Origin: Candidatus Limnocylindria bacterium
GTDB taxonomy: Bacteria > Patescibacteriota > Saccharimonadia > Saccharimonadales > JAGQNK01
Assembly: GCA_035489815.1 (NCBI GenBank)
Contig: DATHJH010000005.1
Span: 20,406 to 84,405 of the forward strand
DNA length: 64,000 nucleotides
Direction of reading: 5' to 3'
Shown here: positions 1-64,000 of the stretch, piece by piece
Layout of the letters: each line of letters begins with the position of its first letter
Position numbering within the stretch: position 1 is the stretch's first letter
Notes under the pieces: model-generated
Databases searched by the model: none
The model's input: the letters and a program-made list of their open reading frames with translations, nothing else
What the model was told of the DNA's origin: nothing
Made by a program: the position numbers and the translations under genes

Positions 1-1
1 G

Positions 2-985
2 ACTAATAACCCCGTTACCCCCATCACGCTTCCCGCAAACCTTGTCAACACAACCGCCGGCTCTGATGCCTGGGAACTGGTGGAATGGTCCACAGATAAT
101 CGCCATGTTCTCATCAGGCACACCTTCAAGGGTGGTTCAGAGTTTGTCATGTTGGACCGTGAGCGTCCTGCCGAAAGCCTCAACCTGAATAAACACTTTA
201 CTATGACCTTGTATAAGGCAGCATTGCGGGACAAAAAGTTCGACAAACTGCACCTCCTGGATAAAAATGGCGGCACTTTACGCTTTGGTGACAGCAAATC
301 AAAGCAACTATCCGTGGTAGCTTCCAAGGTATCCGCCTTTAAGTCCTATGGCGATGAAGTTGTGTTCTACGTGGGTAGCGAAGGAGCAAAAAAGGGCACC
401 GTGCACGTCAATATACGCAAAGGCAGGGACACCTTTAAAGTGCGTGACCTCCCGGCGGGCAAGCAGTACTCCCTGGATATTACCCGGTACGATGATGAAT
501 GGTTTATGGCCGTAGGCACGGATACAGACAAAAGAGCCTACGTCTATCATGAAGTTTTTGGTGATCTGGAACAGGACAACCCCAAGGTGCCCGCACCGAT
601 TGCGGTGTTTAGAATGCAGCAGCCCCTGGACGCCATATCCGTGTCCGCCAATACACGCTTTATAAGTATCCAGAGCGGTAGCGAGTTTGGCGTGTATGAC
701 GCCGAACACGACCGCCGCTACCAATATGACACAAAGCTCAAGCTGGCTGCCAGCCAAAAGGCTGAATGGATGGACGGTCATCGCCTGGCCGTCGTTACCA
801 AGGGTACGGTGAACGTCTGGGACTACGACGGAATCAACATACAGAGTCTGGTCGCCGCTCACCCCGCCTTTGTTCCATTCTTTGACCGCGATTACGACAA
901 CCTCTATACCTTGTCTCCCTCCGCAAACGCCAAAGGCAAGACGAGCCTGCTTAAAACACCTATGCGTATCCCGTCCGACCTGTAG
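2..985 (+). CDS. hypothetical protein, C-terminal part (frame open to left window edge)
   Basis: Frame of listed ORF 80..985 has no stop back to nt 2. Strand-rich sequence (YVYHEVFG, VNVWDYDG) hints at a beta-propeller-like fold, but I recognise no motif. Confidence 0.5.
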   Translation, partial: TNNPVTPITLPANLVNTTAGSDAWELVEWSTDNRHVLIRHTFKGGSEFVMLDRERPAESLNLNKHFTMTLYKAALRDKKFDKLHLLDKNGGTLRFGDSKSKQLSVVASKVSAFKSYGDEVVFYVGSEGAKKGTVHVNIRKGRDTFKVRDLPAGKQYSLDITRYDDEWFMAVGTDTDKRAYVYHEVFGDLEQDNPKVPAPIAVFRMQQPLDAISVSANTRFISIQSGSEFGVYDAEHDRRYQYDTKLKLAASQKAEWMDGHRLAVVTKGTVNVWDYDGINIQSLVAAHPAFVPFFDRDYDNLYTLSPSANAKGKTSLLKTPMRIPSDL

Positions 986-1019
986 AATTTCGACCTCTGT
1001 TGTGGGATAATGCCATACT

Positions 1020-2465
1020 ATGACAAAGGTCCGAACACGTTTTGCGCCAAGCCCCACTGGTTTTTTGCATGTCGGCGGTATTCGTACCGCATTGTTTGCC
1101 TGGCTGGTCGCCAAGCAAGCCAATGGCCATTTTATCTTGCGCCTGGAAGACACCGACCAAAAAAGGGAAGTAGAAGGTTCTGCAGAGCATCTGATAAAAA
1201 GCCTCAAAGCGCTCGGACTCGAATACGACGAAGGCCCGGACAAACCCGGTCCAAACGCACCGTACCGCCAAAGCGAACGCCTGGACAGCTATAAAAAATG
1301 GGGTCAAAAACTCATAGATGCCGGTAGAGCATATGCCGACCCGTACACCGCAGAAGAAGTCCAGGGTTTTCGCGAACAAGCCAAACAGAATAAAAAACCA
1401 TTTCTGTATCGCAACCACCGTCCTTCGCAAACGCTTCGGACGGCAGGCCCAGATGACTGGTATGGCAAAGTACCTCTTAGATTCAAGTCTGATCCAAAAG
1501 ACTACACCTGGCAGGACGCCGTTATGGGAGACCTGCATACCGGGCCGGAAGTTATTGATGACCTCATCCTCATCAAGTCCGATGGCTTTCCTACCTATAA
1601 CTTTGCCCATATTGTGGATGATGCAGAAATGGACATTAGCCACGTTATCCGCGGCCAGGAATTTATTGCAAGTACGCCAAACTATCTCAACTTGTATGAG
1701 GCACTAGGCCTTGAGCCGCCAGTCCTGGCCACCCTGCCGCATATCCTAAACGAACAAGGCAACAAGAAGCTATCCAAGCGTGATGGCGCCAAAGACATTC
1801 TGGACTATGTGCGGGAAGGCTACCTGCCGGAGGCCCTGCGGAGCTTCATCGCCACCCTTGGGTGGAATGACGGTACTGAACAAGAGGTCTTTACTACAGA
1901 TGAGCTCATTCAAAAATTCAGCCTGGACAAAGTTGGGAAGAGCGGCGCCCATTTTGACGAACGGCGGCTAAACTGGGTCAATGGCCACTTCATTCGCAGT
2001 ATGCCCCTGGAAGACCTGTATCAAAAGGTTGCGGACTACTGGCCGCCAGAGGCAGAGAAGTACGATGATGCCTACAAAAAACAGGTGCTGGGGCTTGTCC
2101 AGGAACGGCTGAAGTACTTTGCCGAACTGCCGGAACTGACCATTTTCTTTTTCAAAGACCTGCCGGTAAACCCGGAACTTATTTCCAATCATAAACAACT
2201 GAAAAAACTGGCGCCGGAAGCTAGCAAAGCATTGCTGGAAACAGCGCGGCCAGAACTAGAGCAAAGCAACTTCACCCCAGAAGACCTTACGAACCGTCTA
2301 AATGCGCTGCTGACAATCACTCATACCAAACCAGCTGTTCTGTTCAGCCTTATACGCATTGCGACCACCCAAGCTCAAGCCAGTCCTGGCCTGGCAGATA
2401 CGCTGGCTGTGTTGGGCAAAGAGGTCGCTCTCAAACGACTCAACCAACAAATTTCTATCCTTTAG
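1020..2465 (+). CDS. gltX: glutamate--tRNA ligase
   Basis: 481 aa. N-terminal class-I signature FAPSPTGFLHVGG and a KLSKRDG (KMSKS-type) motif. Confidence 0.95.
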   Translation: MTKVRTRFAPSPTGFLHVGGIRTALFAWLVAKQANGHFILRLEDTDQKREVEGSAEHLIKSLKALGLEYDEGPDKPGPNAPYRQSERLDSYKKWGQKLIDAGRAYADPYTAEEVQGFREQAKQNKKPFLYRNHRPSQTLRTAGPDDWYGKVPLRFKSDPKDYTWQDAVMGDLHTGPEVIDDLILIKSDGFPTYNFAHIVDDAEMDISHVIRGQEFIASTPNYLNLYEALGLEPPVLATLPHILNEQGNKKLSKRDGAKDILDYVREGYLPEALRSFIATLGWNDGTEQEVFTTDELIQKFSLDKVGKSGAHFDERRLNWVNGHFIRSMPLEDLYQKVADYWPPEAEKYDDAYKKQVLGLVQERLKYFAELPELTIFFFKDLPVNPELISNHKQLKKLAPEASKALLETARPELEQSNFTPEDLTNRLNALLTITHTKPAVLFSLIRIATTQAQASPGLADTLAVLGKEVALKRLNQQISIL

Positions 2466-2759
2466 CTAGCTCGGACAATCAACAATATCGCTAAACTCAG
2501 AAAGATTCAGGCGCTTTCCAACTGAGACCTCATTGGGGTTTGCCACCTGCGGCTTGAGGCCTTCGTACACTATCATAAGCTCCGGAGTAGTGTCAGTGCA
2601 CTTGTCAGCAATGCCCCACAAATTATCTCCAGGTTGAGATTCATAGATGAGGGCTGGGTCGGTTTCGCCACTTTCACTTTGTACACCGCCGCCGCTACCT
2701 GCAAATGCCATGGCCGCCCCAATTCCTAAACCAACTGCTAGTGCACGTCCATATGTCAT
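2466..2759 (-). CDS. small membrane-anchored/secreted LysM-like protein
   Basis: 97 aa. Gly/Ala-rich hydrophobic N-terminus, then GDNLWGIADK...VGKRLNL resembling a LysM repeat. Convergent with gltX, and the stops abut. Confidence 0.5.
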   Translation of the reverse strand: MTYGRALAVGLGIGAAMAFAGSGGGVQSESGETDPALIYESQPGDNLWGIADKCTDTTPELMIVYEGLKPQVANPNEVSVGKRLNLSEFSDIVDCPS

Positions 2760-2800
2760 AAGCTACTTATACCACTTCCAGGTAAAAAATACCCGTCACG

Positions 2801-3403
2801 TTAGAGAATTTTATCCGGGGATTCACGATATTCGTTCGGCACACCTTCGTCTGTGCCTATATACCATGCATATGGCGGCAAACCAGAAATTTTAAGCGTC
2901 GGGTCATGCCTTCGATAAGTGCGCTGGCCCTTCCAGACATGAGCATAAGGAGCAATCTTTTCTTCGCCGCTTCCTGGTCGAGGGTTTCTAAGGGCTTTTA
3001 GAAATCTGGAAGCGCTCGGTGACGCACTCTCCCGCTTTACGCCGCCCAAAACAAACAGCTCCGCAACGCGGACGCCACTGACCGCTACACCATTTTCCAC
3101 CAGGTTACCAGCTACAAACCGACGAGCCTCTGACATATCCTCAATACCTTTCACAGAATCGCCTACTTGTATCTGTTCAAAGGTGCCGAAACGTAGCAGC
3201 AGATCCCCCAGCTTTGCCGCTGACAAGCCCTCACGCAGCCTTGAAAGAGCATCCGCTACGGCATCTGCCGCAGAGAGTATGTTTGCCCGCTCCTCAACTG
3301 TAGGGATGGATACATCCCCTTCCAGGCCGTTGGCCAGCTTATGCAAGCCCCCGGCCCATCTGTTCAAGTTCTGTTCCGCAGCTATAAATGAGCTTTCTTC
3401 CAT
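2801..3403 (-). CDS. hypothetical protein
   Basis: 200-aa ORF with no overlapping better ORF. No motif recognised. Confidence 0.45.
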   Translation of the reverse strand: MEESSFIAAEQNLNRWAGGLHKLANGLEGDVSIPTVEERANILSAADAVADALSRLREGLSAAKLGDLLLRFGTFEQIQVGDSVKGIEDMSEARRFVAGNLVENGVAVSGVRVAELFVLGGVKRESASPSASRFLKALRNPRPGSGEEKIAPYAHVWKGQRTYRRHDPTLKISGLPPYAWYIGTDEGVPNEYRESPDKIL

Positions 3404-3458
3404 ACATGTACTAAAAACCTTTTTTGGTATACTTGCAAGCCTCGCCTCCTACTTGACG

Positions 3459-3554
3459 CTCAAAACTTCCCCTCTGCCAGCACCCCAATCAAGTTGAGGG
3501 CAGGCTATCCAGCTTGACTGGGGGGAATGACGGTGGAGGGGTTGGGGTTTTGAG
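3459..3554. repeat. nested palindromic intergenic repeat, copy 1
   Basis: Left arm ctcaaaacttcccctc...ccccaatcaag pairs with right arm cttgactgggg..ggaatgacggtggaggggttggggttttgag. The same arms recur at 6473, 23254 and 43588. Confidence 0.8.
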
Positions 3555-3606
3555 AATCAGGTTCGTCTCACGATCTCACTAGAGCAGTGGTACAATAGCA
3601 GGAGTT

Positions 3607-4866
3607 ATGAAAGATGATTTCACGCCTGCTCGCAGGGCAGGGCAATCTTTTTTGCCAGTCCAAAGCGAGCCAGAAACCAAAACCCTCCCAAATATAAACG
3701 ACGATCCGGCGGCGGCTACTCAAGTCCATCAGGCCCCGGGCAGTGAACTGCCGCCGCCCCGACCGCACCTGCCGGCAGAAAAGCCCCGGCCCAAAGGACG
3801 GGGCCCCAAAGCCTGGTGGCGCAAATTCCGGGGCCTGAGCCGAAATAAAAAGATTATAGTACTTAGTGCGCTGGCAGGAATACTCATCGCTATCGGCGGC
3901 CTGGTATGGTATTTCGTCCTGCGCTCAGAACCGGCACCCCCGCCTCCGCCGCCAATCGTAAAAAAGGAAGAACCCAAACCCACTACCGTACCTTCACCCC
4001 TGACAGGAGTACAAGTCAAGCCGGAACTCGCGGCACTACCCACCACAGGGGTTATGCTAGAAAACAGCCCCGATGCCCGGCCGCAGTCCGGTCTGTATAA
4101 CGCCGGGGTAGTCTTTGAGGCTATTGCCGAGGGCGGCATAACCCGGTTTTTGGTTCTCTACCAGGAGGCCAAGCCAGAATATATTGGTCCCGTGCGCTCC
4201 GTACGACCCTACTACCTCGACTTCCTGGCGCCATTTGACGCACCCATTGCCCACGCCGGCGGCAGCGGGCAGGCACTGTCTGAACTACGGTCCCAGGGCC
4301 TCAAAGACCTGGAAGCCTTCCAAAGTCCCAACTATTATCAGCGCATCAGCAACCGGTACGCCCCGCACAATCTGTATACTGGCCGCTCCAAGTTGCTGGA
4401 ACTGCAAAAGGCCAAGGGCTGGACTAAAAGCACTTTCACCGGCTTTGCCAGAAAAGAGGAAAAGAAAGTCACCAGGACAAAGATCGGCAAAATCGACTTT
4501 TCCATATCCGGATTCTTATACAACGCACATTTTGACTATGACCTGAAAACCAACAGTTACAAACGCAGCTTGGCCGGCAAACCCCATACAGACGAAAAGG
4601 CCCGCCGGCAGATCAACCCCAAAACCGTCGTGGGGCTGGTCATGTCCCACCGTTACGCGGGCGTGTATTCAGTATATGGTGCCAGAGGCAAGGGAAGCGC
4701 TTTCTTTTTCCAGGACGGCACACTCGCTAAAGGCACCTGGGAGAAAAAGAATCGCACCAGCCAGTTTAAGTTCCTGGACAGCAAGGGCGAAACAGTGAAG
4801 CTTAACCCCGGCCAGACGTGGGTTACCATCGTCGGCAGCGCGGGCGCCGTGTCATACAAACCCTAA
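3607..4866 (+). CDS. DUF3048-family (YerB-like) secreted/membrane-anchored protein
   Basis: 419 aa. TM segment, proline-rich linker, then ARPQSGL...EGGITRF...GPVRSVRPYY...HAGGS, which I recognise as the DUF3048 core. Confidence 0.75.
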   Translation: MKDDFTPARRAGQSFLPVQSEPETKTLPNINDDPAAATQVHQAPGSELPPPRPHLPAEKPRPKGRGPKAWWRKFRGLSRNKKIIVLSALAGILIAIGGLVWYFVLRSEPAPPPPPPIVKKEEPKPTTVPSPLTGVQVKPELAALPTTGVMLENSPDARPQSGLYNAGVVFEAIAEGGITRFLVLYQEAKPEYIGPVRSVRPYYLDFLAPFDAPIAHAGGSGQALSELRSQGLKDLEAFQSPNYYQRISNRYAPHNLYTGRSKLLELQKAKGWTKSTFTGFARKEEKKVTRTKIGKIDFSISGFLYNAHFDYDLKTNSYKRSLAGKPHTDEKARRQINPKTVVGLVMSHRYAGVYSVYGARGKGSAFFFQDGTLAKGTWEKKNRTSQFKFLDSKGETVKLNPGQTWVTIVGSAGAVSYKP

Positions 4867-4888
4867 AACTGATTAGAAAGGACGGAGG

Positions 4889-6421
4889 GTGGACGACTTT
4901 CAGAGACTCAGGCGCAAGGCTTACATCTACCTGATGTGTGTGCACGGGATTTTGATCCTGTTCGCACTTGGCTTCTTTCTGATTGCGACCGAAATGGGCT
5001 ATGACTTTCTGCCAGTAGCGTTTACCGACGGCCTCCTAACCCTAGTACTCGCTCACTTTGCAGCCAAAATATCCAGCCAGTTTGTTATGCAGCCTTTTCA
5101 CTTGCTGTGGCAGGCTATTTTGCACGTTGCGCCGGACAGCAATGCCGTGCCGCCGCCGAATATGCAAAAGTTGCTCTTTGGCCGGGAACTGGTAACCTCG
5201 TTAGCTAATCGGGTATACCAGTTTGCCAGCCAGCAGGACGGTACAGAACTGGCCAACCACCGCAAAGCCATTTCTCAGGCCGCGAACATTGTCAGCCACT
5301 TCCCGCTGCCGCTGTTTGTCTTTAACAAAGAGCAGGTAGTGACCAATGCCAGCAACTCGGCACTGGAATACTTGAATATTAAGAGCCCCCAGCTTTTTGG
5401 CCAGAAAATTTTTGATAGTGTTAACCTGGAATTCCAGGGCGAACACACCTTGGAGGCCTGGATAAAAGATTGTCAGGAAAACAAAGCCACAGACTACGGC
5501 GAATGGCACCGGGTGCATGTCGTACTGCGGGATGGCAAAACCGTCAAACAGTGCGACATCGCCGCCTACTACAATCGGGACAATGAAAGCGGGACAGAGT
5601 TTATCGTCACCTTTTTTGATCACACCGACGTATACAGCCAGGACGAACAAAGCCTCAGCTTTGTGGCTTTGGCGGTACACGAGCTGCGCACGCCCCTGAC
5701 CATGCTCCGGGGCTACATAGAGGTCTTTGAGGAAGAGCTGGAAGGCAAGCTGGACAAAGAGCTCGCCGACTACATGCATAAACTGCGCATCTCAACCGAC
5801 CAACTCACTGCCTTTGTATCCAACATCCTGAACGTCGTGCGGATAGAAGAAAACCAGTTGTCACTGACACTCGTTGAAAGCAAATGGGATCAACTGCTCA
5901 AGCAAGCTGCTGCCGGGCAACTCCTTCGTGCCCAAGTACTGGGCAAATCTATTACCTTTGTCGTAGAGGGCAAGCTGCCGACGGTGGCAGTCGATCCCGT
6001 TAGTATATCCGAGGTCGTCAACAACCTACTGGACAACGCCCTCAAATACAGTCCTACTAGTAAAGAGGTTATTGTCAAAGCCAGCATAAACCAGGAGGGC
6101 ATGATAGAAACCACCGTCCAGGACTTTGGAGTAGGCATCCCGGATAGTGTTATCCAAAACTTGTTTGAAAAGTTTTACCGTAACCACCGCACCCGTTCGC
6201 AAATTGGCGGCACGGGCCTGGGACTTTACCTAAGCAAGGCCATTGTCAACGCCCATGGCGGCAACATCTGGGTGCGGTCCAAGGTAGGGAAGGGCAGCAG
6301 CTTTAGCTTTACACTCCAGCCTTATGCTCAACTGGCTGACGAGCTTAAAAACAGCGACACCAGCGGCATTACCCGCCACGCCCATGGGTGGATTAAAAAC
6401 CACTCTATGTACAGAAGATAG
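4889..6421 (+). CDS. sensor histidine kinase
   Basis: 510 aa. N-terminal TM helices, H-box LAVHELRTPLTML, and HATPase G-boxes DFGVGIP and GGTGLGLYLSKAIV. GTG start in the track. Confidence 0.9.
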   Translation: MDDFQRLRRKAYIYLMCVHGILILFALGFFLIATEMGYDFLPVAFTDGLLTLVLAHFAAKISSQFVMQPFHLLWQAILHVAPDSNAVPPPNMQKLLFGRELVTSLANRVYQFASQQDGTELANHRKAISQAANIVSHFPLPLFVFNKEQVVTNASNSALEYLNIKSPQLFGQKIFDSVNLEFQGEHTLEAWIKDCQENKATDYGEWHRVHVVLRDGKTVKQCDIAAYYNRDNESGTEFIVTFFDHTDVYSQDEQSLSFVALAVHELRTPLTMLRGYIEVFEEELEGKLDKELADYMHKLRISTDQLTAFVSNILNVVRIEENQLSLTLVESKWDQLLKQAAAGQLLRAQVLGKSITFVVEGKLPTVAVDPVSISEVVNNLLDNALKYSPTSKEVIVKASINQEGMIETTVQDFGVGIPDSVIQNLFEKFYRNHRTRSQIGGTGLGLYLSKAIVNAHGGNIWVRSKVGKGSSFSFTLQPYAQLADELKNSDTSGITRHAHGWIKNHSMYRR

Positions 6422-6472
6422 CCATAGCCACGCACCACAAAAGCTCTATACGCAAGCATAGCTTGCCTGAGT

Positions 6473-6540
6473 CTCAAAACCCCCAATCCTGTCATACCGG
6501 ATCAAGCTGGGGATAACAGAGGAGGGGTTGGGGTTCTGAG
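6473..6540. repeat. nested palindromic intergenic repeat, copy 2 (short)
   Basis: ctcaaaacccccaatcctgtcatacc...ggataacagaggaggggttggggttctgag. Lies about 25 nt upstream of the receiver gene. Confidence 0.8.
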
Positions 6541-6565
6541 GGATCATGGTAGTATTTAAGTAACC

Positions 6566-6964
6566 ATGGACGAACCAACCACACCCACCGCCACTACAGC
6601 CAAAAAAGTCCTCTGTATAGAGGACGAGCATTTCATAAACGAACTCTACGCCCGGGCCCTTACCAAAGCCGGCTACCAAGTAAAGGTAGTCATAGATGGC
6701 GAAGAGGGCCTGCGCGAGGCACTGACCAACGCCTATGACATCATCTTGCTCGACATTATGCTGCCCAATCTCATAGGTACAGAGGTACTCAAGCGGCTAC
6801 GGGCCCAGCTCCCGGATCTCAGAGCCAAAATCATCATCACCACCAACCTGGAGTTAGGGGAAGAAGACCGGGCCGCCATAGAAGCCCAAGCCGATGGCTA
6901 TATAGTAAAAGCCGACCTCACCCCCCGCCAAATGGCCGAATTCCTCCAGCAGCTTGAGGTCTAA
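6566..6964 (+). CDS. single-domain response regulator (receiver only)
   Basis: 132 aa. CheY-like pattern (VLCIEDE, ILLDIMLP, TTN, K near the C-terminus). Its stop codon TAA lies inside the left inverted repeat of the IS. Confidence 0.9.
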   Translation: MDEPTTPTATTAKKVLCIEDEHFINELYARALTKAGYQVKVVIDGEEGLREALTNAYDIILLDIMLPNLIGTEVLKRLRAQLPDLRAKIIITTNLELGEEDRAAIEAQADGYIVKADLTPRQMAEFLQQLEV

Positions 6965-7022
6965 GAACCCATCCAAAATCTCCCACAATAATTAATCCAA
7001 CCTGACAAGTAAGCTAGAAAAA

Positions 7023-7049
7023 CAGTATGGCGTCAGCCATACTGTTTTT
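7023..7049 (+). terminator. rho-independent terminator inside the IS left end
   Basis: cagtatggc-gtca-gccatactg followed by ttttt, with an A-run upstream so it could act in both directions. Confidence 0.6.
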
Positions 7050-7076
7050 GGTCTGGTAAAAAGGAGAAACAAACAC

Positions 7077-7368
7077 GTGAATCGTAAAACCTACCCCAGT
7101 GATGTGACTCGGAAACAATTTGACAGCATACAGCCAATCCTTGAGTCGGGCCCGCAGGAAAACTAAACCACGTGAGCTTGACCTCTACGACGTGTTCTGT
7201 GCCGTGTTGTATCTACTGAAGAGCGGCTGCCAGTGGGATATGCTGCCGAGTGACCTCCCGAAGAAAAGCTCGGTTCATGCCTACTTCACTATCTGGAAAG
7301 AGCAGCGTGTGGATGAAGGCGGAAACTCGCAGCCGAGTGTACTTGAGGAAGTCTTAAAAAAAAATTAG
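7077..7368 (+). pseudogene. IS5-family transposase N-terminal part (OrfA), internally frameshifted
   Basis: The GTG frame reads NRKTYPSDVTRKQFDSIQPILESGP, then stops at 7161-7163. The homologous continuation RRKTKPRELDLYDVFCAVLYLLKSGCQWDMLP is in the +1 frame (ORF 7120..7368). Confidence 0.65.
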
Positions 7369-7886
7369 TTGGCGAGGTTCGTATGTCCAATGGTCGGAAC
7401 AAGAGCACCACTTTTCTGATCATTGACGCCCAGTCCGTCAAGAACACCGACACTGCGAAAGAAAAAGGCTATGATGCCGGCAAGAAGGTCTCTGGCATAA
7501 AGCGGCACATTGCCGTTGACACCAATGGCTTACCTCACGCCATCCATGCGACCACAGCCAACGTCAGTGACAAGGCTGGCGCACGGGCTATGGTGGCAGC
7601 CTACCAGGAAGACTTGCAGCAAGTGGAGAAAGTACTGGTAGATGGGGGCTACCGAGGCCGACCGTTTGCTGACGCCATACAAACTGCGCTCAAGGCCGAG
7701 GTTGAGGTCGTCAAGCGCAATGAACTTCATACCTTCAAAGTGCTGCCGAAACGCTGGGTGGTGGAACGCTCACTATCCTGGCTTGAGAAGTGTCGAAGAC
7801 TCTGGAAGAACTGTGAACACTACTTAGCAACCAGCCTGCAGATGGTGGTGTTGGCCTTTGTTGCGCTTTTACTTAAAAGGTTTTAG
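7353..7886 (+). CDS. IS5-family DDE transposase catalytic part (OrfB)
   Basis: IIDAQSVKNTD...VDTNG...LVDGGYRG...VVERSLSWLEKCRRL is typical of DDE_Tnp_1. The frame opens at the A9 run (7356-7364), consistent with a -1 slip from OrfA. The listed ATG ORF is 7383..7886. Confidence 0.8.
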   Translation, partial: LKKKLVGEVRMSNGRNKSTTFLIIDAQSVKNTDTAKEKGYDAGKKVSGIKRHIAVDTNGLPHAIHATTANVSDKAGARAMVAAYQEDLQQVEKVLVDGGYRGRPFADAIQTALKAEVEVVKRNELHTFKVLPKRWVVERSLSWLEKCRRLWKNCEHYLATSLQMVVLAFVALLLKRF

Positions 7887-7955
7887 GAGATTTTGGATGG
7901 GTTCTTAGAACTATCCAAGGTCTCTCTTCCAGGGAGAGGAGGTTTGGGATGGGCT

Positions 7956-8525
7956 CTAAGGATCGGGCACTCCTTCAGTAAGCGCATCCAACACCGTAGT
8001 CGCCACTGCACCGGCCAGCCGGGCAAGTCTTTCCACGTCAGTATCAAAGCCCATGACCAACTCCTGCATTGTCCAGCTTTGAGGAGAAGAAGGGTCACTA
8101 TGGTCAAAGATATAGCCTGTTTCCATGGGACGAAAGGCACGTTCGTTAAAGGGCAACCCGGCCGAGAGCCTGTAATCATTCGAGCCAGGCGGACCAGCAA
8201 AAACTTGAACTATTACGTGGCCTCTTTGTGGCCAGATCCTTACAAACTCATCTCCTGCAGTTCTGTCCATACGCCTATTTGGCACCCGCGTTTGGTCTTC
8301 AAAGATCGCATCAATATCTCTGCCGTATACATCCGCGTGAGGCCAGATAGCCCCCACAATAGTCGGCCCTAGAGAGACCGGGAGTCCCAGCTTTTCGTAT
8401 ACCTCAAGCCCGTAGGTGCTGATGGTTTGCAGCTTTGCCTGTGCTTTACGCGCATCACCGGCCGTTACCCCTCTTGGAAATTCGCCTTTTGGTATACGAT
8501 GCCAGAAAGGGAAGTCTTCACTCAT
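7956..8525 (-). CDS. hypothetical protein
   Basis: 189-aa ORF. No motif recognised. Confidence 0.5.
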   Translation of the reverse strand: MSEDFPFWHRIPKGEFPRGVTAGDARKAQAKLQTISTYGLEVYEKLGLPVSLGPTIVGAIWPHADVYGRDIDAIFEDQTRVPNRRMDRTAGDEFVRIWPQRGHVIVQVFAGPPGSNDYRLSAGLPFNERAFRPMETGYIFDHSDPSSPQSWTMQELVMGFDTDVERLARLAGAVATTVLDALTEGVPDP

Positions 8526-8710
8526 ACTGACATTTTAGTATAAAATATCTTTAGCTGTGTGAGTATTTTTGCCCAAGAAGGCGAATCTCTACCCACAAGC
8601 TTATCTAACTACCTGGTCTTTGCTCAAGGTGAGTAATGGCTCCCAGCCAACAGCCACGCTGATTGGCTCAATCAGTTTCTGTTTTAGTCTTTTTTGAAAG
8701 GTAGTTAGAT

Positions 8711-9049
8711 ATGTATTACGAAAATCCCCAGGGCGTCTCTGTGCACGGTGGGTTTCCCAACCCAGCCACAGACGCCAGCCTCCAAGGCATTGATCTCAAC
8801 AAGTTATTAGTCCAAAACAGCGTCAGCACCTATCTGATGCGCATTGCCGGTAATGAATGGCAGGCGCTGGGCATTTTTGCTGGCGACATTATCATTGTGG
8901 ACCGAGCACTCGGGGCACACAAAACCGACCTGGTTATATGGGTCCAGGGCAGTGACCTGGCTATTTCGACCCGTCATACCGTACCCAAGGACGCACAGGT
9001 ATGGGGCGTAGTCACCAGTGTCATCCACCAGTACAGGAGGCAATCATGA
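8711..9049 (+). CDS. UmuD'-like protein (S24-peptidase fold, catalytic dyad apparently absent)
   Basis: GGFPNPATD...IDLNKLLVQN..TYLMRIAGNEW..GIFAGDIIIVD aligns by eye with E. coli UmuD CGFPSPAADY..IDLNQLLIQH..TYFVKASGDSM..GISDGDLLIVD. The Ser of GDSM is Glu here, and the Lys position reads STR. Confidence 0.7.
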   Translation: MYYENPQGVSVHGGFPNPATDASLQGIDLNKLLVQNSVSTYLMRIAGNEWQALGIFAGDIIIVDRALGAHKTDLVIWVQGSDLAISTRHTVPKDAQVWGVVTSVIHQYRRQS

Positions 9050-9068
9050 GCCGTATTGCCTCCACACC

Positions 9069-9098
9069 TGTCATTCCCGACTTGATCGGGAATCCGGT
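9069..9098. repeat. short hairpin related to the palindromic repeat core
   Basis: tgtcattcccgacttgatcgggaatccgg shares the gtcat.cc core motif. Lies between the umuD-like and umuC-like genes. Confidence 0.5.
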
Positions 9099-9161
9099 CA
9101 AAAACAAAGTCATTATAAATCCTTCGGTCAGGCCAAGCACAGCAGAAAGCGGGGGCAAGCA

Positions 9162-10445
9162 ATGAAAAATCCCGTCTTTGCCCTGATTGACTGCAATAAC
9201 TTCTTTGTCAGCTGCGAACGTGTTTTTCGCCCCGACCTCGCCACCAAACCAGTTGCCGTACTTTCCAGCAATGACGGCTGCGTCGTGGCCCGGAGTAACG
9301 AAGTCAAGGCGCTTGGCATCCCTATGGCGGCCCCGGCATTCAAGTACCGGGAAATCTTTGACCGCCACGGCATAGTGAAGTTCAGCGCCAACTTTGAACT
9401 CTACGGCAATATGTCGCGGCGCATTACCGAGCTGCTGACCACCATCACCCCGCGCATAGAAGTCTATTCCGTGGATGAATCGTTCCTGGACCTCAGCCAG
9501 CTGGATATCCGGGACCACACAGCGTGGGGGCATAAGGTCCGGGAATCCATCCTCCAGTGGACTGGCCTCCCCGTATCTATAGGGATCGCACCCAGCAAGT
9601 CCCTGGCCAAACTGGCCAGTGACCGCGGCAAGAAAGTACCAGCTCTTGATGGTGTACTAAGTTTGATGGGCAACCCAGAAACAGACTGGCATTTGAGCCA
9701 AGTACCCGTGGGCGACGTCTGGGGCATTGGCTGGCGGCTAGCGCCTAAAATGAGGGCAGAGGGGGCGGGCACGGCCCTGCACCTGGCTCAACTCAGCCCC
9801 CAGCGGGCCCAGCAGCTCATGGGCATCCGCGGCCGGCAGTTGGTGGCGGAACTAAACGGCATCAGTTGCTTTCCGCTAGATCTAGAGCACCAAAAACCCA
9901 AAAGCATCCTACGCAGCCGAACGTTCGGAGAAGACACCTCTCTAGCCAGCGTGATAGAAGCCGCCCTAGCATCGTTTGCTACCACGGCTGCTTTTCGTTT
10001 ACGACGCAGCAGCCAACTGGCCCGCAGGGCAGGAATATTCCTAGATACCAACAAACACAAACCCGGTTTCCGCCGCTGGAGCAGGGAAGTCATCTATCAG
10101 GTACCAACCGCAGACACGGGACAACTCATTAGCGACACCATAAACCTATTCAGCCAAATCTACAGCCCCAGAATGTCCTACCACAGAGCAGGGGTGTGGC
10201 TAGGTGATTTCAGGCCGGCAGACTATCTGCAAACAGACCTGCTGGGCGCCATAGATCCGGCCAAGCATGATCGAGCCCAAGCCCGCATGCAAGCCGTAGA
10301 CGTCCTAAATGAAAGATTCGGAAAACGCACCATCCGCTACGCCACCGAGGACCTTGCCCAAAAATGGCAACCCCGGCACCACACCCGCAGCCCCCGCTAC
10401 ACCACCCGCCCGGACGAACTGCCCACGGCAAAAATAGTGCCATGA
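9162..10445 (+). CDS. umuC: Y-family DNA polymerase, UmuC-like
   Basis: From the internal Met: MKNPVFALIDCNNFFVSCERVFRPDL..PVAVLSSNDGCVVARS..YSVDESFLDL closely parallels the UmuC N-terminus. The upstream part of ORF 9018.. overlaps a repeat and looks non-coding. Confidence 0.85.
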   Translation: MKNPVFALIDCNNFFVSCERVFRPDLATKPVAVLSSNDGCVVARSNEVKALGIPMAAPAFKYREIFDRHGIVKFSANFELYGNMSRRITELLTTITPRIEVYSVDESFLDLSQLDIRDHTAWGHKVRESILQWTGLPVSIGIAPSKSLAKLASDRGKKVPALDGVLSLMGNPETDWHLSQVPVGDVWGIGWRLAPKMRAEGAGTALHLAQLSPQRAQQLMGIRGRQLVAELNGISCFPLDLEHQKPKSILRSRTFGEDTSLASVIEAALASFATTAAFRLRRSSQLARRAGIFLDTNKHKPGFRRWSREVIYQVPTADTGQLISDTINLFSQIYSPRMSYHRAGVWLGDFRPADYLQTDLLGAIDPAKHDRAQARMQAVDVLNERFGKRTIRYATEDLAQKWQPRHHTRSPRYTTRPDELPTAKIVP

Positions 10446-10511
10446 TGCCTGGAGCCTGGACGTTTCCCCTCTGTTATGGTAGTATTTACGGGTCAATTTT
10501 GCTCAAAATTC

Positions 10512-10590
10512 GGCCTCACCGTCTAACGCTTCGGGTAATCATGAGGTACCGGGTAATCTGGTGTCGTGACCGCTGGACAAGGTAGTTACT
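10512..10590 (+). repeat. tRNA-Glu-derived sequence, copy A1 (mini-helix-like)
   Basis: The 30-nt ggcctcaccgtctaacgcttcgggtaatca mimics the tRNA 5' acceptor and D arm. It is followed directly by tgaggtacc, which resembles the 3' acceptor strand. Confidence 0.6.
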
Positions 10591-10609
10591 TAAAAATTCA
10601 AAAACACAT

Positions 10610-10688
10610 GGCCTCACCGTCTAACGCTTCGGGTAATCAATAGACACCAGGAAACCTGGTGGCATAACCGTTAGACAGTGGCTACCCT
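10610..10688 (+). repeat. tRNA-Glu-derived sequence, copy A2 (pseudo-tRNA-like)
   Basis: Identical 30-nt 5' block, then gacaccagg-aaa-cctggtg: the tRNA anticodon stem with a collapsed loop. Then ccgttagac, which pairs with gtctaacg. Confidence 0.6.
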
Positions 10689-10707
10689 TACAATAGAAAC
10701 ATTACGC

Positions 10708-10782
10708 GGCCTCATCGTCTAACGGTTAGGACACCAGGTTCTCATCCTGGCAATCGGGGTTCGATTCCCCGTGAGGTCACCA
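10708..10782 (+). tRNA. tRNA-Glu (anticodon CUC), CCA encoded
   Basis: Hand-folded cloverleaf: acceptor GGCCTCA/TGAGGTC, D arm GTCT-AACGGTTA-GGAC, anticodon arm CCAGG-TTCTCAT-CCTGG, T arm CGGGG-TTCGATT-CCCCG, then ACCA. Confidence 0.85.
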
Positions 10783-10916
10783 TACGGAACAATCAATTTT
10801 CAGAGAAGAAGGAAGTTTCCAGAAATATTCCTTCTTTTCTTCTTATGACCAATGCGCTAACCCCACCTCTGTTAGTCTGAGTTTCGGTTCCTTTAGGGCG
10901 GTAGCTATGCTTTTGT

Positions 10917-10925
10917 TGGTATAAT
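10917..10925 (+). promoter_or_regulatory. extended -10 element TGGTATAAT
   Basis: Ends 8 nt before the ATG at 10934 with no room for an SD, implying a leaderless or near-leaderless mRNA. Confidence 0.45.
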
Positions 10926-10933
10926 GGCTCCTG

Positions 10934-11365
10934 ATGTATATTGCAAATAAAGGTGCCTACCAGAAGCTTGCACATATCCGGTTGGATGAGGCCAAGCTGC
11001 TATTTGCGCAAGGACACTACTGCGGCGCTTTCTACCTTACGGGTTACTCTATTGAATGTGCACTGAAAGCAAAGATTGCAAAAAATTTACGAAAGATTGA
11101 TATCCCCGACCACAAAGTAGTAGAAAAGCACTTCACCCATAATTTACAGGATCTGCTTAGTCAGTCTGAGTTAAATGCAAAGCTTGGTAGGGCCTCCAAG
11201 CGAAACTCTCAACTTAGCGTAAACTGGGATATTATTGCAGGGTTGAATGGGTGGAGTGAAGAAAGTCGCTATAATGAGAGTGTGACAGAAGCAGAAGCCC
11301 AAAAGCTCCTAAATGCTGTTGATGATCCTAAAAATGGAATACTACAATGGATAGAAAAGAACTAA
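10934..11365 (+). CDS. HEPN-domain protein
   Basis: 143 aa. YSIECALKAKIA ... THNLQDLL ... EESRYNE matches the E..LKA / H.L..L / R.Y pattern of classical HEPN domains. Confidence 0.65.
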   Translation: MYIANKGAYQKLAHIRLDEAKLLFAQGHYCGAFYLTGYSIECALKAKIAKNLRKIDIPDHKVVEKHFTHNLQDLLSQSELNAKLGRASKRNSQLSVNWDIIAGLNGWSEESRYNESVTEAEAQKLLNAVDDPKNGILQWIEKN

Positions 11366-11730
11366 GAGAAGATTATATTGAATTGGGCAAAAAAGTCTTA
11401 GAAGGGCTTAATTCTGATTTTGCCGTCACTTCGGCATTTTGGTTCTTACTACCTGATTCTGGCTGGCGTTTTGTAGTTGCAACTCCCGTCTTAGACAGGG
11501 ATGGTCCCGCTAAGGCCTACGAGACGCTTCAAACTAAATTATCCGCAATACTAGGAACAGACAACTCATTCATTAATAATGTGTCGGTTGTTAGCCCAAG
11601 TAATTCTCTAATTAAATTGTTAAAGTCTGCTATAAATACAGGGCCTGATTCTATATCAGGGATTAGATTCACTGGGAACGTTATCAACAGCCAGTATATA
11701 GAGGGTGCCTACATATATCGCATTTCTTAA
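11347..11730 (+). CDS. hypothetical protein, translationally coupled partner of the HEPN gene
   Basis: 127 aa. Overlaps the HEPN gene by 19 nt. No nucleotidyltransferase GS..D.D motif seen. Confidence 0.5.
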   Translation: MDRKELREDYIELGKKVLEGLNSDFAVTSAFWFLLPDSGWRFVVATPVLDRDGPAKAYETLQTKLSAILGTDNSFINNVSVVSPSNSLIKLLKSAINTGPDSISGIRFTGNVINSQYIEGAYIYRIS

Positions 11731-11792
11731 GCTTCGGTTCTAAAGGTCGTCACCCTAAGCGAATTTAAATTCTAGAGACAACTCCGGCAAGG

Positions 11793-12350
11793 CTAACTTT
11801 GCTTGAGGTAGTGATTAAGAATAATAGGGAGCAGCTTCAGGGACAATTCTCTGCTATAACTCAATATCCAAGCCAAAGATTTGCTTATTTTACTCCAATC
11901 GGCGTGTGGCTTTTCAATCTCGGTTTTTATCTCTTTTAGCTTTTCTTTTTCTTCTTTTGTTTGGGCGCTTTCAATGAGATTATCGATCGAAAAGTTAATT
12001 TTAATGTCAATGTTACTGGTATTTTGATTGTTAACGATTATCGCAGCTTGCGATTGCTGTTGGTTTGGGTCAAACTCAAATTCTGCATTAAGCTGATTCA
12101 CAATTCCACTCAGCTTCATCTTGACGAGAGATCCATCGAATCCGTATTCGTTAAATGTATATTCGCTACGCTCAACTTTGAAATGTGAGTAGTCGTTTCT
12201 GGCTACTGTGGATAGCTCGTCGCATATCTTATCCAATCTTTCGGCAATGTGGGTGGGAGCGTTAAAGCCGCTGGGTTCGGGGATAGTGTCGAGATAGCCC
12301 CTTAGCTCAGCGTAGAATCGTTTAACTTTTGCTCTATCTATGTCTGCCAT
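11793..12350 (-). CDS. hypothetical protein (third gene of Shedu-like operon)
   Basis: 185 aa. Its start overlaps the upstream gene's end by 13 nt. Asn/Gln-rich middle and a Lys/Glu-rich helix. Confidence 0.5.
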   Translation of the reverse strand: MADIDRAKVKRFYAELRGYLDTIPEPSGFNAPTHIAERLDKICDELSTVARNDYSHFKVERSEYTFNEYGFDGSLVKMKLSGIVNQLNAEFEFDPNQQQSQAAIIVNNQNTSNIDIKINFSIDNLIESAQTKEEKEKLKEIKTEIEKPHADWSKISKSLAWILSYSRELSLKLLPIILNHYLKQS

Positions 12351-12637
12351 CGCTTCAAAAGCTCCTCTGTGTGTTTAAGTTTTTCAATAAGGCGTTTTCT
12401 TTCAGCTTCAAGGTTGGACCAAAGCTGTTGCTCTGGATGTCTTTGATTCAGCAGATCGTGAAACTCGTTCAAGGCTATGCCAGCCTTAGTCCGCCATTTA
12501 GAGTATTCGAGCAGCTCCTTTTCGGTAGTAATCTTGCCTAGTTTGCCTTGCTCAACCCAATGGGCGAGACTCAATCGGCGAGCTTTTTGCTGAAGTTCTC
12601 GAAATTCTGCCAGCTTCCTTTTAATATCTTCTTCCAT
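12338..12637 (-). CDS. hypothetical helical protein (second gene of Shedu-like operon)
   Basis: 99 aa, charged coiled-coil-like. Starts 4 nt after the upstream stop. Confidence 0.5.
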   Translation of the reverse strand: MEEDIKRKLAEFRELQQKARRLSLAHWVEQGKLGKITTEKELLEYSKWRTKAGIALNEFHDLLNQRHPEQQLWSNLEAERKRLIEKLKHTEELLKRWQT

Positions 12638-12640
12638 CGA

Positions 12641-13909
12641 TCACCCCTTCGCTTTATCGCCCATAATAATTTGGCGAAGTCCTTTCAGCTTGTGCAACAC
12701 CTCGTCGAAGGTAACTATCTCTACGTCCTTGCTGTTACTGCGAAGAAGTTCAAACGACTTGCGCTGTTTGGCGGACATTCCTTTGAGCATCCCAGCTACG
12801 ACGACGCATTTTGGATTGTAGGCTTCAAAGGCCTCCTCAGAGTTGCTACGTAGGTTGTAGAATTCTTTTTGTAGATTATCTCTTTGATCAAGAACCTGGT
12901 TGGTCGCGCCGCTCAACTCTTTATCTGCAGCAAATACATCATTTCCACGATATATTTGTTTTTTGAGCAAGGGAGTTCGATGGGTCTTGATCTCAATGAT
13001 GGCGACATTGTCTGTAAATTTGTTTTTATAGATAAAGTCGGTGACCTTGCCTTTCTTGTTGTCTATGCCCTTACCCCCTACGTAAGCCTTGTCCTGAAAG
13101 AATAAAACTGCAGATGTGAATAGTTGCGAAAAAATCCAGTTATACTTTTTGAAAAACTTTTGCCACTTTTCTTCCAGGCCATCAGTCTCAGTCTTTTGTT
13201 TTAGGAGTTCCTCAAATTCTTCTATAACGGCCTCGATATAAAACTCTTCAATTCTTTCTCGTGTCCTGAGAACAGCGCCCTCGTTATCAAGCAGATTGTC
13301 CTGAGCAGTCTTTTGTGCCAACCCAAGAATCGCATCTACGTCACCCGCTGACAACATTTCTGGTGTGATTTTACTGCGGTGTATATAGGCTCCAAGCCCA
13401 CCACCCACATATTTCACTTTTGGTGGTTTAAAGTCGGCAGGAAAAAGCGATGACAAGGAGACGGCTGCCTGAATATTTAACTCTTTTGAATGTCTGTCAA
13501 AAAGGGCGGATAGCTTCGGAAACTCTTGATCGAGTCTTTTGGCGTTGATGACTATCCTTGTGGGCCCTATGACACTGGGAAGATTCGGACTAATGACTAG
13601 CTCCTCAAGCTGACGGTCCTCAAACAGCACATTAGCCAATCGAGATAGGATTCGAGTGAATCCGTATCCACGACCCGGTGCTGTACTGAAACCCCGTTGA
13701 AGCTCGTCGGGCATATCTTTGAATACGAAACGCTTCACAGGATATTTCGGCTGACCGTCTCTGCGGAAGGGGTAGTGGATTACTTGTTCTCTGGTCTTGA
13801 AGACTTCTCGCGACTTAACTCGGATGTTATTGCGCTCGTCAATATATTCGTAGACCGTTTTCGTCTTCAGGTCTTTAGCGATTGTCTCGTATGGTTTTCT
13901 TGGTTTCAT
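12641..13909 (-). CDS. Shedu-like nuclease (SduA/DUF4263-type C-terminal domain)
   Basis: 422 aa. The C-terminal half carries a PD-(D/E)xK-like core GKVTDFIY...VAIIEIKTHRTPLL, then NQVLDQRDNL and VVVAGM...VEIVTFDEV, as I recall for DUF4263. Confidence 0.6.
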   Translation of the reverse strand: MKPRKPYETIAKDLKTKTVYEYIDERNNIRVKSREVFKTREQVIHYPFRRDGQPKYPVKRFVFKDMPDELQRGFSTAPGRGYGFTRILSRLANVLFEDRQLEELVISPNLPSVIGPTRIVINAKRLDQEFPKLSALFDRHSKELNIQAAVSLSSLFPADFKPPKVKYVGGGLGAYIHRSKITPEMLSAGDVDAILGLAQKTAQDNLLDNEGAVLRTRERIEEFYIEAVIEEFEELLKQKTETDGLEEKWQKFFKKYNWIFSQLFTSAVLFFQDKAYVGGKGIDNKKGKVTDFIYKNKFTDNVAIIEIKTHRTPLLKKQIYRGNDVFAADKELSGATNQVLDQRDNLQKEFYNLRSNSEEAFEAYNPKCVVVAGMLKGMSAKQRKSFELLRSNSKDVEIVTFDEVLHKLKGLRQIIMGDKAKG

Positions 13910-14097
13910 CCTACCTTTATTTTACGCCTACAGAATATGCCTTAGCAACGTTATTGACTCGAAAGCAAAAAGCATAAGCAGTATGACACTCCAAGGGTAG
14001 CGAATCTCTGAGTCGTTTCTCCAGGCTTAGAATGCGAGGACATATGGTATTCCAGTTTTTGGCCCTGTGGGGCACTTTTCTTGGTTATTTCTTGAGC

Positions 14098-14259
14098 ATC
14101 GAACCCCGATTGCCCAATCGGGCGAGAACAGCCGGTGCTGTTCGCAAGGAAGCCTTCCGAGGGCAACTGGTTGCCATACGCGCAAGTTTCGGGCTCGCTG
14201 AAGGTGAGTCGATCCCCCGTGAGGTCACCAGTATTTTTCGACAACTACTTAATCTTGGC
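14098..14259 (+). repeat. structured repeat R1, carrying two tRNA-Glu fragments
   Basis: 14098-14114 is the reverse complement of tRNA ggcaatcggggttcgat (17/17). 14208-14230 matches the tRNA 3' end ttcgattccccgtgaggtcacca at 21/23. The remainder aligns with R2 at 15001. Confidence 0.7.
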
Positions 14260-14293
14260 ATAATTGCCAGGCTCTTGTATATGTAATACACTG

Positions 14294-14302
14294 TGTTACA
14301 AT
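14294..14302 (+). promoter_or_regulatory. extended -10 element TGTTACAAT
   Basis: Ends 6 nt before the brnT ATG, implying a leaderless transcript. Confidence 0.4.
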
Positions 14303-14308
14303 CGACAT

Positions 14309-14590
14309 ATGGTGCAATACGACTGGAACGATGCCAAAAGCCGCCAGCTCAAACAGCGTCATGGCGTTAGCTTTCAGGATATCAAGGCTGCTATAGGCTC
14401 CGGCCACCTACTCGATGACATAGAGCACCACAACCCCCACACCTACCCTCATCAGCGGATTCTAGTTGTCGCCGTCAATAACTATGTATATGTCGTTCCC
14501 TACGTCCGTAACGGCACTATCACATTTCTCAAGACAATTTATCCTAGCCGTAAATTAAACAAAAGGTATCAAAGGAGTAAGTCACCATGA
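14309..14590 (+). CDS. brnT: BrnT-family toxin (DUF497)
   Basis: From the internal Met: MVQYDWNDAKSRQLKQRHGVSFQDIKAA...RILVVAVNNYVYVVPY is typical of BrnT. Overlaps the antitoxin gene by 4 nt. Confidence 0.8.
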   Translation: MVQYDWNDAKSRQLKQRHGVSFQDIKAAIGSGHLLDDIEHHNPHTYPHQRILVVAVNNYVYVVPYVRNGTITFLKTIYPSRKLNKRYQRSKSP

Positions 14591-14856
14591 CCCAAAGCGA
14601 CCTCACTAAAGAAGAGCAAGAAGACCTTCGGGTTATAGAAGATGCTATAGAAAAAGGAGAGTATCGCTCTGTCCTTACACCGGAGCGCCGCCGCGAATTA
14701 GAGCAAGCCGCGAGCAAGCCGCGCGAGCGCAAACAATTGGTGACACTTAGGGTAGCACCGGCCGACCTAGCTAAGCTCAAGCGCAAGGCCGAACATGAAG
14801 GCTTGGCCCCCACTACTTACATGGCCTCAGTGTTGCACAAGACAGCTGTGCAGTAG
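14587..14856 (+). CDS. brnA: BrnA-type antitoxin (RHH/CopG-like C-terminus)
   Basis: 89 aa. VTLRVAPADLAKLKRKAEHEGLAPTTYMASVLHK resembles a ribbon-helix-helix, and the gene is paired with brnT. Confidence 0.75.
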   Translation: MTQSDLTKEEQEDLRVIEDAIEKGEYRSVLTPERRRELEQAASKPRERKQLVTLRVAPADLAKLKRKAEHEGLAPTTYMASVLHKTAVQ

Positions 14857-14956
14857 CGCGTCGTTAATTCTAAGCTCTCCAGCTCCTTCTGCAAAAGATA
14901 TAGACCAGGCAGCAGAGAGTTCCACCTTTTATCCAGGTGGGTCACCAAATCAAGAG

Positions 14957-14979
14957 CCGGTCTGCAAAGACGGGTTTTT
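14957..14979 (+). terminator. rho-independent terminator after brnTA
   Basis: ccggtct-gcaa-agacggg followed by ttttt. Confidence 0.55.
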
Positions 14980-15000
14980 GATTGGTGTTTTCTGGAAATG

Positions 15001-15142
15001 ACCCCGATTGCCCAATCGGGTGAGACATGCCACAGGCATGTCTCAAGGAAACCTTCTGGGGCAAGCTGTGCTTGCCGCCGTGAAGTTTTCGGGCCTGTTG
15101 CATTGTGCCGCTACAATTTTTTACCTACTACTTAGCTCTTGC
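15001..15142 (+). repeat. structured repeat R2
   Basis: Shares accccgattgcccaatcggg.gaga, caagga.ccttc..gggcaa, aagttt(t)cgggc and ctacttaRctcttg blocks with R1. The intervening hairpins differ in sequence but stay perfectly paired. Confidence 0.7.
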
Positions 15143-15292
15143 GAAAGGGGCAAATCCGGATAGTTTTCGACTGGAAGACCCTCGCTTTGCTCGTGCCGAA
15201 AAGTATATGAAATTGTAGACAGAAAGTACTGTATAAAAATATACAGATGTTATTGACTACTGTATAGTTTTAGATGTAGACTATACAGTACT

Positions 15293-16399
15293 ATGGTTGA
15301 TCCAAAAAAACCGTTCAATAACCTTCCTACTCTTCCCCCAAAGAGCTTTCTGTTTGATGACTCGGCCATTCTCAAGGCTTCCATGAGTGCTTCCCAGGCC
15401 ATAGCATCACTAAATGCCACAATTCGGGCGGACGTGAGCAACGTTAATCATAGTCTGAATATGATGTCTCCGCTCTACGTGCCCGAAGCCGTTACAAGTT
15501 CCGGGGTTGAGAATATCATTACGACCAATGAACGAGTATACGAAGCCCGTTTGCTCGACGAAAACGATGTTAAACCCCAAGACAAAGAAGTCATGAGGTA
15601 TGTTGAGGCATTGGCTATGGGTATAGCCGAACTCGACAAGAGAGACTTCCTGGCCACAAACCAGTATATTGCTATTCAAAAAACCCTTGAGCCCTCAAAG
15701 ACAGGAATTCGCAAGATACCAGGAACGCAACTCTCAAATCCTAAAACCGGGCAAATTTACTACACGCCGCCAGATAATGAGCAGGATATTCGACGTTTGC
15801 TCAAAAACTTTGAAGAATATTTTAACGAAGAAGCGCCAAAGCACGAGATCTTTGCACGGGCTGCACTGCTACACTATCAGTTTGAAGCGATTCATCCTTT
15901 TCATGATGGCAATGGGCGTACGGGACGTATGCTTATACCTCTATACCTAACTAAGCAGAATGTCTTAGATGCGCCACTTTTATTTGTAAGTAAATTTATT
16001 CTTGAAAACAGAGACAACTACTACAAACTACTTCGAAATGTAACGTTTAAGGAAGACTGGAAGAGTTGGGTGCTCTATATGCTCGAAGCTTTTGAGCGGC
16101 AGGCCGAATACACGCTGGCCGTTCTCGGCAAGATAGATTTCTTCAAGAAGAAGCTTGAGAAAAAGCTCAATGAGGTAATGGGGCATGCTTACGCTCATGA
16201 TATTACCCAATTCCTCTATAAGCATCCTTTCTTTACTCAGGCAGAGTTCGAGGGTGCTGTAGATGTGTCGTACGTAACCGCGAGAAAATACCTCAAGCTG
16301 CTTGAAACCGAAAGGATAGTAGCTAAAAAGAGACAGGCTAAGCGTAATCGTTACATCTACACTTGCCCCGAATATATTGTGCTTTTGAAAAAGTCATAA
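15293..16399 (+). CDS. Fic-family protein with C-terminal winged-helix-like region
   Basis: 368 aa with the canonical Fic motif HPFHDGNGRTGR. Confidence 0.9.
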   Translation: MVDPKKPFNNLPTLPPKSFLFDDSAILKASMSASQAIASLNATIRADVSNVNHSLNMMSPLYVPEAVTSSGVENIITTNERVYEARLLDENDVKPQDKEVMRYVEALAMGIAELDKRDFLATNQYIAIQKTLEPSKTGIRKIPGTQLSNPKTGQIYYTPPDNEQDIRRLLKNFEEYFNEEAPKHEIFARAALLHYQFEAIHPFHDGNGRTGRMLIPLYLTKQNVLDAPLLFVSKFILENRDNYYKLLRNVTFKEDWKSWVLYMLEAFERQAEYTLAVLGKIDFFKKKLEKKLNEVMGHAYAHDITQFLYKHPFFTQAEFEGAVDVSYVTARKYLKLLETERIVAKKRQAKRNRYIYTCPEYIVLLKKS

Positions 16400-16554
16400 C
16401 CCCAGTTCTTTAAGTCGTTCACTCACCCGTATCAGGCCAGACCATAAAGTGTTCCAGTTTTGGGTCAGATGGTTCACCATAGTATGAGCATAGTAAAGTA
16501 CACGGTATATCTGTGTACTTTTATTTTTGAAGCGAAAGTGGGTTAATTAAACTC

Positions 16555-17211
16555 ATGGGAGAACGAGCGGTTTTAATTGCCGGCCCAGGCCAGCACTTTG
16601 CATATGAACTAGCGAGTGAGTTTGCGTATCATGGATATGACGTAGCTTTAGCTGGTCGAAATACTGACCAGCTAGATGCTCTCGCCTCCAGGCTTAGCGA
16701 GGATGGCGTTCCTTCGTTTTTGGTTAAAGCAGATTTCAGTGACTTGGCATCAGTCGAGGTAGCTCTTGAGAGGTGTTCCCAAGAACTGCCGCCTTGGAGT
16801 TCTCTTATTTACAACGTCAAGCATAGCCCAACGGGAGACGCCCTTACGACGGAGCTTCATGAACTTGAACATAGTTTGGGATCGAACGTTTTAGGCGCTT
16901 TGTATCTTTCGCGTATAGCGCTCCAGGCATGGGAGCGGGACAAAGAAGCCAGTATTTTGCTGTCTGGCGGCGGGTATAAAGATGCCCCGGATCCAAACAA
17001 GCTGGGACTCTCTGTCTCCAAAGGCGCCCTGCATTCTATGGCCCTCGCCATGGAGCCAGTATTCCGCGATCAGGGAGTTGCGGTAAAAGAAGTAGTGATC
17101 GATGGAGTCGTACGTCCCGAAGGCCCAATTTATCCCGAAGAACTAGCGAAACTCTACTGGTATGCTCATAGTAATAACTCGTCCGAAACCGTATTTACGA
17201 TCTCTGCCTGA
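16555..17211 (+). CDS. atypical short-chain dehydrogenase/reductase-like protein
   Basis: 218 aa. Rossmann-like N-terminus VLIAGPGQHFAYELA and an SVSKGALHSM segment in place of YxxxK. The motifs are degenerate. Confidence 0.5.
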   Translation: MGERAVLIAGPGQHFAYELASEFAYHGYDVALAGRNTDQLDALASRLSEDGVPSFLVKADFSDLASVEVALERCSQELPPWSSLIYNVKHSPTGDALTTELHELEHSLGSNVLGALYLSRIALQAWERDKEASILLSGGGYKDAPDPNKLGLSVSKGALHSMALAMEPVFRDQGVAVKEVVIDGVVRPEGPIYPEELAKLYWYAHSNNSSETVFTISA

Positions 17212-17406
17212 ATTTCAAGCTTCTGGTCCAGAAGGTACACGCTAGAAGTAAACTATAGCACTAAGGAGGGCGGGTAATTTCTCCTCTGCGAAAACACTTG
17301 CTCCTCAAGAATGCTGATCAGTTCAAAAGGTGTTGGACAATCTAAACTGCTCAAGCCCTGAACCGGATCTGATCGTTCGCCCGCCGGGCAAGTACGGCCT
17401 TTACGA

Positions 17407-18789
17407 TTACGCCTGAGTTGGCCCCGAGGTTACAGGGAGCGAGATAGTAAAGGTGGTTTGTCGACCGAAACTTGTTGCCTCGATCCGGCCACCAAAATTA
17501 CCCTCTATAAACCGGCGGGTCAGGTAGAGGCCCATGCCCATCCCGCCCTGTTTGGTGGTATAAAACGGCTCAAAGACCCGATCCAGGGCGACCGGTTCTA
17601 TGCCTTTGCCCCAGTCGGTAACCGTAAGCAGCGGGGACTTACCCTTGGTTCGCAGGATTATTTGTACCCGCCGTTTTTCACTGTCCTGACCGATGAGTGG
17701 TCCGTAACTTTCTATAGCGTTGTTGATAATATTTGTCAGGACCTGTTGGAACAAAACCTTTTCTCCTAGGCAACTAAGCTCGCCAGGGGACGAAGACTCC
17801 GGCTTTATCCACTCCAGTGTTACGCGGGCCTTTTTAGCAGCAGTCTCCATAAGCCCGACAACATGGGTTATCTCTTTGGTCAGGTCAAAGACTTTTGGGT
17901 CATACTGGCCCTTCAGCTGCTGGCGGGTGCGGCCCAGGACGTCATTTATCTGTTTAAGCTGCTTTTTCGCCCGGCGGACAGAGGGACTGCTTTCTTTGGT
18001 CTCAATACCATCAATCTCCAGCGCCAGCGATGTTAAATTATTGGCCAGGTCATGCATAAGGGCCGTACTGACTTCGCCCACCTCCGCCAGCCGATAAAGC
18101 TGCTGCATCTTTTCCGATTCTGCCGATCGCAGCTTTTGACTTTGACGCTTCAGTTTGTTGGTCAGAATACCTTTTTGGCGGGCAAAGGCGGCCTCGACCT
18201 CGCGCAACTGACGCCGCGTTTCTTCAAGCCGGTACAAAGAGCCGCTGATGGCGGCCAGAACATGGAAGAGCAGCGCAAAAAGAAGGGCAGTACTAAAGTC
18301 GGAGGGTTTTTGGCTCATGACATAGACAGGATGAACCAGCTCCTGCAACTCCGCCGCCCGGAACGCCAGCAGAAAGACCGTACTAATGCTGGCCGCAAGC
18401 AGGGAACATTTATAGCCGCAAAGGCTTCCCGCCAGAATAATTACGATGCAGCAAAGCACCATGGATCCAACACCAATACCGACGCTCCAAATAATCCCGA
18501 ATGACAAAAACAGGTAAAGACACATACTGTACAGACACGTAGACCCCACCACGCCTTTGGCGGCAAGCACTAACAGGATTACGGCCATGAGGCTGGCAAT
18601 CACAAAGTATGGCAGCGTCCGTATAGCGTAGGGACTATCCGCCACCAATCGGGCAACAAATAAAGCCAACGTAATAAGTGACAGACCAAGCGCTGTGACA
18701 AGCATATAGGTTCGAGCCAATCTTCGTTGCCAGGGATGCTGATGATGGTTGTTCATAAAACAGAGAACTTTATGGATAGATTGAAACAT
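17407..18789 (-). CDS. membrane sensor histidine kinase
   Basis: 460 aa. About 6 TM helices, H-box ALMHDLANNL, HATPase boxes NNAIES, DWGKGI and GGMGMGLYLTRRFI. Confidence 0.85.
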   Translation of the reverse strand: MFQSIHKVLCFMNNHHQHPWQRRLARTYMLVTALGLSLITLALFVARLVADSPYAIRTLPYFVIASLMAVILLVLAAKGVVGSTCLYSMCLYLFLSFGIIWSVGIGVGSMVLCCIVIILAGSLCGYKCSLLAASISTVFLLAFRAAELQELVHPVYVMSQKPSDFSTALLFALLFHVLAAISGSLYRLEETRRQLREVEAAFARQKGILTNKLKRQSQKLRSAESEKMQQLYRLAEVGEVSTALMHDLANNLTSLALEIDGIETKESSPSVRRAKKQLKQINDVLGRTRQQLKGQYDPKVFDLTKEITHVVGLMETAAKKARVTLEWIKPESSSPGELSCLGEKVLFQQVLTNIINNAIESYGPLIGQDSEKRRVQIILRTKGKSPLLTVTDWGKGIEPVALDRVFEPFYTTKQGGMGMGLYLTRRFIEGNFGGRIEATSFGRQTTFTISLPVTSGPTQA

Positions 18790-18798
18790 GTGATCTCT

Positions 18799-19767
18799 TT
18801 AGGGTTGCAAGCTGCTGTTTATGAGTTCGTGCTCTTTACCCATTCTTTCGGTGATATCCTGCGTGGTGCCAAATAACCGCATCGGCTTCCCGGCCGTATC
18901 CAGCATGACCTCGCCCAGGCTATGCACCCACACCAAAGAACCATCAGGCCGTTCCAGGCGATGAATGAGCGAGTATGGCTGATGATCGCTCAGTGCGTCC
19001 TGGACGGTTTCCTCGGTGAGCTGGCGGTCATCGGAGTACACACGCTGGAGGTAAGATTCATAGGTAACTTTTTTATGGGGATCCATACCAAAGGTGCGAT
19101 AGAGCTGGTCTGACCATTCCACGATGTCAGACCTGACATCCCAGGTCCAACTGCCAACGCCAGCCAGTTCCTCGGCCCTTTTCAATGACCTGATCTGTAG
19201 TTTCTGAACATCAAAAATGATCCGCTGGGCCTGTAAAAACAGGAGGCTCAGGGCAAAGGTAATGCCTCCCACAAAGTAAAAGTGCAGCATGACGTCCTCC
19301 GGGTAAGGCAGCGGCACGACTCCTTGTAGTTGCAGCAGCAGCAGGAAAAACGAGACAGCATAGGTGCATATCACCCAAAAACTACCGCCTCTGCCCGGAA
19401 CAAAAAACATCGCAAAGACCACATACGCCGGGAACCACATGAGGCCGGTATTCGCCAGTCCGCCGCTGACCTGCCATGGCAGCAGCACTACCGGGCCAAG
19501 TGCGGCAAAGACATTGGCGGCTATCACCAGCCTGTTATGAAACCGGATCGCCCACCAATTGGCGGCGATAATGCCCGCTGTACCAGCATACAAAGCAGCA
19601 AGTCCCAAAACGCCAGCCCTGGCTTGCAATACCGCATAAACCAGCAAAAAAGTCAGCGCCACCGGTGTAAAGGCCTGAAAAAGATATCTTTGCAGTTCCT
19701 CGTTCTGAGACAGCAGCCCAATAAGCTCCCGGTCCCCGGACTGACTCTGTAGTTTCTGTGCAGCCAT
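18799..19767 (-). CDS. polytopic membrane protein with C-terminal PAS domain (no kinase core)
   Basis: 322 aa. Multiple TM helices, then GVGSWTWDVRSDIVEWSDQLYRTFGMDP...RLERPDGSLVWVHSLGE, typical of PAS. Ends 9 nt before the kinase gene. Confidence 0.75.
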   Translation of the reverse strand: MAAQKLQSQSGDRELIGLLSQNEELQRYLFQAFTPVALTFLLVYAVLQARAGVLGLAALYAGTAGIIAANWWAIRFHNRLVIAANVFAALGPVVLLPWQVSGGLANTGLMWFPAYVVFAMFFVPGRGGSFWVICTYAVSFFLLLLQLQGVVPLPYPEDVMLHFYFVGGITFALSLLFLQAQRIIFDVQKLQIRSLKRAEELAGVGSWTWDVRSDIVEWSDQLYRTFGMDPHKKVTYESYLQRVYSDDRQLTEETVQDALSDHQPYSLIHRLERPDGSLVWVHSLGEVMLDTAGKPMRLFGTTQDITERMGKEHELINSSLQP

Positions 19768-19912
19768 AGTTCAAAACCTACCCCTAATTACATCTTTCAG
19801 CATAGCAGTTTTACAGGGAAGACGAAATAGAGGTGGATGGGTTCATGGTATGCGCTCGCCTAATGGCTTATACTTACATCCAAAGCATAAACAGTATGTT
19901 TGAAGCCCAAAG

Positions 19913-21751
19913 ATGAAACATGTACCCTTGTCCTGGCTCCGTCGTTTTCAGTTTGCACTGCTCGCTCTTGATGCAGTTGTGCTGGGGTTTTACCTGTACG
20001 GCGTTTTGGCCGGCGACCCAGCGTCGCAGCATGCCGTCGAAGGCTTGCATAGCCACAACCAGGCAGGCACAACTGCTCCGCTCTTTGGTGTTTCTGTACT
20101 GATAGCAAGCCTGGCCGGTTTTCATGCGCTCTACACGTTAGGAATTACCTGGTGGCTTGACAAGCGCCGTACCTGGTTAGTGCATGCCGTCGGCGTACTG
20201 ACGTCAGGCAGTATATTAGTCCTGCTCGCCAACAGTGATAGCCCCATCCACCTTGTCCATCATGTGATGCTGATGTGTTTTGTGTTCCTGGCAACCATGG
20301 CCGGTACCCTGGTGGCGGGAGTAACTGTGGCACTGGCTTTTATATTTCTGATTATTACTTCAGTCGGGGCAAGCCACCTGACAGCCGACCCGGCCGGACA
20401 CATCGTAGAAATGATCCTCGTCAACCTTTCTGCCATTAGCGCCGTAGGCGGCTGGTTTATTTTTAATAAATACTACGTCCAGAAGACCGATCCAAAGGTA
20501 GTAGAATCTTTAACCAGACTTGTAGACAGAGAGCGCACTACGGTGAGTCTTATCCTGGAGTCTATCACCGACGGGGTCATGATCATCGACACGGACGGCA
20601 TAGTACGCATACTCAACGCCAGTTCCGCGAAGATGCTTGGATGGACCAAGGAAGAAGCCCGAAACCTTCAATACACCTCACTGCTCTTAGCTGCCGGTGC
20701 ACCTGGTAAGTCCCCGATGCCTGCAACGCAACCATCCGAAAGTCTGGCCATTGCCAAAACATTTGAAAGCAGTAAACCCGAACAGCAGGTCAGCCTGTTC
20801 AAAACGCGTGATGGCCGGCAGATTTACCTGGATATAACCGCTTCTCCACTTATACAAGGCGGGGAGGCGGCTGATGCAGGGCAAAAAGTTGTGGGCGTCA
20901 TAGCCGTGCTCCGTGACGTGGACAAACAAAAGCGCGAGGAAGAGCAGCGCAGTGAGTTTATCTCAACTGCCAGCCACGAAATGCGCACGCCGGTAGCAGC
21001 CATTGAAGGCTATCTGGCTCTGGCACTCAACAACAAAGTCAGTACCATAGACGCAAAGGCCCGGTCATACATAGAAAAAGCCCATTCCAGCACCCAGCAT
21101 CTCGGCAAACTGTTTCAGGACCTGCTGACCAGTGCCAGGGCAGAGGACGGCCGGCTCGTCAGCCATCCGCAGGTTATAGAGATGGGCCACTATTTAGAAC
21201 AGCTGGTCGAGACCCTGCGCTTTAGCGCAGAGAAAAAGGGCTTGTTGATGGACTTCACCGTGGGCGCCAGTACAACAGAGCAAAACACGGCCGTAACCGG
21301 CAAAATCATTAAGCCCCTCTACTATACCCATGCCGATCCGGACCGCATGCGCGAGGTCATCACGAACCTGTTTGACAACGCCGTCAAGTACACAGAGACA
21401 GGCAAAATATCCCTGGGGCTCACCGGCAATACAGAAATCGTACAGATGTTTGTTAAAGACACAGGCCCCGGTATCCCTGCAGCCGACATTAGCCACCTCT
21501 TCCAAAAGTTTTACCGGGTAGACAATTCCGCTACCCGCACTATTGGGGGGACTGGCCTTGGGCTATTCATTTCGCGCAAGATCGTAGAACTATATAAGGG
21601 CCGTGTATGGGTAGAAAGCGAGTTCGGTAAAGGCAGCACATTTTACATAAACCTGCCCCGGCTCGCCAACCAGAAAGCCGACGAATTACTCAGGTCCGAA
21701 CAAGCCACCGCCCAAAGCGCAAGCCCGCTTGACAGGCCCGCCGCTTCATAA
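19913..21751 (+). CDS. membrane PAS sensor histidine kinase
   Basis: 612 aa. TM region, PAS (ESITDGVMIIDTDG), H-box ASHEMRTPVAAIEGY, and HATPase boxes (DTGPGIP, GGTGLGLFISRKIV). Confidence 0.9.
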   Translation: MKHVPLSWLRRFQFALLALDAVVLGFYLYGVLAGDPASQHAVEGLHSHNQAGTTAPLFGVSVLIASLAGFHALYTLGITWWLDKRRTWLVHAVGVLTSGSILVLLANSDSPIHLVHHVMLMCFVFLATMAGTLVAGVTVALAFIFLIITSVGASHLTADPAGHIVEMILVNLSAISAVGGWFIFNKYYVQKTDPKVVESLTRLVDRERTTVSLILESITDGVMIIDTDGIVRILNASSAKMLGWTKEEARNLQYTSLLLAAGAPGKSPMPATQPSESLAIAKTFESSKPEQQVSLFKTRDGRQIYLDITASPLIQGGEAADAGQKVVGVIAVLRDVDKQKREEEQRSEFISTASHEMRTPVAAIEGYLALALNNKVSTIDAKARSYIEKAHSSTQHLGKLFQDLLTSARAEDGRLVSHPQVIEMGHYLEQLVETLRFSAEKKGLLMDFTVGASTTEQNTAVTGKIIKPLYYTHADPDRMREVITNLFDNAVKYTETGKISLGLTGNTEIVQMFVKDTGPGIPAADISHLFQKFYRVDNSATRTIGGTGLGLFISRKIVELYKGRVWVESEFGKGSTFYINLPRLANQKADELLRSEQATAQSASPLDRPAAS

Positions 21752-21879
21752 AGTTATACTTACGTTAGTAGTTACTTTACTCGTCGTATGACAATCAGAA
21801 GGGATGGATCACGAACGAAGCGAGTGGTACAATAATCTTAAAACATAAGCACCAAGCTAACGAACAGAGGAACCCATCC

Positions 21880-23187
21880 ATGGCAAAAATCATGCTCGTC
21901 GAAGACGACAACAACCTGCGCGAAATCTACGAGGCGCGTTTGCTGGCAGAAGGGTATGAGATAGTCTCCGCAGAAGATGGCGAACAAGCGCTTGCGCTTG
22001 CCGTAAAGGAAAAGCCTGACCTTATCATCAGCGATGTCATGATGCCAAAGATCAGCGGCTTTGACATGCTGGACATTCTGCGCAGCACACCAGAGACCAG
22101 GAACACCAAGGTTATTATGATGACCGCTTTGTCCCAGGCCGAAGACAAGGCCCGGGCCGACAAGCTGGGCGCAGACAGGTATCTGGTCAAATCCCAGGTT
22201 ACCCTGGAAGATGTAGCCAAGGTGGCACGTGAAGTCCTCCAGGACGAAGATACCGTACCCGCAGCAGCCGCAGTGGGGGCTCAGTCAACAGCACCAGTAC
22301 CCGGGCCAGCAAGCACGCCTCCAGCCGTTACACCGACACCCGTAGCGGCAGAACCTCCTGTACAGACACAGACACCTGTCGTCCCAGCCCCGCCTGTCAT
22401 ACCTCCCGTTCAACCACCTGCAGAGCCTCCAGCCAGTCCGGCTCCGCCGCCCGCAGCACCAGATCCGGGCCAGCAAACCGTAACCCCCGCAGGCGATCCA
22501 GGAGGTTCTTCGCAAGTTGAACCCCCAAAAGTCCCACCGACGACCCCCCAGCCGACAGTTAGCCTGCCGGCAGTAGACCCTGCCCAGATGCAGACGACGG
22601 CTGCTGAAACAGCTAACATAGAAAAACAAATTACTGATTTTGTTCAAAACATGCCCAGGCCTAATCCGGCAGCGCCTGCTCTCCCGGCACCAGTGTCGTC
22701 ACCGCCCTCCACACCCAGGCCTCCGGTCATGCCGATAACACCTGAACCTCCGGCTTCTTCTACAGATTCAACGAACGTGGCGGCCGGATCAGCCGCAACT
22801 ATGGCAAATACCGTGAATAACCTTCTGCAAAAATCTGCTCAGGCCGCCGCCCCAGCGGCAGACTCAACTCCAGATACCCCTCGGCTGGCAGTTCCGCACT
22901 CCAATCAGATATCGGGCAAGAAGGTGATAACGCCCCTCAATGACCTGTCTGCAAAGAGCGGCCCGGACCTCAACGAGCTCCTGGCCAAAGAAATGGCTGG
23001 CACCACGGCCCCGTCGCCACAACTCCAACCAGTCAGTCAAATCCCGCTACCGACGCAGCCGATGCCCGCACCCATGCCTTCTCCTGTTACCCCACAAGCC
23101 CCCGGCACTGATGAAGAAGTCGACATAAAGCCCCCTGGCAACGTCGTCCAGCCAGGCGGCCAAGACCCCAACTCCATAGCCCTGTAG
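21880..23187 (+). CDS. response-regulator receiver fused to a ~300-aa proline-rich tail
   Basis: 435 aa. The N-terminal 120 aa are CheY-like (MLVEDD, DLIISDVMMPK, TAL, K). The rest is low-complexity P/T/A/Q with no recognisable output domain. Confidence 0.85.
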   Translation: MAKIMLVEDDNNLREIYEARLLAEGYEIVSAEDGEQALALAVKEKPDLIISDVMMPKISGFDMLDILRSTPETRNTKVIMMTALSQAEDKARADKLGADRYLVKSQVTLEDVAKVAREVLQDEDTVPAAAAVGAQSTAPVPGPASTPPAVTPTPVAAEPPVQTQTPVVPAPPVIPPVQPPAEPPASPAPPPAAPDPGQQTVTPAGDPGGSSQVEPPKVPPTTPQPTVSLPAVDPAQMQTTAAETANIEKQITDFVQNMPRPNPAAPALPAPVSSPPSTPRPPVMPITPEPPASSTDSTNVAAGSAATMANTVNNLLQKSAQAAAPAADSTPDTPRLAVPHSNQISGKKVITPLNDLSAKSGPDLNELLAKEMAGTTAPSPQLQPVSQIPLPTQPMPAPMPSPVTPQAPGTDEEVDIKPPGNVVQPGGQDPNSIAL

Positions 23188-23253
23188 GAGTAGGGAAACC
23201 CTAAACACGAAGCCCTAAATCCTAAACAAATTCAAATATCTAATACCTATAGT

Positions 23254-23380
23254 CTCAAAACCTCCAATCCCGTCATACCGGGCCTGACCCGGTATCCTCA
23301 AATAAAGAAAATTAACTATTGTATCTACTACTGGATTCCCGGGTCTAGTTGGGAATGACGGTGGAGGTTGGGGTTTTGAG
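23254..23380. repeat. nested palindromic intergenic repeat, copy 3
   Basis: ctcaaaacctccaatcccgtcataccggg ... gggaatgacggtggaggttggggttttgag. Sits inside a second, imperfect outer inverted repeat. Confidence 0.8.
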
Positions 23381-23499
23381 GGTCAGGTTCTGATGATCAA
23401 AATATAAAACAGGCTGCCCTTGAAGCTGTTTGGAACATTTGGATTTTGAAATTATTTAGAGTTTAGGTATTAGGATTTAGGATTTCTAGTCGTTAGACT

Positions 23500-24168
23500 A
23501 TGGATGTGCGTCTAAACAAATACCTCGCCCTCGCAACCGGCATGTCCCGCCGGTCGGCTGACAATGTCATTGCCAAAGGGCAGGTGTTCATCAACAACAC
23601 CCCCGCACAACTCGGACAACAAATAGAACCAGACAAAGACGCCGTACTACTAAACGGGAAACTAGTAGCTCCACCAGAAAAACCTATAACCATCATGCTC
23701 AACAAGCCCAGTGGGTACGTCTGCTCACGGGACGGGCAGGGCAGTAAAACGGTCTACGACCTGCTGCCGGGCCAATACCGCCAGCTCAAGCCAGTGGGAC
23801 GCCTTGACAAAGAGTCCTCTGGGCTTCTGCTGCTCACCACTGACGGAACACTCGCCTACGAACTAACTCACCCTAGTTTCCAAAAAGAAAAACGCTACGA
23901 AATACAGCTAGACCACGACCTGAGCAAAAAAGATTTTGAACTAATCACTAAAACAGGTGTGCAGTTAGAAGATGGTCCCAGTAAATTGAAGCTCAACTTC
24001 ATAAACGACGGCAATACCGCATGGAAGGTCACCATGGCAGAGGGTCGCAACCGCCAAATCCGCCGCACCTTCGAAGCCCTTGGCTACCAGGTAACAAAAC
24101 TCCACCGCACTCACTTTGGCCCATATACCCTAAAAGTACTTAAAAGCGGTGAATGCACAGTGGTGTAA
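23500..24168 (+). CDS. pseudouridine synthase, RsuA/RluB family
   Basis: 222 aa. S4-like N-terminus (RLNKYLA..G.SRR.AD..I..G.V.IN) and the catalytic GRLDKESSGLLLLTTDG motif. Confidence 0.9.
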   Translation: MDVRLNKYLALATGMSRRSADNVIAKGQVFINNTPAQLGQQIEPDKDAVLLNGKLVAPPEKPITIMLNKPSGYVCSRDGQGSKTVYDLLPGQYRQLKPVGRLDKESSGLLLLTTDGTLAYELTHPSFQKEKRYEIQLDHDLSKKDFELITKTGVQLEDGPSKLKLNFINDGNTAWKVTMAEGRNRQIRRTFEALGYQVTKLHRTHFGPYTLKVLKSGECTVV

Positions 24169-24189
24169 GGTGTTATACTTTACTAAAGC

Positions 24190-25575
24190 ATGAGTAAAAA
24201 GCTACCCATCATTGCAATCGTAGGGCGGGCCAATGTTGGCAAGTCCAGTCTGTTTAACGCCATCTTGGATAGGCGGGAGGCGATAGTTGCGCGTGAACCG
24301 GGCACTACCCGCGACAGCATTATGGCCAAGGCGTCCTACAATGGCCAGGATTTCTGGCTGGTAGATACCGCTGGCATGAAGGATGCGGAGGACGATTTTG
24401 AGTTCACGATCCAGGAACAGATCACCCAGGCCGCAGACAGTGCCGACCTCATCTGGGTGGTCATAGAGGCCAGCACCATCGTGACAGAGGACGATCGCCG
24501 GGTCGCCAAGCTGGCGCTCAAAACCCGCAAACCGGTGTTCCTGGTCGTCAACAAAATGGACAAAAAACCCAAGGCCGATCCCACAGACTTCCAGCGCCTC
24601 GGCATCAAACCGATCCTCCTGACCAGCACTACGCAGCACCGGGGCATAGAAGCACTGCTGGAAACCCTTGTGGCAAACATTCCCAAAGCAACGTTAGCAG
24701 AGGACGAGGATCGGCTGCATGTCGCCCTGCTGGGCAGACCAAACGTTGGTAAGTCCGCGCTCTTTAATACCCTGGCCAAGAAACAGCAGGCCATAGTCGC
24801 TGACCGGGCCGGCACTACCCGGGACGTAAACCGGGCTGTTATACGCTACCAGGGCAGAGAAATCGAACTGATGGACACTGCCGGTATTCGCCGGGCCGGC
24901 AAGATCGGGCAAGGCATAGAACGCTTCAGCGTAGTCCGGTCCCTGGCAGCGATAGAACAGGCCGATGTCTGCCTGCTGTTGATGGACGCCAATGAACTGA
25001 ACGTCCAACTGGACCAAAAAATAGCCGGCATCGTCAAAGAGGCAGGCAAAGGACTGATCCTGGTGGTCAGCAAATGGGATGCCGCGGACAAGGACGCCTA
25101 CACCCGCGACCATATGGCGCCGCAAATCGCTGCCAAGTATGACTTTGTGCCGTGGGCACCCCTCATATTTACCAGCGCTGTCACCGGACAGAACGTGACA
25201 AAGATTTTTGACCTGGTCCTGGACATAGACCAAAAGCGCAATAAACATATTAGGACTCGTGATCTGAATAAGTGGCTCCGCCAGATCGTCGAGGAACACC
25301 CGCCGGCCGGGCTCAAAAACCGCTCACCCAAGCTTAACTACATCGTCCAGGAGGACGAGGACCCCACTAATTTCAAAGTCTACGGCGCCCACACCAAACT
25401 CTTACACTGGAGCTACAAGCGCTTCATGGACCGCCGCCTGCGCGAAGAGTTCGGCTTTGAAGGCACCCCAGTCAGATTCTGGTTCTTTGAGAAACACGAA
25501 ACCCACAAACACGGCGTCAGCCCCACGAAAGAACGCAACAAAGAAAACCGCCGCCGGGCCAACTCCAAATCCTAG
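24190..25575 (+). CDS. der: ribosome-associated GTPase Der (EngA)
   Basis: 461 aa. Two tandem GTPase domains (GRANVGKSSLFN and GRPNVGKSALFN, with DTAG twice) plus a KH-like C-terminus. Confidence 0.95.
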   Translation: MSKKLPIIAIVGRANVGKSSLFNAILDRREAIVAREPGTTRDSIMAKASYNGQDFWLVDTAGMKDAEDDFEFTIQEQITQAADSADLIWVVIEASTIVTEDDRRVAKLALKTRKPVFLVVNKMDKKPKADPTDFQRLGIKPILLTSTTQHRGIEALLETLVANIPKATLAEDEDRLHVALLGRPNVGKSALFNTLAKKQQAIVADRAGTTRDVNRAVIRYQGREIELMDTAGIRRAGKIGQGIERFSVVRSLAAIEQADVCLLLMDANELNVQLDQKIAGIVKEAGKGLILVVSKWDAADKDAYTRDHMAPQIAAKYDFVPWAPLIFTSAVTGQNVTKIFDLVLDIDQKRNKHIRTRDLNKWLRQIVEEHPPAGLKNRSPKLNYIVQEDEDPTNFKVYGAHTKLLHWSYKRFMDRRLREEFGFEGTPVRFWFFEKHETHKHGVSPTKERNKENRRRANSKS

Positions 25576-25689
25576 CCCGCCTTGACGTCTATAGATTCTG
25601 CCCTCTAACTTCTATATGCTATCCATATGGCATTATTTCAACGCAACCCGCACAGCGACCGGCAGCACCAGCCACTCTTTAGCATTGGG

Positions 25690-26268
25690 ATGAATAAAAC
25701 CGTCCTTATTGTTGGGCTGGGCAACATCGGCAAGGAGTTCAAAGGTACCCGGCATAACATCGGCTTTACCTGCCTTGATGCCTTTGCCGCTGCCCATGAA
25801 TTTGATACCTGGGCAGATAAGAAAGATCTGAAGTGTCTTATGACCAGCAAAACCCTAAGCGACACCCGCGTTATCCTGTGCAAGCCCACGACTATGATGA
25901 ACCTCAGCGGGGAAGCAGTGCAGAAAATCGTCCATTTTTATAAAATCCACCATCAGCAAATCATAGCGGTCCACGATGAACTAGCCATTCCATTTGGCCA
26001 AATCCGCACCCGGGTAGGCGGCTCAGACGCCGGCAACAACGGTGTAAAATCACTTATTACGCACATCGGTCCGGACTTTGGCCGGGTACGCATCGGCATT
26101 GACGGCGAAAAGTCCACAAAGATGGACAGCGCCGACTACGTGCTGGCAAAATTTACCCAAGAAGAACAGGAACATCTGCCAGCCCTCACCCGCGAAGTTA
26201 CCTCCGTCCTGACGGAATACATCTTCAGCAGCCAGCTCCCCCACGACACCCGCAGTTTCATGGCCTAA
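25690..26268 (+). CDS. pth: peptidyl-tRNA hydrolase
   Basis: LIVGLGNIGKEF.GTRHNIGF...HDELAIPFG..R...GGS.AGNNG. Start placed at the internal Met (MNKT). The ORF is also open from 25627. Confidence 0.9.
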   Translation: MNKTVLIVGLGNIGKEFKGTRHNIGFTCLDAFAAAHEFDTWADKKDLKCLMTSKTLSDTRVILCKPTTMMNLSGEAVQKIVHFYKIHHQQIIAVHDELAIPFGQIRTRVGGSDAGNNGVKSLITHIGPDFGRVRIGIDGEKSTKMDSADYVLAKFTQEEQEHLPALTREVTSVLTEYIFSSQLPHDTRSFMA

Positions 26269-26310
26269 AGAGTTTGCTATTATTTTAACTACCACCATAA
26301 GGAGATTACG

Positions 26311-26829
26311 ATGCAAGGGGCTTCATCCGATGATAAATCTTTTTTTACACTGAAAGCTGAGCGTACCCACCTGCCTGGTGTACCTGGCGTAGATACCAGC
26401 AACCCCCCTTATGATTGCCTTGTGTACCTTGATATTTACGGAGGTCAATTACAAGCTATACCCGGCGAAGACGAAACAGCCACCCTTGAATACGATGGGC
26501 CTTTACATCGTGTTCTAGCCACCCTTGTCTTAGCCGACGAAACAAATCCAAAAACTCTCCAAATATTCGATCGCATAGAAAGAGAGAAGCCCGGGACACA
26601 AGCGAGGGTACACCTTAAGGCTGATCATGCGTACGACTCGCTGGTGAGCGCCCTCTATAATACTCATCCTAATAATCCCAGAATGGTCGATGTGGCAGGC
26701 TTGGCGGTAGCCGAAACGCTTGATACATTACGGACCTTCACTTTCGAACACTACGAGAACACAGTCGCGACTCTCATCGATCGGGCACTCACTCCTCTTA
26801 CAGAAAGAGCGGAACCTTTGAACCCCTGA
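26311..26829 (+). CDS. hypothetical protein
   Basis: 172-aa ORF. No motif recognised. Confidence 0.45.
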   Translation: MQGASSDDKSFFTLKAERTHLPGVPGVDTSNPPYDCLVYLDIYGGQLQAIPGEDETATLEYDGPLHRVLATLVLADETNPKTLQIFDRIEREKPGTQARVHLKADHAYDSLVSALYNTHPNNPRMVDVAGLAVAETLDTLRTFTFEHYENTVATLIDRALTPLTERAEPLNP

Positions 26830-27213
26830 AGTCGAGGCTAGCAGGTGATTGGGCACAGATATGAAAACAGGCCTCCGAGAGGGTGAGAACAGCCTGTGGC
26901 CGTTCGCAAGGCCGGAAGCCCGGATGGCAAAGCCACCGAGCTGAGGTGGGGCCGACCGCATTTTCAAAGAAAATGACGGGTGGCTGGGCACGCACACTAA
27001 AAAGAGCCTGTAGAGGGGGTGGGCACCGCTACAGGCTCATTTCAGGAGTCAACCCTAAAGTTGACTCCATACCCTTCAACCCACCCCGGTGTAAGCGTCG
27101 ATGTCCAAAACTCTATAAAGACTCGCGCCGTTCCGACAGACGGAACGTACTTGCATACTCACCTTGAATGGGGACCAACTCAGCCAAAGCTAAGAAGGGC
27201 TAGTTAAAGGGAA
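26830..27213 (+). other. densely structured non-coding segment (candidate ncRNA, identity unresolved)
   Basis: No credible ORF. Perfect hairpins at 26933-26949, 26959-26975, 27004-27038, 27045-27068 and 27129-27147. Segment 26885-26911 matches repeat R1 (14124-14149) at 23 of 27 positions. Confidence 0.4.
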
Positions 27214-27374
27214 TAGACTTCTCCCCGGATAAATCTTGGAGTCAAATACGATGATTGCTGATGCAGTGACCGGACTGGCGAGTAATGCGTAACCATAGTT
27301 ACTCAGCATGAGTCAGGGCGGTCAGTGCGCAGCAAGGGCGTATTTGAACCAGGACTTATCTGGGGAGGAGTCTA
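27214..27374 (+). ncRNA. 161-nt long imperfect hairpin (candidate sRNA, or a MITE-like palindrome)
   Basis: The outer 26-nt arms pair with 22 Watson-Crick, 3 G-U (valid on the + strand only) and 1 mismatch. Apex hairpin gtaac-cata-gttac at about 27295. Confidence 0.35.
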
Positions 27375-27668
27375 CTAGTTTGTTTTAGAACGCCGTCTCC
27401 TTCCTTTGCAGGTGAGACAACGCTAAAAATAAGTGGAGGGTAACAACTCATAGTCAGCACGTTCTAAAACAATCTAACAAAATTAAGATGACTATAAGTC
27501 ATCTCTGTTAGAATAGGGGGTATAAGGTGCGTAAACCCCTTATGTGGGATTCACAGTTTGCTATTCTAGCAGAATTATATTCTTTGTCAACACCTTTTTG
27601 TGTTAAGTTCAAATAAATTTACTTGTAAACATAAGCTTTACCCCTTATAGATCCTTTTTTGACGTCGT

Positions 27669-28526
27669 ATGAAAATATATAAGATTTCATATAACTCGGA
27701 TGACTTTCCGTCAACCCTCAGGCATATACCAAGCCCGCCGAAAGAGCTGTATATTTTAGGCGACCTGGGACCGCTCCTGGAAAAACCACTTCTGGCCGTC
27801 GTAGGCAGCCGCAAGGTCACCCCTTATGGCAGGAGCATTACGCTGGACCTGGTACGGGCGGTCGCCTCGCAACGGGTTGTCATCATCAGCGGCATGGCGC
27901 TGGGTGTCGACGCACTCGCTCACCAGGCAGCGCTGGAAGTAGGCGGCAAGACAATTGCCGTATTGCCCTGCGGCCTGGACAAACCCTATCCCGCCACCAA
28001 CCGTCAGCTTGCCCGGAAGATCCTGGAACAGGGCGGGGTACTTATGAGCGAGTACCCCGAAGGGACACCCCCGCTTATCCAGAACTTCATAGCCCGTAAT
28101 CGTCTGGAGTCGGGGATGAGTGACGGCGTATTAATTACCGAGGCAGCCATAAAAAGCGGCACTGTACATACTGCCAGGTTTGCACTTGAACAGGGCAAAA
28201 CCGTCATGGCCGTGCCGGGAAACATCACGAGTGAACTATCCAAAGGCACAAACAACCTCATTCGCAGCGGTGCCGTGCCGGTGACCAGGCCAGAAGATAT
28301 ATTTGAAGTGCTAGACATCATGGGTACACCAGAGGACCATGAAGTTGTAGCAGCCAATGCAGAAGAAGCCGCCATCCTGCAGCTTCTCAAACAAGGTATT
28401 ACCGACAGCAGTATCCTGCAAACTTCCAGCCAGCTGGAAGTAGTCGTATTTAATCAGACCCTCACCATGCTGGAGCTAACTGGCAAGATTCGTCCTTTGG
28501 GTGCGGGCCACTGGTCGCTGGCTTAA
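27669..28526 (+). CDS. dprA: DNA-processing protein DprA (Smf)
   Basis: 285 aa. LAVVGSRKVTPYG...IISGMALGVDALAHQAAL...VLPCGLD...FIARNR are typical DprA Rossmann-fold motifs. Confidence 0.9.
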   Translation: MKIYKISYNSDDFPSTLRHIPSPPKELYILGDLGPLLEKPLLAVVGSRKVTPYGRSITLDLVRAVASQRVVIISGMALGVDALAHQAALEVGGKTIAVLPCGLDKPYPATNRQLARKILEQGGVLMSEYPEGTPPLIQNFIARNRLESGMSDGVLITEAAIKSGTVHTARFALEQGKTVMAVPGNITSELSKGTNNLIRSGAVPVTRPEDIFEVLDIMGTPEDHEVVAANAEEAAILQLLKQGITDSSILQTSSQLEVVVFNQTLTMLELTGKIRPLGAGHWSLA

Positions 28527-28606
28527 AACTTGCATTAATGCAGAAGAACGTAGTAGTCTAGCTTGCTGTAACTAAAATAACCGCTACACTAGTCACTACA
28601 CCACAT

Positions 28607-30940
28607 ATGACAAAAAACCTGGTAATCGTAGAAAGTCCGGCAAAGGCAAAGACCATAGAGAAATACCTCGGGTCCGGCTTTACCGTGCTTTCCAGCATCG
28701 GCCATATCCGCTCTATCGCCAAAAAGACCAAGGACGGGACAGAGCCCATTGATATTAAAGCCGGCTTTAAAACAGTCTACGAAATAGATCCAGAAAAGAA
28801 AAAAGTTATTGCCGAACTCAAAAAAGCCGTCAAAACAACTGACGCCGTCTGGCTGGCTACTGACGAAGACCGCGAAGGGGAAGCCATTGCCTGGCACCTG
28901 TGCGAAGTATTAGGACTCGACCCGGCTACCACCAAACGCATTGTTTTTCATGAAATCACCAAAAGCGCTATTGAGGCAGCCGTCAAAAAACCCCGCACCG
29001 TAGACATGAGCCTTGTCCGGGCTCAGCAGGCCCGCCAAATCCTGGACCGCATCGTAGGGTTTGAATTATCACCCGTGGTCTGGCAAAAAGTCCCGGGGGG
29101 CAAGTCTGCCGGCCGGGTACAGTCACCGGCTGTACGCCTTTTGGTAGAACGCGAAAGGGAAATAGACGCTTTCGAAGGCAAGGCTACGTTTAAAGTAACT
29201 GCCGAATTCAAAGCCAAGGGGGGAATACTCAAGGCAGAGTTGCCAGAGCGCTTTGACACCGAAGAAAAAGCCCAAAAGTTCCTGGAAAGCCTGGCTGGAG
29301 CCACCTTCACCGTCAGCGACGTTACGATGAGTCCCGGTACCCGCAACCCCAGCGCCCCATTCACTACCAGCACCTTGCAGCAGGATGCCAACAGCCGGCT
29401 GGGCTTTAGCGCAAAGGCGACTATGGCAAGCGCCCAAAAGCTCTACCAGGAAGGCAAAATCACCTACATGCGTACTGATTCAGTCAATCTCAGCGGCCAG
29501 GCCCTGACCCAAATGACTGATTACATCAAACAGGCATTCGGTGACAAGTACCATCAGGTCCGCACCTTCAAGACCAAATCCAGCGGTGCCCAGGAAGCCC
29601 ACGAAGCCATCCGTCCGACTGATGTCCGGGTAGAAAATGCCAGCACTGACACTTACAACCAGAAGCTGTACGACCTCATCCGCCGCCGCACACTGGCCAG
29701 CCAAATGGCCCCGGCTCAACTGGAAAAAACAGTCGTGACCATAGACATATCAGGCAGCACAACCGACACCAATACCAGAGTATTCGAGGCCAAAGGCGAA
29801 GTTATTATCTTTGACGGTTTCTTCAAAATCTACGGCGCAAACCAGAAAGAGGACGACATCCTGCCGCCAGTGTCAGCCAAAGATATATTGACTCTCTCTG
29901 CCGCCCAGGCAAAGCAGGTATTTGCCCGGCCGCCGGCCCGTTACACCGAGGGCAGTCTGGTCAAAAAGCTGGAAGATCTTGGCATCGGCCGTCCCTCTAC
30001 CTACGCCACTATTATTAACACCGTACAGGTGCGCGGCTATGCCGTAAGGGGCGAAAACGAAGGTACCCCCCGCGACGTCATTGTCCTCAGCCTTCAGAAA
30101 GGTCATGTGCAGCGGGAAGTCATTCAGGAAAAGACTGGTTCAGACCGGGGTAAGCTTGTACCGACGGCCAGCGGGCAGGTGCTGAGTGACTTTCTGACGG
30201 GTCATTTTGACCAGATCGTAGACTACGGCTTTACCGCTGATGTAGAGGAAGAGTTCGATCAGATTGCCACCGGCAAGCTGGAACGCAACCAAATGCTGCA
30301 GCAATTTTACACACCGTTCCACGGCCTGATAGAAAAATCCGATCGCATAGAACGCAGCGAAGTAGCCCAGGCCCGGGAAATCGGTACAGATCCCAACACC
30401 GGCAAACCCGTTCTGGCGCGGTTTGGTCGCTTTGGCCCCATGCTGCAACTGGGGGCGACAGAGGATAAGGCCGATAAACCGCGGTTTGCCCCTCTCCCCA
30501 CAGGTGCCAAAATTGAAACTGTCACACTCGACCAAGCACTGGAAATGTTTAAACTCCCCAAGCTCATCGGTAACACGGACGACGGACAAGAAATAAAGGC
30601 TAACATTGGTAGATTTGGGCCGTATATCCAGGTAGGCAAACTATTTGTCAGCATCAAACCGCTGGACCCTCACACCATTACCCTGCATGAGGCTCAGGAA
30701 CTTTACGCTGCCAAGCTCAAGGCAGAGGCAGAAAAAAACATCGCCGACTTTGGCGATGGCCTAAAAGTCCTCAAGGGGCGGTTTGGTCCCTATATCACCA
30801 ACGGCACCAAAAACGCCAAGATCCCCAAAGACACCGACCCCAAATCTGTTACGCATGACCAGGCCAAGAAGCTCATTTCCGAGGCCCCGGCTGCTAAAAA
30901 GCGCTTTACCCGCAGACAGAGCACCAAGCCAAAAGAATAA
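28607..30940 (+). CDS. topA: DNA topoisomerase I
   Basis: 777 aa. TOPRIM LVIVESPAKAKTIEKYLG, ATDEDREGEAIAWH, active-site region YMRTDS, and C-terminal GRFGPY repeats. Confidence 0.95.
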   Translation: MTKNLVIVESPAKAKTIEKYLGSGFTVLSSIGHIRSIAKKTKDGTEPIDIKAGFKTVYEIDPEKKKVIAELKKAVKTTDAVWLATDEDREGEAIAWHLCEVLGLDPATTKRIVFHEITKSAIEAAVKKPRTVDMSLVRAQQARQILDRIVGFELSPVVWQKVPGGKSAGRVQSPAVRLLVEREREIDAFEGKATFKVTAEFKAKGGILKAELPERFDTEEKAQKFLESLAGATFTVSDVTMSPGTRNPSAPFTTSTLQQDANSRLGFSAKATMASAQKLYQEGKITYMRTDSVNLSGQALTQMTDYIKQAFGDKYHQVRTFKTKSSGAQEAHEAIRPTDVRVENASTDTYNQKLYDLIRRRTLASQMAPAQLEKTVVTIDISGSTTDTNTRVFEAKGEVIIFDGFFKIYGANQKEDDILPPVSAKDILTLSAAQAKQVFARPPARYTEGSLVKKLEDLGIGRPSTYATIINTVQVRGYAVRGENEGTPRDVIVLSLQKGHVQREVIQEKTGSDRGKLVPTASGQVLSDFLTGHFDQIVDYGFTADVEEEFDQIATGKLERNQMLQQFYTPFHGLIEKSDRIERSEVAQAREIGTDPNTGKPVLARFGRFGPMLQLGATEDKADKPRFAPLPTGAKIETVTLDQALEMFKLPKLIGNTDDGQEIKANIGRFGPYIQVGKLFVSIKPLDPHTITLHEAQELYAAKLKAEAEKNIADFGDGLKVLKGRFGPYITNGTKNAKIPKDTDPKSVTHDQAKKLISEAPAAKKRFTRRQSTKPKE

Positions 30941-31144
30941 GCCAACTTAACTATATTTATCCACAACTTTACAGAGAAGCAACATATCTTCTCGTAACTT
31001 TCTATGCAATAGTTTACGTACAGCCGTCCATTACGTGCTACAATATAGCCACAAGCTCAATGACAGAGGGGAAGATCTGAGTTATTGGGGCTACACAGAC
31101 AACTGCCTGCTCATAGGCATTTTGAAATTATATAAAAACATATA

Positions 31145-31173
31145 TTGACTAGATTAATAAGATGTTATACAAT
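31145..31173 (+). promoter_or_regulatory. sigma70-type promoter (TTGACT - 17 nt - TACAAT)
   Basis: -35 at 31145-31150 and -10 at 31168-31173, about 42 nt upstream of the ATG at 31216, with aaggaac as a possible SD. Confidence 0.55.
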
Positions 31174-31215
31174 AAACATATTAACTGGACCCACTAGACG
31201 TAAGGAACCGAAACA

Positions 31216-32253
31216 ATGACTGAGGAACGGCCAAGCAAACTACAGATCGAAAGCATTATTACCGATATCCTCGCTACGATCGAGCGTGAGCGTGAGCGTG
31301 AAATAATTGCACGTCGCTATGGCCTGTTTGACCGCAAGGAGACTCTGGAGCAAATCGGTGAGCTGCTTGGCATCACCCGTGAGCGCGTACGACAGCTGGA
31401 AAAAGCTGTCATGGCCCGCCTTAAGGCACTGGCCGACGCCGGTCAGCTGCCGCACGTTCAGGAAACCCAAGCCGTATTGCTGGACGCTATCCATGCCATG
31501 GGCAAAGCCGCCCGGGTATCTGACCTAAGCGCCCAGCTGACCACAGAAAACACCCGGATTGACCAGGCCCGCATCTCCTTCCTGGCAGCCCTCAGCCCCA
31601 AAGTCGCCGTAGTGGATGAAAATGACCATTTCTACCATGCCGTTGGCGTAGCCGACGCTCACGACGAAAAGACAATCAAAGAGCTGGCTACCAAGGCTAT
31701 CGAGGCCATCAAGAAGATAGGCGAACCAACACCTATAGACAAAGTAGCCGAACACGTCAAAATAGACGACCCCAGGCACGCAGCAGCCTTGGCGCGTACT
31801 TCCAAGCACCTGGCAACATTAAACGGTCGCTGGGGCCTGGTAAAATGGCCTACCGTTAATCCCAAGAATATTCGGGACAAAATCTACGTCATCCTGCAGG
31901 AAGCAGGGAAGCACATGCACTTCAACGAAATCGCCGACGCCATAAAAGACAGCGACTTCAAGCGCAAAGACGTCACCACCCAGGCCATCCATAACGAACT
32001 CATCAAAGACAAGCGGTTCGTGCTTATTGGCCGCGGCATCTACGCCCTGAAAGAATGGGGCTACGAAAAGGGAACAGTGGCTGACATCATCACCGAAGTC
32101 CTGCGCAAAAAGGGCGAACCAATGCACCGCGACGAAATCGTCAAAGAGGTGCTGAAGAGCCGCCACGTCAAAGAAACGACAATCCTGTTGAACCTCCAGG
32201 GCAAACAACAGTTCAAACGCGTCGCCAAAGCCACCTACGCCCTTGCGGAATAG
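31216..32253 (+). CDS. sigma-70 region-4-like HTH protein with two HARE-HTH-like C-terminal repeats
   Basis: 345 aa. EIIARRYGL...TLEQIGELLGITRERVRQLE resembles sigma r4. Two later segments (KIYVILQEAGKHMHFNEIADAI; VADIITEVLRKKGEPMHRDEIVKEV) look like HARE-HTH. Confidence 0.6.
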   Translation: MTEERPSKLQIESIITDILATIEREREREIIARRYGLFDRKETLEQIGELLGITRERVRQLEKAVMARLKALADAGQLPHVQETQAVLLDAIHAMGKAARVSDLSAQLTTENTRIDQARISFLAALSPKVAVVDENDHFYHAVGVADAHDEKTIKELATKAIEAIKKIGEPTPIDKVAEHVKIDDPRHAAALARTSKHLATLNGRWGLVKWPTVNPKNIRDKIYVILQEAGKHMHFNEIADAIKDSDFKRKDVTTQAIHNELIKDKRFVLIGRGIYALKEWGYEKGTVADIITEVLRKKGEPMHRDEIVKEVLKSRHVKETTILLNLQGKQQFKRVAKATYALAE

Positions 32254-32318
32254 TAAGTACCTAAGTTCCCCCGCTAACGTTCGCTCTTGCAAAGTAGCAT
32301 AATTTATTATAAGGTTTT

Positions 32319-32627
32319 ATGATCATGGACAGATTCAAGCCAACTGATAAGCTCACGTATGGAATTGTTCCCCTGGTCGTAGCCTCGTGGATTTTGAGCG
32401 CTTGCGGCTCTGAGGATGATCCTTCCGCGGGAGCCGATACTTCACCGGTTGATGCCATCGAAGACATAGCCTATGAGAGCAAGGTAGTGGCAAGTGACGA
32501 AGGTGACGGAGTAACTGTGTATGTTTACCGCAACGGCTATGAGCCGACAGAAATGGTTACTGCTAGCTTGGCGATAGAATATGCTTGCGTTGAGGGCTCT
32601 GTTGCCCAACAGGGAGAACCAGACTAG
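32319..32627 (+). CDS. small lipoprotein
   Basis: 102 aa with a lipobox-like VASWILSAC-GSEDD after a hydrophobic signal. Confidence 0.6.
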   Translation: MIMDRFKPTDKLTYGIVPLVVASWILSACGSEDDPSAGADTSPVDAIEDIAYESKVVASDEGDGVTVYVYRNGYEPTEMVTASLAIEYACVEGSVAQQGEPD

Positions 32628-32778
32628 ACTGGCTGAGAGGATGGCCGCAAATGGATCCAGAAGTTTTTGAGGCCATTTCCGCAGCCGTTAACGCAGACCC
32701 TACGGTTTGCGCTGACGGCAAAATCGAACCAAACGAAATACAACCTCCAGCTCCGTATTCATAAATCACAGTTCTCAT

Positions 32779-32903
32779 GTCATGCCGGACTTGAGGAGCT
32801 TGCCCCGTGCTTGATACGGGGGCATCCAGGCCATAGCAAGGAGAACTGGATTCTGAACCCGTCCGGCCCGTCCGAATGGATAGCCGGTCAAGTTCAGATT
32901 GAC
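32779..32903. repeat. core-only relative of the palindromic repeat family
   Basis: gtcatgccggacttgag...cttgatacgggggcatccagg...actggattc...ccggtcaagttc shares the gtcat.cc / atcc.gg / actggatt / gtcaag blocks with the inner parts of copies 3 and 4. Confidence 0.5.
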
Positions 32904-32966
32904 AAAGTGTATGTGGGTCAGCTTGCGTATTGAAATTGATCGTACTAGTATATACTCTATACTTTT

Positions 32967-33383
32967 ATGACAGAATCAAATGAACCGGAAAGCTACCTCA
33001 GACCAGTCGACTCTCCTCTCTACGTGGAACATGGGAGCGGAAGGCGTGGCATACGAGCCCTGAGGCAAGAAGATATGTTAGCGGCCATAGCCTTATCTAG
33101 CGAACCCCCCAGCATAACCAGGCTCGAAGAGCTAACAGGGTTTTCGAATCCTACCGTTATTTCTGTGGTTCAAGCGCTAAGGGAGAGCTCACTTATCGAG
33201 AGTACCGACATAGCAGTTTACCGAGGGTACCGTTCGGGAGAGGGCAGAGTACCTCATGTCGGCTATGTGCTTACAGAACCAACCACAGAAGCGTTCCCAG
33301 CACACCTGGAAATAAGAATTCCGCTGCTTTATAAAGCCTACAAGACATTACATCAAAATAAACAAAACCCGAACAACACCTAA
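32967..33383 (+). CDS. hypothetical protein with wHTH-like segment
   Basis: 138 aa. ITRLEELTGFSNPTVISVVQALRESSLIE resembles a MarR/ROK-type HTH. Confidence 0.45.
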   Translation: MTESNEPESYLRPVDSPLYVEHGSGRRGIRALRQEDMLAAIALSSEPPSITRLEELTGFSNPTVISVVQALRESSLIESTDIAVYRGYRSGEGRVPHVGYVLTEPTTEAFPAHLEIRIPLLYKAYKTLHQNKQNPNNT

Positions 33384-34161
33384 TCAACTACATAAGCCTA
33401 TGCAAACATGCGGTTTGAGCCGGAAAATTCGGACGGACGGAAAGCCCAAAGAACCGATCTCAAACTACTGGAAGAGTACGAAGACTAAACAAAATACGAA
33501 CACGATTATTTTTGAGTATCCATCATACGGATACGACAAAAAGCGAACAGAGCTACTTTTATAGCTAAGATCAAAAAAAGCAAGAAACTGGAAAGAACCG
33601 GCAAATTTCGAAGGCCGCAAAGTAGGGAGCATAGAAAAGTCTAACAACAAAATAAAATGGGGGGTCGAAAGCCGGGCGGGGACAGCCACACGAAATGTAA
33701 GTTAAGTCATAGACACATGACGTCGTACAATGTATATTTTGCGACTCTAATATGAGGCTGTGGGACGAACTGATACACCTTCCGTAGGGGAAGTTGGACG
33801 AACCTTTTAACTATGAAGCCCTGTACCGCAGCTAACTAGTACCGATCAAATGCACTATGCCCAGGTGTTATAGTGTCTGCTGGCTGACCCTCCAGCTTCA
33901 CTGGCTTGTCGCATGTAGCGGCGCAATTTGACTTTTCCACAGAATCCTCATGTGCCTTGTGAAAATTTGCTTTTTCACGATTTAATTAGTTTTATATATT
34001 TATTCCCTGCTTCACCTTCTTTATGAATTTTTGACTTTTGCCCTACTTTATATATTTGTATATATTTTGCCCTGGGCGGCCATGATTCGTTTACTGAACG
34101 TTTTACGAACACCCGGGGCAGAGCGGAATAGGGACCCTTTCCTTGAGCTGCCTGGCGTAAC

Positions 34162-35073
34162 TTATTTGTAGAAGACTTTTCCTGGCACCCTTACGTCTAT
34201 ATAGTGCCGTGGAGTTATATGGTCCGCCTCTAACCTCCCTTTTGTAGCAATGAGGGTTCCCGCCTGAATCCTCCCGTCACCGCGGAGGTTAAACTTGATG
34301 TAATATGGCCTGTTCCGCAGACGAATATGCATTTCATTGGCGACTGCCGGCAGTACGATGGATTGTATCTCAAGCTTTTTTTCCTGGAGCTGCGCCGCTA
34401 CTGTCATCACAAAGCTCACCGTCTCTTTTGGCAACGCATAGCTGCCGCGCTCCAGGGACAGGCTGCTTTCGTCCTGCAGGGTTGGCAGTTTATCAAGGAT
34501 AGAACTCTCTACATCGCCTGCATCGGCAATTGTCCGTCCGTGCTCATCAATGACCAGCGCACCCTGTAATGTGCCAAGGACAAGCGCAGGCTCTGCCGGT
34601 CGGATTTGCACAACCGGACGGCGGCCCACTAACGGCAACACAATCGCTATGTCACCCAGCTCCGGGAACCTTTCCTGGAGCTTTTTGGCCAACTGGTCGG
34701 TATTTATAAGCAACTTGCTGCGGTTGGATAGCGATTCGCTAAAAACCGCCCGGACATCCGCCTCATAACCCTTCACGCCAGTAAAAAGGCCTTGGGCCTG
34801 AGGAGGGTTACCTACGACTTGTAGCTTTGGGTTGTCGCTGAGAGTAGATACATAGATCATACACAGCAGGAGCGCTATGCCAGCCACCAACGAAGGAAGG
34901 TAGCTCATCCACTGACTGGCTCTGAGGTTGGGAGCTTTTCGTTTAACTGGCGGCGGTTGACGGGACTGACCATCGCCAGACGAACGGCTGGCATAATAGG
35001 AAAACACGTTCGCAGCAGGTTGCTGGCGGACATTTCGGCCTTGTTTGGTTGGTGTTTGTTTTTTACGGAACAT
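34162..35073 (-). CDS. ftsQ: cell-division protein FtsQ/DivIB-like
   Basis: 303 aa. Basic cytoplasmic N-terminus, one TM, then a POTRA-like extracytoplasmic region. Last gene of the dcw cluster. Confidence 0.65.
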   Translation of the reverse strand: MFRKKQTPTKQGRNVRQQPAANVFSYYASRSSGDGQSRQPPPVKRKAPNLRASQWMSYLPSLVAGIALLLCMIYVSTLSDNPKLQVVGNPPQAQGLFTGVKGYEADVRAVFSESLSNRSKLLINTDQLAKKLQERFPELGDIAIVLPLVGRRPVVQIRPAEPALVLGTLQGALVIDEHGRTIADAGDVESSILDKLPTLQDESSLSLERGSYALPKETVSFVMTVAAQLQEKKLEIQSIVLPAVANEMHIRLRNRPYYIKFNLRGDGRIQAGTLIATKGRLEADHITPRHYIDVRVPGKVFYK

Positions 35074-35109
35074 ACTATGTCAATTCTACGCCCAAGGTCC
35101 AAGGAGTGG

Positions 35110-36249
35110 CTAGTTCTTTTGGGCAACCCCCAGCACTACCTTAGCAAGTTGATGAGTAGCATCCAGTACTGTGACGGCCTGTAGACGGCTTCCAAGCTTG
35201 TGGCGAACCCCGGCGTCATCTAACAGGCGACGGATTGCCCCGTCAAGTTCACTGCCTAACGTTGTTTCATTGACAACTACCACTGCTCCCTGCTCTTCCA
35301 GATTCCGGGCGTTTGTCAGCTGGTGGCCCCCGGTAAGAAGTGGATTGGGCACCACTATGCCTGCCCTGCCCTGAACCCCCAGTTCAGCTAAGGTGTTTGC
35401 CCCTGCCCTTGTAATAGTTATATCGCTTGCTCCGGTGTATTTATACATAGAATCAAGCAGTTCATATACCCGCAAGCGGGGATGTTTATAGCCCCTGTAC
35501 ACGCCGGCTTTTCCCTTGCCCACCTGATGAACAACGTACAGATCGTCGTAATCTTCGAACAGCTTCGACAGGAGCTGTTTCACTGCCGTGTTTATTCGTG
35601 CAGCTCCACCACTGCCTCCTGTCACCAGTACCAGTCTACTTTTTGGCGGGATGTCCAAGTCCCGCTTAAATGCCGCCTGCTGGGATGAAGTTACCGGTTT
35701 ATGGCTGTCGCTCACTAACACACCAACATATTTGACGCTTTGGCTGGGGTAGTGATAGAACCCGGCCGGCATGCCTGTTGCATGGTAGGTGGCCCATCGT
35801 GCTACCAGACGATTGGCCAGGCCTGGGAGTGTGTCAGAGTCATGCGTCACAAACGGAATCTTCCAGAAAGCCGCGGCCAGGCCGGCCGGTACCCCCACAA
35901 AACCTCCTTTCAGCAAAATTGCATCAGGTTTTAATCGCCTCATAAGTATCAGTGCCTGGAGCGTCCCCAGCAGAAAATAAAAGAAATCACGCAGGTTCAA
36001 TACATTTGTCTTCACATCCAGCAGGCGCTTGAACCATGACTCACCGTGGTACCGGCGAAACTTGCCCGCCCGGATGGTCCGGATTTCGTCTATGTCCGGA
36101 TTGTCTGCCACCATATGAGCAAACTTGCCGCTATGTTCGCCCATGTATATCACACGAACCTCGGGTTGGAGTCGCTTTAGTTCATGGGCGAGGGCTACTA
36201 TCGGCGTAATGTGGCCGCCGGTTCCGCCGCCAGTCAGCAGTATGGTCAT
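35110..36249 (-). CDS. murG: UDP-N-acetylglucosamine--lipid I transferase MurG
   Basis: MTILLTGGGTGGHITP start preceded by gaaagggg, and a C-terminal TRAGANTLAEL motif. The ORF is open to 36339, but that part overlaps ftsW. Confidence 0.9.
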   Translation of the reverse strand: MTILLTGGGTGGHITPIVALAHELKRLQPEVRVIYMGEHSGKFAHMVADNPDIDEIRTIRAGKFRRYHGESWFKRLLDVKTNVLNLRDFFYFLLGTLQALILMRRLKPDAILLKGGFVGVPAGLAAAFWKIPFVTHDSDTLPGLANRLVARWATYHATGMPAGFYHYPSQSVKYVGVLVSDSHKPVTSSQQAAFKRDLDIPPKSRLVLVTGGSGGAARINTAVKQLLSKLFEDYDDLYVVHQVGKGKAGVYRGYKHPRLRVYELLDSMYKYTGASDITITRAGANTLAELGVQGRAGIVVPNPLLTGGHQLTNARNLEEQGAVVVVNETTLGSELDGAIRRLLDDAGVRHKLGSRLQAVTVLDATHQLAKVVLGVAQKN

Positions 36250-37480
36250 TGGTACCCCTTTCCGGGAGAGTTCTGTCGTCATCCCCCCTGTTAACCGCAT
36301 AAGAAGTATACCGGGAAATATTGAACACCAGGCCGACACCTGCCATCAAAAAGACTACGCTCGTACCGCCAGTACTAATGAACGGCAAGGTGATGCCCTT
36401 GAGGGGCAGTAGGCCAATCATAGCACCAATATTAATAAAGGTCTGCGTACTAAACCAGGCCAGCACCCCTGCCACAATCAGCCGCGAAAAATTGTCAGGA
36501 GCGCGCTCCATAATATTTTTTATCCTCGCAAAAAATACCGCAAACAGACAGACTAAAAATGTAGCGCCTACAAACCCGAACTTTTCTGAGACAATAGCAA
36601 AAATAGAGTCGTTTGCCGCCTCCGGCAAGTATCCGAAAGCCTGGCCGCTATTTTGCAACCCAATCCCAAATAAGCCACCCGAACCCACTGCTATGAGGGC
36701 CTGGCAGGCCTGATATCCGGCACTCTGGCAGTCCTTCTCTGGATTCAGAAAAGTAGTAATACGGTCGCGTCGATACCCAAACGGCAAAATCAGCACCAAA
36801 AGTGCCAGTACCACCACAACACCTACCTGAGCCACGCGTACCAGCGGCAGACCCGCCACAAAGGCCATTGCGGCCATCATGCCAGTTATAACAGCCGTGG
36901 AGCCAAAGTCCCGCTGCAGGATAGCTACCGCTAAGCCCACGGCACCCAGCACTATAATGAGCGGCTTGAGAGTTTTTTGTGTACTGATTGCCTCCCGGAG
37001 CTGTATGCGCCTTTCCAGAAAAGCCGCCAGACAAATAATAAGCGCGATCTTTACAAGCTCGACAGACTGCAAGGATAAGCCGGCAAAGCGTATCCACCGG
37101 TGAGCCGGATAATCCGGACTAACCGGTGTTACAAGCGCTACCAGCGTAGCGACAACTGCCAGCACAAGCAGCGGACGCTGCCAGGAATACCACTTGCGAA
37201 ATGGTACAAAGGCCACCACCAGAAAAGCAATAATCCCTAAACTGATAGCAGTCAGCTGCTTGGTCACAAAATAATTTTCACCAACCCGGCGTTGCGCACT
37301 CAGGCCCGGGCTAATGGCGTACACCACAATCAGGCCGACAGCCAGCAACAAAATGCTTATCAGGATCAGTATGTAGTCCGGCTTGTGCTTCCGCTGGACC
37401 GCTCCGCGGCTGGACAGCAGTGGACGCCTGGAGCTCACCTCAAAATCCCCTTGGTTTACAAAAAATACCCTGCCGGGCAA
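36182..37480 (-). CDS. ftsW: FtsW/RodA (SEDS) family protein
   Basis: 432 aa, about 10 TM. Conserved LQ.SE..K region and PLKGITLPFISTGGTS near the C-terminus. The tail overlaps the murG start by 68 nt. Confidence 0.85.
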   Translation of the reverse strand: MPGRVFFVNQGDFEVSSRRPLLSSRGAVQRKHKPDYILILISILLLAVGLIVVYAISPGLSAQRRVGENYFVTKQLTAISLGIIAFLVVAFVPFRKWYSWQRPLLVLAVVATLVALVTPVSPDYPAHRWIRFAGLSLQSVELVKIALIICLAAFLERRIQLREAISTQKTLKPLIIVLGAVGLAVAILQRDFGSTAVITGMMAAMAFVAGLPLVRVAQVGVVVVLALLVLILPFGYRRDRITTFLNPEKDCQSAGYQACQALIAVGSGGLFGIGLQNSGQAFGYLPEAANDSIFAIVSEKFGFVGATFLVCLFAVFFARIKNIMERAPDNFSRLIVAGVLAWFSTQTFINIGAMIGLLPLKGITLPFISTGGTSVVFLMAGVGLVFNISRYTSYAVNRGDDDRTLPERGTNDHTADWRRNRRPHYADSSPRP

Positions 37481-37507
37481 TCATCGCGCTACACATCGGC
37501 CAAATCA

Positions 37508-38542
37508 CTATTTTCTCCCTAAGAGATAGAGAATCAGTCCCAGTACACCGGCTACCTGACCCAAAATCCAAAAACGCATAGTCACTTTGGTTTCCGGCCA
37601 GCCAAGTGCCTCGAAGTGGTGGTGAATAGGCGAGGACAAAAATACTTTCTTGCCGTGCCGTAACTTGCGTGAAGTACGGTTAATAATAACCGACCCGGTT
37701 TCCGCCACGTAGACAGCGCCGATGATCGGCAAAATATAGATAGTATCGGTTTGCAACGCAATAATCCCTAGAGCCGTGCCCATCGCCAGCGACCCGGTGT
37801 CTCCCATAAAAAATCTCGCCGGGTAGATGTTGAACCAAGTATAGCTAAGTAACGCGCCTACGATGGATAGGCAGAACCCTGCCAGGTAATATTGCCCTTG
37901 CACTATCGAGATGATGGTATAGACGCCAAACGATGAGGCCAACAACCCCCCGGCCAGACCATCCAAGCCGTCTGTGATGTTGACGGCGTTAGTGGTTGCG
38001 ATAACTACAAACCAAAACAGCAGTATCACAAATGCACCCAACATTACTTCACCAAAGCCGAAATTCAAGCTGGTAACATCCAGCTTGGCATAAAACCACC
38101 ACCCTCCAGCGAGCCCCACGATGCTGTGCAACCCAAGCTTGGCCTTGGCCCGCATACCGGCTATGCTGCTGCTACCCCTGATATTCATCCAATCATCGAT
38201 GAATCCCACCATGCCAGCGCCAAGCATACCCGCCAGAGGCAGCCAGGTCTCACGCCGATCTAGATTGGCTGCCAGCGTCACTGCAGCAACAGCCAATATG
38301 AACACCGTGCCAGCCATATTTGGAATATTGCGCTTGTGTTTGGCGGCATGCAGCCTGGCGTAGACAGGCGCTGCAGTTCCGCCCATGGCCTCGGTTCGTT
38401 GCTTTTTCCACCACTCATACTTGTAGGCAATAGTGGTATAGAAAGGCGTCAAAGCCATACTCGCGGCAAAACCAAAAAAGCCAAATAACAGGATCTCGAT
38501 GAGAGTGCTGGTCTGCAGCGATAGATTGATGATTTCTGTCAT
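37508..38542 (-). CDS. mraY: phospho-N-acetylmuramoyl-pentapeptide transferase MraY
   Basis: 344 aa. NAVNITDGLDGLA, MGDTGSLALG and PIHHHFE motifs. Confidence 0.95.
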   Translation of the reverse strand: MTEIINLSLQTSTLIEILLFGFFGFAASMALTPFYTTIAYKYEWWKKQRTEAMGGTAAPVYARLHAAKHKRNIPNMAGTVFILAVAAVTLAANLDRRETWLPLAGMLGAGMVGFIDDWMNIRGSSSIAGMRAKAKLGLHSIVGLAGGWWFYAKLDVTSLNFGFGEVMLGAFVILLFWFVVIATTNAVNITDGLDGLAGGLLASSFGVYTIISIVQGQYYLAGFCLSIVGALLSYTWFNIYPARFFMGDTGSLAMGTALGIIALQTDTIYILPIIGAVYVAETGSVIINRTSRKLRHGKKVFLSSPIHHHFEALGWPETKVTMRFWILGQVAGVLGLILYLLGRK

Positions 38543-38592
38543 AGTGTTTGCCTGTATTATACCCCTTATTTACTAAATGAAGTTATACCTTA

Positions 38593-40299
38593 TTAAGTCC
38601 GGGGCACTACATTAAAATTATTAATGAGCATCCTGGTCAGGTCAGCAAAAAGGGGCGCAGCCGCCTGGGAACCGGCATAACCGGGAATCTTTGGCCGATT
38701 TACCCGCACCACAATAACATACTGCGGTTCATCGCCACCCACGAAACCCATAAACATCCCATTAAATACATTGGTATAGTACCCCCCTTCAGGCCGGGCC
38801 ACCTCGGCAGTGCCGGTCTTGCCGCCAATGCTGTAGGCAGGATATGCTTGCTTGAATCCGTAGAGAAATTTGTTTTTCTCTACGGTGTATTCCATAATCT
38901 CCCGGATAGTCTTGCTGACCTCTTTGCTTACTACTTTTTCCCGAACGACTTTTGGATTGTCCTTTTGTTCCCTGCCGGCTGTATCTATGGTTTTTTCTAC
39001 CAAATACGGCTTGTAATAGGTACCGCCGTTGACCACACCGGCCAACGCCGCAGCCATTTGCAAAGGCGTGGCACTCATACCCTGTCCAAAGGCTGTGTTA
39101 GCGTAGCGGATGTTCAGCCCAAACCCGTCGTTAGGGTCCGGAATAACACCGCCTGATTCATATCCCTGTTCTATGCCAGTTACCCGCCCCAGCCTGAAGT
39201 GGTCAGTCATATAGCCATGCCAGCGCTCACGCGCCTGCTGGTTTATTTCACCGCCGCCCATTTGCATAAGCAACCACGTCGCACCGGTATTAAGCGATAA
39301 CTGAAGGATATCCCGGACGCTTCGCGTCCCTGGACCGCCGTCTTCTTCAATATTGCTTACAACGGCGTCGCCTATTTTGTAGCGGCTTGGGTCATGATAG
39401 GTCTGGTCCTTACCCACCACCCCAAGATCCAGAGCCGCCGCAGCCGTCAGCGGCTTCATGATTGACCCTACTTCCAGAGGCGCTGTCACGGCCGCATTGC
39501 TAAAGACTTCTCCATTTTCGACCTTATAAAACTCGGACGGATTGAAAGTTGGATAGTTTGCCATTGCCTTAACGGCACCGGTCTTGGCCTCCAGTATTAA
39601 CGCGCTGCCAGAATCTGACCGCGCCCGCTTCAGGCCAGCCCTCAGCGTGTCCTCCAGCTGCTGTTGCATACCTATGTCAACGGTCAATACCACCCGTTTG
39701 CCGGATTGCGGCTCACTATTCACGTTGTCTTCATTGGCGGCCAGAGGCACCCCGGCAGCATCCGTAATCGCCTTCAGCTGGCCCGGTACACCCGTTAGTT
39801 CACCATTCAGAGCCTGCTCCAGGCCATACTTGCCCTGGCCTTCATCATTTACAAACCCCAGCAGTTGCGCTGCAAGAGAACCCTGCGGATAGGTGCGGTA
39901 TGGGACTTCGCGGGTCCCGATTCCCTTTAGCTTGAGCACGTTCACTTTATCGCTCTGCTCTTTGGAAAGCTTTTTGCCCAGTATCACATAGCGGGTATCC
40001 TGGGTGCTTAATAAACCCTCGTAAGCACCAGCGCTGCCCCCAACGGCCCGAGCCAATTCATCCGCCGCATGGCGTGAATCCTTGACGTATACAGGATCTG
40101 CGTAGAGAGTATACAGCTTCTCATTTAAGACGATAGGGACTGTTGATCCGCCGCTACGAGCCTCTATAATCCCCCGTTCAGCTGGAATCTCATACTCTTT
40201 CAGCTGAACAGTGAGTGCCGCCTTTTGGTAGTGATCATAGCGGATCACCTGCAGGTAAAACAGCCGGATCACAAAAACCGCGCTCACCAACAATACCAA
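38593..40299 (-). CDS. ftsI: penicillin-binding protein 2/FtsI-type transpeptidase
   Basis: 568 aa. PBP dimerisation region plus transpeptidase motifs GSIMKP (SxxK), SNI-type SxN and GKTGTA (KTG). The true start may lie upstream at a non-ATG codon after aaaggag (about 40360). Confidence 0.85.
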   Translation of the reverse strand: MVLLVSAVFVIRLFYLQVIRYDHYQKAALTVQLKEYEIPAERGIIEARSGGSTVPIVLNEKLYTLYADPVYVKDSRHAADELARAVGGSAGAYEGLLSTQDTRYVILGKKLSKEQSDKVNVLKLKGIGTREVPYRTYPQGSLAAQLLGFVNDEGQGKYGLEQALNGELTGVPGQLKAITDAAGVPLAANEDNVNSEPQSGKRVVLTVDIGMQQQLEDTLRAGLKRARSDSGSALILEAKTGAVKAMANYPTFNPSEFYKVENGEVFSNAAVTAPLEVGSIMKPLTAAAALDLGVVGKDQTYHDPSRYKIGDAVVSNIEEDGGPGTRSVRDILQLSLNTGATWLLMQMGGGEINQQARERWHGYMTDHFRLGRVTGIEQGYESGGVIPDPNDGFGLNIRYANTAFGQGMSATPLQMAAALAGVVNGGTYYKPYLVEKTIDTAGREQKDNPKVVREKVVSKEVSKTIREIMEYTVEKNKFLYGFKQAYPAYSIGGKTGTAEVARPEGGYYTNVFNGMFMGFVGGDEPQYVIVVRVNRPKIPGYAGSQAAAPLFADLTRMLINNFNVVPRT

Positions 40300-40377
40300 G
40301 GCGTACCATACACGGATACGTTGAATCGGGTTCAGAAAAGCGCTGGTCTGCTGAATGATCCGGCTCCTTTAATAGTA

Positions 40378-40773
40378 TTAGTTCTGCACTACGCCTGCCG
40401 GCGCAGCACTGACGAGTTTCCTGGCTACAGCACTATTCTTAACCCGCTCCTGAGCCTGAAGACGGGCAGAGTTAATGGCCAGCTGATCGTGTTCTGCCTT
40501 GAGGCTCACCTGTTGATCTTTGAGATCATTTATACGGTAACTGTAGGCATTGGTTTTTGTCACCTGGGTCAGATATAAAAGGCCGACCAGACAGGCTAAC
40601 ACGATAAGAATGATCGTGTTGCTAATCGGGCCCACGGCCTTGCCGCGTTCACGAAAGCTGGTGGTGTTCTGATTTTTGCCCCAGGCTTTTGCGCCAAACG
40701 CCTGGGAGCCCTGGGTGCTACGCGCGACAGCGTAGCGTTGCCGGCCCACGGCCAGCGATGATGAGTATGTCAT
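40378..40773 (-). CDS. ftsL: FtsL/septum-formation-initiator-like protein
   Basis: From the internal Met (MTYSSS): basic N-terminus, one TM (IILIVLACLVGLLYL), then a coiled coil. Position between rsmH and ftsI. The ORF is open to 40893. Confidence 0.6.
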   Translation of the reverse strand: MTYSSSLAVGRQRYAVARSTQGSQAFGAKAWGKNQNTTSFRERGKAVGPISNTIILIVLACLVGLLYLTQVTKTNAYSYRINDLKDQQVSLKAEHDQLAINSARLQAQERVKNSAVARKLVSAAPAGVVQN

Positions 40774-41004
40774 AATTTTTGTTTTTGCCTGTCCTTCGAA
40801 GCTATAGCAAAGAAGGATTTTTGTTATGTTTGTGTGAGGCTTCCTTGTTCCCCCAGCGCTGTTTCCAGCGCCGGGGGAGACACCTTTGTACAAAGAGGTC
40901 TAGGTTATGAAACAACCCGGACTTTTACTTTGTACGCTCGGGAGAGGTTTTTTACCGTGATTGGCATTCCTCTTCCTTTCTTGTTTTTGCTTCCACCCCT
41001 ATTT

Positions 41005-41922
41005 TTAGAGTGGTCGCTGTTTTTGTTTCGCTGCGGCCCGAAGTTTAGCACTTCGTGCACGCGGATTGGAAACGATTTCATCGTCGTCGGCCATGACAGG
41101 CTGCTTAGTCAGCAGCGTCAGGACGGCGTCGTAGCGGTTACCAGCCAGTTCTTTGAACTGCTGTTTCACAATTCTGTCTTCCAGACTGTGAAAACTGATA
41201 ACCACTATTCGCCCTCCCGGGGCCAGCAGATCTACCCACAGAGGTATGGCTTGCTTGATTTGGTCAAGCTCGCTATTGACCGCAATACGAAGCGCTTGAA
41301 ACGTTCGCGTTGCTGGGTGTACCTTACTATGCCCCGGCCAAGCTTGGGCAACGACTTTTGCAAGGCTTGTTGTCGTAGTAATCGGACGATGTTCCACTAT
41401 CAGACGAGCAATTTTGCGTGCTCGCGGCTCTTCGCCATACTCATGGATTAGATAGCTTAACTCCGCTTCATCATAGTCGTTGACTATGACTTCCGCCGTC
41501 AGGCTTTGTGTCTGGTCCATGCGCATATCCAGCGGTCCTTCTGTCCGAAGGCTAAAACCCCTGCCTGCATTGTCAAGGTGCGGTGACGAAACCCCAAGAT
41601 CAGCCAAAATCAAATCGAATTGTTTATTTGCCTGTATAAGTTCTTGGCTTGCGCCCAAAAAATCCTGGTGGATTATCTGGATGCCACTGCCCGCAAACTT
41701 GTCATGCAAATATGCAATTGCGTGGTGATCGCGATCTACAAGAGTAGATGTGCCTGGTTGTAAGGTGCGTTCCAGTAGAGCTTCCGCGTGCCCTCCGTAT
41801 CCGGCCGTGAGGTCCAGATACGATTCCCCTTTTTTTGGTTGGAGATAGTGAAGGACTGCATCAGGCAGCACTGGAAAATGTTGATTAGTTTGATTTTGGT
41901 TGTTTGTTTTGGTGTTTTTCAT
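41005..41922 (-). CDS. rsmH: 16S rRNA (cytosine1402-N4)-methyltransferase
   Basis: 305 aa. HFPVL..., DLTAGYGGHAEALL, ADLGVSSPHLD, and SFHSLEDRIVK. Confidence 0.95.
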   Translation of the reverse strand: MKNTKTNNQNQTNQHFPVLPDAVLHYLQPKKGESYLDLTAGYGGHAEALLERTLQPGTSTLVDRDHHAIAYLHDKFAGSGIQIIHQDFLGASQELIQANKQFDLILADLGVSSPHLDNAGRGFSLRTEGPLDMRMDQTQSLTAEVIVNDYDEAELSYLIHEYGEEPRARKIARLIVEHRPITTTTSLAKVVAQAWPGHSKVHPATRTFQALRIAVNSELDQIKQAIPLWVDLLAPGGRIVVISFHSLEDRIVKQQFKELAGNRYDAVLTLLTKQPVMADDDEIVSNPRARSAKLRAAAKQKQRPL

Positions 41923-42490
41923 GCATTTTTGTTTTTGATTTTATCTTCTTGTTTCAAAAAGATTTTACCAGATTGTTGATTCTTGCGCATTTTTTTGCGT
42001 TCGAATCATGCAAGGTCACCTATCCAGCAGTCCGCTTTTTGTTTTTTGAAAAGTTTTTGTTTTTGTGCGAAGCCCTATAAAACGGGTTTTATGGGGACCC
42101 CGAGTGTTGATTTGTTTTCTTGGAACCATATTTTGTGGGTTTTTGAAAAACCTACGAAGTTCTAAGTACGAATCAACTTTTTGAGAGACTTATGTGTGAG
42201 GTGGAGTTTTGGGAGGTGTTTTGATGTAAGGTACAAAGGTTTTTTGTATGGTTGGTACCTTCATCCATATGCGTGACTGCCAGATAGCTAACCTCGGTAA
42301 TGAGACACCCATTCTGGGTTTCTCATCGCGCCAGGAACGAAATAAATTTGTTCTTGGGCTGCTCTTTCCAATCGGTGGTTATGTTCCGTCTAGTTTGGAA
42401 TTTTCCATCCGAAAGCGTAAAGAAGTGCCGGAGTCCGAGACGTGCTATCTGAGACTAAACTGCCAAATTTTTAAGGGGCTGCCTGGGAAT

Positions 42491-42850
42491 TTACTGGGTG
42501 GCTGTGAGGCGCCAGTATTTTCCTGCTCTTACTGCGGTGACGTCGTGGTCGATGACAGCGTAATCCAGTAAATGCTGCTCTATGACGATGCGACCCTGCT
42601 TTTGGTCCAGTGCCGCTTCTGTCTTGCCTGCTCTGAACTTGACGTTCAGGTCCGCCGTTCGTTGGTCCAGGATGTTGCCTTGGAGCTCTGGCTCCATGAG
42701 CTTATCCCAGACGTCCTTGGGGTACAGGTGCAAATAGTTTTGGAATCCGCGTGTCAGCACTACTCCAGAGGCAAACTCGGATCGAAGCTCGGTTGGAATT
42801 GTCAACCGACGCTTGTCGTCAAGCTTTCTCTCAAAGTAATCTACTGCCAC
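42491..42850 (-). CDS. mraZ: transcriptional regulator MraZ (short form)
   Basis: 119 aa. LDDKRRLTIPTELR and KQGRIVIEQHL are the two SpoVT/AbrB-type half-motifs of MraZ. First gene of the dcw cluster. Confidence 0.8.
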   Translation of the reverse strand: MAVDYFERKLDDKRRLTIPTELRSEFASGVVLTRGFQNYLHLYPKDVWDKLMEPELQGNILDQRTADLNVKFRAGKTEAALDQKQGRIVIEQHLLDYAVIDHDVTAVRAGKYWRLTATQ

Positions 42851-42944
42851 TCAGTCCGTCCCGTTTAAATTGCTAGTGGTTTTTTATTTTTGCGCCCAGT
42901 AGTACAGCTACTGGGTTGCTACGTGAGGTAGTCGATTTTGGGCT

Positions 42945-42991
42945 ACCCACGTTTACCCACTGACATGAGTGTACAACCCACTCCTACCCAC
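42945..42991 (-). promoter_or_regulatory. four GTGGGT boxes, candidate MraZ operator
   Basis: acccac (+ strand) at 42945, 42955, 42976 and 42986, spaced 10/21/10 nt, 95-140 nt upstream of mraZ. MraZ operators in other bacteria are direct repeats containing TGGG at about 10-nt phasing. Confidence 0.45.
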
Positions 42992-43010
42992 GCGCAAGCT
43001 TTTTACACAG

Positions 43011-43037
43011 AAAAACAGCCGTTCTTACGGCTGTTTT
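43011..43037 (-). terminator. rho-independent terminator between the 145-aa gene and the dcw promoter
   Basis: acagccgt-tctt-acggctgt. On the minus strand it is followed by ttttt. Confidence 0.55.
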
Positions 43038-43106
43038 CCACAGGTTTACTAAAGTTAGTCACTTATCCACAACATGTAGCGGTACCGTGATCTTTACACA
43101 CGCTAG

Positions 43107-43544
43107 CTACGTTTGGGGGTACTGCCTTCGAGACTGATCTTCGGGCGTACCGGGCTGCCGTCCCGGGTCTTCTACGGCAATGATGAGGTCAGCTGGATTT
43201 TCGGGGAGTTTTAGCGAAGCCCCTTCCTGCTGAACTTGATTTCCGCGCTCTAGCGCTTCTGCCCCGGGGTGCATTCGTACGAGGTCGTCTGGAACTCCGG
43301 AATCATCAGGGTGCGTAGCATCGTGAATACGTTCGACTAGCCCTTCCGCCACAGGCAACTGTTTGCCCACTTCGTAAGGAAGCGTATCTTCCGGCATTGC
43401 ACCGGCCCCTATTACAAGCCCGGCTCCGACGCCAACTACCGTTGTAGCTTTCCTGGCGACCTTGGCAACCCGTTGGCGTCTGTTTATTTGTTGTGTTTCT
43501 GCTGTGTCTATGTCGGCTAAAGTATCAGCTTTTGTCATAGTCAT
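43107..43544 (-). CDS. hypothetical membrane-anchored protein
   Basis: 145 aa with one Gly/Ala/Val-rich hydrophobic segment and an acidic C-terminal part. Confidence 0.45.
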   Translation of the reverse strand: MTMTKADTLADIDTAETQQINRRQRVAKVARKATTVVGVGAGLVIGAGAMPEDTLPYEVGKQLPVAEGLVERIHDATHPDDSGVPDDLVRMHPGAEALERGNQVQQEGASLKLPENPADLIIAVEDPGRQPGTPEDQSRRQYPQT

Positions 43545-43587
43545 ACTATACTACCAAATTGTTCAACTGTCAATAGCCCCATCCAAC

Positions 43588-43708
43588 CTCAAAACCCACC
43601 CCTGTCATCCCCCAATCAAGCCCAGGGTCAAGCCGGAGGATCTGGTAGTAAAAAAACTGGATTGTCTGGTCAAGCCAGACAATGACAGTGGAGCAGTGGG
43701 GTTTTGAG
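43588..43708. repeat. nested palindromic intergenic repeat, copy 4
   Basis: ctcaaaacccacccctgtcatcccccaatcaagcc ... caatgacagtggagcagtggggttttgag. Confidence 0.8.
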
Positions 43709-43745
43709 ATTCAGGTACTTTCCTTCTTGGACTTGTTTGCGCGAC

Positions 43746-46091
43746 TTAGTTGTTGTAAAGGTTGATCTCGTTCATTGACCACCAGGCCGCCGGGTTATCT
43801 TCACTAAGTTCAGTGAGGCGGATGTAGCGTCCCACAATCCGTTGGTTAAATGGAATAGCGTAAAGGTCCGCAGGAGGGACGTAGTTATTCACCACGGTCG
43901 TGAAGTTCAGCCCATCATCAGAAACCTCGATCTTGAGCTTGTGTGGGCGATCACCAAGTTGTGAATATGCCCCCAAGCTGCTCATAGAAGTAAGTTTGCC
44001 GAGGTCAATGGTCAGCCAGTGGCCATAGGTCATCGGGAAGCCCGTTGTCCAGCGCGTGGCATTGTTACTATCCAGGATGTTTGCCGGCACATCCGTCCCG
44101 CCGGCAAATACGCCGTAGGCTTTCCAGGCGGCTTTGCCAGCCACAGGTTCACCGCTGGCAGGTGTCTGGGCAAACTTGAACCAGTTGAGTTCTATCAACT
44201 CCCCGCTTCCTGCCCCTTTAGCTACGACATAGAGCGTGTGCGTTCCTGCTGTTGGTGGTACGGTGCCTGTAGCCACGGGTGACGTCACGGAGTCACTTGG
44301 GGAAAAAGGCACGCTGCCCAGGAGTGGTCCGGTGGCGCTATCCTGCCGGAATTCTATAGTGCCGCTGCCCAGCGTACGATAACGAATTTGAAAGCTCATT
44401 GGTACTGCCTGCAGTGGAACGTTCGTAAAACGCAATTCTTCATTGTTGGCCAGATACACTGCTTTGCCGGATTTGCCCCCGTCGACAATAGGAACAATTT
44501 GCTGCCCTGCCGGCAATGAAGACGCGTAGTTTTCAGCTTCGATTCGGCCTGTATCTACGTCCTCTTTAGTATTGTCAGCCCCTTCCCAGGTAAAAGTCGC
44601 TGCCGCCCCAGCCGGCAAAGTATACCGAAAGGCCTTGTTGCCTTCACGTATAGTAAAGGTTCTTGCCTGGCCGCCAGAATTTAAGGCAATCAGGGCTTTC
44701 TTACCACTTGGGTTTTTGAAAGCGACCGTCTCAATAGAACCTTCACCGTAGGTTGTAGAGTCAATGCGTTGTGCGCCCGGATCTATAAACTTGCCGTAGT
44801 GCGCCAGAATGTAGTACTCAGTATTGAACGCCACTCCCCCGGCGTTAGTAACAGTCATGACACCACGACAATTTTGGCAACCGGCATTCGTATATGTCTT
44901 TGGCCCGGCATTCTCATCAAGCGCAAGGTTCCAGTACAGAGATGACCTGGCATAATTGCGGGTCGGGTTGATGATCATATTGCGCAGACCCCACCGGAAG
45001 TCATCGTCCCAACTTTCTGGCGGCGTGTTACTCCCTGTGCACTCTGTTACGTAGATATTTTTGGTCGGATGAGCTTTTTGTACAAGGAGCTGCCTGGTCG
45101 ATTCGCCGTGATAGCAGTGATAGGCCACGCCATCAATGTACTGTGCAGCATTTGGGTCAGACAGGACGCTGGGGGCATACATCGGGTTGGCGGTATCCCG
45201 CTCATCCTGCCAATCATCATCATGGGCCAGCAGCTGCGGCTTAACAGAGTTAGCGGCAACTTTGGGGCCAACGTTATCCCGAATCAGCTGCTGGTGAGCA
45301 GCCGGGGAAAAGAACATAGAAGGGTTGAAGGTAGGAGTAAACGGCTCATTCTGCGTGCTAAAAGCATGCGGTGTCAGGTTGTTTGCTGCGTAGCCATTGA
45401 TCGCTTTGACAAGATACGCTCCATACGAATCAAAGTACTCGGGCTTGAGCGGACCGATTGCATAGGGACGATCAGGAATCGGCATTGATTTCATCCACAG
45501 CGGTGCCGACCATGGCGCCATGATCGTTTTAAGGTTAGGATTTACACTCTTGGCATCCTGTAATCGCGGGATGAGGTATTGCAAATCATGATTGATGGAA
45601 AACTGACTTTGGGGCTCGTCAGTACCGCCCCCGGGGTTGTCATTATAGGTATATTCGCCGAGCGAAAAGTCAGTCAGACCCCAAGGCACGCGAACCACGT
45701 CTATACCTGCGCCATTTTGCTTGCCAAATAAAGCATGAGACACCAGCCCGCGCTGCGCTGCAGATAGCTTGGTAGAAAATAGGTACGCAGACGACTCAGT
45801 CATGGTAGCCCCTACCCCATCCATGGTCTGGAAGGTCTTCTGCGGATCTACCCGCACATTCAGATCCTGGGCCCCGGGTGCCAGATTATTGGTAAAAGGA
45901 ATGTCAGCCTGCCGTTCCACCAGCTTGGACTGGTCGGGCAACGTCAGATATACCCGGGCAGCCGCTCCGGCTGCCTGAACCGGGGTAGAAACGATAGTTG
46001 TTGCCAGGAGGTTTGCAACGACCACCAGTAACGTGAGGCCCATATATACTAAACGGCCGGCGAGCCTGCTGATCATACCTAACCCCCTCAA
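43746..46091 (-). CDS. secreted GH30-family glycosidase with CBM6/35-like and F5/8-type-C (discoidin) modules
   Basis: 781 aa. N-terminal TM/signal, GH30-like core (DGVGATMTESS, STQNEPF acid/base, YVTECTG nucleophile), IEAENYAS (CBM6/35-like), and NATRWTTG...WLTIDLG (discoidin-like). Confidence 0.75.
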   Translation of the reverse strand: MRGLGMISRLAGRLVYMGLTLLVVVANLLATTIVSTPVQAAGAAARVYLTLPDQSKLVERQADIPFTNNLAPGAQDLNVRVDPQKTFQTMDGVGATMTESSAYLFSTKLSAAQRGLVSHALFGKQNGAGIDVVRVPWGLTDFSLGEYTYNDNPGGGTDEPQSQFSINHDLQYLIPRLQDAKSVNPNLKTIMAPWSAPLWMKSMPIPDRPYAIGPLKPEYFDSYGAYLVKAINGYAANNLTPHAFSTQNEPFTPTFNPSMFFSPAAHQQLIRDNVGPKVAANSVKPQLLAHDDDWQDERDTANPMYAPSVLSDPNAAQYIDGVAYHCYHGESTRQLLVQKAHPTKNIYVTECTGSNTPPESWDDDFRWGLRNMIINPTRNYARSSLYWNLALDENAGPKTYTNAGCQNCRGVMTVTNAGGVAFNTEYYILAHYGKFIDPGAQRIDSTTYGEGSIETVAFKNPSGKKALIALNSGGQARTFTIREGNKAFRYTLPAGAAATFTWEGADNTKEDVDTGRIEAENYASSLPAGQQIVPIVDGGKSGKAVYLANNEELRFTNVPLQAVPMSFQIRYRTLGSGTIEFRQDSATGPLLGSVPFSPSDSVTSPVATGTVPPTAGTHTLYVVAKGAGSGELIELNWFKFAQTPASGEPVAGKAAWKAYGVFAGGTDVPANILDSNNATRWTTGFPMTYGHWLTIDLGKLTSMSSLGAYSQLGDRPHKLKIEVSDDGLNFTTVVNNYVPPADLYAIPFNQRIVGRYIRLTELSEDNPAAWWSMNEINLYNN

Positions 46092-46336
46092 TTTATATGG
46101 TCAAAGTATAAGTAGTCGGTTTGACATAGAATGTGAGAATTCTTACTCCAGAACCTGTTCTAAGAACCTGTCCACAATCTCCAATCCCGTCCCAAAATCA
46201 CCCATTCTGACGTCAATACACCCCAGCTCCCCAGCCGTACCTATAGGTAGGATAGGAAACCTGGAACGAATTGCTATTGATTTTCTAAAAGAAAATGGAG
46301 CAATTTTGGGCTCGGGAGCGAGATTGTGAACAGGCT

Positions 46337-47608
46337 CTAACTTTCTGTAATGTTTTTGATCCTGGCAGCAAACCATTTGGCACTGGGACGAATAGTCCGT
46401 TTCATGTTGCGTTTACGGTCTACCTCTACCAACCCAAACCTGGGCCACCAGCCGTATTTCCATTCAAAATTGTCCAGCAGGCTCCAGTGGAAATAGCCGC
46501 GCAGGTCAACCCCTTCACTCAGGGCCCGTTCCATGGCTATTATTGTTTCCTCCAGCCACCATCGGCGATAGTCGTCGGTGTCATCAGCCACCCCGTTTTC
46601 TGTGACGTAAATCGGTTTTTTGTAGCGGGCCCAGGTGCGGAGTAGTAACGGGTACAGTCCTTCCGGCTCCATATACCAGCCCAGGTCATTCAGAGGTACA
46701 TGGGGGTTAATCTTTTTCATGAGGCCCGTGTAGTAGTCGGTAAAGTAATAGTTGAACCCTACAAAATCCTGATAGTTTCTGACGCGGGCCAAAAACCACC
46801 AGTTCCAGGCAGTACGCATAATCTTGGTCGAAAGCTGGTCAAAAAAGTTATGCGGCCGCTTTGCCTGGATATTTGCCAGCTGTTGGGCTATACCTATTTG
46901 CAGCATGGGTTTGCGTTTTTTGAGTATTTTGTATGCCCGCTTGTGCGCCGTAACCAGGTTAAAGTACACCCGCATGGAACTGAGGAGATTCTTTTCCTCT
47001 GGCGGCCATTCACCGGTTGTGTACCCAAAGACCGTAAAGACATTGGGTTCATTCAGCGTAATAATGTAGCCGACGTCATCCACCAGCTCCTCGGCTACCC
47101 TCTCTATAAACCGTTCAAAGTACTTGATATTTGCCCGCTTTTTGAACCCACCTTTTGCGTCAAACCAGATGGGTACTGTCCAGTGCCATAAGTTAACAAA
47201 CGGCTCTATATGCCGGGCACGCAGCTCCCGAATGTATTCACGGTAGTGCTCAATGGCTTCCTCATCCCACTTGCCTTCTTCTGGTTCCAGGCGCGACCAC
47301 TCTATGCCGAACCGGAAGGCGTTCATGTGCAGCTGCTGGACAATATCAAAGTCTTCCTTGTACCGCTTGTAGTGCTCTACGCCTTTGCCGGACACGTAAT
47401 TGTCAGGGTCCTCGGCTTCCTCCTTAATGTCGTTCCAGCTTGGCAGCCAGCCCAAACGTTGGTGTGCGGTTTGGGCCAGCTCCTTGGCGTGGGCCAGCTC
47501 CCAGACCGTCCACTGGTTCTCCAGTCCGCCCTCTACCTGATGCGCTGCCGTACTTGCCCCCCAGAAAAAGTGTTTTGGGAAAATCTTATCGTTACTGTTT
47601 TCGTTCAT
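46337..47608 (-). CDS. GH1-family beta-glucosidase
   Basis: 423 aa. FFWGASTAAHQVEG, ITLNEPNVF (acid/base) and YVTENGVAD (nucleophile). Confidence 0.9.
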   Translation of the reverse strand: MNENSNDKIFPKHFFWGASTAAHQVEGGLENQWTVWELAHAKELAQTAHQRLGWLPSWNDIKEEAEDPDNYVSGKGVEHYKRYKEDFDIVQQLHMNAFRFGIEWSRLEPEEGKWDEEAIEHYREYIRELRARHIEPFVNLWHWTVPIWFDAKGGFKKRANIKYFERFIERVAEELVDDVGYIITLNEPNVFTVFGYTTGEWPPEEKNLLSSMRVYFNLVTAHKRAYKILKKRKPMLQIGIAQQLANIQAKRPHNFFDQLSTKIMRTAWNWWFLARVRNYQDFVGFNYYFTDYYTGLMKKINPHVPLNDLGWYMEPEGLYPLLLRTWARYKKPIYVTENGVADDTDDYRRWWLEETIIAMERALSEGVDLRGYFHWSLLDNFEWKYGWWPRFGLVEVDRKRNMKRTIRPSAKWFAARIKNITES

Positions 47609-47638
47609 TTACTGAGCATTATAACAGCTCAGTGGTGA

Positions 47639-48115
47639 CTACTCGTTTACTGGCACTGCCGTGAACATGTCTGCCTCGTGAAAAGTACAGTGGATCATGC
47701 TGCCCGCCACGGCCTCAAAACGAAGTGTGATCGTGTCGCCTGTTTTTATAGTTTGGGGCTCTTCCTCCACTGCTCCATCATGATCATGATGGCCGCCCAT
47801 ATACAGCGCATTATGTGGGACCTGCCCCCTGTTTGTAAGGTGAGCAACTACCTCTTGGCCCGGCTCAAACTCTGTGCCATCCGGCCAGGTAAACCTGTTG
47901 TCCGTCACGCTTATCTCAACCACCGCAGCATCATCTGCCGCCCCCGGAGCAGGCTCCCCCCAAGGTGAGGCACATCCAGACGCCAGCCCCAGAAGAGTGG
48001 CTGCTGCAACTCGTCTTGCCCGTCCCGTAAGTACCTGCGGGCCTTTTTCAAACCATCCCATGCGGTGACTCCTATTAGTTGAGTATATTATATCACTTAT
48101 ATAGCATACCGGCAA
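47639..48115 (-). CDS. cupredoxin-like (type-1 copper) lipoprotein
   Basis: 158 aa. Lipobox LGLASGC, then ligand pattern H (VPHNAL) and C-x2-H-x4-M (HCTFHEADM). Confidence 0.65.
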   Translation of the reverse strand: MPVCYISDIIYSTNRSHRMGWFEKGPQVLTGRARRVAAATLLGLASGCASPWGEPAPGAADDAAVVEISVTDNRFTWPDGTEFEPGQEVVAHLTNRGQVPHNALYMGGHHDHDGAVEEEPQTIKTGDTITLRFEAVAGSMIHCTFHEADMFTAVPVNE

Positions 48116-48189
48116 AACTATCGTCTGGCCCGCACTTTAAGGCCAGCAATTACGAAGTGAGGGTGATTCAGAACTACCGTTCGGAGTTC

Positions 48190-48969
48190 TTATCTATACT
48201 CCGGGTTTTCAAAATCAAAATGAGTACCCGCGTCCCATTTGGATCGCTGATTGCCGTAAGCTGGGATGCCGCCAGCATTTTTGATCATTTGGGCCATATG
48301 CATGAGGTTCCAGGTCATGAAGGTCGTGTTGCGGTTGGTAAAATCGTTGTCCACCCCTACCCTTTTGCCATCCTTTAGCTTGTCACCGTAGCTGGGGCCC
48401 GGGCCGGCTTCGCCGATCCAGCCGGCATCTGCCTGCGGCGGAATGGCATAGCCAATGTGCTGCAGGCTGTAGAGAACGTTCATAGCACAGTGCTTTATGC
48501 CGTCCTCGTTGCCGGTTATAAGCGCGCCGCCGACCTTGCCATAAAAGGCGTACTGCCCTGCCTTGTTCAGCTCCCCGGAATTACTGTAGAGCCGCTCAAT
48601 AATCTTTTTAGTCTGGGAACTGTTGTCGCCCAGCCATATGGGCCCGGCTATGACCAGGATGTCAGCTGCCTGTACCTTTTTGTAAATCTCTGGCCACTCG
48701 TCCGTTTCCCAGCCGTATTCACGCATATCCGGGTAGACTCCGGTGGCAATATCGTAATCTATCGGCCGTATGACCTCAGCCTGCACACCATGCTTTTGCA
48801 TAATCTGCCGGCTGACTTCAATAAGTAATTCTGTATGGCTCTTTTCCGGCGATTTCTTCAACGTGCAGTTGAAAAATACTGCTCTCAAACCTGAAAAGTC
48901 CCATTTTTGAGCGTTGCTTCCCACTTTTCCCTCGCTTTGATTAGTCTGTGACTTCATTCTAGCAGCCAA
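48190..48969 (-). CDS. flavodoxin-like NAD(P)H-dependent FMN reductase family protein
   Basis: 259 aa. FNCTLKKSP...ADILVIAGPIWLG...GGALITGNEDG is the pattern of flavodoxin-fold reductases. Confidence 0.7.
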   Translation of the reverse strand: MAARMKSQTNQSEGKVGSNAQKWDFSGLRAVFFNCTLKKSPEKSHTELLIEVSRQIMQKHGVQAEVIRPIDYDIATGVYPDMREYGWETDEWPEIYKKVQAADILVIAGPIWLGDNSSQTKKIIERLYSNSGELNKAGQYAFYGKVGGALITGNEDGIKHCAMNVLYSLQHIGYAIPPQADAGWIGEAGPGPSYGDKLKDGKRVGVDNDFTNRNTTFMTWNLMHMAQMIKNAGGIPAYGNQRSKWDAGTHFDFENPEYR

Positions 48970-49035
48970 AAATCTACGGTCAAAATGAGAGAATTCTCAT
49001 ATAACAGTTCATGAACAAATGTAAATGTATACTGT

Positions 49036-49626
49036 ATGTCACAACCAACTCCCTATCCAGGTGCCTCACCACAACGACAGCCAGTTATTTTTCCGCACGA
49101 ACTGTATACGGTTGATGTCGCCTTTGGTCCCGAACGCCAGTTAGCAGTGGCAACCTTCTGGAACACAGGAGGGGCAGCACTCCGAGGCTCATTAGACACT
49201 GTCCAGGCCGATTGTACGGCCCAACTGCAACGATCGCTCGGCGAAAGAGCTCTGATCACTACCAGGGACGTTCCATCCATTGGCAACACAAAACTGACGG
49301 TTGCGCAGACGGAAGTGTCAGACTATAACCACTATTTAACTTTGTCCCAGGAGTGGATCAAGCAACCAGTTAACGATATGGGAAATAACATGGCTGTAAC
49401 CGATTGGGAAGTACCGGATGACGAACCTTCTGCGGCCGAGATTGATCTACGGGATGGTGCGCTAGACAGTGGACCCGAAGTAGTAATTGATACCCCCACC
49501 GCCCAAGAGATTCTGCGAAGTTACTGTACCCCCGCCATAGAAGCGTTTCGGGGCATCGCCTACCAGCGAGATGAGCTGAATATTGCCGAAGTTCGCTCGT
49601 CCCCGGGATACCCTTGGAACGTTTAG
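49036..49626 (+). CDS. hypothetical protein
   Basis: 196-aa ORF. No motif recognised. Confidence 0.45.
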   Translation: MSQPTPYPGASPQRQPVIFPHELYTVDVAFGPERQLAVATFWNTGGAALRGSLDTVQADCTAQLQRSLGERALITTRDVPSIGNTKLTVAQTEVSDYNHYLTLSQEWIKQPVNDMGNNMAVTDWEVPDDEPSAAEIDLRDGALDSGPEVVIDTPTAQEILRSYCTPAIEAFRGIAYQRDELNIAEVRSSPGYPWNV

Positions 49627-49655
49627 TAGAAACTAAACCCCAGTAGATCATTTTA

Positions 49656-49681
49656 AGCACAGGTAATACGTGCTGGTTTTT
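49656..49681 (+). terminator. weak rho-independent terminator
   Basis: agcac-aggtaatac-gtgct followed by ggttttt. Confidence 0.35.
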
Positions 49682-49773
49682 GGCGGCAACCTGTCTATAG
49701 CGTAGCGCAAGGCTGTGCGGGTATATCGTGAGGTGTGTTTGCCCAGAAAGTCCGGCAGACCTGTCGCGTCACG

Positions 49774-50334
49774 TCATTTTTTGGGGCCGGGTTTTCGCTT
49801 TTTGCGGTCATAGTAGGCGAGTTCGCGCCGGTGCTGGTCAATGCGATCAACGTATTTGTCGTAGGCATTGTACAGGCCGGAATAGTGCCCGCTTGGGGCA
49901 AGGATTTTCAGAAGCTTTTTTTGTTCCTCCAGGTATTCGACCAGTGCGTAGAAGTCACCGTCTCCGGATACGATGATTGCCTTATCATAATTCTGAATCT
50001 CCTTCATGGCCCACAACACCAGGTCGGCGTCTATGTTGCCTTTGGTTTGCTTTTTATCCTCTTCTTTTTCCGGGGCTTCCGGGCGTGGCCGGGTCATATC
50101 GAAGGTGGGCTTGAGCACCACGGCGTAGCCGGTCTCGTGCAGCTGTACGTACATGTCCTCAAACTCCGGCACATAGCCAATGAACATGAGGGCTTTTGTA
50201 ACACCGTATTTTTCGGCTAAAAACAGCCGGAACTTGTGCCAATCCATTTTCCAACCCAATTTTTGCGTGCTGACATTTAAGTTCTGGCTATCAATAAACG
50301 CATATACACTGGGCTTTCTTCTACGTCGCCTCAT
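49774..50334 (-). CDS. NYN-domain (LabA/PIN-like) protein
   Basis: AFIDSQNLN...GNIDADLVLWAM...IIVSGDGDFYALVEYL matches the NYN acidic-residue pattern. Start placed at MRRRRRK. The ORF is open to 50364. Confidence 0.7.
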   Translation of the reverse strand: MRRRRRKPSVYAFIDSQNLNVSTQKLGWKMDWHKFRLFLAEKYGVTKALMFIGYVPEFEDMYVQLHETGYAVVLKPTFDMTRPRPEAPEKEEDKKQTKGNIDADLVLWAMKEIQNYDKAIIVSGDGDFYALVEYLEEQKKLLKILAPSGHYSGLYNAYDKYVDRIDQHRRELAYYDRKKRKPGPKK

Positions 50335-50563
50335 CCCGTTAAACTCCAAGAAACTACCGTGCATTTGGATAACGATTGAAGCCGGCGCAAGCAGCCACTC
50401 ACCAGAAAAATATATAGAGTTAAGTGGAGTTTAACGGGACTCATACCCCCAGTCTACCACCTTATTGCCACCTGAAGCTTATAATCATATCCTGGATTTT
50501 TTATGATTTATTCATAAAAAATCCAGTCATTTGGAGGGGGAGGATCACGAGCGAAGCGAGTCT

Positions 50564-50611
50564 AAGGAGGAGGAACCCTTGGGAAGCCCTGTTTCCGGGT
50601 TCCCCCTCCTT
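50564..50611. other. long hairpin abutting the 3' end of the VOC gene
   Basis: aaggaggaggaaccc / gggttccccctcctt pair at 14 of 15 positions. There is no T-run, so this is not a classical terminator. Confidence 0.4.
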
Positions 50612-50613
50612 AC

Positions 50614-50988
50614 TTAAAGGTGGTGCGTAATGCAAATAAGGTTGCCTGAAGGATCCTTAAACCACGCCGCGTCGTACCGGGCAAAGTGGTGTATGTATCC
50701 CCGACGACGAGCCCCCGGCAGCGTATATTTTTCAAACTGCACACCCCGGGCCTGGAGGGACCTGACGGTACTTCTGGGGTCACCTACCTCCCAAATAGCA
50801 GCAGTGCCTCCATTCGTACCAGCAAACTCCGAATAGTAAAGGACTATACGGCTTGTCCCGGTCTGGTACCACACGCCGTTTTCGTTTTGGTCCACAATCG
50901 TAAGTCCCAGGGTCTTTCCATAAAAATCCATGGCCTGGGCTATATCAAGGACCGGTAACGCGGCATACATAGTATTGTTGGCAAGCAT
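50614..50988 (-). CDS. VOC/glyoxalase-family protein
   Basis: 124 aa. LPVLDIAQAMDFYGKTLGL and the C-terminal FKDPSGNLI pattern. Confidence 0.7.
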   Translation of the reverse strand: MLANNTMYAALPVLDIAQAMDFYGKTLGLTIVDQNENGVWYQTGTSRIVLYYSEFAGTNGGTAAIWEVGDPRSTVRSLQARGVQFEKYTLPGARRRGYIHHFARYDAAWFKDPSGNLICITHHL

Positions 50989-51018
50989 GTTGTGACCTCT
51001 AGTAAGTATACCTTAGGG

Positions 51019-52596
51019 TTACTTATTTTTGCTCTTGTTGCGTAGTGTTACTACAGCGTCTTCACCAAAGTGTTTTTTCAACCGGGCCCGGATGGAGCCC
51101 GGGTGCCTGCCAAAGGTGTCCGTCAGCGACTTGAGGGTGACCTCATGACCCTCCTGAAAAAGCTCCATAAGCCTTTGATCGTCAGCCTTGCCCCATGGTC
51201 TGTAGGCATTAGGATATTTTTCACGCATTTTCTCCAGCCTTTCATTCCAGCTTCCAGGCTGATGAGGTGCGGTCTTCTCTTCCGGAGCCTCTTGGGCCCG
51301 CTGCTTGGCAAGCTCCCGTAAATGTTCAAAACGCCGGGCATCAGACTGAGCCCGGCTTCTGAGTTGCTGGTCAATCTCAAGCGCAATAGGGCTCACCCTA
51401 AGGGCCATTTGATTAATACCGGCCAGGCTGAGGGTTTCCAGGCTGCGCACCCGGGACAATGCCACATATCCCATACCCTCTACAAAAGCCTTGCTAAGGT
51501 CTACCCGGGCACCGTCCAGTGTCATGCCCTGACTTTTGTGCACGGTAATTGCCCAGGCCAGGCGCAGCGGAATTTGCGTCAGGCTGGCCCGCTTTTTGTC
51601 ACCGTCACGCAGTTCCCATGTCTCTGGCGTAATAGTAAGTTTGCGGCCATTCTTGAGTTCTACAATCGGATAGTCGGTATTTTCCTCAAAATCCAGTACC
51701 ATCCCAAGTGAACCGTTGACGTACCTTTTTTCCGGATTGTTCCGGACGCACATTACCAGAGCACCTTTCTTTAGCACCAGGGCCGGGAGGGCCAAACAGG
51801 ACCTTCCCAGGGTCTCGACGTAGTGAGCCTTGCCTGTGGTGTCCATGCGGTAGACATGCTCATCGCCCTCCAGCTGCGCCAGCCGGGCCTGGTTAATAGC
51901 ATCTACGTCTGCATTTGTGGTGTAAAGTTCGGTGACTTCGTTAAACGGATCGTAGGCACCGCGCCGGCCAAGCAGTGCCTCGGCGTGGCGGCGACGGATG
52001 TCGCCAGCACGCATAGCATTAAGAATCTCCAGGTAAGCGTCATCGTCCTGCCGATGCTGTTCGCTGAGATAGCACACAACAGGTTCCAGCTCTTGCCAGA
52101 CCTGCGAATTCACGACAAAGCCACCAGGACGGCTGTCATGCCGTGTAACGGGCGGCAACTGGAAAAAGTCACCGCACAGGATCACCTGAATACCCCCAAA
52201 GGGCTCGTCCTTTGCACGGACCTTGCGGGCAATCTGGTCCACCATATCCAGACGGTAATCATGCAGCATAGATATTTCATCGATGATCAGAACATCGGTC
52301 TTGGCAATTGTTTCCTGCCTGCCCTTTGCCAGCCCCTCGTGAAACCGGGCGGGCAGTTCGTCATGTATACCAATGCCGCTCCAGGAATGAATGGTGTTAC
52401 CGTTCAGGTGCGTTGCCGCCAAGCCGGTTGTGGCAGTCACCGACACGTGTTTACCGGCACGTTTGGCCCGGCGAATAAACTCATTTAACACATAGGTTTT
52501 GCCAGAGCCAGCCGGCCCGGTCAGCAGTATGCTCTCCCCTGCCCCCATAATCTCTAATGCTAAAAGCTGATCCATCAGACCTTTAAGTATACGCAT
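51019..52596 (-). CDS. Pif1/RecD-like SF1 helicase with basic C-terminal HTH-like tail
   Basis: 525 aa. Walker A GPAGSGKTY, LIIDEISM (Walker B), GDFFQLPPV, and TVHKSQGMT. The last ~90 aa look like a small helical DNA-binding module. Confidence 0.8.
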   Translation of the reverse strand: MRILKGLMDQLLALEIMGAGESILLTGPAGSGKTYVLNEFIRRAKRAGKHVSVTATTGLAATHLNGNTIHSWSGIGIHDELPARFHEGLAKGRQETIAKTDVLIIDEISMLHDYRLDMVDQIARKVRAKDEPFGGIQVILCGDFFQLPPVTRHDSRPGGFVVNSQVWQELEPVVCYLSEQHRQDDDAYLEILNAMRAGDIRRRHAEALLGRRGAYDPFNEVTELYTTNADVDAINQARLAQLEGDEHVYRMDTTGKAHYVETLGRSCLALPALVLKKGALVMCVRNNPEKRYVNGSLGMVLDFEENTDYPIVELKNGRKLTITPETWELRDGDKKRASLTQIPLRLAWAITVHKSQGMTLDGARVDLSKAFVEGMGYVALSRVRSLETLSLAGINQMALRVSPIALEIDQQLRSRAQSDARRFEHLRELAKQRAQEAPEEKTAPHQPGSWNERLEKMREKYPNAYRPWGKADDQRLMELFQEGHEVTLKSLTDTFGRHPGSIRARLKKHFGEDAVVTLRNKSKNK

Positions 52597-52626
52597 ATTT
52601 TAGCCGTACGGCATCACAAGAACGCG

Positions 52627-54429
52627 TCACTCTTCGACAGGACGTGGCACAAATCTCCTAAGCCCCGCGCCTGGATCAAATTGTGGCACGCTCTGGACCT
52701 CCTCACCGCCATGAGCCCTAACACGCTGGGTTACTCTTTTCACACTCTCGGCAACCACCCTGAACAAGGGATCACTTTCTGGCACCTCATCTGTGACTTC
52801 CTGGAAGGCATTGGCTACGTACTCATAGTTGGAAATTAGTGGAAGACCATTATTGACCGTCAGCTCTGACACGCCTTTTTCCTGAGCTGCTTCATGAAGC
52901 GCAGTAAGGAGTACGGGTGCAGCCTGTGGCCAATCAATGCGATAACTTGGAATTTGGGTTGCGTCCAGGTGCCACGCCTGAGTCCTCCCTTCTTTATCAT
53001 CAGCATAGAGGAGATATATGCCGCCGACGTGCTCGCCATCTTCATCCTTAACCTTGATGTTATACAGCCGGGTCTCTGGATCCAGAAAAGGTAGTGGCAG
53101 TCCATCTGTACAGTCACCGCTTACTTCTCCCGGATTCGCGTCCAGCACAGGATCAACGTCGGACACGAGGCTAAGTGTCACTGAAGCAGTGTTTGAAGTT
53201 AAAAGATACTTCTGGAGTCCATCAAAGGCGTGGTTAAAGTAGTCGGCCAGCACTCGCGGCTTATCTAGAATATCTGCCACACCGTTTGCAAGCGTGGCGA
53301 CTTCTTTTTGTGTTTTTTTGGCAAGTTTGAGCTGACTTTCAGCCTCGTCTATACCTTGTCCTGATTGTCGCGCCTCTCTGAGTTGAGTCTGGGCGGTCTT
53401 TCGCGCCGCACTGCGCTGAGCCAGTACCTCTGCCATGCGCGTAGCCATCACCTGCTGCGCCGCCTCCATATCCCCGCAAGCTCCCAGCTCTACAGCACAG
53501 TCAAGCTCCGGCAGCCGACTGTGAAGCAGTCTGCCAAGGCCGTAGAGCCCCACCTGGGCTGGGGTCGCTATACCCTGTGCGCTCAATCCAGCCAGCATAT
53601 CAGCCGCTTCCTGCACTGACCGCTCAGCCTGCTCACCAGAATCAGCAGTCTGCCGAATGGTGAACTCCACCTCATCAAAGTCGCCCGATGCAGAGAGATC
53701 CCTTGTATCAAAATCCCGTGCCCCGTTATTCTCCTGGCGCAAGCTGGATAAGTCCGCCCAGAAAGCACGCTGAGCCTCCACCTCCCTGCTTACTTCTGCC
53801 ACAGCGCCGCCAGGCAGCGTAATACCATCTTCTGTGTAAGGCGTCAGAACAGACTCCCCTCTGTATTCGCCGCTAGCCCGGTGGGGGTATCCCCCACTTT
53901 CACCTTCACCAGGTATCGATATAAACTGAGCCATCGGCGACGTAAAGCTGTGCACAACAGTAGACTCAACCACTGGCCAATCCTCTGGAAGGGCGTCTTC
54001 AGAACTAAACCATCGAGCGACTTGCCTGGTACGCTCAGGAAAGACCGAGTCATCTTCGGAAACGCTCGGAGCAAGGAGAATCATCCTGGATATTTTCTGC
54101 TCAGCAGCCAGGAACCCTCGTACCAGATTAGGACTCATACTCGTGCGCACACCGCTTGCTGGCAACTCTACATGCAGTGGCTCTTCAAAAGGCTTGTCGG
54201 CCTGTTTGTCCGCAAGCGTAGCCTCGCGGCTCTCCCGCACAAGGTCTGCCGGCGCCAAAGTACCATCTGAATGCCGAACATAGCCGATCTCGGCCAGGCG
54301 ATCCTCTGGCACATTGTCGGCGCCAAACTCGCGCGCTAGATCGGCCACCAAGAAAGTATTAACACGGCGCTGTTGGGCCTCATCATAAGATAGTCCACCT
54401 GCCTCTGGTCCTATGGCTTCGTCACTCAT
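52627..54429 (-). CDS. hypothetical acidic protein, 600 aa (C-terminal GNAT-like topology, unproven)
   Basis: Long ORF, 30 nt upstream of the helicase gene. The C-terminal GGIYLLYADDKEG..WHLDATQIPSYRIDW...LLTALHEAAQEKGVSELTV is reminiscent of an acetyltransferase fold but lacks the Q/RxxGxG/A motif. Confidence 0.5.
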   Translation of the reverse strand: MSDEAIGPEAGGLSYDEAQQRRVNTFLVADLAREFGADNVPEDRLAEIGYVRHSDGTLAPADLVRESREATLADKQADKPFEEPLHVELPASGVRTSMSPNLVRGFLAAEQKISRMILLAPSVSEDDSVFPERTRQVARWFSSEDALPEDWPVVESTVVHSFTSPMAQFISIPGEGESGGYPHRASGEYRGESVLTPYTEDGITLPGGAVAEVSREVEAQRAFWADLSSLRQENNGARDFDTRDLSASGDFDEVEFTIRQTADSGEQAERSVQEAADMLAGLSAQGIATPAQVGLYGLGRLLHSRLPELDCAVELGACGDMEAAQQVMATRMAEVLAQRSAARKTAQTQLREARQSGQGIDEAESQLKLAKKTQKEVATLANGVADILDKPRVLADYFNHAFDGLQKYLLTSNTASVTLSLVSDVDPVLDANPGEVSGDCTDGLPLPFLDPETRLYNIKVKDEDGEHVGGIYLLYADDKEGRTQAWHLDATQIPSYRIDWPQAAPVLLTALHEAAQEKGVSELTVNNGLPLISNYEYVANAFQEVTDEVPESDPLFRVVAESVKRVTQRVRAHGGEEVQSVPQFDPGAGLRRFVPRPVEE

Positions 54430-54478
54430 GCATCCTACTTAGGGTTATAAATAAACTACCGCGTAATGTAGCATCCTC

Positions 54479-55477
54479 TCAGAGTTGCTTCAAGCTCTCC
54501 GCTTCATCAGGATCTTTGATCAGTTTCTTGCTTTTGATTTCATAGCGCAGACCAGTTAGCGGCGACTCCATGTAGTCGTCGTTCAGCAGATTCACAAATT
54601 TGTTCAAATCTTTGTCGTCCATGAGGATTATCGCCCCTGTATCATCCAGCATGAGCTCAATTCCGAGGTCGTCGGCGTGTTCAAGCAGCTTCTCTTGATT
54701 AGTGACCGTAGGGTCAAGCTTTTGCAGTTTGTTGACCAGGGATTTCTTGCCTTTGACCATTTCCTCTAACGAAGATTCCGTGTAGCTGAGCTTGAAGCTT
54801 TCGCCAATCATCTGCATCTTTGCCACGGCAATGCCGTACTTTTTGGCGTTATAGCCAAACAGGCTTTCCAGCTTGGCCTGGTTAAAGACATAGATATCCT
54901 GGTCCAGCACCAGCAATTGGTTATCCCCCGGAATTTGCAGTGAGCCGTCGGCATCAAAGGGCACAAACTTGCCTGCCCGCAGCATCCATGCGGTACTGCC
55001 TTTCATGGTCATGTTAGCCGGCAGTGATTTGATGATATAAAAAGGCTTTTTTAGGTCCGGGTGGCTGCAGCGGACCAGCACGCCTTTGATGCGTTTAAAG
55101 TCATGCTCTTCTTCTACAAACGTCTCTATTTCATGTTCCTGGGTCTTCAGCCAGCCCAACACCACCCGGGCACTATCCACATTTTTCAGGCGGGTACGTT
55201 GCAGGACCTTACCCTCTGCCTCACCCTCTTCAAACTCCCGCACCACCAGCCCTTCCTCTGCTCCGGCCAGGACAAATTCCAGCAGACTGTCTATCAGTAG
55301 CGGCTCCAACGTTTTGCGCAGGTCCTTACTAACAGTGGTTTTGTACACCACATAATTTTTATTGAACAGAAACACTTCTATACGCAGTTCTTCTTTGACC
55401 TGCACCAGGTTATTTGCCCACAGAAAAACGTCTGATGCTTCGTAGGCTTCTTCTTTGGGCTCCAGAATATCTTCCAA
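54479..55477 (-). CDS. hypothetical protein, 332 aa (possible DUF4868/KwaB-like; weak recollection only)
   Basis: Size and the segment DNQLLVLDQDIYVFNQAKLESLFGYN remind me of DUF4868 proteins. No catalytic motif. Lies 49 nt upstream of the 600-aa gene. Confidence 0.45.
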   Translation of the reverse strand: MEDILEPKEEAYEASDVFLWANNLVQVKEELRIEVFLFNKNYVVYKTTVSKDLRKTLEPLLIDSLLEFVLAGAEEGLVVREFEEGEAEGKVLQRTRLKNVDSARVVLGWLKTQEHEIETFVEEEHDFKRIKGVLVRCSHPDLKKPFYIIKSLPANMTMKGSTAWMLRAGKFVPFDADGSLQIPGDNQLLVLDQDIYVFNQAKLESLFGYNAKKYGIAVAKMQMIGESFKLSYTESSLEEMVKGKKSLVNKLQKLDPTVTNQEKLLEHADDLGIELMLDDTGAIILMDDKDLNKFVNLLNDDYMESPLTGLRYEIKSKKLIKDPDEAESLKQL

Positions 55478-55564
55478 AAGGTGGACTCCTCGTTTACATT
55501 GCTGCGGTACTTCTTATGATTAGCCTCATTCTAGCGCAAGTCGCAGCAGACAAACGATGTAAAA

Positions 55565-55840
55565 TTAATTAGTCGTTTCTCTATCAATATAAGTATTCAT
55601 TATATGGGTGGTGGCGATCGGCAAAACCTTAATAAGCCCATGTCCTAAAAGATGGGGAAGCCTAAAGTCCTTGGGGCGGGCTGTTTTTGCATACTCATGT
55701 AAAACCGGAACGTTCACAACATGCGCCATTGGATCAAAACTCGCGGCAAGGTCTGGCGTATGAAACACAAACTTCTCACCCACCAAGTCCACTACTTGGC
55801 CTATAGTATGAGCAACGAGGCCCTGCGGCGGCCGATCCAT
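55565..55840 (-). CDS. hypothetical small protein (91 aa)
   Basis: ATG preceded by gaagagg. Overlaps the upstream 101-aa ORF by 65 nt in another frame. Confidence 0.4.
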   Translation of the reverse strand: MDRPPQGLVAHTIGQVVDLVGEKFVFHTPDLAASFDPMAHVVNVPVLHEYAKTARPKDFRLPHLLGHGLIKVLPIATTHIMNTYIDRETTN

Positions 55841-56081
55841 CAGATACCTCTTCCCTCAGCGCATACCCGTTCAATTCGTCTCGCATTGCGTACATAGCCG
55901 CCACGCTTGCCCTGAACAAGCGACCAGTCGTTGATGGTGCAATGACCGGCTTGCCCTCGTTATCCTCAGTACGACCAAGCACCCAGAAGTGCTCAGCACC
56001 TGCATTGGGTTGGTCCGGGGTCGGTTGATGTTCCTGCACGTAGGCTAGCAATTCTGCGGCTTGTTCACGAGATCCTGACAT
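55776..56081 (-). CDS. hypothetical small protein (101 aa)
   Basis: ORF with a plausible N-terminal two-thirds. The last ~20 aa (SDGSAAAGPRCSYYRPSSGLGG) overlap the next gene and look low-quality. Confidence 0.4.
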   Translation of the reverse strand: MSGSREQAAELLAYVQEHQPTPDQPNAGAEHFWVLGRTEDNEGKPVIAPSTTGRLFRASVAAMYAMRDELNGYALREEVSDGSAAAGPRCSYYRPSSGLGG

Positions 56082-56439
56082 GTGTCATAGCCTACTAGAA
56101 TAACCATTTAAATGCTACATAGCGTGGTGTTTTCTACAGCATAGTATACTTTATGTAGTAATAAAACCAGATCAGGACACAGACAGAGATTTTATGGAAC
56201 GTGAAACAGCAGGTGATCCAATAGGTTCGCCCCGCCAGGACCTATAACAGTCACACCCACCTGGCATCTGCCTACAGTAGGCTTCTTTTTTTAGACTGGA
56301 GAATTCATCTGGCTGTTGTTCTGTGTCTTCCATGGGTCAAGCCCCCCCAAAAAAACTACAGGCGTATTACCTGTTCTATAAATATGAACCTATTCTACCT
56401 GAACCAGTCAGCAACAGGTGCTGTAAAAATGTCGTAGGC

Positions 56440-57750
56440 TTAGGTTTTTCTTTCAAACTCCACCGGCGAAGCAAACACACCGTCAATCTTGACCGTCGCG
56501 ATATCTAAGCCTGCATTCGTAATGTCAGAGTCACTGGTATCCGTATCGAAGTATAGTGGTACACCGGGCCTAAGCCGCGGCTCCAAGGTGGCCCCACCTG
56601 GTTTAATAACCCTTCGACCCACAGAGACCACCGTACCTAGCTCTATCGCATCATTCTGCTCCCAAGGTGACTCTGAATCATGCAGGCTGTCGTCAGTTAC
56701 CTCAAAACTACCTTCACCGAGCCCCACCAAGGAAATTCGTCTTCCGTACACCACCCCTGTCTGCTCTACCCTATGCATACCACTATAGCCATCAGTTCGT
56801 GGAATCTCGCGCTGTTCGCTTGCTATCTCTCCTAGGTACACCGTCACTACCGTCTCTTCACCAATGGCAGTTGTGTCGATTCCCCGGCGCTCAAACGCCT
56901 TACCCAGCTTAGTGGCTTCTACTTCGCGTCTAGCTTTTTCCTCCATTTGGGCTGCCCGCTCAGCCAGAATTGCGGCTAACCTATCGCTTTGTACTGTTTC
57001 CTGTATTTCCTCATCAGAGGCTCGCTCCCATTTATACCTAAGGTTCCTTTCGGTATCATGCGCAAACTCCCGACCAGTCCGAGAATCCAGCCACTCCCGC
57101 TTATAGCTTTCCTTGAAGCCTGCCTCACCAGCCTCAAGCTCAGCCAGCTTCCCTGCTTTGACCTCTGCAACTATTTCTGGACGCCATTGATCATAAAATT
57201 CTGACTTTTTGTCCCGCGTAAATCGAGCAATCTCATCTGATTCCTCGACCTCCACCCGGACTTCCGCCAGAAGGCTTTCGTGAGCTGGACCCGTGCTTAT
57301 CTCTTCAGTGACAGTAAGCTGACGCGCTTCAATAAGTCCTTGCCTAATTTCGGCACGCCAAGCATCCCTTGCAGCTTGCTCAGCATCAGTGTAGGTCCCA
57401 TCTTCTTCATATACTTCATCTAGCTCACGCTTGAGCGTAGGTGCCTCATTCGCCCAATACTGTTCCTTGAACTCCTCACCTCTTCTCGCTAGCAGATCAT
57501 CCCTAAGACTAGCCTCCAAAAGTGGCCGCTGTTCGTTCATAACTGCAACAATGACCTGACCACGTGCGACGTCCTCCGCGACACCAGTTGCTAAGGCCCT
57601 GTCTAGTTCTGTCCTTATTATTTCGGCCAGCGGATCTACGGAAAGCTCTACTGCGAGCGCACCCCTCAGCCGATGCACCTCGCTATGCGCAGTACCCAGC
57701 TCACCTTCAAGTTCCTCAATCCTTGCTTGTTTTTCTCCAAAAAATGCCAT
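56440..57750 (-). CDS. hypothetical acidic coiled-coil protein, 436 aa
   Basis: Long ORF. Glu/Arg-rich helical N-terminal ~300 aa, then a strand-rich C-terminal ~120 aa. No motif recognised. Confidence 0.5.
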   Translation of the reverse strand: MAFFGEKQARIEELEGELGTAHSEVHRLRGALAVELSVDPLAEIIRTELDRALATGVAEDVARGQVIVAVMNEQRPLLEASLRDDLLARRGEEFKEQYWANEAPTLKRELDEVYEEDGTYTDAEQAARDAWRAEIRQGLIEARQLTVTEEISTGPAHESLLAEVRVEVEESDEIARFTRDKKSEFYDQWRPEIVAEVKAGKLAELEAGEAGFKESYKREWLDSRTGREFAHDTERNLRYKWERASDEEIQETVQSDRLAAILAERAAQMEEKARREVEATKLGKAFERRGIDTTAIGEETVVTVYLGEIASEQREIPRTDGYSGMHRVEQTGVVYGRRISLVGLGEGSFEVTDDSLHDSESPWEQNDAIELGTVVSVGRRVIKPGGATLEPRLRPGVPLYFDTDTSDSDITNAGLDIATVKIDGVFASPVEFERKT

Positions 57751-57887
57751 AATGCAGAAATTATATTGAATCTTATTACAATTGTAAATTATGTGGCATT
57801 AATTCTCTCGGTTCGATCTGGGCGTTGCCCCATTCCATATGAGCGAGAAACCGCTTTAGTATACCCCAGGTTCTCCGTACCACTTTC

Positions 57888-58082
57888 CTTAGAACCCATC
57901 CAAAATCTTTTCCTCTGACTCCGACCCTTCTCCGTATAGAAGTTCACATGCAACCCAACTGCCTTCTTATTGACTATAGCTCCGAAGGGTACCTACCCGG
58001 GTACCTTTCAGACCAAAAAACAGCCGGCTCACATCCGAAAGGTGGTCTCGGCAAGGAGAAAAGATCCTGGATGGGTTCTTAG
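57888..58082. mobile_element. 195-bp MITE-like derivative of the IS5-family element
   Basis: Ends cttagaacccatccaaaatct and agatcctggatgggttcttag match the IS terminal repeats (6961/7886). No coding capacity between them. Confidence 0.65.
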
Positions 58083-58717
58083 CAAAGTAAGCAGACTGCG
58101 CCCAAGGCCTGTATTTCTACGCTATCCTCCAGACGCAGATTGGTTTCCTCGCCCCGTTTCTCTTTTGCTACTAGTGCTGGTAAGTCAAAGCCACTAAACT
58201 CTCGGCCTTCTTCATACGGCGGCTTGACTCCCTGGTTTCGTGTCAGAGCCCGTGACACAAACAGCATGCTTGCTGGTCCGTCGTAGGCATCCCCCTGAGT
58301 AAGACTCGGATAAAGCACATGAGCCGCTATGGCGGCCTCAGGACCTACCCCGGAGACAACTATCATGCGGGCCCTCCCTGCGTGGAACCGAGCCGCCCGT
58401 GCAACAACATTATGCTTGTCCCCCACAAACTCCTGTAGCGGGCCCACCAGGGCATCAAAAGCTTTGGCATACTGAGTGGTCGTTTTATGTTCTGGCGCAG
58501 CTAGCCGGGTAGAGCTTTCCGATCCTGCAAAGCTCAAGGCAGTAGCAGCGCCCAAGCCCAAGACCTTGCCTTCCAGATTTGGCTTACCCTGGCTGCCAAC
58601 CAGCAAATAATCTCTTTGCAGATCTGGTGATTTAAAGAAAGTATGGTCCTTAGGCTCCCCGCTCACTAGAGACGAGGTCGTCCAGCCGCTTGGTCCTTCG
58701 TGCATGTCTCCTTGCAT
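58079..58717 (-). CDS. hypothetical protein
   Basis: 212-aa ORF. Its stop codon (TAA at 58079-58081) lies within the MITE terminal repeat. Confidence 0.45.
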   Translation of the reverse strand: MQGDMHEGPSGWTTSSLVSGEPKDHTFFKSPDLQRDYLLVGSQGKPNLEGKVLGLGAATALSFAGSESSTRLAAPEHKTTTQYAKAFDALVGPLQEFVGDKHNVVARAARFHAGRARMIVVSGVGPEAAIAAHVLYPSLTQGDAYDGPASMLFVSRALTRNQGVKPPYEEGREFSGFDLPALVAKEKRGEETNLRLEDSVEIQALGAVCLLC

Positions 58718-58729
58718 GCATCCATCATA

Positions 58730-59403
58730 TCAGAACCCTTCTTCTTCTGGTCCACGGGTGAGCCGAGGACGATAAATGAGCAGTACTTCAACCATATTTA
58801 CCACTGCCAGGTATAGCGGGAACAACAATACCCCGTAGTCATAGGTAGTAGCTGCCAAGATGCTAAAAAGTGGCGCTATGGCACCAACTATAAAAAACGT
58901 CGCCGTTTCGCTATCTGGTTGGCGCCACGTTTTGATAAGGGTGGGTAGGAACGCAATCACATCGGCCAACACCGTCAAATGGAGTGCCAAAAAAGCGCTG
59001 CGGGTCGTCAGCCACACCACCATGTCGATGCCAAGCAAGGCATAACACAGTACATCCAGCCGAGTCAGCCCGCCTATGCCTTTTCGGAGCGACAGCCAGA
59101 GAATAGACACCGATCCCACAGCCTCGCCTACGGTTACAGCCAGTGCCCAGCCGCTCCCAGTGCCCTTTGCTGGAATAAAGCAACCAGCAGCAATACAGTA
59201 AACATAATTCGGGTTGACCGGGCCGGCCGCACCTTCCCCCTCAGAATGTCCCGGATATACGGAACATAGGCGCCAAAAGCAATAGCTACCGAAATCACAG
59301 ACAGAATTGCCGCCGTCATGCCATAGTCTCCTCTCACCTGGCAGTCTGCTATTTTACTGATCACAAATTGCTTTTGCAAGAAGTTGTCTGGAAAACCAGA
59401 CAT
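58730..59403 (-). pseudogene. polytopic membrane protein split into two ORFs (89 aa + 129 aa)
   Basis: ORFs 59134..59403 and 58730..59119 are both TM-rich, co-linear, 14 nt apart and in different frames. This is consistent with a frameshift or a sequencing error. Confidence 0.4.
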
Positions 59404-59423
59404 TCTTATGCTAGGATGTACTC

Positions 59424-60203
59424 ATGCATGAGGATAAGTCACAGCATAAAAAAGTTGTCGCCTACTTGGAACATTTGGGCCTGAGCGCTGAACGGACTCA
59501 GGTGTACCTCTTCTTACTTCAGCATGGTCCCAGCACCGTACTGGCCATTAGCCGGGGCATTAAGTCCGGTCGCACCAAACTCTACCCCTTGCTGGAAGAA
59601 CTAGCAGAAAAGCAGCTCTTAACCATTCATGAGCGCCACTACGGCACCAGCTACGAGGCCCAGCCGCCCGCTTCGCTGGAGTTTTTAGTAACGGAGTATG
59701 AGCGAAAGTCAGAAAACCTGCGAAGCAACCTGCCAGCCGCGCTGCATTTTCTGCAAGACATGCAACAGCAAGCCCCTACCACTTCCCGCATTGCCGAATA
59801 CCGGGGAGTGGACGGCCTAAAACAAATGAATTTTAACCTGACCCGCGCAGACAAAGAGTTCCGGGTATTTGAACTGGCTGGAATGGACAAGCACCTTGGC
59901 AAGCACTTTGCCGGGAAACAACGGGAGGCTTTTCGAACAAGAGACCTCTCTACCTACGACCTTACCAATAATCCAAAGAGGCTGGCCGAGCCAGGTGTAG
60001 ACCTGCCTCGCTCACAAGCACGATATATAGACCCTCAAACCTTCAGCATTCAGTTCGAAACCTATATCTACAACAACTGTACGGCCCTACTGAGCTATGA
60101 CCGCGACGATATTTTTGGCGTAGAAATCTATAATGACAAACTAGCCGCCCAGCAAAAACAAATCTTTGACCTGCTGTGGTCCCAAGCCAAACCCCTAAAA
60201 TAA
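59424..60203 (+). CDS. TrmB-family transcriptional regulator
   Basis: 259 aa. N-terminal wHTH LGLSAERTQVYLFLLQHGPSTVLAISRGIKSGRTKLYPLLEELAEKQLL. Confidence 0.75.
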   Translation: MHEDKSQHKKVVAYLEHLGLSAERTQVYLFLLQHGPSTVLAISRGIKSGRTKLYPLLEELAEKQLLTIHERHYGTSYEAQPPASLEFLVTEYERKSENLRSNLPAALHFLQDMQQQAPTTSRIAEYRGVDGLKQMNFNLTRADKEFRVFELAGMDKHLGKHFAGKQREAFRTRDLSTYDLTNNPKRLAEPGVDLPRSQARYIDPQTFSIQFETYIYNNCTALLSYDRDDIFGVEIYNDKLAAQQKQIFDLLWSQAKPLK

Positions 60204-60294
60204 CCTGGCCGGCAAACTTGCAAAATCCCCATCTGTTAAAGGTCCGACCTTTTTGATATCCAGTTCTGGTTACCCGTTGTGAGATACTGGTGGT

Positions 60295-60465
60295 ATGGAA
60301 AAGTTGGTTATGTACCTCGTGATTGGCATATTCATGTCCGCCGGCGGTTACCTTCCAGTACTGTTTGGGCAGAGTGCGTTTGGCGGCTGGAGTATCCTGG
60401 GCACATTGCTGGGAGGTATCGCCGGAATTTATATCTACTTCAAGCTGCGGCAAAGCGGGTACTAG
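60295..60465 (+). CDS. small two-TM membrane protein (56 aa, below the ORF-track cutoff)
   Basis: Hand translation: MEKLVMYLVIGIFMSAGGYLPVLFGQSAFGGWSILGTLLGGIAGIYIYFKLRQSGY. It fills an otherwise empty gap. Confidence 0.5.
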   Translation: MEKLVMYLVIGIFMSAGGYLPVLFGQSAFGGWSILGTLLGGIAGIYIYFKLRQSGY

Positions 60466-60475
60466 GGTGACCGCT

Positions 60476-60931
60476 CTATTTGTTCCTGTGTTTTTGGCGC
60501 GCCTTGTTGGCCCACTCATCGGCAAGCTCATTGCCAGGGTCATTATTGTGGCCACGCACCCAGATCAGCTTAGCTTGCGAACTCCGGTACAGGGGGCAGA
60601 CCTCCCGGACAATGTCCAGATTTTTGATTTCCCCGCCCTTTTTACGCCAGCCATTGGCTTGCCAGGTCAGTGACCATTTGGTTATGACATTTATCCAAAA
60701 TTCGCTGTCAGTATGTATGAGACAAGGCTCGCCGCCTGCGTCTTTAAGCGCAGCAATGATTGCCATGCCCTCCATACGAATGTTGGTAGTCTCTGCCCCG
60801 CCGGGCTCGCCGCCCAAAACCGCCGGCTTCATATCCCGGATAACCGCATATCCGCCCGGCCCCGGATTAGGGCTGGCACTTCCATCCGTATAGTAGACGA
60901 TCATTTTTTTATTTTCCTCACTTCCCTGCAA
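60476..60931 (-). CDS. rnhA: ribonuclease HI
   Basis: IVYYTDGSASPNPGPGGYAVI...HTDSEF...WVRGHNNDPGNELADEWA. The real start may be the second Met (60904). Confidence 0.9.
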   Translation of the reverse strand: MQGSEENKKMIVYYTDGSASPNPGPGGYAVIRDMKPAVLGGEPGGAETTNIRMEGMAIIAALKDAGGEPCLIHTDSEFWINVITKWSLTWQANGWRKKGGEIKNLDIVREVCPLYRSSQAKLIWVRGHNNDPGNELADEWANKARQKHRNK

Positions 60932-60968
60932 TCATAGCAGCTATTTTTGGTTCCAGTGCTATGGCAGC

Positions 60969-61352
60969 TCAGACCTTTTGCGATTGAGCCTTCAGCCAAT
61001 CGGCAATCTTTGGGATATCCAAGTGCTCCACTGCTACCCGCACCGCAAAATCTTCCAAGCCTTTGGGCGATGCCGTCAGCTTGAAGCCATTTCGCATCAG
61101 AAAGATACCGCCGCAAGTTATGCCACTTCTTTTGTTGCCATCAACAAACGGATGATCGGCAATGATATTGCGAATATACACTGCTGCTTTTTCGTGGACT
61201 TCAGGATACTGCTCTTCACCAAAGACTTCTTGAGCTGGTGCCACCACAACGGACTGTAGCCGGCCTTCATCCCGGACTCCATGACGACCACCAAAATCTT
61301 CCACAATCAGATAGTGCAGCCGTAGTATGTCTTCCAGGCTTAGATAGTTCAT
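60969..61352 (-). CDS. doc: Doc (death-on-curing) toxin, Fic fold
   Basis: 127 aa with the Doc-type motif HPFVDGNKRSG. Confidence 0.9.
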   Translation of the reverse strand: MNYLSLEDILRLHYLIVEDFGGRHGVRDEGRLQSVVVAPAQEVFGEEQYPEVHEKAAVYIRNIIADHPFVDGNKRSGITCGGIFLMRNGFKLTASPKGLEDFAVRVAVEHLDIPKIADWLKAQSQKV

Positions 61353-61567
61353 CTGTCTTTAAGGTTTTTGAGCGTTTGACCGTATTGTTTTTTAAACGCA
61401 GCGTAATCCTGCATGAGCCTATCTCCATCAGCAGGCTTCAAGGGTTCGATAGTTATCTTAACTTCATCACCCACCTCAATACCCAGCCGCTTTAGCTCCT
61501 TAGCGGGCAGTGTAGCACCCTTGCTGGTACCTATTTGGATGATCTTTTGCGTAGTAGTGATGCTCAT
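61349..61567 (-). CDS. AbrB/MazE/SpoVT-type antitoxin
   Basis: 72 aa. IQIGTSKGATLPAKELKRLGIEVGDEV is a swapped-hairpin barrel motif. Overlaps doc by 4 nt. Confidence 0.8.
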   Translation of the reverse strand: MSITTTQKIIQIGTSKGATLPAKELKRLGIEVGDEVKITIEPLKPADGDRLMQDYAAFKKQYGQTLKNLKDR

Positions 61568-61619
61568 GCTTTTAACTTAGCACAACTATCCATTCATTAC
61601 AATAATATTGTAATATTAA

Positions 61620-62210
61620 TTACAATTCCTGGACAATACCCTTTACGTAGGCTTGGTCTTTAAAGGAATGGGGCGCTCCGGGCACTTCCACTAACTTGGC
61701 ATCTAGCGCCTTTGCCGTATCATGCGCCCGGGCAACAAGCTTGGGGAGCTTTTCCACTTCCTGTTCTCCGTACATAACAATCTTTTTTATTGGAAGCCTC
61801 TTTACGCTGGCAGCAAGCTGAGCCACCGAATACCTGGAAATATCTTCAAGCCGCCGCTTGCCAAGCCGCCCGAGATGCCTTTTTGTTGGCCATTCCTTGG
61901 CTGTATCTTCTGCAAAAAACGGTGACAATGAGCAAAGGATGATCTCATCAGGTCGAGCCTGAGCGGCCGTTATCAACGCAACTACCGCGCCAAACGAATT
62001 GCCAAGCACGATATTGTAGTCGCCTTTTTGTTTTAGATAAAATTCCAGGAGTTCACCAGCAAACTGTGAGGGCGTCTTTCGCCGCCATGAAACATCAATT
62101 GGAACTACCCTATAGCCTTTGGCGGCTATAGCATTTCTAAGAACCTCAAAGGGTTCATCTGCCGCGGTGTGGTGAATATTCATTCCGTTGATAACAAATA
62201 CCGTCTTCAC
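61620..62210 (-). CDS. alpha/beta hydrolase
   Basis: 196 aa. Nucleophile elbow GNSFG and a C-terminal His (PGAPHSF). Confidence 0.7.
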   Translation of the reverse strand: MKTVFVINGMNIHHTAADEPFEVLRNAIAAKGYRVVPIDVSWRRKTPSQFAGELLEFYLKQKGDYNIVLGNSFGAVVALITAAQARPDEIILCSLSPFFAEDTAKEWPTKRHLGRLGKRRLEDISRYSVAQLAASVKRLPIKKIVMYGEQEVEKLPKLVARAHDTAKALDAKLVEVPGAPHSFKDQAYVKGIVQEL

Positions 62211-62222
62211 CGTACGCCCCTA

Positions 62223-63593
62223 CTACACTTTCAAGTTCGCTGTCAGTTCTTCTATTTTGACACGGCTTTGTTCGGTTGTGTCGCGGTTGCGAACGGTTAC
62301 GGTGCCGTTTTCCAGTGTGTCAAAGTCTATGGTTACGCAGTATGGGGTGCCGATTTCGTCCTGGCGGCGGTAGCGCTTACCAATGTTGCCGTTGTCGTCG
62401 AACTCTACCATCATGTGCTGAGCTAGTATGGCGTAAACTTCACGCGCCTTGGCAACCAATTCCGGCTTGTTACGCAGCAACGGAAAGACAGCTGCCTTGA
62501 TGGGTGCGATGGATGGGTGCAGTTTTAGCACCGTGCGCTTTTCACCGTTGATTTCTTCTTCTGTGTAAGCATCGGTCAGAACAGCAAACAGCATACGGCC
62601 TACGCCGACAGAACTTTCTATGATGTGCGGGATATAGCGTTGGTTATTGGCCTGGTCAAAGTAGCTGAGGTCCTTGCCGCTACCCTTTTGGTGCTGGGTC
62701 AGGTCGTAGTCGCCGCGGGCGTGAACGCCTTCCAGTTCCTTGAACCCAAATGGATATTTGTATTCTATGTCGTAGGCTTCTTTGGCATAGAAGACCAGAT
62801 TTTCGTGTTTGTGCCACTGCAGGTTTTCCTCGCGGATGCCGATGGTTTTATAGAAATCCCAGCGATACTGTCGAAGCTTTTCATACTCTTCCATTTCTGC
62901 ATCTGGCGGCACGAAGTACTGCATTTCCATTTGCTCCAGTTCACGCGTACGGAAGATGAACTGCCGGGGGCTGATTTCGTTACGGAAGGCCTTACCAATC
63001 TGGGCAATACCAAACGGTACTTTGACGCGTGTGCTGTCTACGACGTTTGGAAAATTCACATAAATACCCTGACAGGTTTCACCGCGCAGGTATGATGGGT
63101 CCTGGTTGAAATCGTCGCTAAAGTTTCCTAGATTTGCTTTGACCAGCAGGTTAAAGTTCTTTACCTTGTCAAAGTCCTTTTTACCGCAGTTGGGACATTT
63201 GATTTCGCTGCGATGTTTGTTAAAAAGTTCGTTGATTTGTTCTTCAGACATCTTTTCGTCGGCCTGTTCGCCCAGTTCTTCCAGGGCGTGGTCGGCACGG
63301 ATGCGGAAATGGCAGTTTTTGCACTCTGCCAGCGGGTCGCTAAAGCCGCTGACGTGCCCGCTTGCCTTCCAGATATCCGGATGCATAAAAATACCACTGT
63401 CCAGGCCCACGATGTCTGGCCGCATTTGTACCATGTACTTCCACCAGGCAGCTTTTAGATTATTTGCCAGCTCTACGCCATAGGGGCCGTAGTCATAGAC
63501 CCCCCCGTAGCCGCCGTAGATTTCGCTGCTGGGAAATACAAACCCGCGGCGTTTTGCCAAAGAAACGATGTCATCCATTTTGATATCACTCAT
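62223..63593 (-). CDS. glyQS: glycine--tRNA ligase (alpha2 type)
   Basis: 456 aa. RRGFVFPSSEIYGG, class-II motifs (FRNEISPR, GVGRMLFA) and an anticodon-binding C-terminus. Confidence 0.95.
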   Translation of the reverse strand: MSDIKMDDIVSLAKRRGFVFPSSEIYGGYGGVYDYGPYGVELANNLKAAWWKYMVQMRPDIVGLDSGIFMHPDIWKASGHVSGFSDPLAECKNCHFRIRADHALEELGEQADEKMSEEQINELFNKHRSEIKCPNCGKKDFDKVKNFNLLVKANLGNFSDDFNQDPSYLRGETCQGIYVNFPNVVDSTRVKVPFGIAQIGKAFRNEISPRQFIFRTRELEQMEMQYFVPPDAEMEEYEKLRQYRWDFYKTIGIREENLQWHKHENLVFYAKEAYDIEYKYPFGFKELEGVHARGDYDLTQHQKGSGKDLSYFDQANNQRYIPHIIESSVGVGRMLFAVLTDAYTEEEINGEKRTVLKLHPSIAPIKAAVFPLLRNKPELVAKAREVYAILAQHMMVEFDDNGNIGKRYRRQDEIGTPYCVTIDFDTLENGTVTVRNRDTTEQSRVKIEELTANLKV

Positions 63594-63776
63594 ATATACC
63601 TTTCAGAAACTTACTAGCTATTAGATCAAAGAAAAGAGACAGGCCCAGGGCCACCATTTCGTATCGATCCAAAAACAGTCTGGGAAATAAGTGTCCTCAT
63701 TTGGGTTTTAGTATACCTTTTCATGGGTACAATTAACAGAGGAGCGTAGAACCCGTGCCAAACTTCCTGCCAATTC

Positions 63777-63807
63777 CTAAGAACCCATCCAGGAGAAAGG
63801 GTCTTAG
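63777..63807. repeat. collapsed IS-end remnant (both terminal repeats, no interior)
   Basis: ctaagaacccatcca (15/15 identical to the IS left end) followed 7 nt later by gggtcttag, which resembles the right end. Confidence 0.5.
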
Positions 63808-63830
63808 AAAGTCAGTCCGGGTCTCGCTCT

Positions 63831-64000
63831 TTAGTCTTTAGATTTGAAGGGTTCAATTTGAGGCGGCAGTTCGTTCTGGCCTGTCAGGTCTGAAGGCAGT
63901 TCAGGATCCTGGGGTAATTCTTTGATAGTGGGGAGGCCTAAGACACCCGGTCTCAAGCCCCGTAGCCTGGTTAGTTGCTCGGGCAGTAATGCCTCTGACA
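63831..64000 (-). CDS. C-terminal 55 codons of a gene continuing beyond the right edge
   Basis: Hand translation of the minus strand: ...SEALLPEQLTRLRGLRPGVLGLPTIKELPQDPELPSDLTGQNELPPQIEPFKSKD, stop at 63831-63833. Identity unknown. Confidence 0.3.
   Translation of the reverse strand, partial: SEALLPEQLTRLRGLRPGVLGLPTIKELPQDPELPSDLTGQNELPPQIEPFKSKD

What the first reader, a model, noticed from the sequence alone, without database searches (positions are those of the whole stretch)
3459..3554. Family of nested palindromic intergenic repeats (at least 4 full copies plus relatives)
A composite inverted repeat recurs at 3459-3554, 6473-6540, 23254-23380 and 43588-43708.
- Outer arms: CTCAAAACC(C/T)CCAATCC.GTCAT.CC on the left and GGAATGAC.G.GGAGG.GTTGGGGTT(T/C)TGAG on the right, usually followed by ..TCAGGT.
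- The inner part is variable and itself palindromic.
- Related core-only or half copies lie at 32779-32903, 9069-9098 and 46177-46191.
- All copies are intergenic. Three of them end 25-120 nt upstream of a + strand start codon.

The design (conserved outer stem, variable inner stem) resembles REP/MITE-type elements, but I do not recognise this sequence as a named family. It could act as a terminator or insulator, an RNA-stability element, or the substrate of a REP-associated transposase encoded elsewhere.
Basis: seen in the sequence. Interest (0 to 1): 0.55.

Follow-up and report, generated by a model that had tools for sequence, protein, structure and literature searches.

The report
Hairpin-nuclease-linked mosaic repeat in Saccharibacteria
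The repeat is real: it is a lineage-specific intergenic palindrome of a Saccharibacteria genome, built around small hairpin units of the kind that Ssn single-strand DNA nucleases recognise, and the same genome encodes such a nuclease flanked by the same hairpins.

Summary
Four copies (3451-3562, 6465-6549, 23246-23388, 43581-43716) are confirmed, against 0 expected by chance. A half copy lies at 9070-9113 and a degenerate core at 32779-32903. The proposed relative at 46177-46191 belongs to a different, IS-derived element.

The host is a Candidatus Saccharibacteria MAG. More copies from other contigs of the same MAG give a ~140-nt consensus: about 30-nt outer inverted arms around an inverted pair of 30-nt hairpin units and an AT-rich spacer. 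The unit is GTC, then AT-N6/7, loop CTTGA, N6/7-AT, then CCAGT. Its stems covary at 7 of 8 pairs.

The unit has the design of the NTS/SRM hairpins cut as single-stranded DNA by Ssn GIY-YIG nucleases (PMC11893778). A 95-aa single-domain GIY-YIG gene in the same MAG is flanked on both sides by these units. A second Saccharibacteria species has the same arrangement.

The composite with outer arms occurs only in this MAG and one sister lineage. It is absent from the matching spacers of relatives.

Verdict: a REP/NIME-like mosaic element, most likely an Ssn-substrate repeat rather than a RAYT or classical MITE system. How it spreads and what it does in the cell are inferred, not shown. It is a new variant of a known kind, of moderate interest.

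The parts
3451..3562 (+). Copy c1 of the composite repeat. Degenerate left arm 3459-3478. Two CTTGA/TCAAG-loop hairpins at 3483-3500 and 3509-3521. Well-conserved right arm 3523-3562. It lies between divergent genes (2801-3403 on the - strand, DUF3048 gene 3607-4866 on the + strand).
   Evidence: (35.2 bits on +, 17.6 on -).
6465..6549 (+). Copy c2, the short form. Left arm with GTCAT 6466-6495, a single degenerate hairpin 6496-6512, right arm 6513-6549. It lies between the histidine kinase gene (4889-6421) and the response regulator gene (6566-6964).
   Evidence: (31.0 bits on +, 10.1 on -). The orthologous spacer in relative L096 is 48 nt and lacks the element.
23246..23388 (+). Copy c3, the canonical full form. 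Left arm 23246-23271, forward hairpin unit 23272-23297, AT-rich spacer 23298-23330, reverse hairpin unit 23331-23359, right arm 23360-23388.
   Evidence: 119.5 bits on +, 43.7 on -; fold z-scores -4.5 as RNA, -4.3 as DNA. The same spacer is 12-13 nt long in four close relatives.
43581..43716 (+). Copy c4. Left arm 43587-43608, variant inner hairpins 43609-43645, perfect reverse unit 43657-43686 (9-bp stem), right arm 43687-43716. It lies between two - strand genes.
   Evidence: (47.7 bits on +, 28.8 on -).
9070..9113 (+). Half copy in the umuD-umuC spacer: one perfect forward unit (GTC ATTCCCGA cttga TCGGGAAT CC) followed by TCAAAAACAAAGTCAT. It aligns over 45 columns with the unit and gene end downstream of the GIY-YIG gene in L003.
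   Evidence: The orthologous copy in relative L096 (13201-13230) has two compensatory stem changes. The insert is absent from L098 and L012.
32779..32903 (+). Degenerate core-only copy without outer arms: GTCAT, hairpins with CTTGA and TCAAG loops, a central CCAGG...CTGGAT stem, ending in TTGAC.
   Evidence: Read from the sequence. Only a weak model hit (32852-32898, E = 3.5), so this assignment is tentative.

Best explanation
What it is: a lineage-specific composite (mosaic) palindromic repeat of a Candidatus Saccharibacteria genome.

Anatomy:
- The working modules are 30-nt oriented hairpin units: GTC, an 8-9 bp stem that begins with AT, the loop CTTGA, the returning stem, then C-CAGT.
- This is the design of the NTS/SRM hairpins that single-domain GIY-YIG 'Ssn' nucleases bind and nick only in single-stranded DNA.
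- In a full copy, two such units face each other across an AT-rich spacer. This is the same arrangement in which they flank the genome's own ssn-like gene.
- That core is enclosed by about 30-nt inverted outer arms found only in this lineage.

Inferred mechanism:
- When a strand carrying the element becomes single-stranded (DNA taken up by natural transformation, replication or repair), the unit folds.
- The Ssn-like nuclease binds it and cuts a few nucleotides 5' of it, which is inside the outer arm.
- Because the two units are inverted, either strand presents one forward unit.
- The expected consequence is fragmentation of incoming homologous single strands and locally altered recombination, as shown for Neisseria.
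- The copies look like gene-less derivatives of the unit-ssn-unit module that have multiplied. The route of multiplication is unknown.

Shown: the anatomy, the stem covariation, the linkage to an ssn-like gene in the same MAG, the lineage restriction and the lack of the element at matching sites of relatives.
Inferred: binding and cleavage by this nuclease, and the effect on transformation or recombination.
For: Anatomy:
- Twelve copies from the MAG and a sister lineage align to an outer-arm / GTCAT-hairpin / spacer / hairpin-ATGAC plan.
- With DNA parameters both strands of the canonical copy fold as an outer stem plus three hairpins, z about -8.

The hairpin unit:
- 13 perfect units share GTC upstream, AT-closed stems, a 5-nt loop and CC after the stem.
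- At least 9 different stems occur. All 96 cells pair and 7 of 8 pairs carry changes on both sides, with a covariation score of 0.82 against 0.27 in shuffles.
- Such units occur 14 times in about 150 kb of this clade, against 4 in 1.4 Mb of relatives.

Link to the literature (PMC11893778):
- The NTS is CGTCAT-palindrome-ATCYRG.
- Cleavage depends on the 3 nt upstream of the palindrome, and binding on the C right after it.
- SsnA is 94 aa and cuts only ssDNA.
- The gene architecture is NTS-ssnA-NTS.

The gene:
- L003 5515-5799(-) encodes a 95-aa protein with only a GIY-YIG domain (Pfam E = 1.4e-16). Y17 and E65 lie close to SsnA's Y17 and E64.
- It is flanked by inverted units at 5483-5512 and 5804-5833.
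- It belongs to the same MAG as the window. Window proteins are HTE21613, HTE21637 and HTE21676; the nuclease and its neighbours are HTE22413 to HTE22426; all carry the same organism label.
- A 74% identical homolog in another Saccharibacteria species sits in the same efp-gene-tlyA position and is flanked by the same units.

Wider family:
- The pattern GTCATNCC-N3-CTTGA-N3-GGNATCCAG hits 49 IMG/VR stretches with GC from 43 to 73%.
- 47 of 52 sites are perfectly complementary at the free pairs, 15 different stems occur, and 19 have an inverted partner within 250 nt.

Lineage restriction and empty sites.
Against: - None of the 13 Saccharibacterial units matches the published degenerate SRM expression; only 17 of 52 IMG/VR units do.
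- Assignment of the 95-aa protein to the Ssn subfamily (cd10448) was not tested directly. The best solved relatives are UPF0213 GIY-YIG proteins, and only weakly.
- For N. meningitidis SsnA the stem sequence matters and the loop does not. Here stems vary freely and the loop is fixed, so not all units need be substrates.
- No ssn gene lies in the window itself.
- The outer arms have no counterpart in the Ssn literature, and GIY-YIG nucleases are not known to move DNA, so the spread is unexplained.
- No biochemical or expression data exist for this organism.
Confidence: 0.6

Rival explanations
1. Classical MITE: a non-autonomous element moved as double-stranded DNA by a DDE transposase that recognises the roughly 30-bp terminal inverted repeats. 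The inner hairpins are passenger sequence.
For: - Size of 85-180 nt, non-coding, long terminal inverted arms, intergenic location.
- Absent from the matching spacers of relatives.
- The window does hold an active-looking IS and two derivatives of it.
- A 13-nt string of the c3 left arm recurs in one of those derivatives.
Against: - No target-site duplication can be read at any copy.
- No IS with matching ends was found in any sequence held.
- Similarity of the arms to the resident IS ends is not significant (shuffle p = 0.045 to 0.28).
- No transposase lies next to any copy.
- The left arm is much less conserved than the right, which is unusual for transposase-binding ends.
Confidence: 0.15
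2. REP/REPIN-type repeat multiplied by a RAYT (Y1/HUH) transposase acting on single-stranded hairpins.
For: - Extragenic hairpins, doublets in inverted orientation, mosaic clusters.
- Within-contig co-orientation that would fit a strand-specific single-strand process.
- A Y1_Tnp gene exists in another Saccharibacteria genome (L149).
Against: - No Y1 transposase was found among the ORFs checked in the MAG. Pfam or NCBIfam was run on 30 of them, and pre-computed Pfam calls cover window 1-10.5 kb and 58-64 kb.
- The units carry GTCAT, not the GTAG-type head known for RAYT substrates (established knowledge).
- The units instead flank a GIY-YIG gene.
Confidence: 0.08
3. RNA-level element: once transcribed, the long stem acts as a bidirectional terminator, insulator or mRNA-stabilising structure, or the element is a small RNA gene.
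For: - Very stable predicted folds (RNA z from -2.7 to -9.9 for five copies).
- The outer arms have an A-tract / GC-rich stem / T-tract layout.
- Most copies follow a gene end.
- The + strand folds better than the - strand and has more G-T than A-C mismatches (26 against 10).
Against: - c1 lies between divergent genes.
- Relative to flanking genes the copies are sense in about 3 cases and antisense in about 6.
- The short copy c2 folds no better than its shuffles (z = -0.15).
- No terminator-like site in c3, the one copy scanned.
- No Rfam family at gathering or relaxed thresholds.
- The unit family is documented as a DNA, not an RNA, ligand (PMC11893778).
Confidence: 0.12

Closest known systems
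NTS / Ssn-related motif (SRM) hairpin repeats with Ssn GIY-YIG single-strand nucleases (Neisseria meningitidis SsnA; PMC11893778)
   Same: - Oriented hairpin with conserved GTC(AT) upstream and ATC-C(AG) downstream.
- Dispersed intergenic copies.
- A small single-domain GIY-YIG gene of 94-95 aa flanked on both sides by the units.
- Host with natural-competence genes (dprA lies at 27669-28526 in the window).
   Different: - The units do not fit the published SRM expression.
- Stems are hypervariable and the loop CTTGA is fixed, whereas the reverse holds for N. meningitidis.
- Units are packaged as inverted pairs inside a long lineage-specific outer palindrome.
- The host is a CPR/Saccharibacteria genome, which that paper does not mention.
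- No biochemistry exists here.
Neisseria intergenic mosaic elements (NIMEs: repeat units flanked by dRS3 inverted repeats)
   Same: Mosaic intergenic elements whose boundaries or modules are dRS3/NTS-type hairpins. One unit here (9073-9093) even reads ATTCCC-N9-GGGAAT.
   Different: - No sequence relationship beyond the short flanks.
- The dRS3 consensus (ATTCCC-N8-GGGAAT) is not kept.
- Here the hairpins are inside the element and a separate pair of arms is outside.
REP/BIME and REPIN elements with RAYT transposases (Enterobacteria, Pseudomonas)
   Same: Extragenic palindromes, inverted doublets, mosaic combinations, a partner enzyme that acts on single-stranded hairpins, and a single-copy partner gene flanked by the repeats.
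   Different: Different enzyme class (GIY-YIG, not Y1/HUH) and a different head sequence. No RAYT was seen.
BOX elements of Streptococcus pneumoniae and Correia elements of Neisseria (bacterial MITE-like repeats)
   Same: Conserved terminal modules that pair with each other, a variable number of inner modules (BOX), size of about 100-200 nt, intergenic location.
   Different: No sequence similarity. No TA or other duplication as in Correia. The inner modules are NTS/SRM-like hairpins.

Membership tests
NTS/SRM hairpin repeats of the Ssn system | Hairpin with an orientation given by conserved flanks: 3 nt upstream of the palindrome and a C immediately after it | tested here: met
   All 13 perfect units have GTC before the AT-closed stem and CC after it; 11 of the 13 continue CCAG. 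The criteria come from PMC11893778.
NTS/SRM hairpin repeats of the Ssn system | Match to the published search expression HGTCWYN(0-2)YYVSBRHN(0-5)WNVSBRGN(0-2)RNCYNB | tested here: not met
   0 of 13 Saccharibacterial units match, including those flanking the gene. 17 of 52 IMG/VR units of the same CTTGA type match.
NTS/SRM hairpin repeats of the Ssn system | A single-domain GIY-YIG protein of about 94 aa encoded in the same genome | tested here: met
   L003 5515-5799(-): 95 aa, Pfam GIY-YIG only, E = 1.4e-16. Same MAG as the window by accession series and label.
NTS/SRM hairpin repeats of the Ssn system | The protein belongs to subfamily cd10448 (GIY-YIG_unchar_3) | not testable with these tools
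   No CDD search was available. Indirect support comes from the length and from Y17/E65 lying close to SsnA's Y17/E64. PDB relatives are only weak UPF0213 hits.
NTS/SRM hairpin repeats of the Ssn system | Units flank the nuclease gene on both sides (NTS-ssnA-NTS) | tested here: met
   L003 units at 5483-5512(+) and 5804-5833(-). L149 has units on both sides of the 74% identical homolog.
NTS/SRM hairpin repeats of the Ssn system | Binding and cleavage of the forward strand as ssDNA only | not testable with these tools
   Needs purified protein and oligonucleotides.
MITE | Terminal inverted repeats, small size, no coding capacity | tested here: met
   Outer arms of about 30 nt; length 85-180 nt; indels in the arms break any reading frame.
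MITE | Target-site duplication | tested here: inconclusive
   No consistent duplication at 12 copies. Spacers of relatives are too diverged to read exact junctions.
MITE | A parent IS with matching ends | tested here: not met
   None in the sequence held. The resident IS ends are not significantly similar. Zero hits for the right-arm pattern in 185,579 species genomes and in IMG/VR. The rest of the MAG was not searched.
REP/REPIN with RAYT | A Y1 (RAYT) transposase gene flanked by the repeats | tested here: inconclusive
   None among the ORFs scanned with Pfam or NCBIfam (30) or among the pre-computed Pfam calls for L001 and L095. About half of the window's ORFs and most of the genome were not scanned.
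Intrinsic terminator | GC-rich stem with a short loop, followed directly by a T-run | tested here: not met
   No terminator-like site in 23100-23550. The TTTT tract lies inside the outer stem, not after it.
Any Rfam RNA family | Score at or near the gathering threshold | tested here: not met
   Only a tRNA in the window. Nothing credible with relaxed thresholds on three copies.

The most novel reading that the evidence does not exclude
The composite copies are non-autonomous derivatives of the unit-ssn-unit module that are multiplied through single-stranded intermediates made by the Ssn-like GIY-YIG nuclease. The nuclease would nick both strands just inside the outer arms and host functions would rejoin them. 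If so, Ssn with its hairpins would be a previously unrecognised kind of mobile or self-propagating system. In a naturally competent, genome-reduced CPR bacterium it would also partition incoming DNA and so shape recombination. The within-contig co-orientation, the half copy that carries the 3' end of the ssn gene (9070-9113), and the better-conserved right arm would be footprints of that process.
Probability: 0.15. Interest if true: 0.75.

Novelty: new variant of a known kind. Interest (0 to 1): 0.5.

Why it matters
- Ssn nucleases and their hairpin repeats were described only in 2025, mainly in Pseudomonadati.
- This locus extends the pairing to Saccharibacteria (CPR), where DNA uptake is central to the lifestyle.
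- It shows a packaged form of the repeat: an inverted unit pair inside lineage-specific arms, which has multiplied in one species-level lineage.
- It offers a natural series of stem variants with a fixed loop, useful for working out what an Ssn enzyme reads.
- It gives concrete substrates and a concrete 95-aa enzyme for testing whether Ssn systems propagate their own repeats.
- For annotation, it explains spurious small ORFs called across these hairpins. One such 39-aa ORF is called in this locus.

Tried and rejected
- Rfam at gathering and relaxed thresholds: nothing.
- Right-arm pattern in GTDB species genomes and in IMG/VR: 0 hits each.
- Consensus against plasmids: no match.
- Search for target-site duplications and exact empty sites: the spacers of the 89-91% relatives are too diverged.
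- Similarity of the arms to the resident IS ends: not significant.
- Orientation against GC skew: inconsistent, because the L006 contig has the opposite sign.
- Strand asymmetry of wobble pairs: 26 against 10, suggestive only and dependent on the alignment.
- A first regular-expression screen for GIY-YIG ORFs missed the gene because its motif reads YVY. The gene was found only through paired units about 290 nt apart.
- GIY-YIG ORFs next to the IMG/VR units: none found.
- Integron attC, CRISPR, tRNA-like, Y RNA and promoter readings were considered from the sequence and dropped. There are no cassette arrays, no tandem arrays and no consistent position relative to genes.
- Terminator scan of c3: negative.

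Full report
**1. Observation**

The four reported copies exist and share the described arms.
- The right-arm pattern ATNACNGNGGAG-N1-4-TGGGGTTYTGAG occurs four times in the window and never in 100 dinucleotide-preserving shuffles.
- A covariance model of the full element (R1) was built from five full-length copies, one of them window copy c3. Run over the whole window without filters, it finds only these four places as significant.
- Each place scores much higher on the + strand: 119.5 against 43.7, 47.7 against 28.8, 35.2 against 17.6, and 31.0 against 10.1 bits. All four therefore have the same orientation.
- All four are intergenic.

The proposed relatives fare differently.
- 9069-9098 is a perfect hairpin unit.
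- 32779-32903 reads as a degenerate core without arms, but the model barely sees it.
- 46177-46191 lies inside another inverted-repeat element, 46163-46338, whose ends resemble those of the IS at 6957-7912. It is not a member.

**2. Host and further copies**

The window is chromosomal. It carries gltX, umuDC, der, topA and a penicillin-binding protein gene, at 51% GC.
- Its Der protein is labelled Candidatus Limnocylindria at NCBI.
- All close relatives are Candidatus Saccharibacteria / Saccharimonadales.

A metagenome scan with the right-arm pattern gave six stretches from Ga0193742 plus one likely chance hit.
- Exact-sequence look-ups place three of those stretches, on two contigs, in the same TPA MAG as the window.
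- Window proteins are HTE21613, HTE21637 and HTE21676. The proteins of these contigs are HTE21725 and HTE22413 to HTE22426. All have the same organism label.

These copies give a consensus of about 140 nt:

ACCTGAGTCTCAAAACCTCCAATCCT | GTCAT ACCGGG CTTGA CCCGGT ATCCAGT | CAATAAAGAAATTAATTACTTGTATCT | ACTGGAT TCCCAA TCTAG TTGGGA ATGAC | GGTGGAGGGTTGGGGTTTTGAGACTCAGGT

- With DNA parameters, both strands of this form fold as an outer stem plus three hairpins (-38 and -34.7 kcal/mol, z about -8).
- Other copies swap, add or lose inner hairpins, so the element is a mosaic.
- The right arm is much better conserved than the left. It always carries an extra GGTGGAG-type bulge next to ATGAC.

**3. Distribution**

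- The composite with outer arms is absent from 185,579 GTDB species genomes and from IMG/VR.
- R1 finds it in none of the 80 Der loci of related Saccharimonadales (1.3 Mb) or in three other relatives' loci, L012, L013 and L098.
- It occurs only in this MAG and, as one diverged copy, in a sister lineage whose Der protein is 91% identical (L009).

Matching sites in relatives are short or unrelated.
- The response-regulator to pseudouridine-synthase spacer is 12-13 nt in four close relatives. It is 313 nt in the window, where it holds c3.
- The kinase to regulator spacer is 48 nt in L096, against 145 nt with c2.
- c1 is missing upstream of a conserved promoter-like region.
- The spacers are too diverged to read exact junctions, and no target-site duplication is visible.

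**4. The inner unit**

Thirteen perfect units were found in the MAG and its sister lineage; 11 are distinct sequences, and a unit from L149 made up the 12 rows counted.
- They share GTC, an AT-closed stem of 8-9 bp, a 5-nt loop (mostly CTTGA) and CCAGT.
- The stems differ: at least nine versions occur. Every cell still pairs, and 7 of 8 pairs carry changes on both sides. The covariation score is 0.82, against 0.27 in shuffles and 0.13 or less when the partners are slid.
- The units were collected with a filter that required at least 6 of 8 pairs. Perfect pairing is therefore partly selected, but no unit with 6 or 7 pairs was found.
- The orthologous half copies in the umuD-umuC spacer of the window and of L096 differ by two compensatory double changes.

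The fixed-flank pattern GTCATNCC-N3-CTTGA-N3-GGNATCCAG hits 49 IMG/VR stretches with GC from 43 to 73%.
- 47 of 52 distinct sites are perfectly complementary at the four free pairs.
- 15 different stems occur.
- 19 sites have an inverted partner within 250 nt.

The unit is therefore a member of a cross-phylum hairpin family, and the inverted pair is a common arrangement of it.

**5. Identification with a known system**

A full-text search for the flank strings led to PMC11893778. That paper reports the following.
- It defines the Neisseria Transformation Sequence, CGTCATTCCCGCGMAVGCGGGAATCYRG, and the broader Ssn-related motifs (SRM).
- SsnA, a 94-aa single-domain GIY-YIG protein, binds these hairpins and cuts a few nucleotides upstream. 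It acts only on single-stranded DNA and only on the forward strand.
- Cleavage depends on the three nucleotides before the palindrome. Binding depends on the C right after it.
- ssnA genes are typically flanked by the repeats.
- SsnA lowers integration of transforming DNA that carries the repeats.

The units here keep exactly those flanks: GTC before, C after, then CAG.

Two units about 290 nt apart in inverted orientation in L003 enclose an ORF.
- Its 95-aa product has only a GIY-YIG domain (E = 1.4e-16). A Tyr at position 17 and a Glu at position 65 lie close to the mutated Y17 and E64 of SsnA.
- The gene lies between efp and a tlyA/ftsJ-like gene.
- A 74% identical homolog in another Saccharibacteria species lies in the same position and is flanked by the same units. 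That 20-kb locus has no further copy of the repeat.
- The half copy at 9070-9113 aligns with the unit plus the last codons of this gene. Segments of the gene locus have therefore been copied elsewhere.

Caveats:
- None of the Saccharibacterial units fits the published SRM expression.
- The subfamily assignment (cd10448) could not be tested.
- No ssn gene lies in the window itself.

**6. How it most likely works**

Shown:
- the anatomy;
- covarying hairpins with fixed flanks;
- an Ssn-like gene in the same genome bracketed by the same units;
- multiplication restricted to one lineage.

Inferred:
- On single-stranded DNA each strand of a full copy offers one forward unit preceded by an outer arm.
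- The nuclease would bind the hairpin and nick inside the arm.
- Incoming single strands, or strands exposed during replication or repair, would be cut at these sites. Recombination around them would change, as in Neisseria.
- The window also carries dprA, which fits a competent lifestyle (one search gives the Pfam assignment for the orthologue).

Not explained:
- how the copies spread;
- what the outer arms add;
- why copies are co-oriented within contigs (window 4 of 4, Ga0193742_1000129 3 of 3, the L006 contig 2 of 2, and one tail-to-tail pair in L004) when gene direction and GC skew give no consistent rule.

**7. Rivals**

- Classical MITE. It fits the arms and the size. It lacks a duplication, a parent IS and significant similarity to the resident IS ends.
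- RAYT/REP system. It fits the single-strand logic. No Y1 gene was seen among the ORFs checked in this MAG, and the units flank a GIY-YIG gene instead.
- RNA-level role. It fits the strong folds and the A-tract/T-tract layout. It is contradicted by a copy between divergent genes, mixed orientation relative to transcription, no terminator-like site in the one copy scanned, and no Rfam match. Secondary effects on transcripts remain possible.

**8. Novelty and score**

- Extragenic mosaic palindromes and Ssn-related hairpins are both known.
- New here are the host group, the packaged architecture (an inverted unit pair inside lineage-specific arms), the loop-fixed and stem-variable units, and the conserved efp-ssn-tlyA placement in two Saccharibacteria species.
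- I rate this a new variant of a known kind, with interest 0.5.

Noticed in passing
window 6957-7912; 57882-58088; 46163-46338; 7940-7960; 63777-63797: An insertion sequence with a DDE_Tnp_1 ORF and 32-nt terminal inverted repeats (91% complementary). Two short derivatives have related ends (31-nt and 36-nt arms), and there are two solitary ends. Copies of both derivatives (85% and 80% identical) occur on other contigs (L006 3-195, L002 1675-1798). This second, unrelated repeat family has a recognisable parent IS.
   Followed up: partly
window 10512-10782 and about 10.9-17 kb: tRNA-Glu(CTC) at 10708-10782 is preceded by two 68-nt direct repeats (82% identical), one of which is complementary to part of the tRNA. 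It is followed by a low-GC stretch (44-47%) carrying a Fic gene. Relatives pass from umuC to other genes without this stretch, so it is probably an integrated island.
   Followed up: no
window 23188-23245 with 23389-23499: Copy c3 sits inside another AT-rich palindrome. With c3 removed, the flanks fold into a long hairpin (-45.3 kcal/mol). Four close relatives have only 12-13 nt at this spacer, and L009 has a different palindrome there. Several layers of inserted palindromes are present at one site.
   Followed up: partly
window 9046-9165: A public gene call places a 39-aa ORF across the hairpin unit between umuD and umuC (peptide ...PVIPDLIGNPV...). It is most likely a spurious ORF created by the repeat.
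   Followed up: partly
whole window (protein accessions HTE21613 to HTE21676): The MAG is labelled Candidatus Limnocylindria (Chloroflexota) at NCBI. Its Der, histidine kinase and EF-P proteins have their closest relatives in Candidatus Saccharibacteria / Saccharimonadales, so the label looks wrong.
   Followed up: partly
L005 9-126 and 6031-6149; L002 13349-13467: The 6.2-kb contig L005 ends in 118-nt inverted repeats that are identical to the end of L002. This is either an assembly artefact at a repeat or the ends of a larger element.
   Followed up: no
L068 2185-2208 and 3409-3432; L149 18779-19417: Another Saccharimonadales genome (UBA5145) has two units of a different stem and loop type (gtcATCCTGAA...TTCAGGATccc). 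The species that holds the 74% ssn homolog also has a Y1_Tnp gene 8.5 kb from it.
   Followed up: no
L003 4699-6408 and L149 9389-11120: The small GIY-YIG gene lies between efp and a tlyA/ftsJ-like gene in two Saccharibacteria species that share 74% identity in this protein. It therefore appears to be a vertically kept chromosomal gene rather than a recent arrival.
   Followed up: partly

What the first reader, a model, noticed from the sequence alone, without database searches (positions are those of the whole stretch)
8711..10445. UmuD'-like protein without the catalytic Ser-Lys dyad, paired with a UmuC-like polymerase
The 112-aa protein aligns by eye with E. coli UmuD from the cleavage-site region onward.
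- It starts only about 14 residues before the GFP(S/N)PA motif, so it resembles the already processed UmuD'.
- The nucleophile Ser of G-D-S-M reads G-N-E-W.
- The general-base Lys region reads A-I-S-T-R.
- The C-terminal region is about 25 aa shorter.

The downstream gene is a clear UmuC-type Y-family polymerase. This suggests a Pol V-like mutasome whose accessory subunit does not need RecA-stimulated self-cleavage. That would be a constitutively mature UmuD', which would decouple translesion synthesis from the classical SOS checkpoint.
Basis: partly seen in the sequence, partly recalled or inferred. Interest (0 to 1): 0.55.

Follow-up and report, generated by a model that had tools for sequence, protein, structure and literature searches.

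The report
Protease-dead UmuD partner of UmuC polymerase
A small helper protein of an error-prone DNA-repair polymerase has, across a whole group of tiny bacteria (Saccharibacteria), lost the self-cutting machinery that normally switches it on. Its operon instead sits behind a conserved, previously uncatalogued folded RNA leader that hides the ribosome-binding site.

Summary
ORF 8711-9049 (112 aa) is a true UmuD/S24 homolog. E49 replaces the Ser nucleophile, S86 replaces the Lys base, there is no Ala/Cys-Gly cleavage site, and about 20 residues are deleted internally after the Lys position. A complete UmuC gene follows at 9162-10445.

This is a conserved family under purifying selection. It was found in 179 species-level genomes, nearly all Saccharibacteria, and umuC lies directly downstream in 78 of 80 loci.

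The reading [quoted passage not shown] is well supported. "Constitutively mature UmuD'" is only partly supported, because a conserved 13-residue extension precedes the UmuD' N-terminus. "Decoupled from SOS control" is not supported:
- UmuC keeps its RecA-NT-like motif and its UmuD'-binding tail.
- The operon carries a conserved ~160-nt structured 5' leader (8551-8710) whose long-range helix pairs with the Shine-Dalgarno sequence up to the start codon. The helix covaries strongly and has no Rfam match.

A naturally pre-truncated UmuD' is already known (phage P1 HumD), so the protein is a new variant of a known kind. The RNA leader is the more novel element. Its 5' domain also precedes an unannotated ~82-aa protein next to Y-family polymerase genes in metagenomes.

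The parts
8517..8546 (+). Promoter-like site (TTCACT, 18-nt spacer, TAAAAT) directly upstream of the leader
   Evidence: Consensus scan. A TATAAT/TATACT box sits at the same place just 5' of the leader in the orthologous loci (alignment). This is inferred; no transcript data are available.
8551..8602 (+). Leader domain I: 5'-terminal stem P1 (AGCUGUGUGAGUA / UACCCACAAGCU) enclosing hairpin P2, with invariant loop bases (GUAYU, UYUCYAC)
   Evidence: Model R2 hit of 45.7 bits, E 1e-11, the only hit in the 64-kb window. Across 35 sequences, 91.7% of cells are paired against 28-50% when the partners are slid. Covariation score 0.46 against about 0.1, with 0/500 shuffles reaching it.
8603..8614 (+). 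Anti-SD arm (AUCUAACUACCU), 5' strand of the long-range helix P3
   Evidence: Perfect 12-bp complement of 8699-8710. The helix has 12 pairs, 8 with compensatory changes, and 83% of cells paired in 20 sequences (helix 4).
8616..8640 (+). Hairpin P4 (GUCUUUGCUCA...UGAGUAAUGGC), with conserved GUCUUY and GAUGRCUC flanks
   Evidence: helix 5: 7 pairs, 5 with compensatory changes.
8645..8668 (+). Hairpin P5 (AGCCAA...UUGGCU). It overlaps a weak terminator-like hairpin at 8658-8676 followed by a U-rich tract
   Evidence: Minimum-free-energy fold and terminator-like scan. In a subgroup of orthologous leaders this position instead holds a GUCGCC...GGCGAC element.
8699..8710 (+). Shine-Dalgarno region and spacer up to the start codon (AGGUAGUUAGAU), 3' strand of P3
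   Evidence: The whole leader 8551-8716 folds at -56.9 kcal/mol, z = -5.0 against 200 shuffles.
8711..9049 (+). umuD-like gene: 112-aa S24-fold protein without Ser/Lys dyad or cleavage site, with a conserved N-terminal arm
9046..9165 (+). 113-nt spacer between the two genes. It holds a 39-aa ORF with ATGA overlaps at both ends and a hairpin at 9073-9093. This is probably not a gene
   Evidence: No tblastn match in any of 80 orthologous loci. In most loci umuC starts 0-30 nt after the umuD-like stop. A gene caller did call the ORF on the public contig.
9162..10445 (+). umuC: Y-family polymerase, 427 aa, collinear with E. coli UmuC
   Evidence: Pfam IMS 7e-37, IMS_C 3e-18, DUF4113 4e-17. NCBIfam UmuC PRK03609 gives 327 bits over positions 1-422 of 422. 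[quoted passage not shown]

Best explanation
The locus encodes a Pol V-type translesion polymerase whose small subunit is a protease-dead, cleavage-independent UmuD derivative.

**The protein.**
- It keeps the two parts that matter for the UmuD' role in Pol V. These are the flexible N-terminal arm (GFPNPATD..LQ.IDLN, here extended by a conserved MYYENPxGVSVHx) and the beta core with the C-terminal VWGVVT.VIH strand.
- It has lost the Ser-Lys dyad, the Ala/Cys-Gly scissile bond, and the roughly 20-residue segment that follows the lysine.
- It is therefore made in its final form.

[quoted passage not shown] The arm should insert into the palm/little-finger cleft, while UmuC still recruits RecA through its RecA-NT-like motif.

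**Control of the operon.** The post-translational timer of E. coli is absent, so control sits elsewhere. The operon is transcribed with a conserved ~160-nt leader. Its 5' domain I is followed directly by an anti-SD arm that pairs with the Shine-Dalgarno sequence and spacer up to the AUG. Translation of the umuD-like gene should therefore be off by default, until an unknown factor acting on the leader opens that helix.

**Shown:** homology, loss of the catalytic residues, family-wide conservation and purifying selection, operon linkage, and conservation and covariation of the RNA structure.

**Inferred:** subunit contacts, RecA dependence, and the regulatory action and signal of the leader.
For: **Homology and fold:** (NCBIfam UmuD subfamily E 8e-20).

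**Loss of dyad and cleavage site across the family:** for 89 proteins. One search shows dozens of 50%-identity clusters of short, dyad-less forms with the deletion.

**Functional constraint:**
- 179 species-level genomes carry a relative.
- Non-synonymous differences are 0.17-0.31 per site against 0.66-0.91 synonymous.
- The N-terminal arm is the most conserved part.

**Operon:** umuC lies directly downstream in 78 of 80 loci.

**UmuC completeness:** catalytic residues, RecA-NT-like motif and C-tail are present.

**Published roles of these parts:** PMC6511836 for the UmuC C-tail and RecA-NT motif, and PMC12926913 for the UmuD' N-terminal arm.

**Precedent:** P1 HumD starts at M-GFPSPA and its record notes that it complements E. 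coli UmuD' (McLenigan et al. 1999, cited).

**Leader:**. There is no Rfam family at E<=10 and none at gathering threshold.
Against: - The 13-residue conserved extension means the N-terminus is not that of UmuD'. In the Pol V model the very N-terminus lies near the UmuC active site, so the extension could alter or even block activity.
- The N-terminal 18 residues are unmodelled (pLDDT below 50). No complex could be modelled with these tools.
- The NCBIfam scores for UmuD (71 against 110), HumD (40.7 against 120) and UmuC (327 against 431) are all below the curated cut-offs.
- About half of the orthologous operons lack the leader and look leaderless, with a -10 box next to the ATG. The leader is therefore not obligatory for the system.
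- No expression, RecA or LexA data exist for these organisms here.
Confidence: 0.6

Rival explanations
1. The protein is a permanent, non-cleavable 'UmuD-like brake'. Like full-length or non-cleavable UmuD in E. coli, it would hold UmuC in a non-mutagenic checkpoint state. It would be removed by degradation or displacement rather than by cleavage.
For: The region just before the conserved Gly (G8 V9 S10 V11 H12), which corresponds to the cleavage-site strand of UmuD, is nearly invariant even though nothing is cleaved. The N-terminus therefore extends beyond that of UmuD' and HumD. That non-cleavable UmuD blocks mutagenesis in E. coli is established knowledge.
Against: Only 13 of the 24 residues of the UmuD pro-segment remain, and they share no similarity with UmuD 1-11. 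Some relatives among the cluster representatives start only 1-8 residues before the Gly, for example P0205 MGFPSPA, so a long arm is not required across this wider group. An inhibitor that is always co-translated with its target, with no release mechanism, is hard to rationalise.
Confidence: 0.17
2. The protein is still processed to a UmuD'-like form, but in trans, by another S24 protein or another protease. The dead active site would then not mean constitutive maturity.
For: The Gly of the scissile bond is invariant (89/89) and the flanking strand is conserved. Intermolecular cleavage of UmuD is known in E. coli (established knowledge).
Against: The residue before the Gly is highly variable: D29, G28, S10, T8, A3 and others. 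This is unlike the Ala/Cys required by S24 enzymes. No second S24 gene is seen in the window or in the 12-kb flanks of 80 loci.
Confidence: 0.07
3. The gene is a decaying remnant of umuD with no function, and UmuC works alone or with RecA only.
For: Catalytic residues are lost, a segment is deleted, and scores fall below the curated family cut-offs.
Against: The gene keeps its length and sequence in 179 species-level genomes. Synonymous sites are saturated while non-synonymous differences stay at 0.17-0.31. The gene lies directly upstream of umuC in 78 of 80 loci. The fold is predicted with confidence.
Confidence: 0.02
4. The conserved upstream element is not a regulatory RNA. It could be a DNA operator, or simply a stabilising 5' stem-loop plus fortuitous pairing with the ribosome-binding site.
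For: Domain I starts at the predicted transcription start and contains the palindromic hexamer AGTACT in most loci. Loci without the leader show GTAC-N7-GTAC palindromes over the -10 box. No ligand or binding protein is known.
Against: Compensatory changes and many G-U pairs occur on the + strand only, in P1, P2, P3 and P4. The P3 arms lie about 85 nt apart and covary. All 43 sources with a domain I hit carry it on the + strand, one per source. z = -5.0.
Confidence: 0.12

Closest known systems
E. coli UmuD / UmuD' (Pol V accessory subunit, peptidase family S24)
   Same: Same fold (TM 0.68-0.71 to 1ay9). About 40% identity over the arm and first strands. GFP(S/N)PA arm and C-terminal VxGVV strand. 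Gene lies immediately upstream of umuC. The UmuC partner has the same domain order, RecA-NT-like motif and C-tail.
   Different: No Ser60 or Lys97. No Cys/Ala-Gly site. Only 13 residues before the Gly instead of 24. About 20 residues deleted after the Lys position. Cannot self-cleave. No LexA box of the CGAAC-N4-GTTCG type near the operon. A structured leader takes the place of the short E. coli 5' region.
Bacteriophage P1 HumD (naturally pre-truncated UmuD' homolog; McLenigan et al. 1999, J Bacteriol 181:7005, cited)
   Same: Made in final form without RecA-mediated cleavage. The NCBIfam HumD model gives a weak hit (E 2e-10). The P1 record notes that it complements E. coli UmuD'.
   Different: HumD starts exactly at M-GFPSPA, keeps the full-length core, and still has Ser (ADSH) and Lys (RIKRY) at the dyad positions. 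It is phage-borne, has no cognate umuC, and is preceded by an annotated LexA site. The window protein is chromosomal, lineage-wide, paired with umuC, dyad-less and carries the deletion.
YolD/YqjX small subunits of Bacillus YqjW/UvrX polymerases (PMC6511836, PMC12926913)
   Same: Non-proteolytic small partner encoded next to a UmuC-like polymerase. An N-terminal arm plus a small beta core is proposed as the functional unit.
   Different: YolD is not an S24 homolog by sequence, whereas the window protein clearly is. YolD is predicted to be monomeric.
SD-sequestering riboswitches and cis-regulatory leaders
   Same: A 5' conserved structured domain is followed by an anti-SD strand that pairs with the ribosome-binding site. 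Covariation supports the helices.
   Different: No match to any of 4227 Rfam families. No known ligand. Associated only with translesion-polymerase operons (umuD-like/umuC and protein X) in the loci examined.

Membership tests
Peptidase S24 / UmuD autoproteolytic subunit | Sequence and fold homology to the S24 C-terminal domain | tested here: met
   Pfam PF00717 at 25.7 bits, above the 23.3 cut-off. PDB UmuD E 2e-11. Foldseek top hits are UmuD', then the LexA C-domain.
Peptidase S24 / UmuD autoproteolytic subunit | Ser nucleophile (UmuD S60) in G-D-S-M | tested here: not met
   E49 in the window protein. Across 89 homologs: E40, D25, N7, Q5, S4, L3, A2, G2, T1.
Peptidase S24 / UmuD autoproteolytic subunit | Lys general base (UmuD K97) | tested here: not met
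   S86 in the window protein. Across the family: S81, G3, T2, C2, R1, never K.
Peptidase S24 / UmuD autoproteolytic subunit | Ala/Cys-Gly scissile bond preceded by a removable N-terminal segment | tested here: not met
   The Gly is invariant, but the preceding residue is D29/G28/S10/T8/A3 and others. Only 13 residues lie upstream.
Peptidase S24 / UmuD autoproteolytic subunit | NCBIfam curated cut-off for the Pol V autoproteolytic subunit (PRK10276) | tested here: not met
   71 bits against a cut-off of 110.
UmuD'-type accessory subunit of a Pol V-like polymerase (functional class, includes HumD) | Conserved N-terminal arm (GFPxPA...DLN) and C-terminal beta strand | tested here: met
   G14, F15, P16, N17, A19, D21, Q25, D28, L29, N30, W98, G99 and T102 are invariant or nearly so in 78 sequences. 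The arm is more conserved than the core.
UmuD'-type accessory subunit of a Pol V-like polymerase (functional class, includes HumD) | N-terminus at the position of UmuD' Gly25 | tested here: not met
   A 13-residue conserved extension is present. HumD starts M-G. Fifty-nine of 89 family members have exactly 13 residues before the Gly.
UmuD'-type accessory subunit of a Pol V-like polymerase (functional class, includes HumD) | Encoded with, and binding to, a UmuC that has the C-terminal UmuD'-binding tail | tested here: inconclusive
   Gene linkage holds in 78 of 80 loci. The UmuC tail ...SPRYTTR.. is conserved. Physical binding and dimerisation could not be tested, because no multimer modelling was available.
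UmuC (Pol V catalytic subunit) | Y-family core with catalytic Asp and Asp-Glu, plus a C-terminal extension (DUF4113) holding the RecA-NT-like motif and tail | tested here: met
   Pfam IMS, IMS_C and DUF4113. Full-length alignment to E. coli UmuC with IDCNNFFVSCE, SVDESF, LNERFGKRTIRYATEDL and SPRYTTR. The NCBIfam UmuC model matches end to end, but at 327 bits, below the 431 cut-off.
Known RNA families (Rfam 15) | Match of the leader to a curated covariance model | tested here: not met
   No hit at E<=10 in 8300-9300 apart from a chance PhrS match on the opposite strand inside the spacer. At gathering threshold the whole window gives only a tRNA.
Riboswitch / cis-regulatory leader (general class) | Conserved secondary structure with covariation, on the sense strand in a 5' UTR, with an expression platform | tested here: met
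   P3 pairs the SD region up to position -1.
Riboswitch / cis-regulatory leader (general class) | Binding of a specific ligand or factor that changes expression | not testable with these tools
   Needs in-line probing or reporter assays.

The most novel reading that the evidence does not exclude
In Saccharibacteria and related reduced-genome bacteria, control of Pol V-type mutagenesis has moved from protein self-cleavage to RNA. A new class of structured mRNA leader would sense a so far unknown damage- or growth-related signal and gate translation of the accessory subunits of Y-family polymerases. The leader consists of a conserved 5' domain I plus a helix that hides the ribosome-binding site. 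The accessory subunits are the protease-dead UmuD and/or an uncharacterised ~82-aa all-beta protein, 'X'.
Probability: 0.25. Interest if true: 0.75.

Novelty: new variant of a known kind. Interest (0 to 1): 0.58.

Why it matters
**The protein.** RecA-stimulated UmuD cleavage is the textbook late checkpoint that delays mutagenic synthesis. A whole lineage that keeps UmuD and UmuC but has discarded the protease shows which parts of UmuD are needed for the polymerase: the arm and the beta core. It also shows that the timing function can be dispensed with or relocated. This gives a natural minimal UmuD' for structural and biochemical work.

**The leader.** The RNA leader gives a testable handle on how organisms with very small genomes regulate mutagenesis. 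If it proves to be a sensor, it would be, to my knowledge, the first RNA-based control of a Pol V-type operon.

Tried and rejected
- **39-aa ORF 9046-9165.** I tested whether it is a conserved third gene. There was no tblastn hit in 80 orthologous loci, and most loci have almost no spacer. Rejected.
- **Gram-positive-type LexA box (CGAAC-N4-GTTCG).** The count in the window is at chance level and none lies near the operon.
- **recA or lexA nearby.** None was found in the window or the 12-kb flanks. This says nothing about the whole genomes.
- **Rfam.** The leader has no match.
- **RNAalifold on a plain MAFFT alignment.** It recovered only domain I, because the 3' part was misaligned. I therefore took the consensus from the individual minimum-free-energy folds and tested it with pair counts.
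- **Literature.** No paper combines UmuD with Saccharibacteria, and none links a riboswitch candidate with umuC. The HumD paper and the 2017 Patescibacteria SOS paper are not held.
- **Protein X.** No Pfam or NCBIfam family and no PDB fold match.
- **P0095.** This 1282-aa protein with 23 'stretches' is a low-complexity artefact.
Full report
**1. The observation**

The window holds an ORF at 8711-9049 (+) of 112 aa, followed on the same strand by a long ORF ending at 10445. The short protein is a UmuD homolog:
- It passes the Pfam Peptidase_S24 threshold.
- It aligns without gaps to E. coli UmuD residues 22-96, with E 2e-11 against PDB chain 8gmt_B and 7.5e-11 against UmuD' 1umu.
The scissile Cys24-Gly25 is Gly13-Gly14, Ser60 is Glu49 (G-N-E-W), and Lys97 is Ser86 (A-I-S-T-R).

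I checked my remembered UmuD sequence against the K-12 record and it is identical.

The AlphaFold2 model, built with a 78-sequence alignment, has pLDDT 82. Its first 18 residues are disordered. Its best structural matches are UmuD' (1ay9, TM 0.68/0.71, rmsd 2.3 A), then UmuD on RecA, then LexA C-domains.

What is missing is an internal stretch, with 9 residues where UmuD has 29 after Lys97.

The polymerase most likely starts at ATG 9162 (427 aa). It has the IMS, IMS_C and DUF4113 domains.

**2. A family, not an accident**

A search of 5.8 billion proteins found 89 proteins of about 112 aa at 53-100% identity. Four canonical UmuDs appeared only far below them. Across the 89:
- The Ser position is Glu, Asp, Asn or Gln in 77, and Ser in only 4.
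- The Lys position is Ser in 81 and never Lys.
- The residue before the invariant Gly varies freely.
- All share the deletion.

A scan of one genome per species found 179 genomes with a relative. Almost all are labelled Saccharibacteria or Saccharimonadales, and one is the complete genome CP025011.1. NCBI labels the identical protein 'Candidatus Limnocylindria bacterium'. Given the relatives and the synteny, the window most likely comes from a Saccharibacterium.

In 78 of 80 fetched loci a UmuC ortholog lies directly downstream. In the other two, too little sequence follows the gene for umuC to be seen: about 20 nt in L028 and about 520 nt in L023.

Between the window gene and its orthologs, synonymous sites are saturated (0.66-0.91) while non-synonymous differences are 0.17-0.31. 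The gene is therefore under purifying selection.

An exhaustive profile search of 1.84 billion cluster representatives widened the picture:
- Short, dyad-less forms with the deletion fill dozens of 50%-identity clusters.
- Some begin right at the Gly, for example P0205 (MGFPSPA..., GNAM).
- Some are tandem double-domain proteins.
- Canonical AG/GDSM/K forms appear only from about E 1e-20.

**3. The partner polymerase**

The UmuC ortholog aligns with E. coli UmuC over its whole length. It keeps:
- the catalytic Asp and Asp-Glu (IDCNNFFVSCE, SVDESF);
- the stretch LNERFGKRTIRYATEDL, which resembles the RecA N-terminus IEKQFGKGSIMRLGED;
- the terminal ...SPRYTTR... tail.

According to Timinskas and Venclovas (PMC6511836), the first of the two C-terminal elements is the RecA-binding 'RecA-NT-like' motif. 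The last ~28 residues are the main UmuD'-binding site. Their later model (PMC12926913) has one UmuD' bound to that tail. The other UmuD' inserts its N-terminal arm between the palm and little finger, with its N-terminus near the active site.

In the window family the arm is the most conserved region. Mean column identity is 0.78 for residues 1-13 and 0.85 for 14-33, against 0.63 for the core.

**4.

The protein cannot activate itself by cleavage, so it is made in its final form.

It is not simply UmuD', however. Thirteen conserved residues (MYYENPxGVSVHx) precede the UmuD' N-terminus, and 59 of 89 members have exactly 13. Whether they extend the arm productively or restrain the polymerase cannot be decided here.

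The idea that translesion synthesis is thereby freed from SOS control is not supported. RecA activation of UmuC is probably retained, and the operon has its own elaborate 5' control region (section 5).

A natural, cleavage-independent UmuD' is already known, namely phage P1 HumD:
- Its gene starts M-GFPSPA and still has Ser and Lys at the dyad positions.
- It has an annotated LexA site, and the record notes that it complements UmuD' (McLenigan et al. 1999, cited).
- YolD/YqjX are non-homologous analogs.

I found no paper describing the Saccharibacterial form. The two broad surveys of bacterial Y-family systems do not mention these phyla or dyad-less UmuDs.

**5. The leader**

Aligning the upstream regions of the orthologs revealed a conserved element. 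After a -10 box comes the following:
- **Domain I.** A 12-bp stem P1 encloses a variable hairpin P2, with invariant bases GUACU and UUUCYAC in the internal loop.
- **P3.** Directly after domain I, a 10-13-nt arm is complementary to the Shine-Dalgarno sequence and spacer right up to the AUG, about 85 nt downstream. In the window this is AUCUAACUACCU (8603-8614) with AGGUAGUUAGAU (8699-8710).
- **P4 and P5.** These hairpins lie inside the P3 helix.

Individual minimum-free-energy folds of 29 leaders give the same architecture in nearly all of them. Support from pair counts and searches:
- On a 20-sequence alignment the consensus has 83.5% of cells paired, against 35-43% when the partners are slid. 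Twenty-three of 37 pairs have compensatory changes, and no shuffle out of 500 reaches the observed covariation.
- Domain I alone, on 35 sequences that include metagenomic ones, has 91.7% of cells paired and a covariation score of 0.46 against about 0.1.
- The window leader folds at -56.9 kcal/mol, z = -5.0.
- Covariance models find exactly one copy in the window (8551-8713, 90 bits; domain I 8551-8602). Model R2 finds one domain I copy in each of 42 of the 80 loci, always on the sense strand upstream of the operon. The full-length model R1 additionally gives one weak second hit in L022 (28 bits), just upstream of a gene X located elsewhere in that locus.
- Rfam has no matching family.

The remaining loci have a -10 box 5-10 nt before the ATG. 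These are leaderless-type starts, often with GTAC-N7-GTAC palindromes. The leader is thus one of two alternative 5' arrangements.

**6. Reach of domain I**

In 23 of the 80 loci an ~82-aa protein ('X') is present. It usually lies between the leader and the umuD-like gene.

A metagenome scan with a domain I pattern, followed by the covariance model, gave 25 further loci. In these the next gene is nearly always an X homolog. In three loci (L116, L133, L145) X is followed directly by a Y-family polymerase gene.

X has no Pfam or NCBIfam family, and all 84 homologs are 'hypothetical'. Its model is a confident seven-strand all-beta fold (pLDDT 92.5) with no significant PDB match. X is absent from the window.

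In the loci examined, domain I therefore marks translesion-polymerase operons. This is the basis for proposing that it is the sensing or recognition part of the leader. The mechanism and the signal remain inferred.

**7. Context in the window**

- Upstream lie a histidine kinase (4889-6421) and a single-domain response regulator (6566-6964).
- In many orthologous loci the leader follows that response regulator directly: the conserved ...PRQMAEFL.QL* end is visible.
- In the window, an IS5-type element (7120-7886, split into two ORFs) and an unannotated reverse ORF (7956-8525) have come between them.
- Downstream lie a tRNA (10708-10779), a HEPN protein and a Shedu SduA-like protein.

**8. Verdict**

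The protein is a new variant of a known kind: a UmuD'-type accessory subunit that has become a pseudo-protease. Its mechanistic reading is well grounded in homology but untested.

The claim of decoupling from damage control is not supported.

The most novel element is the conserved SD-sequestering leader, which deserves experimental follow-up.

Noticed in passing
window 8551-8710 (+); orthologs e.g. L041:3497-3660, L045:5834-5997: A conserved ~160-nt structured 5' leader of the umuD-like/umuC operon. It has a 5' domain I and a long-range helix that pairs the Shine-Dalgarno region up to the AUG. Covariation is strong and there is no Rfam family. It is a candidate new cis-regulatory RNA.
   Followed up: yes
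L011:5695-5934, L042:5729-5968, L039:5750-5989; metagenome loci L108, L145, L133 and others (not in the window): An ~82-90-aa protein family ('X') lies directly behind the same leader domain I, upstream of the umuD-like gene or of a Y-family polymerase gene. It has no Pfam or NCBIfam family. AF2 gives a confident seven-strand all-beta model with no PDB fold match. It may be a further small polymerase partner.
   Followed up: partly
L033, L036, L040, L050, L065, L067 and others, the 25 nt before the umuD-like ATG: About half of the orthologous operons lack the leader. Instead they have a -10 box (TACAAT/TATAAT) 5-10 nt before the ATG, which suggests leaderless mRNA. This box is often embedded in GTAC-N7-GTAC palindromes such as CGTACAATAGATGTACG, a possible repressor operator.
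   Followed up: partly
window 9046-9165 (+): A 39-aa ORF fills the umuD-like/umuC spacer, with ATGA stop/start overlaps at both ends and an 8-bp hairpin at 9073-9093. A gene caller called it on the public contig, but it is not conserved in any of 80 orthologous loci.
   Followed up: yes
window 7120-7886 (+) and 7956-8525 (-): An IS4/IS5-family transposase split into two ORFs (DUF4096 and DDE_Tnp_1), plus an unannotated 189-aa reverse ORF. They sit between the response regulator and the leader. In many related genomes the leader directly follows the response-regulator gene, so this looks like an insertion.
   Followed up: partly
window 10934-11730 (+) and 12641-13909 (-): A HEPN-domain protein overlaps a 127-aa ORF, which may be a toxin-antitoxin-like pair. 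A Shedu SduA_C-domain protein lies nearby. Together they form a small defence-gene cluster just downstream of umuC and a tRNA (10708-10779).
   Followed up: no
proteins P0124, P0125, P0128: Proteins of 250-290 aa made of two tandem UmuD-like S24 modules, the first with a degenerate Ser motif. They could be single-chain equivalents of a UmuD' dimer. Their origin and context are unknown.
   Followed up: no
protein P0001 (identical to window 8711-9049): NCBI names the identical protein as from 'Candidatus Limnocylindria bacterium' (Chloroflexota). All close relatives and the synteny point to Saccharibacteria, so this is probably a binning or labelling error in the source MAG.
   Followed up: partly
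window 8658-8676 (+): A weak terminator-like hairpin with a U-rich tail lies inside the leader. It overlaps the 3' strand of hairpin P5, so P5 and this hairpin are mutually exclusive. It could be an attenuator in this particular leader, but it is not evident in the orthologs.
   Followed up: no

Follow-up and report, generated by a model that had tools for sequence, protein, structure and literature searches.

Composition and gene content of the island

The window, i.e., the whole 64-kb stretch of Saccharibacteria (TM7) DNA that was analysed, contains a low-GC island of 5.7 kb (10783-16480) directly 3' of tRNA-Glu(CTC) (Table 1). The GC content of the island was 0.444 vs 0.516, with z = -7.5 (background 0.516 ± 0.0096, 470 non-overlapping 5.7-kb intervals). 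The GC profile fell from 0.53-0.59 ahead of the tRNA to 0.38-0.48 across 10750-16750 and exceeded 0.50 beyond. The tetranucleotide distance of the island was 0.0245, whereas the highest value elsewhere was 0.0137. Both measures set the island apart and bear out the preliminary description, which had noted A+T-richer DNA after the tRNA. The island consists of three cassettes, E1-E3, with GC of 0.43-0.49, separated by two modules of host-like GC (0.53-0.57). Host-level GC resumes at the last terminator hairpin, which may be the original terminator of the tRNA or a module, now moved to the array's distal end.

E1 encodes a HEPN protein and a 127-aa partner in which profile searches revealed no recognisable domain; therefore, the "HEPN pair" proposed earlier is only half-supported. 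On the opposite strand, SduA is followed by two small overlapping ORFs with no matches in Pfam, PADLOC, PHROGs or NCBIfam, in agreement with the suggested Shedu-like three-gene operon. The BrnT-like toxin of E2 scored 26 bits, under the Pfam cut-off of 34.5, and also weakly matched a PHROG family that carries the annotation "ribonuclease toxin" (E = 2e-3). With its overlapping, weakly matched partner it forms a BrnTA-like pair where BrnTA had been described. E3 carries a Fic protein, as had been described, and the HPFHDGNGR motif is visible in its SoFic-type translation. The inventory of ORFs of at least 89 aa, all accounted for, contained no recombinase in 10783-16480, and tblastn with three related large serine recombinases (LSRs) gave no match in the whole window, consistent with the reported lack of an integrase or recombinase gene. 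Taken together, the data support horizontally acquired, recombinase-less defence/toxin DNA at the tRNA-Glu 3' end.

Table 1. Features of the tRNA-Glu locus in window coordinates; cassette limits are approximate.
Feature	Position	Strand	Evidence or remark
Two tandem 98-nt units	10491..10686	+	Repeat search (direct families, inverted pair), alignment, fold
tRNA-Glu(CTC)	10708-10782	+	ARAGORN; Rfam tRNA, 60.9 bits
Cassette E1	10783..14078	.	GC 0.429; Pfam, PADLOC, PHROGs, NCBIfam
Post-tRNA hairpin, E1	~10803-10843		
HEPN, E1	10934-11365	+	Pfam E = 1e-6; phrog_5737 E = 1e-32
127-aa HEPN partner, E1	11347-11730	+	
185-aa ORF, operon with SduA	11793-12350	-	
99-aa ORF, operon with SduA	12338-12637	-	
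SduA, E1	12641-13909	-	PADLOC E = 4e-77
E1 right end, degenerate LSR attP arm	14047-14078		
Resident module 1	14082..14230	+	GC 0.57; covariance model R1, 123 bits
Cassette E2	14231..14947	+	GC 0.486; Pfam, PHROGs, strict motif match
BrnT-like toxin, E2	14264 or 14309 to 14590	+	Pfam, PHROGs
89-aa partner overlapping BrnT-like toxin	14587-14856	+	Weak NikA-like (ribbon-helix-helix) match
E2 right end, LSR attP arm	14920-14947		TTCCACCTTTTATCCAGGTGGGTCACCA; strict motif match
Terminator hairpin ahead of module 2	14948-14986	+	
Hairpin and resident module 2	14948..15120	+	GC 0.53; alignments; R1 90.9 bits
Cassette E3	15121..16479	+	GC 0.432; left boundary approximate
SoFic-type Fic protein, E3	15293-16399	+	PADLOC SoFic E = 1e-91; NCBIfam E = 1e-82
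E3 right end, LSR attP arm	16452-16479		TTCCAGTTTTGGGTCAGATGGTTCACCA; motif match
Terminator hairpin	16495..16521	+	Terminator scan: 11-bp stem and T-run

The tRNA locus in relatives and the resident modules

In each of the 98-nt units upstream of the tRNA, an AT-rich spacer precedes a copy of tRNA positions 1-17, which divergent sequence follows; unit 2 (fold z = -2.4) terminates in the 5' half of the tRNA in inverted orientation. Such units were found in none of 80 relatives. These tandem tRNA-5'-fragment units, the second repeat copy in module 2 and the three recombinase-type cassette ends had not been mentioned in the preliminary description.

The frame umuD-umuC ... tRNA-Glu ... kinase was conserved in the 47 relatives with a detectable tRNA-Glu, which carry 0.02-9 kb of unrelated DNA on the 3' side of the tRNA. 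Comparison of the locus, the check suggested in the preliminary description, revealed near-empty sites (L022, L024, L025 and L061) as well as other cargo. The tRNA-Glu 3' side is an insertion hot spot across the relatives, and the primary attachment site (attB, at present attL) consists of the tRNA 3' end and the adjoining downstream sequence.

Module 1 starts with the 3'-terminal third of the tRNA in inverted and decayed form. This part contains the previously located inverted fragment (14098-14114), which is complementary to 10749-10765 at 17/17 positions. A direct copy of tRNA 44-51 and a ~95-nt three-helix core follow, and the module ends with DR1 (14209-14230), a direct copy of tRNA 54-75 that is likewise where it had been placed, with 21/22 identities (21/23 counting 14208). 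The exact 10-mer GAGGTCACCA occurs twice in 64 kb, only in the tRNA 3' end and in this direct fragment. Module 2 has the same core (64% identity), a second copy of the inverted-fragment repeat (15001-15025 and beyond) and a degenerate tRNA-end repeat. The structure of the ~150-nt module was backed by covariation, the fold was strand-specific, and no Rfam family matched.

In L003, L016, L040, L084, L085, L104 and others, the module adjoins the tRNA and terminator with no intervening cargo. The L003 module, directly 3' of its tRNA, is 74% identical to module 1, with nothing in between at the position corresponding to E1. The inverted fragment was a conserved module part in nine aligned genomes, and the tRNA-identical segment follows each host's own tRNA. 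The direct and inverted fragments are therefore the two ends of one conserved resident module, and the latter, previously read as a trace of inversion, is no evidence for inversion at the locus. Of the proposed history of repeated integration, excision or inversion with cassette accretion, inversion thus loses this evidence; the horizontal origin of the island and its growth by accretion are supported.

The module has one tRNA-identical and one tRNA-complementary segment, its identical segment tracks the host tRNA, its strand-specific fold covaries, and cassettes adjoin it. These properties would suit an integron-like, CRISPR-associated-transposon-like or RNA-guided system in which the module acts as a guide RNA, a bridge RNA or a site similar to attC. 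We regard such a system as highly improbable: neither the window nor the listed families of related islands included IntI, IS110, TnpB, Cas12k or Tns, the module had no Rfam match, and many genomes have modules without any cassette. Known bridge-RNA guide segments are shorter than the 17-22 nt matching segments seen here. Moreover, an ordinary protein-recognised attP/attB pair accounts for the junctions.

Cassette ends and large serine recombinases

Three relatives (L005, L036 and L051) encode LSRs of 511-536 aa adjoining the tRNA-Glu 3' end. In these proteins, Resolvase and Recombinase domains are combined with the RVSTxEQ motif of the catalytic site and with a conserved Cys/His pattern typical of a zinc ribbon. 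Among PDB structures, they match the catalytic domains 3guv, 3bvp (TP901-1) and 2mhc (TnpX). All three terminate in a tRNA-antisense peptide, ...GIEPxLPG. Such tails occur in 96 of the 115 full-length members of the wider family. An LSR was found at the tRNA-Glu site in only 3/80 related loci; therefore, most cassettes are recombinase-less.

The cassettes end in a 28-nt motif, TTCCA-N17-TCACCA. The pattern TTCCA-N16/17-TCACCA matched 14 times in 1.47 Mb vs 1.4 expected, and all 12 matches in loci with a detectable tRNA-Glu lay downstream of the tRNA in the same orientation. Two of the matches fall inside our island. The motif is degenerate at the end of E1, where GCACTT replaces TCACCA and the adjacent terminator is partly missing. 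In L005 and L051, the LSR and the motif occupy opposite ends. Read antisense, the motif still encodes the C-terminal tail of un-integrated (attP-form) LSRs. One of these, P0001 (94% identical to the L051 LSR), is encoded on contig L113, which reads GTTCCAGTTTTCCCCGAGTAGGGTCACCA joined to TATAGGAATCAAGAGACTCTTCGG, i.e., the P arm followed by the P' sequence found after the tRNA in L051; as judged from its sequence, this contig carries an intact attP.

Antisense translation of the three cassette ends in the window gave relics of this tail. The E2 relic, VTHLDKRWNSLLPGLYLLQKELESLEL, shares 14/27 residues with the P0009 tail and was the top-scoring 27-aa window in six frames of the 64 kb. The E3 relic, VNHLTQNWNTLWSGLIRVSERLKELGL followed by a stop, is identical to P0001 at 12/27 positions, and the E1 end, KVPHRAKNWNTICPRILSLEKRLRDSLP, matches attP-form tails at 9/27. 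The E2 and E3 relics were the sole windows with at least 10 identities among 127,834, and none of 5000 shuffles reached any of the three values. The E3 right end is also homologous to that of the Fic cassette of L046. Thus, the true cassette boundaries are LSR attP-derived arms, and the relevant enzyme class, left open between tyrosine and serine recombinases in the preliminary description, is the LSR. At the left ends, E2 and E3 have only an 8-mer in common, and the repeat that sets the left boundary of E3 is heavily decayed. L051 and L076 have 146 nt in common, at the right end only, identical through ACCA and divergent right after. No obvious dyad symmetry was apparent in the attachment sites. 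The distance from the GTTC sub-motif to the junction is ~5 nt greater in the P arm than in the tRNA arm, which would fit the offset of the zinc ribbon between attP and attB that Rutherford et al. reportedly described in 2013.

In the preliminary description, the direct repeat had been likened to the attR scar of a 3.4-kb element. In full, this model would have one element (10783-14230) inserted by a tyrosine or serine integrase through a T-loop crossover, with a 22-nt attR and a later inversion, and BrnTA and Fic as further elements of a similar kind. The near-perfect repeat (21/22) indeed begins in the T-loop (tRNA position 54), a classic place for an identity block, and the L051 island has a perfect 22-nt repeat on its far side. 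The Dehalococcoides ssrA islands also insert at the T-loop with 20-bp repeats (PMC3146451). Nevertheless, such an element is unlikely, since the repeat, together with its upstream body of ~130 nt and the inverted fragment, conserved within the module, stands directly after the tRNA terminator and cargo-free in many relatives. Between cargo and module, L051 has a terminator and an attP arm that is complete, and the window has a homologous arm relic at the end of E1. Moreover, module GC is host-like and cargo GC is not.

Saccharibacteria are naturally competent, and if cassettes were exchanged through homologous recombination in conserved flanking DNA, the same polymorphism could arise with no recent recombinase activity. 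The tRNA, modules, umuC and kinase would then serve as flanks, and the arms would be old, unrelated relics. Conserved flanks with highly variable content, the competence of the group, the homology provided by repeats and modules, and the absence of a recombinase from the 64-kb window all agree with this. We consider it quite unlikely because all three low-GC cassettes end precisely in an attP-derived arm, cassettes of different genomes have arms alone in common and not flanks, and the boundaries fall on CCA/terminator junctions.

Known systems and the proposed insertion mechanism

The closest analogue is the ssrA islands of Dehalococcoides, in which a ~540-aa serine recombinase, DsiB, is encoded on the reverse strand directly beside attL, where a small gene for a structured RNA (tmRNA) has its 3' end, with several tandem low-GC islands downstream (PMC3146451). 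Their boundaries are marked by ~20-nt repeats of the RNA-gene 3' end with a conserved motif upstream of each, and many lack an integration module and were read as cis-mobilisable elements joined by accretion (PMC3146451). All these traits, from the recombinase beside a structured-RNA 3' end to the many units without an integration module, have counterparts at the tRNA-Glu locus. However, the target here is tRNA-Glu instead of tmRNA, the host belongs to the CPR bacteria, the crossover is placed by junction comparisons at the CCA end and not mid-T-loop, and the last part of the recombinase ORF is supplied by the antisense strand of the tRNA (integrated) or the attP arm (excised). Furthermore, the tRNA-end repeats are parts of resident structured modules rather than plain scars, the cargo comprises anti-phage/toxin genes instead of dehalogenases, and a second small recombinase (DsiA/CcrA-like) was not seen.

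CIMEs, reviewed with site-specific island accretion at tRNA genes, are likewise integrase-less att-bounded segments in tandem at an integration hot spot (PMC5704250), with mobility presumably dependent on the recombinase of a neighbouring or incoming element. Classical CIMEs involve tyrosine integrases and plain att repeats, whereas the arms here are LSR-type and keep a remnant of the coding sequence for the recombinase tail, and mobilisation is putative. SCCmec/CcrAB-type and phage large serine integrases (phiC31, Bxb1, TP901-1, LI) share the domain architecture of the relatives' LSRs and short, non-identical attP and attB, but not the tRNA 3'-end target, the recombinase ORF spanning the attachment site or the recombinase-less arrays. 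Integron arrays are also promoter-proximal, site-specific stacks of small recombinase-less cassettes, often with toxin-antitoxin/defence cargo; here, however, there is no IntI tyrosine recombinase, attI or attC hairpin, the arms are LSR-type, and cassette orientation is mixed.

We think it probable that LSR-type insertions at the tRNA-Glu CCA/terminator junction, together with landing sites at the modules, explain the three-cassette array. Points that weigh against this reading are the lack of an LSR in the 64-kb window and in most related loci, the absence of obvious dyad symmetry, the degenerate arm of E1, the poorly defined left ends of E2 and E3, and the natural competence of the group. 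In Saccharibacteria (TM7), this junction would be the attachment site of an LSR family. The integrated element would carry its recombinase gene beside the tRNA, reading antisense into it, and the attP arm at the opposite end; in the circular form, that arm would encode the alternative C-terminal tail. The window would then hold three such insertions (HEPN and Shedu; BrnTA-like; SoFic), presumably catalysed by LSRs, that keep the arm and lack the recombinase gene, either as deletion derivatives or as cassettes mobilisable in cis or trans. The crossover, a position derived solely from junction comparisons, would lie in or adjoining the CCA. One cassette lies after the tRNA, one after the module 1 repeat and one after the decayed repeat of module 2. 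The modules, ~150-nt structured residents of host-like composition that separate the cassettes, may serve as secondary attB sites. In L017, a cassette lies exactly between the repeat of one module and the terminator of the next, which is the E2 arrangement, and a second landing site seems to be provided by the tRNA-end copy with its terminator. Each module end would thus re-create the attachment junction, and therefore one tRNA target would have become a multi-site array.

The tRNA-Glu island and its hot spot in relatives

The only tRNA gene in the window, a full-length tRNA-Glu(CTC) (60.9 bits), was left intact, with the island on its 3′ side. The preliminary description had the sequence turn A+T-richer directly after the tRNA, and the GC content indeed falls immediately 3′ of this gene. 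The island had a GC content of 0.444, compared to 0.516 ± 0.0096 in same-size windows elsewhere (z = -7.5), and its tetranucleotide distance was 0.0245 (maximum elsewhere, 0.0137), so that the proposed GC and k-mer comparison distinguished the island from the host. Two more low-GC patches (GC 0.43-0.46 in 1-kb windows) were observed further along the window.

Using the UmuC-like gene upstream of the tRNA as a query, we collected 80 loci, almost all from MAGs labelled Saccharibacteria, at 56-76% identity. The loci share a conserved frame, umuD-umuC ... tRNA-Glu ... PAS/HisKA kinase, in which the DNA on the tRNA 3′ side is hypervariable, from ~20 bp to ~9 kb. The empty sites and alternative cargo that had been proposed as a check were both found: L022, L024, L025 and L061 were near-empty, and other relatives carried unrelated cargo. 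A batch Pfam scan of 123 ORFs from the islands of 25 relatives returned a mix that included methyltransferases, NUDIX, Fic, Mrr and OLD, with Resolvase and Recombinase domains in two ORFs.

The orientation of tRNA-Glu relative to umuC varies (minus in most loci; plus in a dozen or so others and in the window), and the variable DNA remains on the tRNA 3′ side in either case; the segment with tRNA-Glu has apparently been inverted repeatedly. Three genes of the window located between the island and the conserved kinase, SDR, HK460 and PAS322, were absent from the locus in all 80 relatives. Their GC content was host-like (0.513) and no att-like arm was found there; they may have been inserted earlier and since ameliorated, or may reflect a rearrangement specific to this lineage. 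Upstream of the tRNA, we observed two tandem 98-nt units. Each opens with an AT-rich spacer, in which a -10-like box is present, and a copy of positions 1-17 of the tRNA; the second unit ends with the 5′ half of the tRNA in inverted orientation and folds into a long hairpin (z = -2.4). These units were not found in the 80 relatives; other tRNA 5′-fragment copies lie upstream of the tRNA in L017, L018 and L071. We must also note that an independent assembly of the same genome (L001/L002, Logan contig SRR7026477_46759) breaks inside the tRNA-Glu gene, which fits repeats or strain heterogeneity at the tRNA-Glu junction.

Features of the tRNA-Glu locus and other regions of the window (window positions)
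Feature	Position	Remark
Upstream tandem units	10491-10686	two units of 98 nt
tRNA-Glu(CTC)	10708-10782	
Island	10783-16480	
Cassette E1	10783-14078	
Arm attR1	14047-14078	degenerate copy of arm motif
Module 1	14082-14230	
Inverted tRNA fragment	14098-14114	17/17
Direct tRNA fragment (DR1)	14209-14230	21/22
Cassette E2	14231-14947	
Arm attR2	14920-14947	strict match to arm motif
Module 2	14983-15120	
Cassette E3	~15121-16479	
Arm attR3	16452-16479	strict match to arm motif
Terminator after E3	16495-16521	
SDR, HK460, PAS322	16555-19767	
PAS/HisKA kinase	19913-21751	conserved in relatives
Non-coding region	26830-27668	840 nt
Low-GC patch	~33000-34500	
Low-GC patch	~41250-42750	

Serine recombinases of the relatives and the cassette ends

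The lack of an integrase or recombinase gene, remarked on previously, was confirmed: all ORFs of the island were annotated and none is a recombinase, and a tblastn search with three related large serine recombinases (LSRs) as queries found no homologue across the 64 kb. The gene not present in the window, an LSR with the catalytic serine, recombinase domain and zinc ribbon, occupies the same site in L005, L036 and L051. These LSRs (511-536 aa) immediately adjoin the 3′ end of the tRNA, in convergent orientation, and are only ~30% identical to each other, with the catalytic RVSTxEQ and a Cys/His zinc-ribbon pattern in common. The accompanying cargo is of the defence type: L005 carries an OLD-family nuclease and L051 a D12 methylase. 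The three LSR frames cross the terminator and the antisense strand of the tRNA and end with ...GIEPxLPG and a stop. A database search (E ≤ 1e-30) returned 149 relatives of these proteins, and 96 of the 115 full-length members carry C-terminal peptides of the tRNA-antisense type, non-Glu types such as ...GLEPATSWL included; this is therefore a broad LSR family whose genes run into tRNA genes. The same arrangement occurs at another tRNA: a viral-contig LSR (L109:6001-7597), with 26% identity to the family, adjoins a convergent tRNA-Val gene at its 3′ end.

On the side away from the tRNA, the L005 and L051 elements each end in a 28-nt motif (TTCCA-N17-TCACCA) with a terminator behind it. The strict pattern occurred 14 times in 1.47 Mb (1.4 expected), and all 12 of those at loci where a tRNA-Glu could be detected lay 3′ of the tRNA and pointed the same way. 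L051 and L076 have 146 nt in common, at the motif end only, identical through ACCA and divergent right after it, meaning that the junction lies at or next to the CCA end. Junction comparisons would place the crossover at the CCA; by eye, no dyad symmetry was seen around either candidate crossover.

At least five members of the LSR family have an alternative, attP-encoded tail, MVTLLGENWNTFWQELERF... in P0001 and P0051, MVTHVDITWNSFLPYL... in P0009, and similar, which is not tRNA-antisense. Such tails are the antisense translation of the arm motif, W-N corresponding to the reverse complement of GTTCCA. The DNA of L113, the contig of P0001, reads GTTCCAGTTTTCCCCGAGTAGGGTCACCA joined directly to TATAGGAATCAAGAGACTCTTCGG, i.e. 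the P arm fused to the P′ sequence that is found 3′ of the tRNA in L051, and hence an intact attP. The C-terminus of the LSR is therefore not the same in the integrated state as in the excised one. The attP form came from the protein search; the viral contigs contained LSRs at only 24-26% identity and no close un-integrated copy.

When the cassette ends of the window were translated antisense, in the same register as the attP-form tails, relics of these tails were apparent. The attR2 relic, VTHLDKRWNSLLPGLYLLQKELESLEL, was 14/27 identical to P0009, and the attR3 relic, VNHLTQNWNTLWSGLIRVSERLKELGL followed by a stop, was 12/27 identical to P0001, whereas attR1, VPHRAKNWNTICPRILSLEKRLRDSLP, had 9/27 identities. 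Of the 127,834 windows of 27 residues in the six frames of the 64 kb, the attR2 and attR3 relics alone had at least 10 identities, and none of 5000 shuffles matched any of the three observed values. Each cassette of the window therefore ends in an arm derived from an LSR attP. A similarity between the left ends of E2 and E3 was limited to an 8-mer (E = 0.06) and was set aside as evidence. We infer that LSRs made the insertions in the window, and that the cassettes either lost their recombinase or never had one. In terms of an assignment as cis-mobilisable elements (CIMEs), att-like ends are present, the integrase is absent and the E1 arm is degenerate; judged from sequence, functional att sites and mobilisation by a related element would be putative.

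Integron attC sites were also considered for these repeats and set aside because the required genes and features are absent: the island contains no tyrosine recombinase, and its repeats are tRNA-derived modules and LSR arms. Required genes or features were likewise absent for T-loop crossover by a tyrosine integrase as the main mechanism and for a guide RNA of the CAST, TnpB or IS110 type.

The tRNA-derived module and the proposed assembly of the array

Both tRNA fragments of the preliminary description, one direct and one inverted, are in place. Their interpretation as an integration scar and a product of inversion was not supported, however, as both are parts of one repeat that is also present in relatives without cargo. 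This repeat, a resident module of ~150 nt, is located directly 3′ of the tRNA in many of the relatives, as well as in four contigs from metagenomes, and its units are at times tandem. The unit consists of ACCA, a terminator with CCA paired to TGG in its stem, a body of ~130 nt, a 16-22-nt copy of the 3′ end of the tRNA of the same genome, and another terminator. The body combines the 3′ third of the tRNA in a decayed, inverted copy, tRNA positions 44-51 in direct orientation, and a ~95-nt core with three helices in place of the T-loop. The 3′ repeat follows the host tRNA (22/22 to its own tRNA, at most 20 where the 3′ end of another host differs), whereas the inverted fragment follows each host's tRNA only loosely, and strict tracking was rejected for it. 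The exact 10-mer GAGGTCACCA occurred only at the tRNA and at 14221; weak extra copies of the tRNA 3′ core were dismissed, as the 63 matches with up to two mismatches (49 expected) are uninformative.

The fold of the module, assessed on ten sequences, comprises 39 predicted pairs, 18 of which are maintained through changes on both sides. Paired cells amounted to 96.1%, compared to 82.0 ± 1.2% in shuffles, and the 18 compensatory pairs compared to 10.3 ± 1.7 (0/500 shuffles in each case); register-shifted controls were 31-50% paired. Since G.U cells (34) far outnumber A.C cells (3), the tRNA-sense strand is the folded one. The GC content of the module, 0.53-0.57, is host-like. At the gathering threshold, Rfam 15 returned tRNA only, and at E ≤ 10 nothing credible over 13900-15300, 10440-10940 and 26500-27500, which leaves the module, the upstream units and the 26.8-kb locus without an Rfam family. 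A pattern scan of metagenomes gave 26 matches, of which five loci (four distinct modules) were real and the rest chance matches in GC-rich coding DNA; the module was not found in a scan of viral contigs. The covariance model also placed the core in the D-loop position of the tRNA 5′-fragment copies of L017 and L071, and in a conserved non-tRNA intergenic locus (L063; more weakly in the window at ~26.86 kb). With covariation support and no database match, the module is a candidate new RNA or ssDNA family and the part of the locus that could prove new; its folded form may have a function.

Other origins were considered for the module. A split or permuted tRNA, a tmRNA-like gene, a self-cleaving ribozyme and the remnant of a convergent tRNA pair were set aside, as their required features are absent. 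An origin of the core from IS200/IS605 PATE-like sequences was not adopted; H2 and H4 both carry CTGCC-NNN-GGNAG, as judged by eye.

The intergenic locus holding the extra core copy of L063 corresponds to a non-coding region of the window that is partly conserved and syntenic, with homologous flanking genes, in at least 15 relatives. The H2 motif known from the tRNA-linked module, GGGTGAGAACAGCC...CGCAAGG, occurs in this region (covariance model R1, E = 0.004), which has no Rfam match and may be a Saccharibacteria non-coding RNA not described before.

In L003, the closest relative with data, the 3′ part of the tRNA is identical and is followed by terminator, body and repeat with no cargo; in the window, 3.3 kb of cargo separates the tRNA from the orthologous body. 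In L051, the tRNA is followed by the LSR, cargo and P arm, and then by terminator, body and repeat, while the L017 cassette lies exactly between the repeat of one module and the terminator of the next, near-identical module. The order in the window is tRNA, E1 with its arm, module 1 with DR1, E2 with its arm, the terminator and module 2 with a decayed repeat, E3 with its arm, and a terminator. In the simplest reading, the ancestor would have carried the tRNA and two modules, i.e. three CCA/terminator junctions, each later filled by one LSR-type cassette, and the module repeats would act as secondary attB sites. The near-identical tandem modules of L017 suggest that modules may multiply through unequal exchange between the 22-nt repeats, which would keep the repeats identical to the tRNA.

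A more ambitious proposal, which we consider improbable, is that the modules are functional structured nucleic acids of a class not seen before. Their scaffold would come from the 3′ third of the host tRNA-Glu, with the ~95-nt three-helix core replacing the T-loop; through tandem amplification and re-creation of the CCA/terminator junction, one tRNA target would become a serine-recombinase-driven cassette platform resembling an integron, in CPR bacteria. The folded tRNA-sense strand, as RNA or ssDNA, might then play an active part, with recombinase recruitment, directionality, or the processing and read-through expression of cassettes as examples.

Cargo, related systems and significance

The Fic protein of the preliminary description is of the SoFic type (Fic, E = 1.4e-19; Fic_N, E = 1.6e-11; PADLOC SoFic, E = 1.4e-91), with the HxFx(D/E)GNGRxxR motif present as HPFHDGNGRTGR and HPFHDGNGR intact. 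In the proposed Shedu-like three-gene operon, SduA was recovered by Pfam (SduA_C, the DUF4263/SduA nuclease domain, E = 1.9e-25) and PADLOC (E = 3.7e-77), but the two overlapping ORFs downstream of it matched no known family. The HEPN pair retained its HEPN domain, but the 127-aa partner had no nucleotidyltransferase or other domain match in four libraries. As for BrnTA, the gene order fits, with the BrnT-like gene first and its partner second in a 4-nt overlap, but the toxin scored below the cut-off (26.2 vs 34.5 bits; PHROG family 'ribonuclease toxin', E = 2e-3) and the partner had a weak NikA-like (ribbon-helix-helix) match (E = 7e-4). Exact-protein look-ups of SDR and SduA returned the same genome only, hence no comparison. 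In a relative, a ~0.9-kb cassette between near-identical modules (L017:12632-13635, minus strand) codes for a protein whose N-terminus (MKANQKGFSVVEILIVV...) resembles that of type IV pilins; hot-spot cargo is therefore not confined to defence genes.

The closest documented system is that of the Dehalococcoides ssrA islands, in which a ~540-aa serine recombinase adjoins attL on the reverse strand (PMC3146451). Those islands are tandem and bounded by 20-bp repeats of the RNA gene 3′ end, with a conserved motif upstream of the repeats, and 15 of them, which have no integration module, were interpreted as cis-mobilisable elements brought together by accretion (PMC3146451). The present locus differs in its target, a tRNA and not tmRNA, and in the junction at the CCA. 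Moreover, the recombinase ORF of the relatives crosses the attachment site, its tails alternating between two states, and resident structured modules would replicate the site. Our literature search found no description of such an arrangement in Saccharibacteria.

Little has been charted of the mobile elements and defence islands in Saccharibacteria and the rest of the CPR, and in such tiny genomes each acquisition site matters. The locus offers a concrete, testable route for gaining defence genes, made up of an LSR family aimed at the tRNA CCA end with its reading frame across the attachment site, cassettes without a recombinase that retained the attachment arm alone, and resident structured repeats that would multiply the landing site. 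If active, LSRs of the P0001, P0009 and L051 types, together with the tRNA-Glu 3′ end and terminator, might become integration tools for the hard-to-engineer Saccharibacteria.
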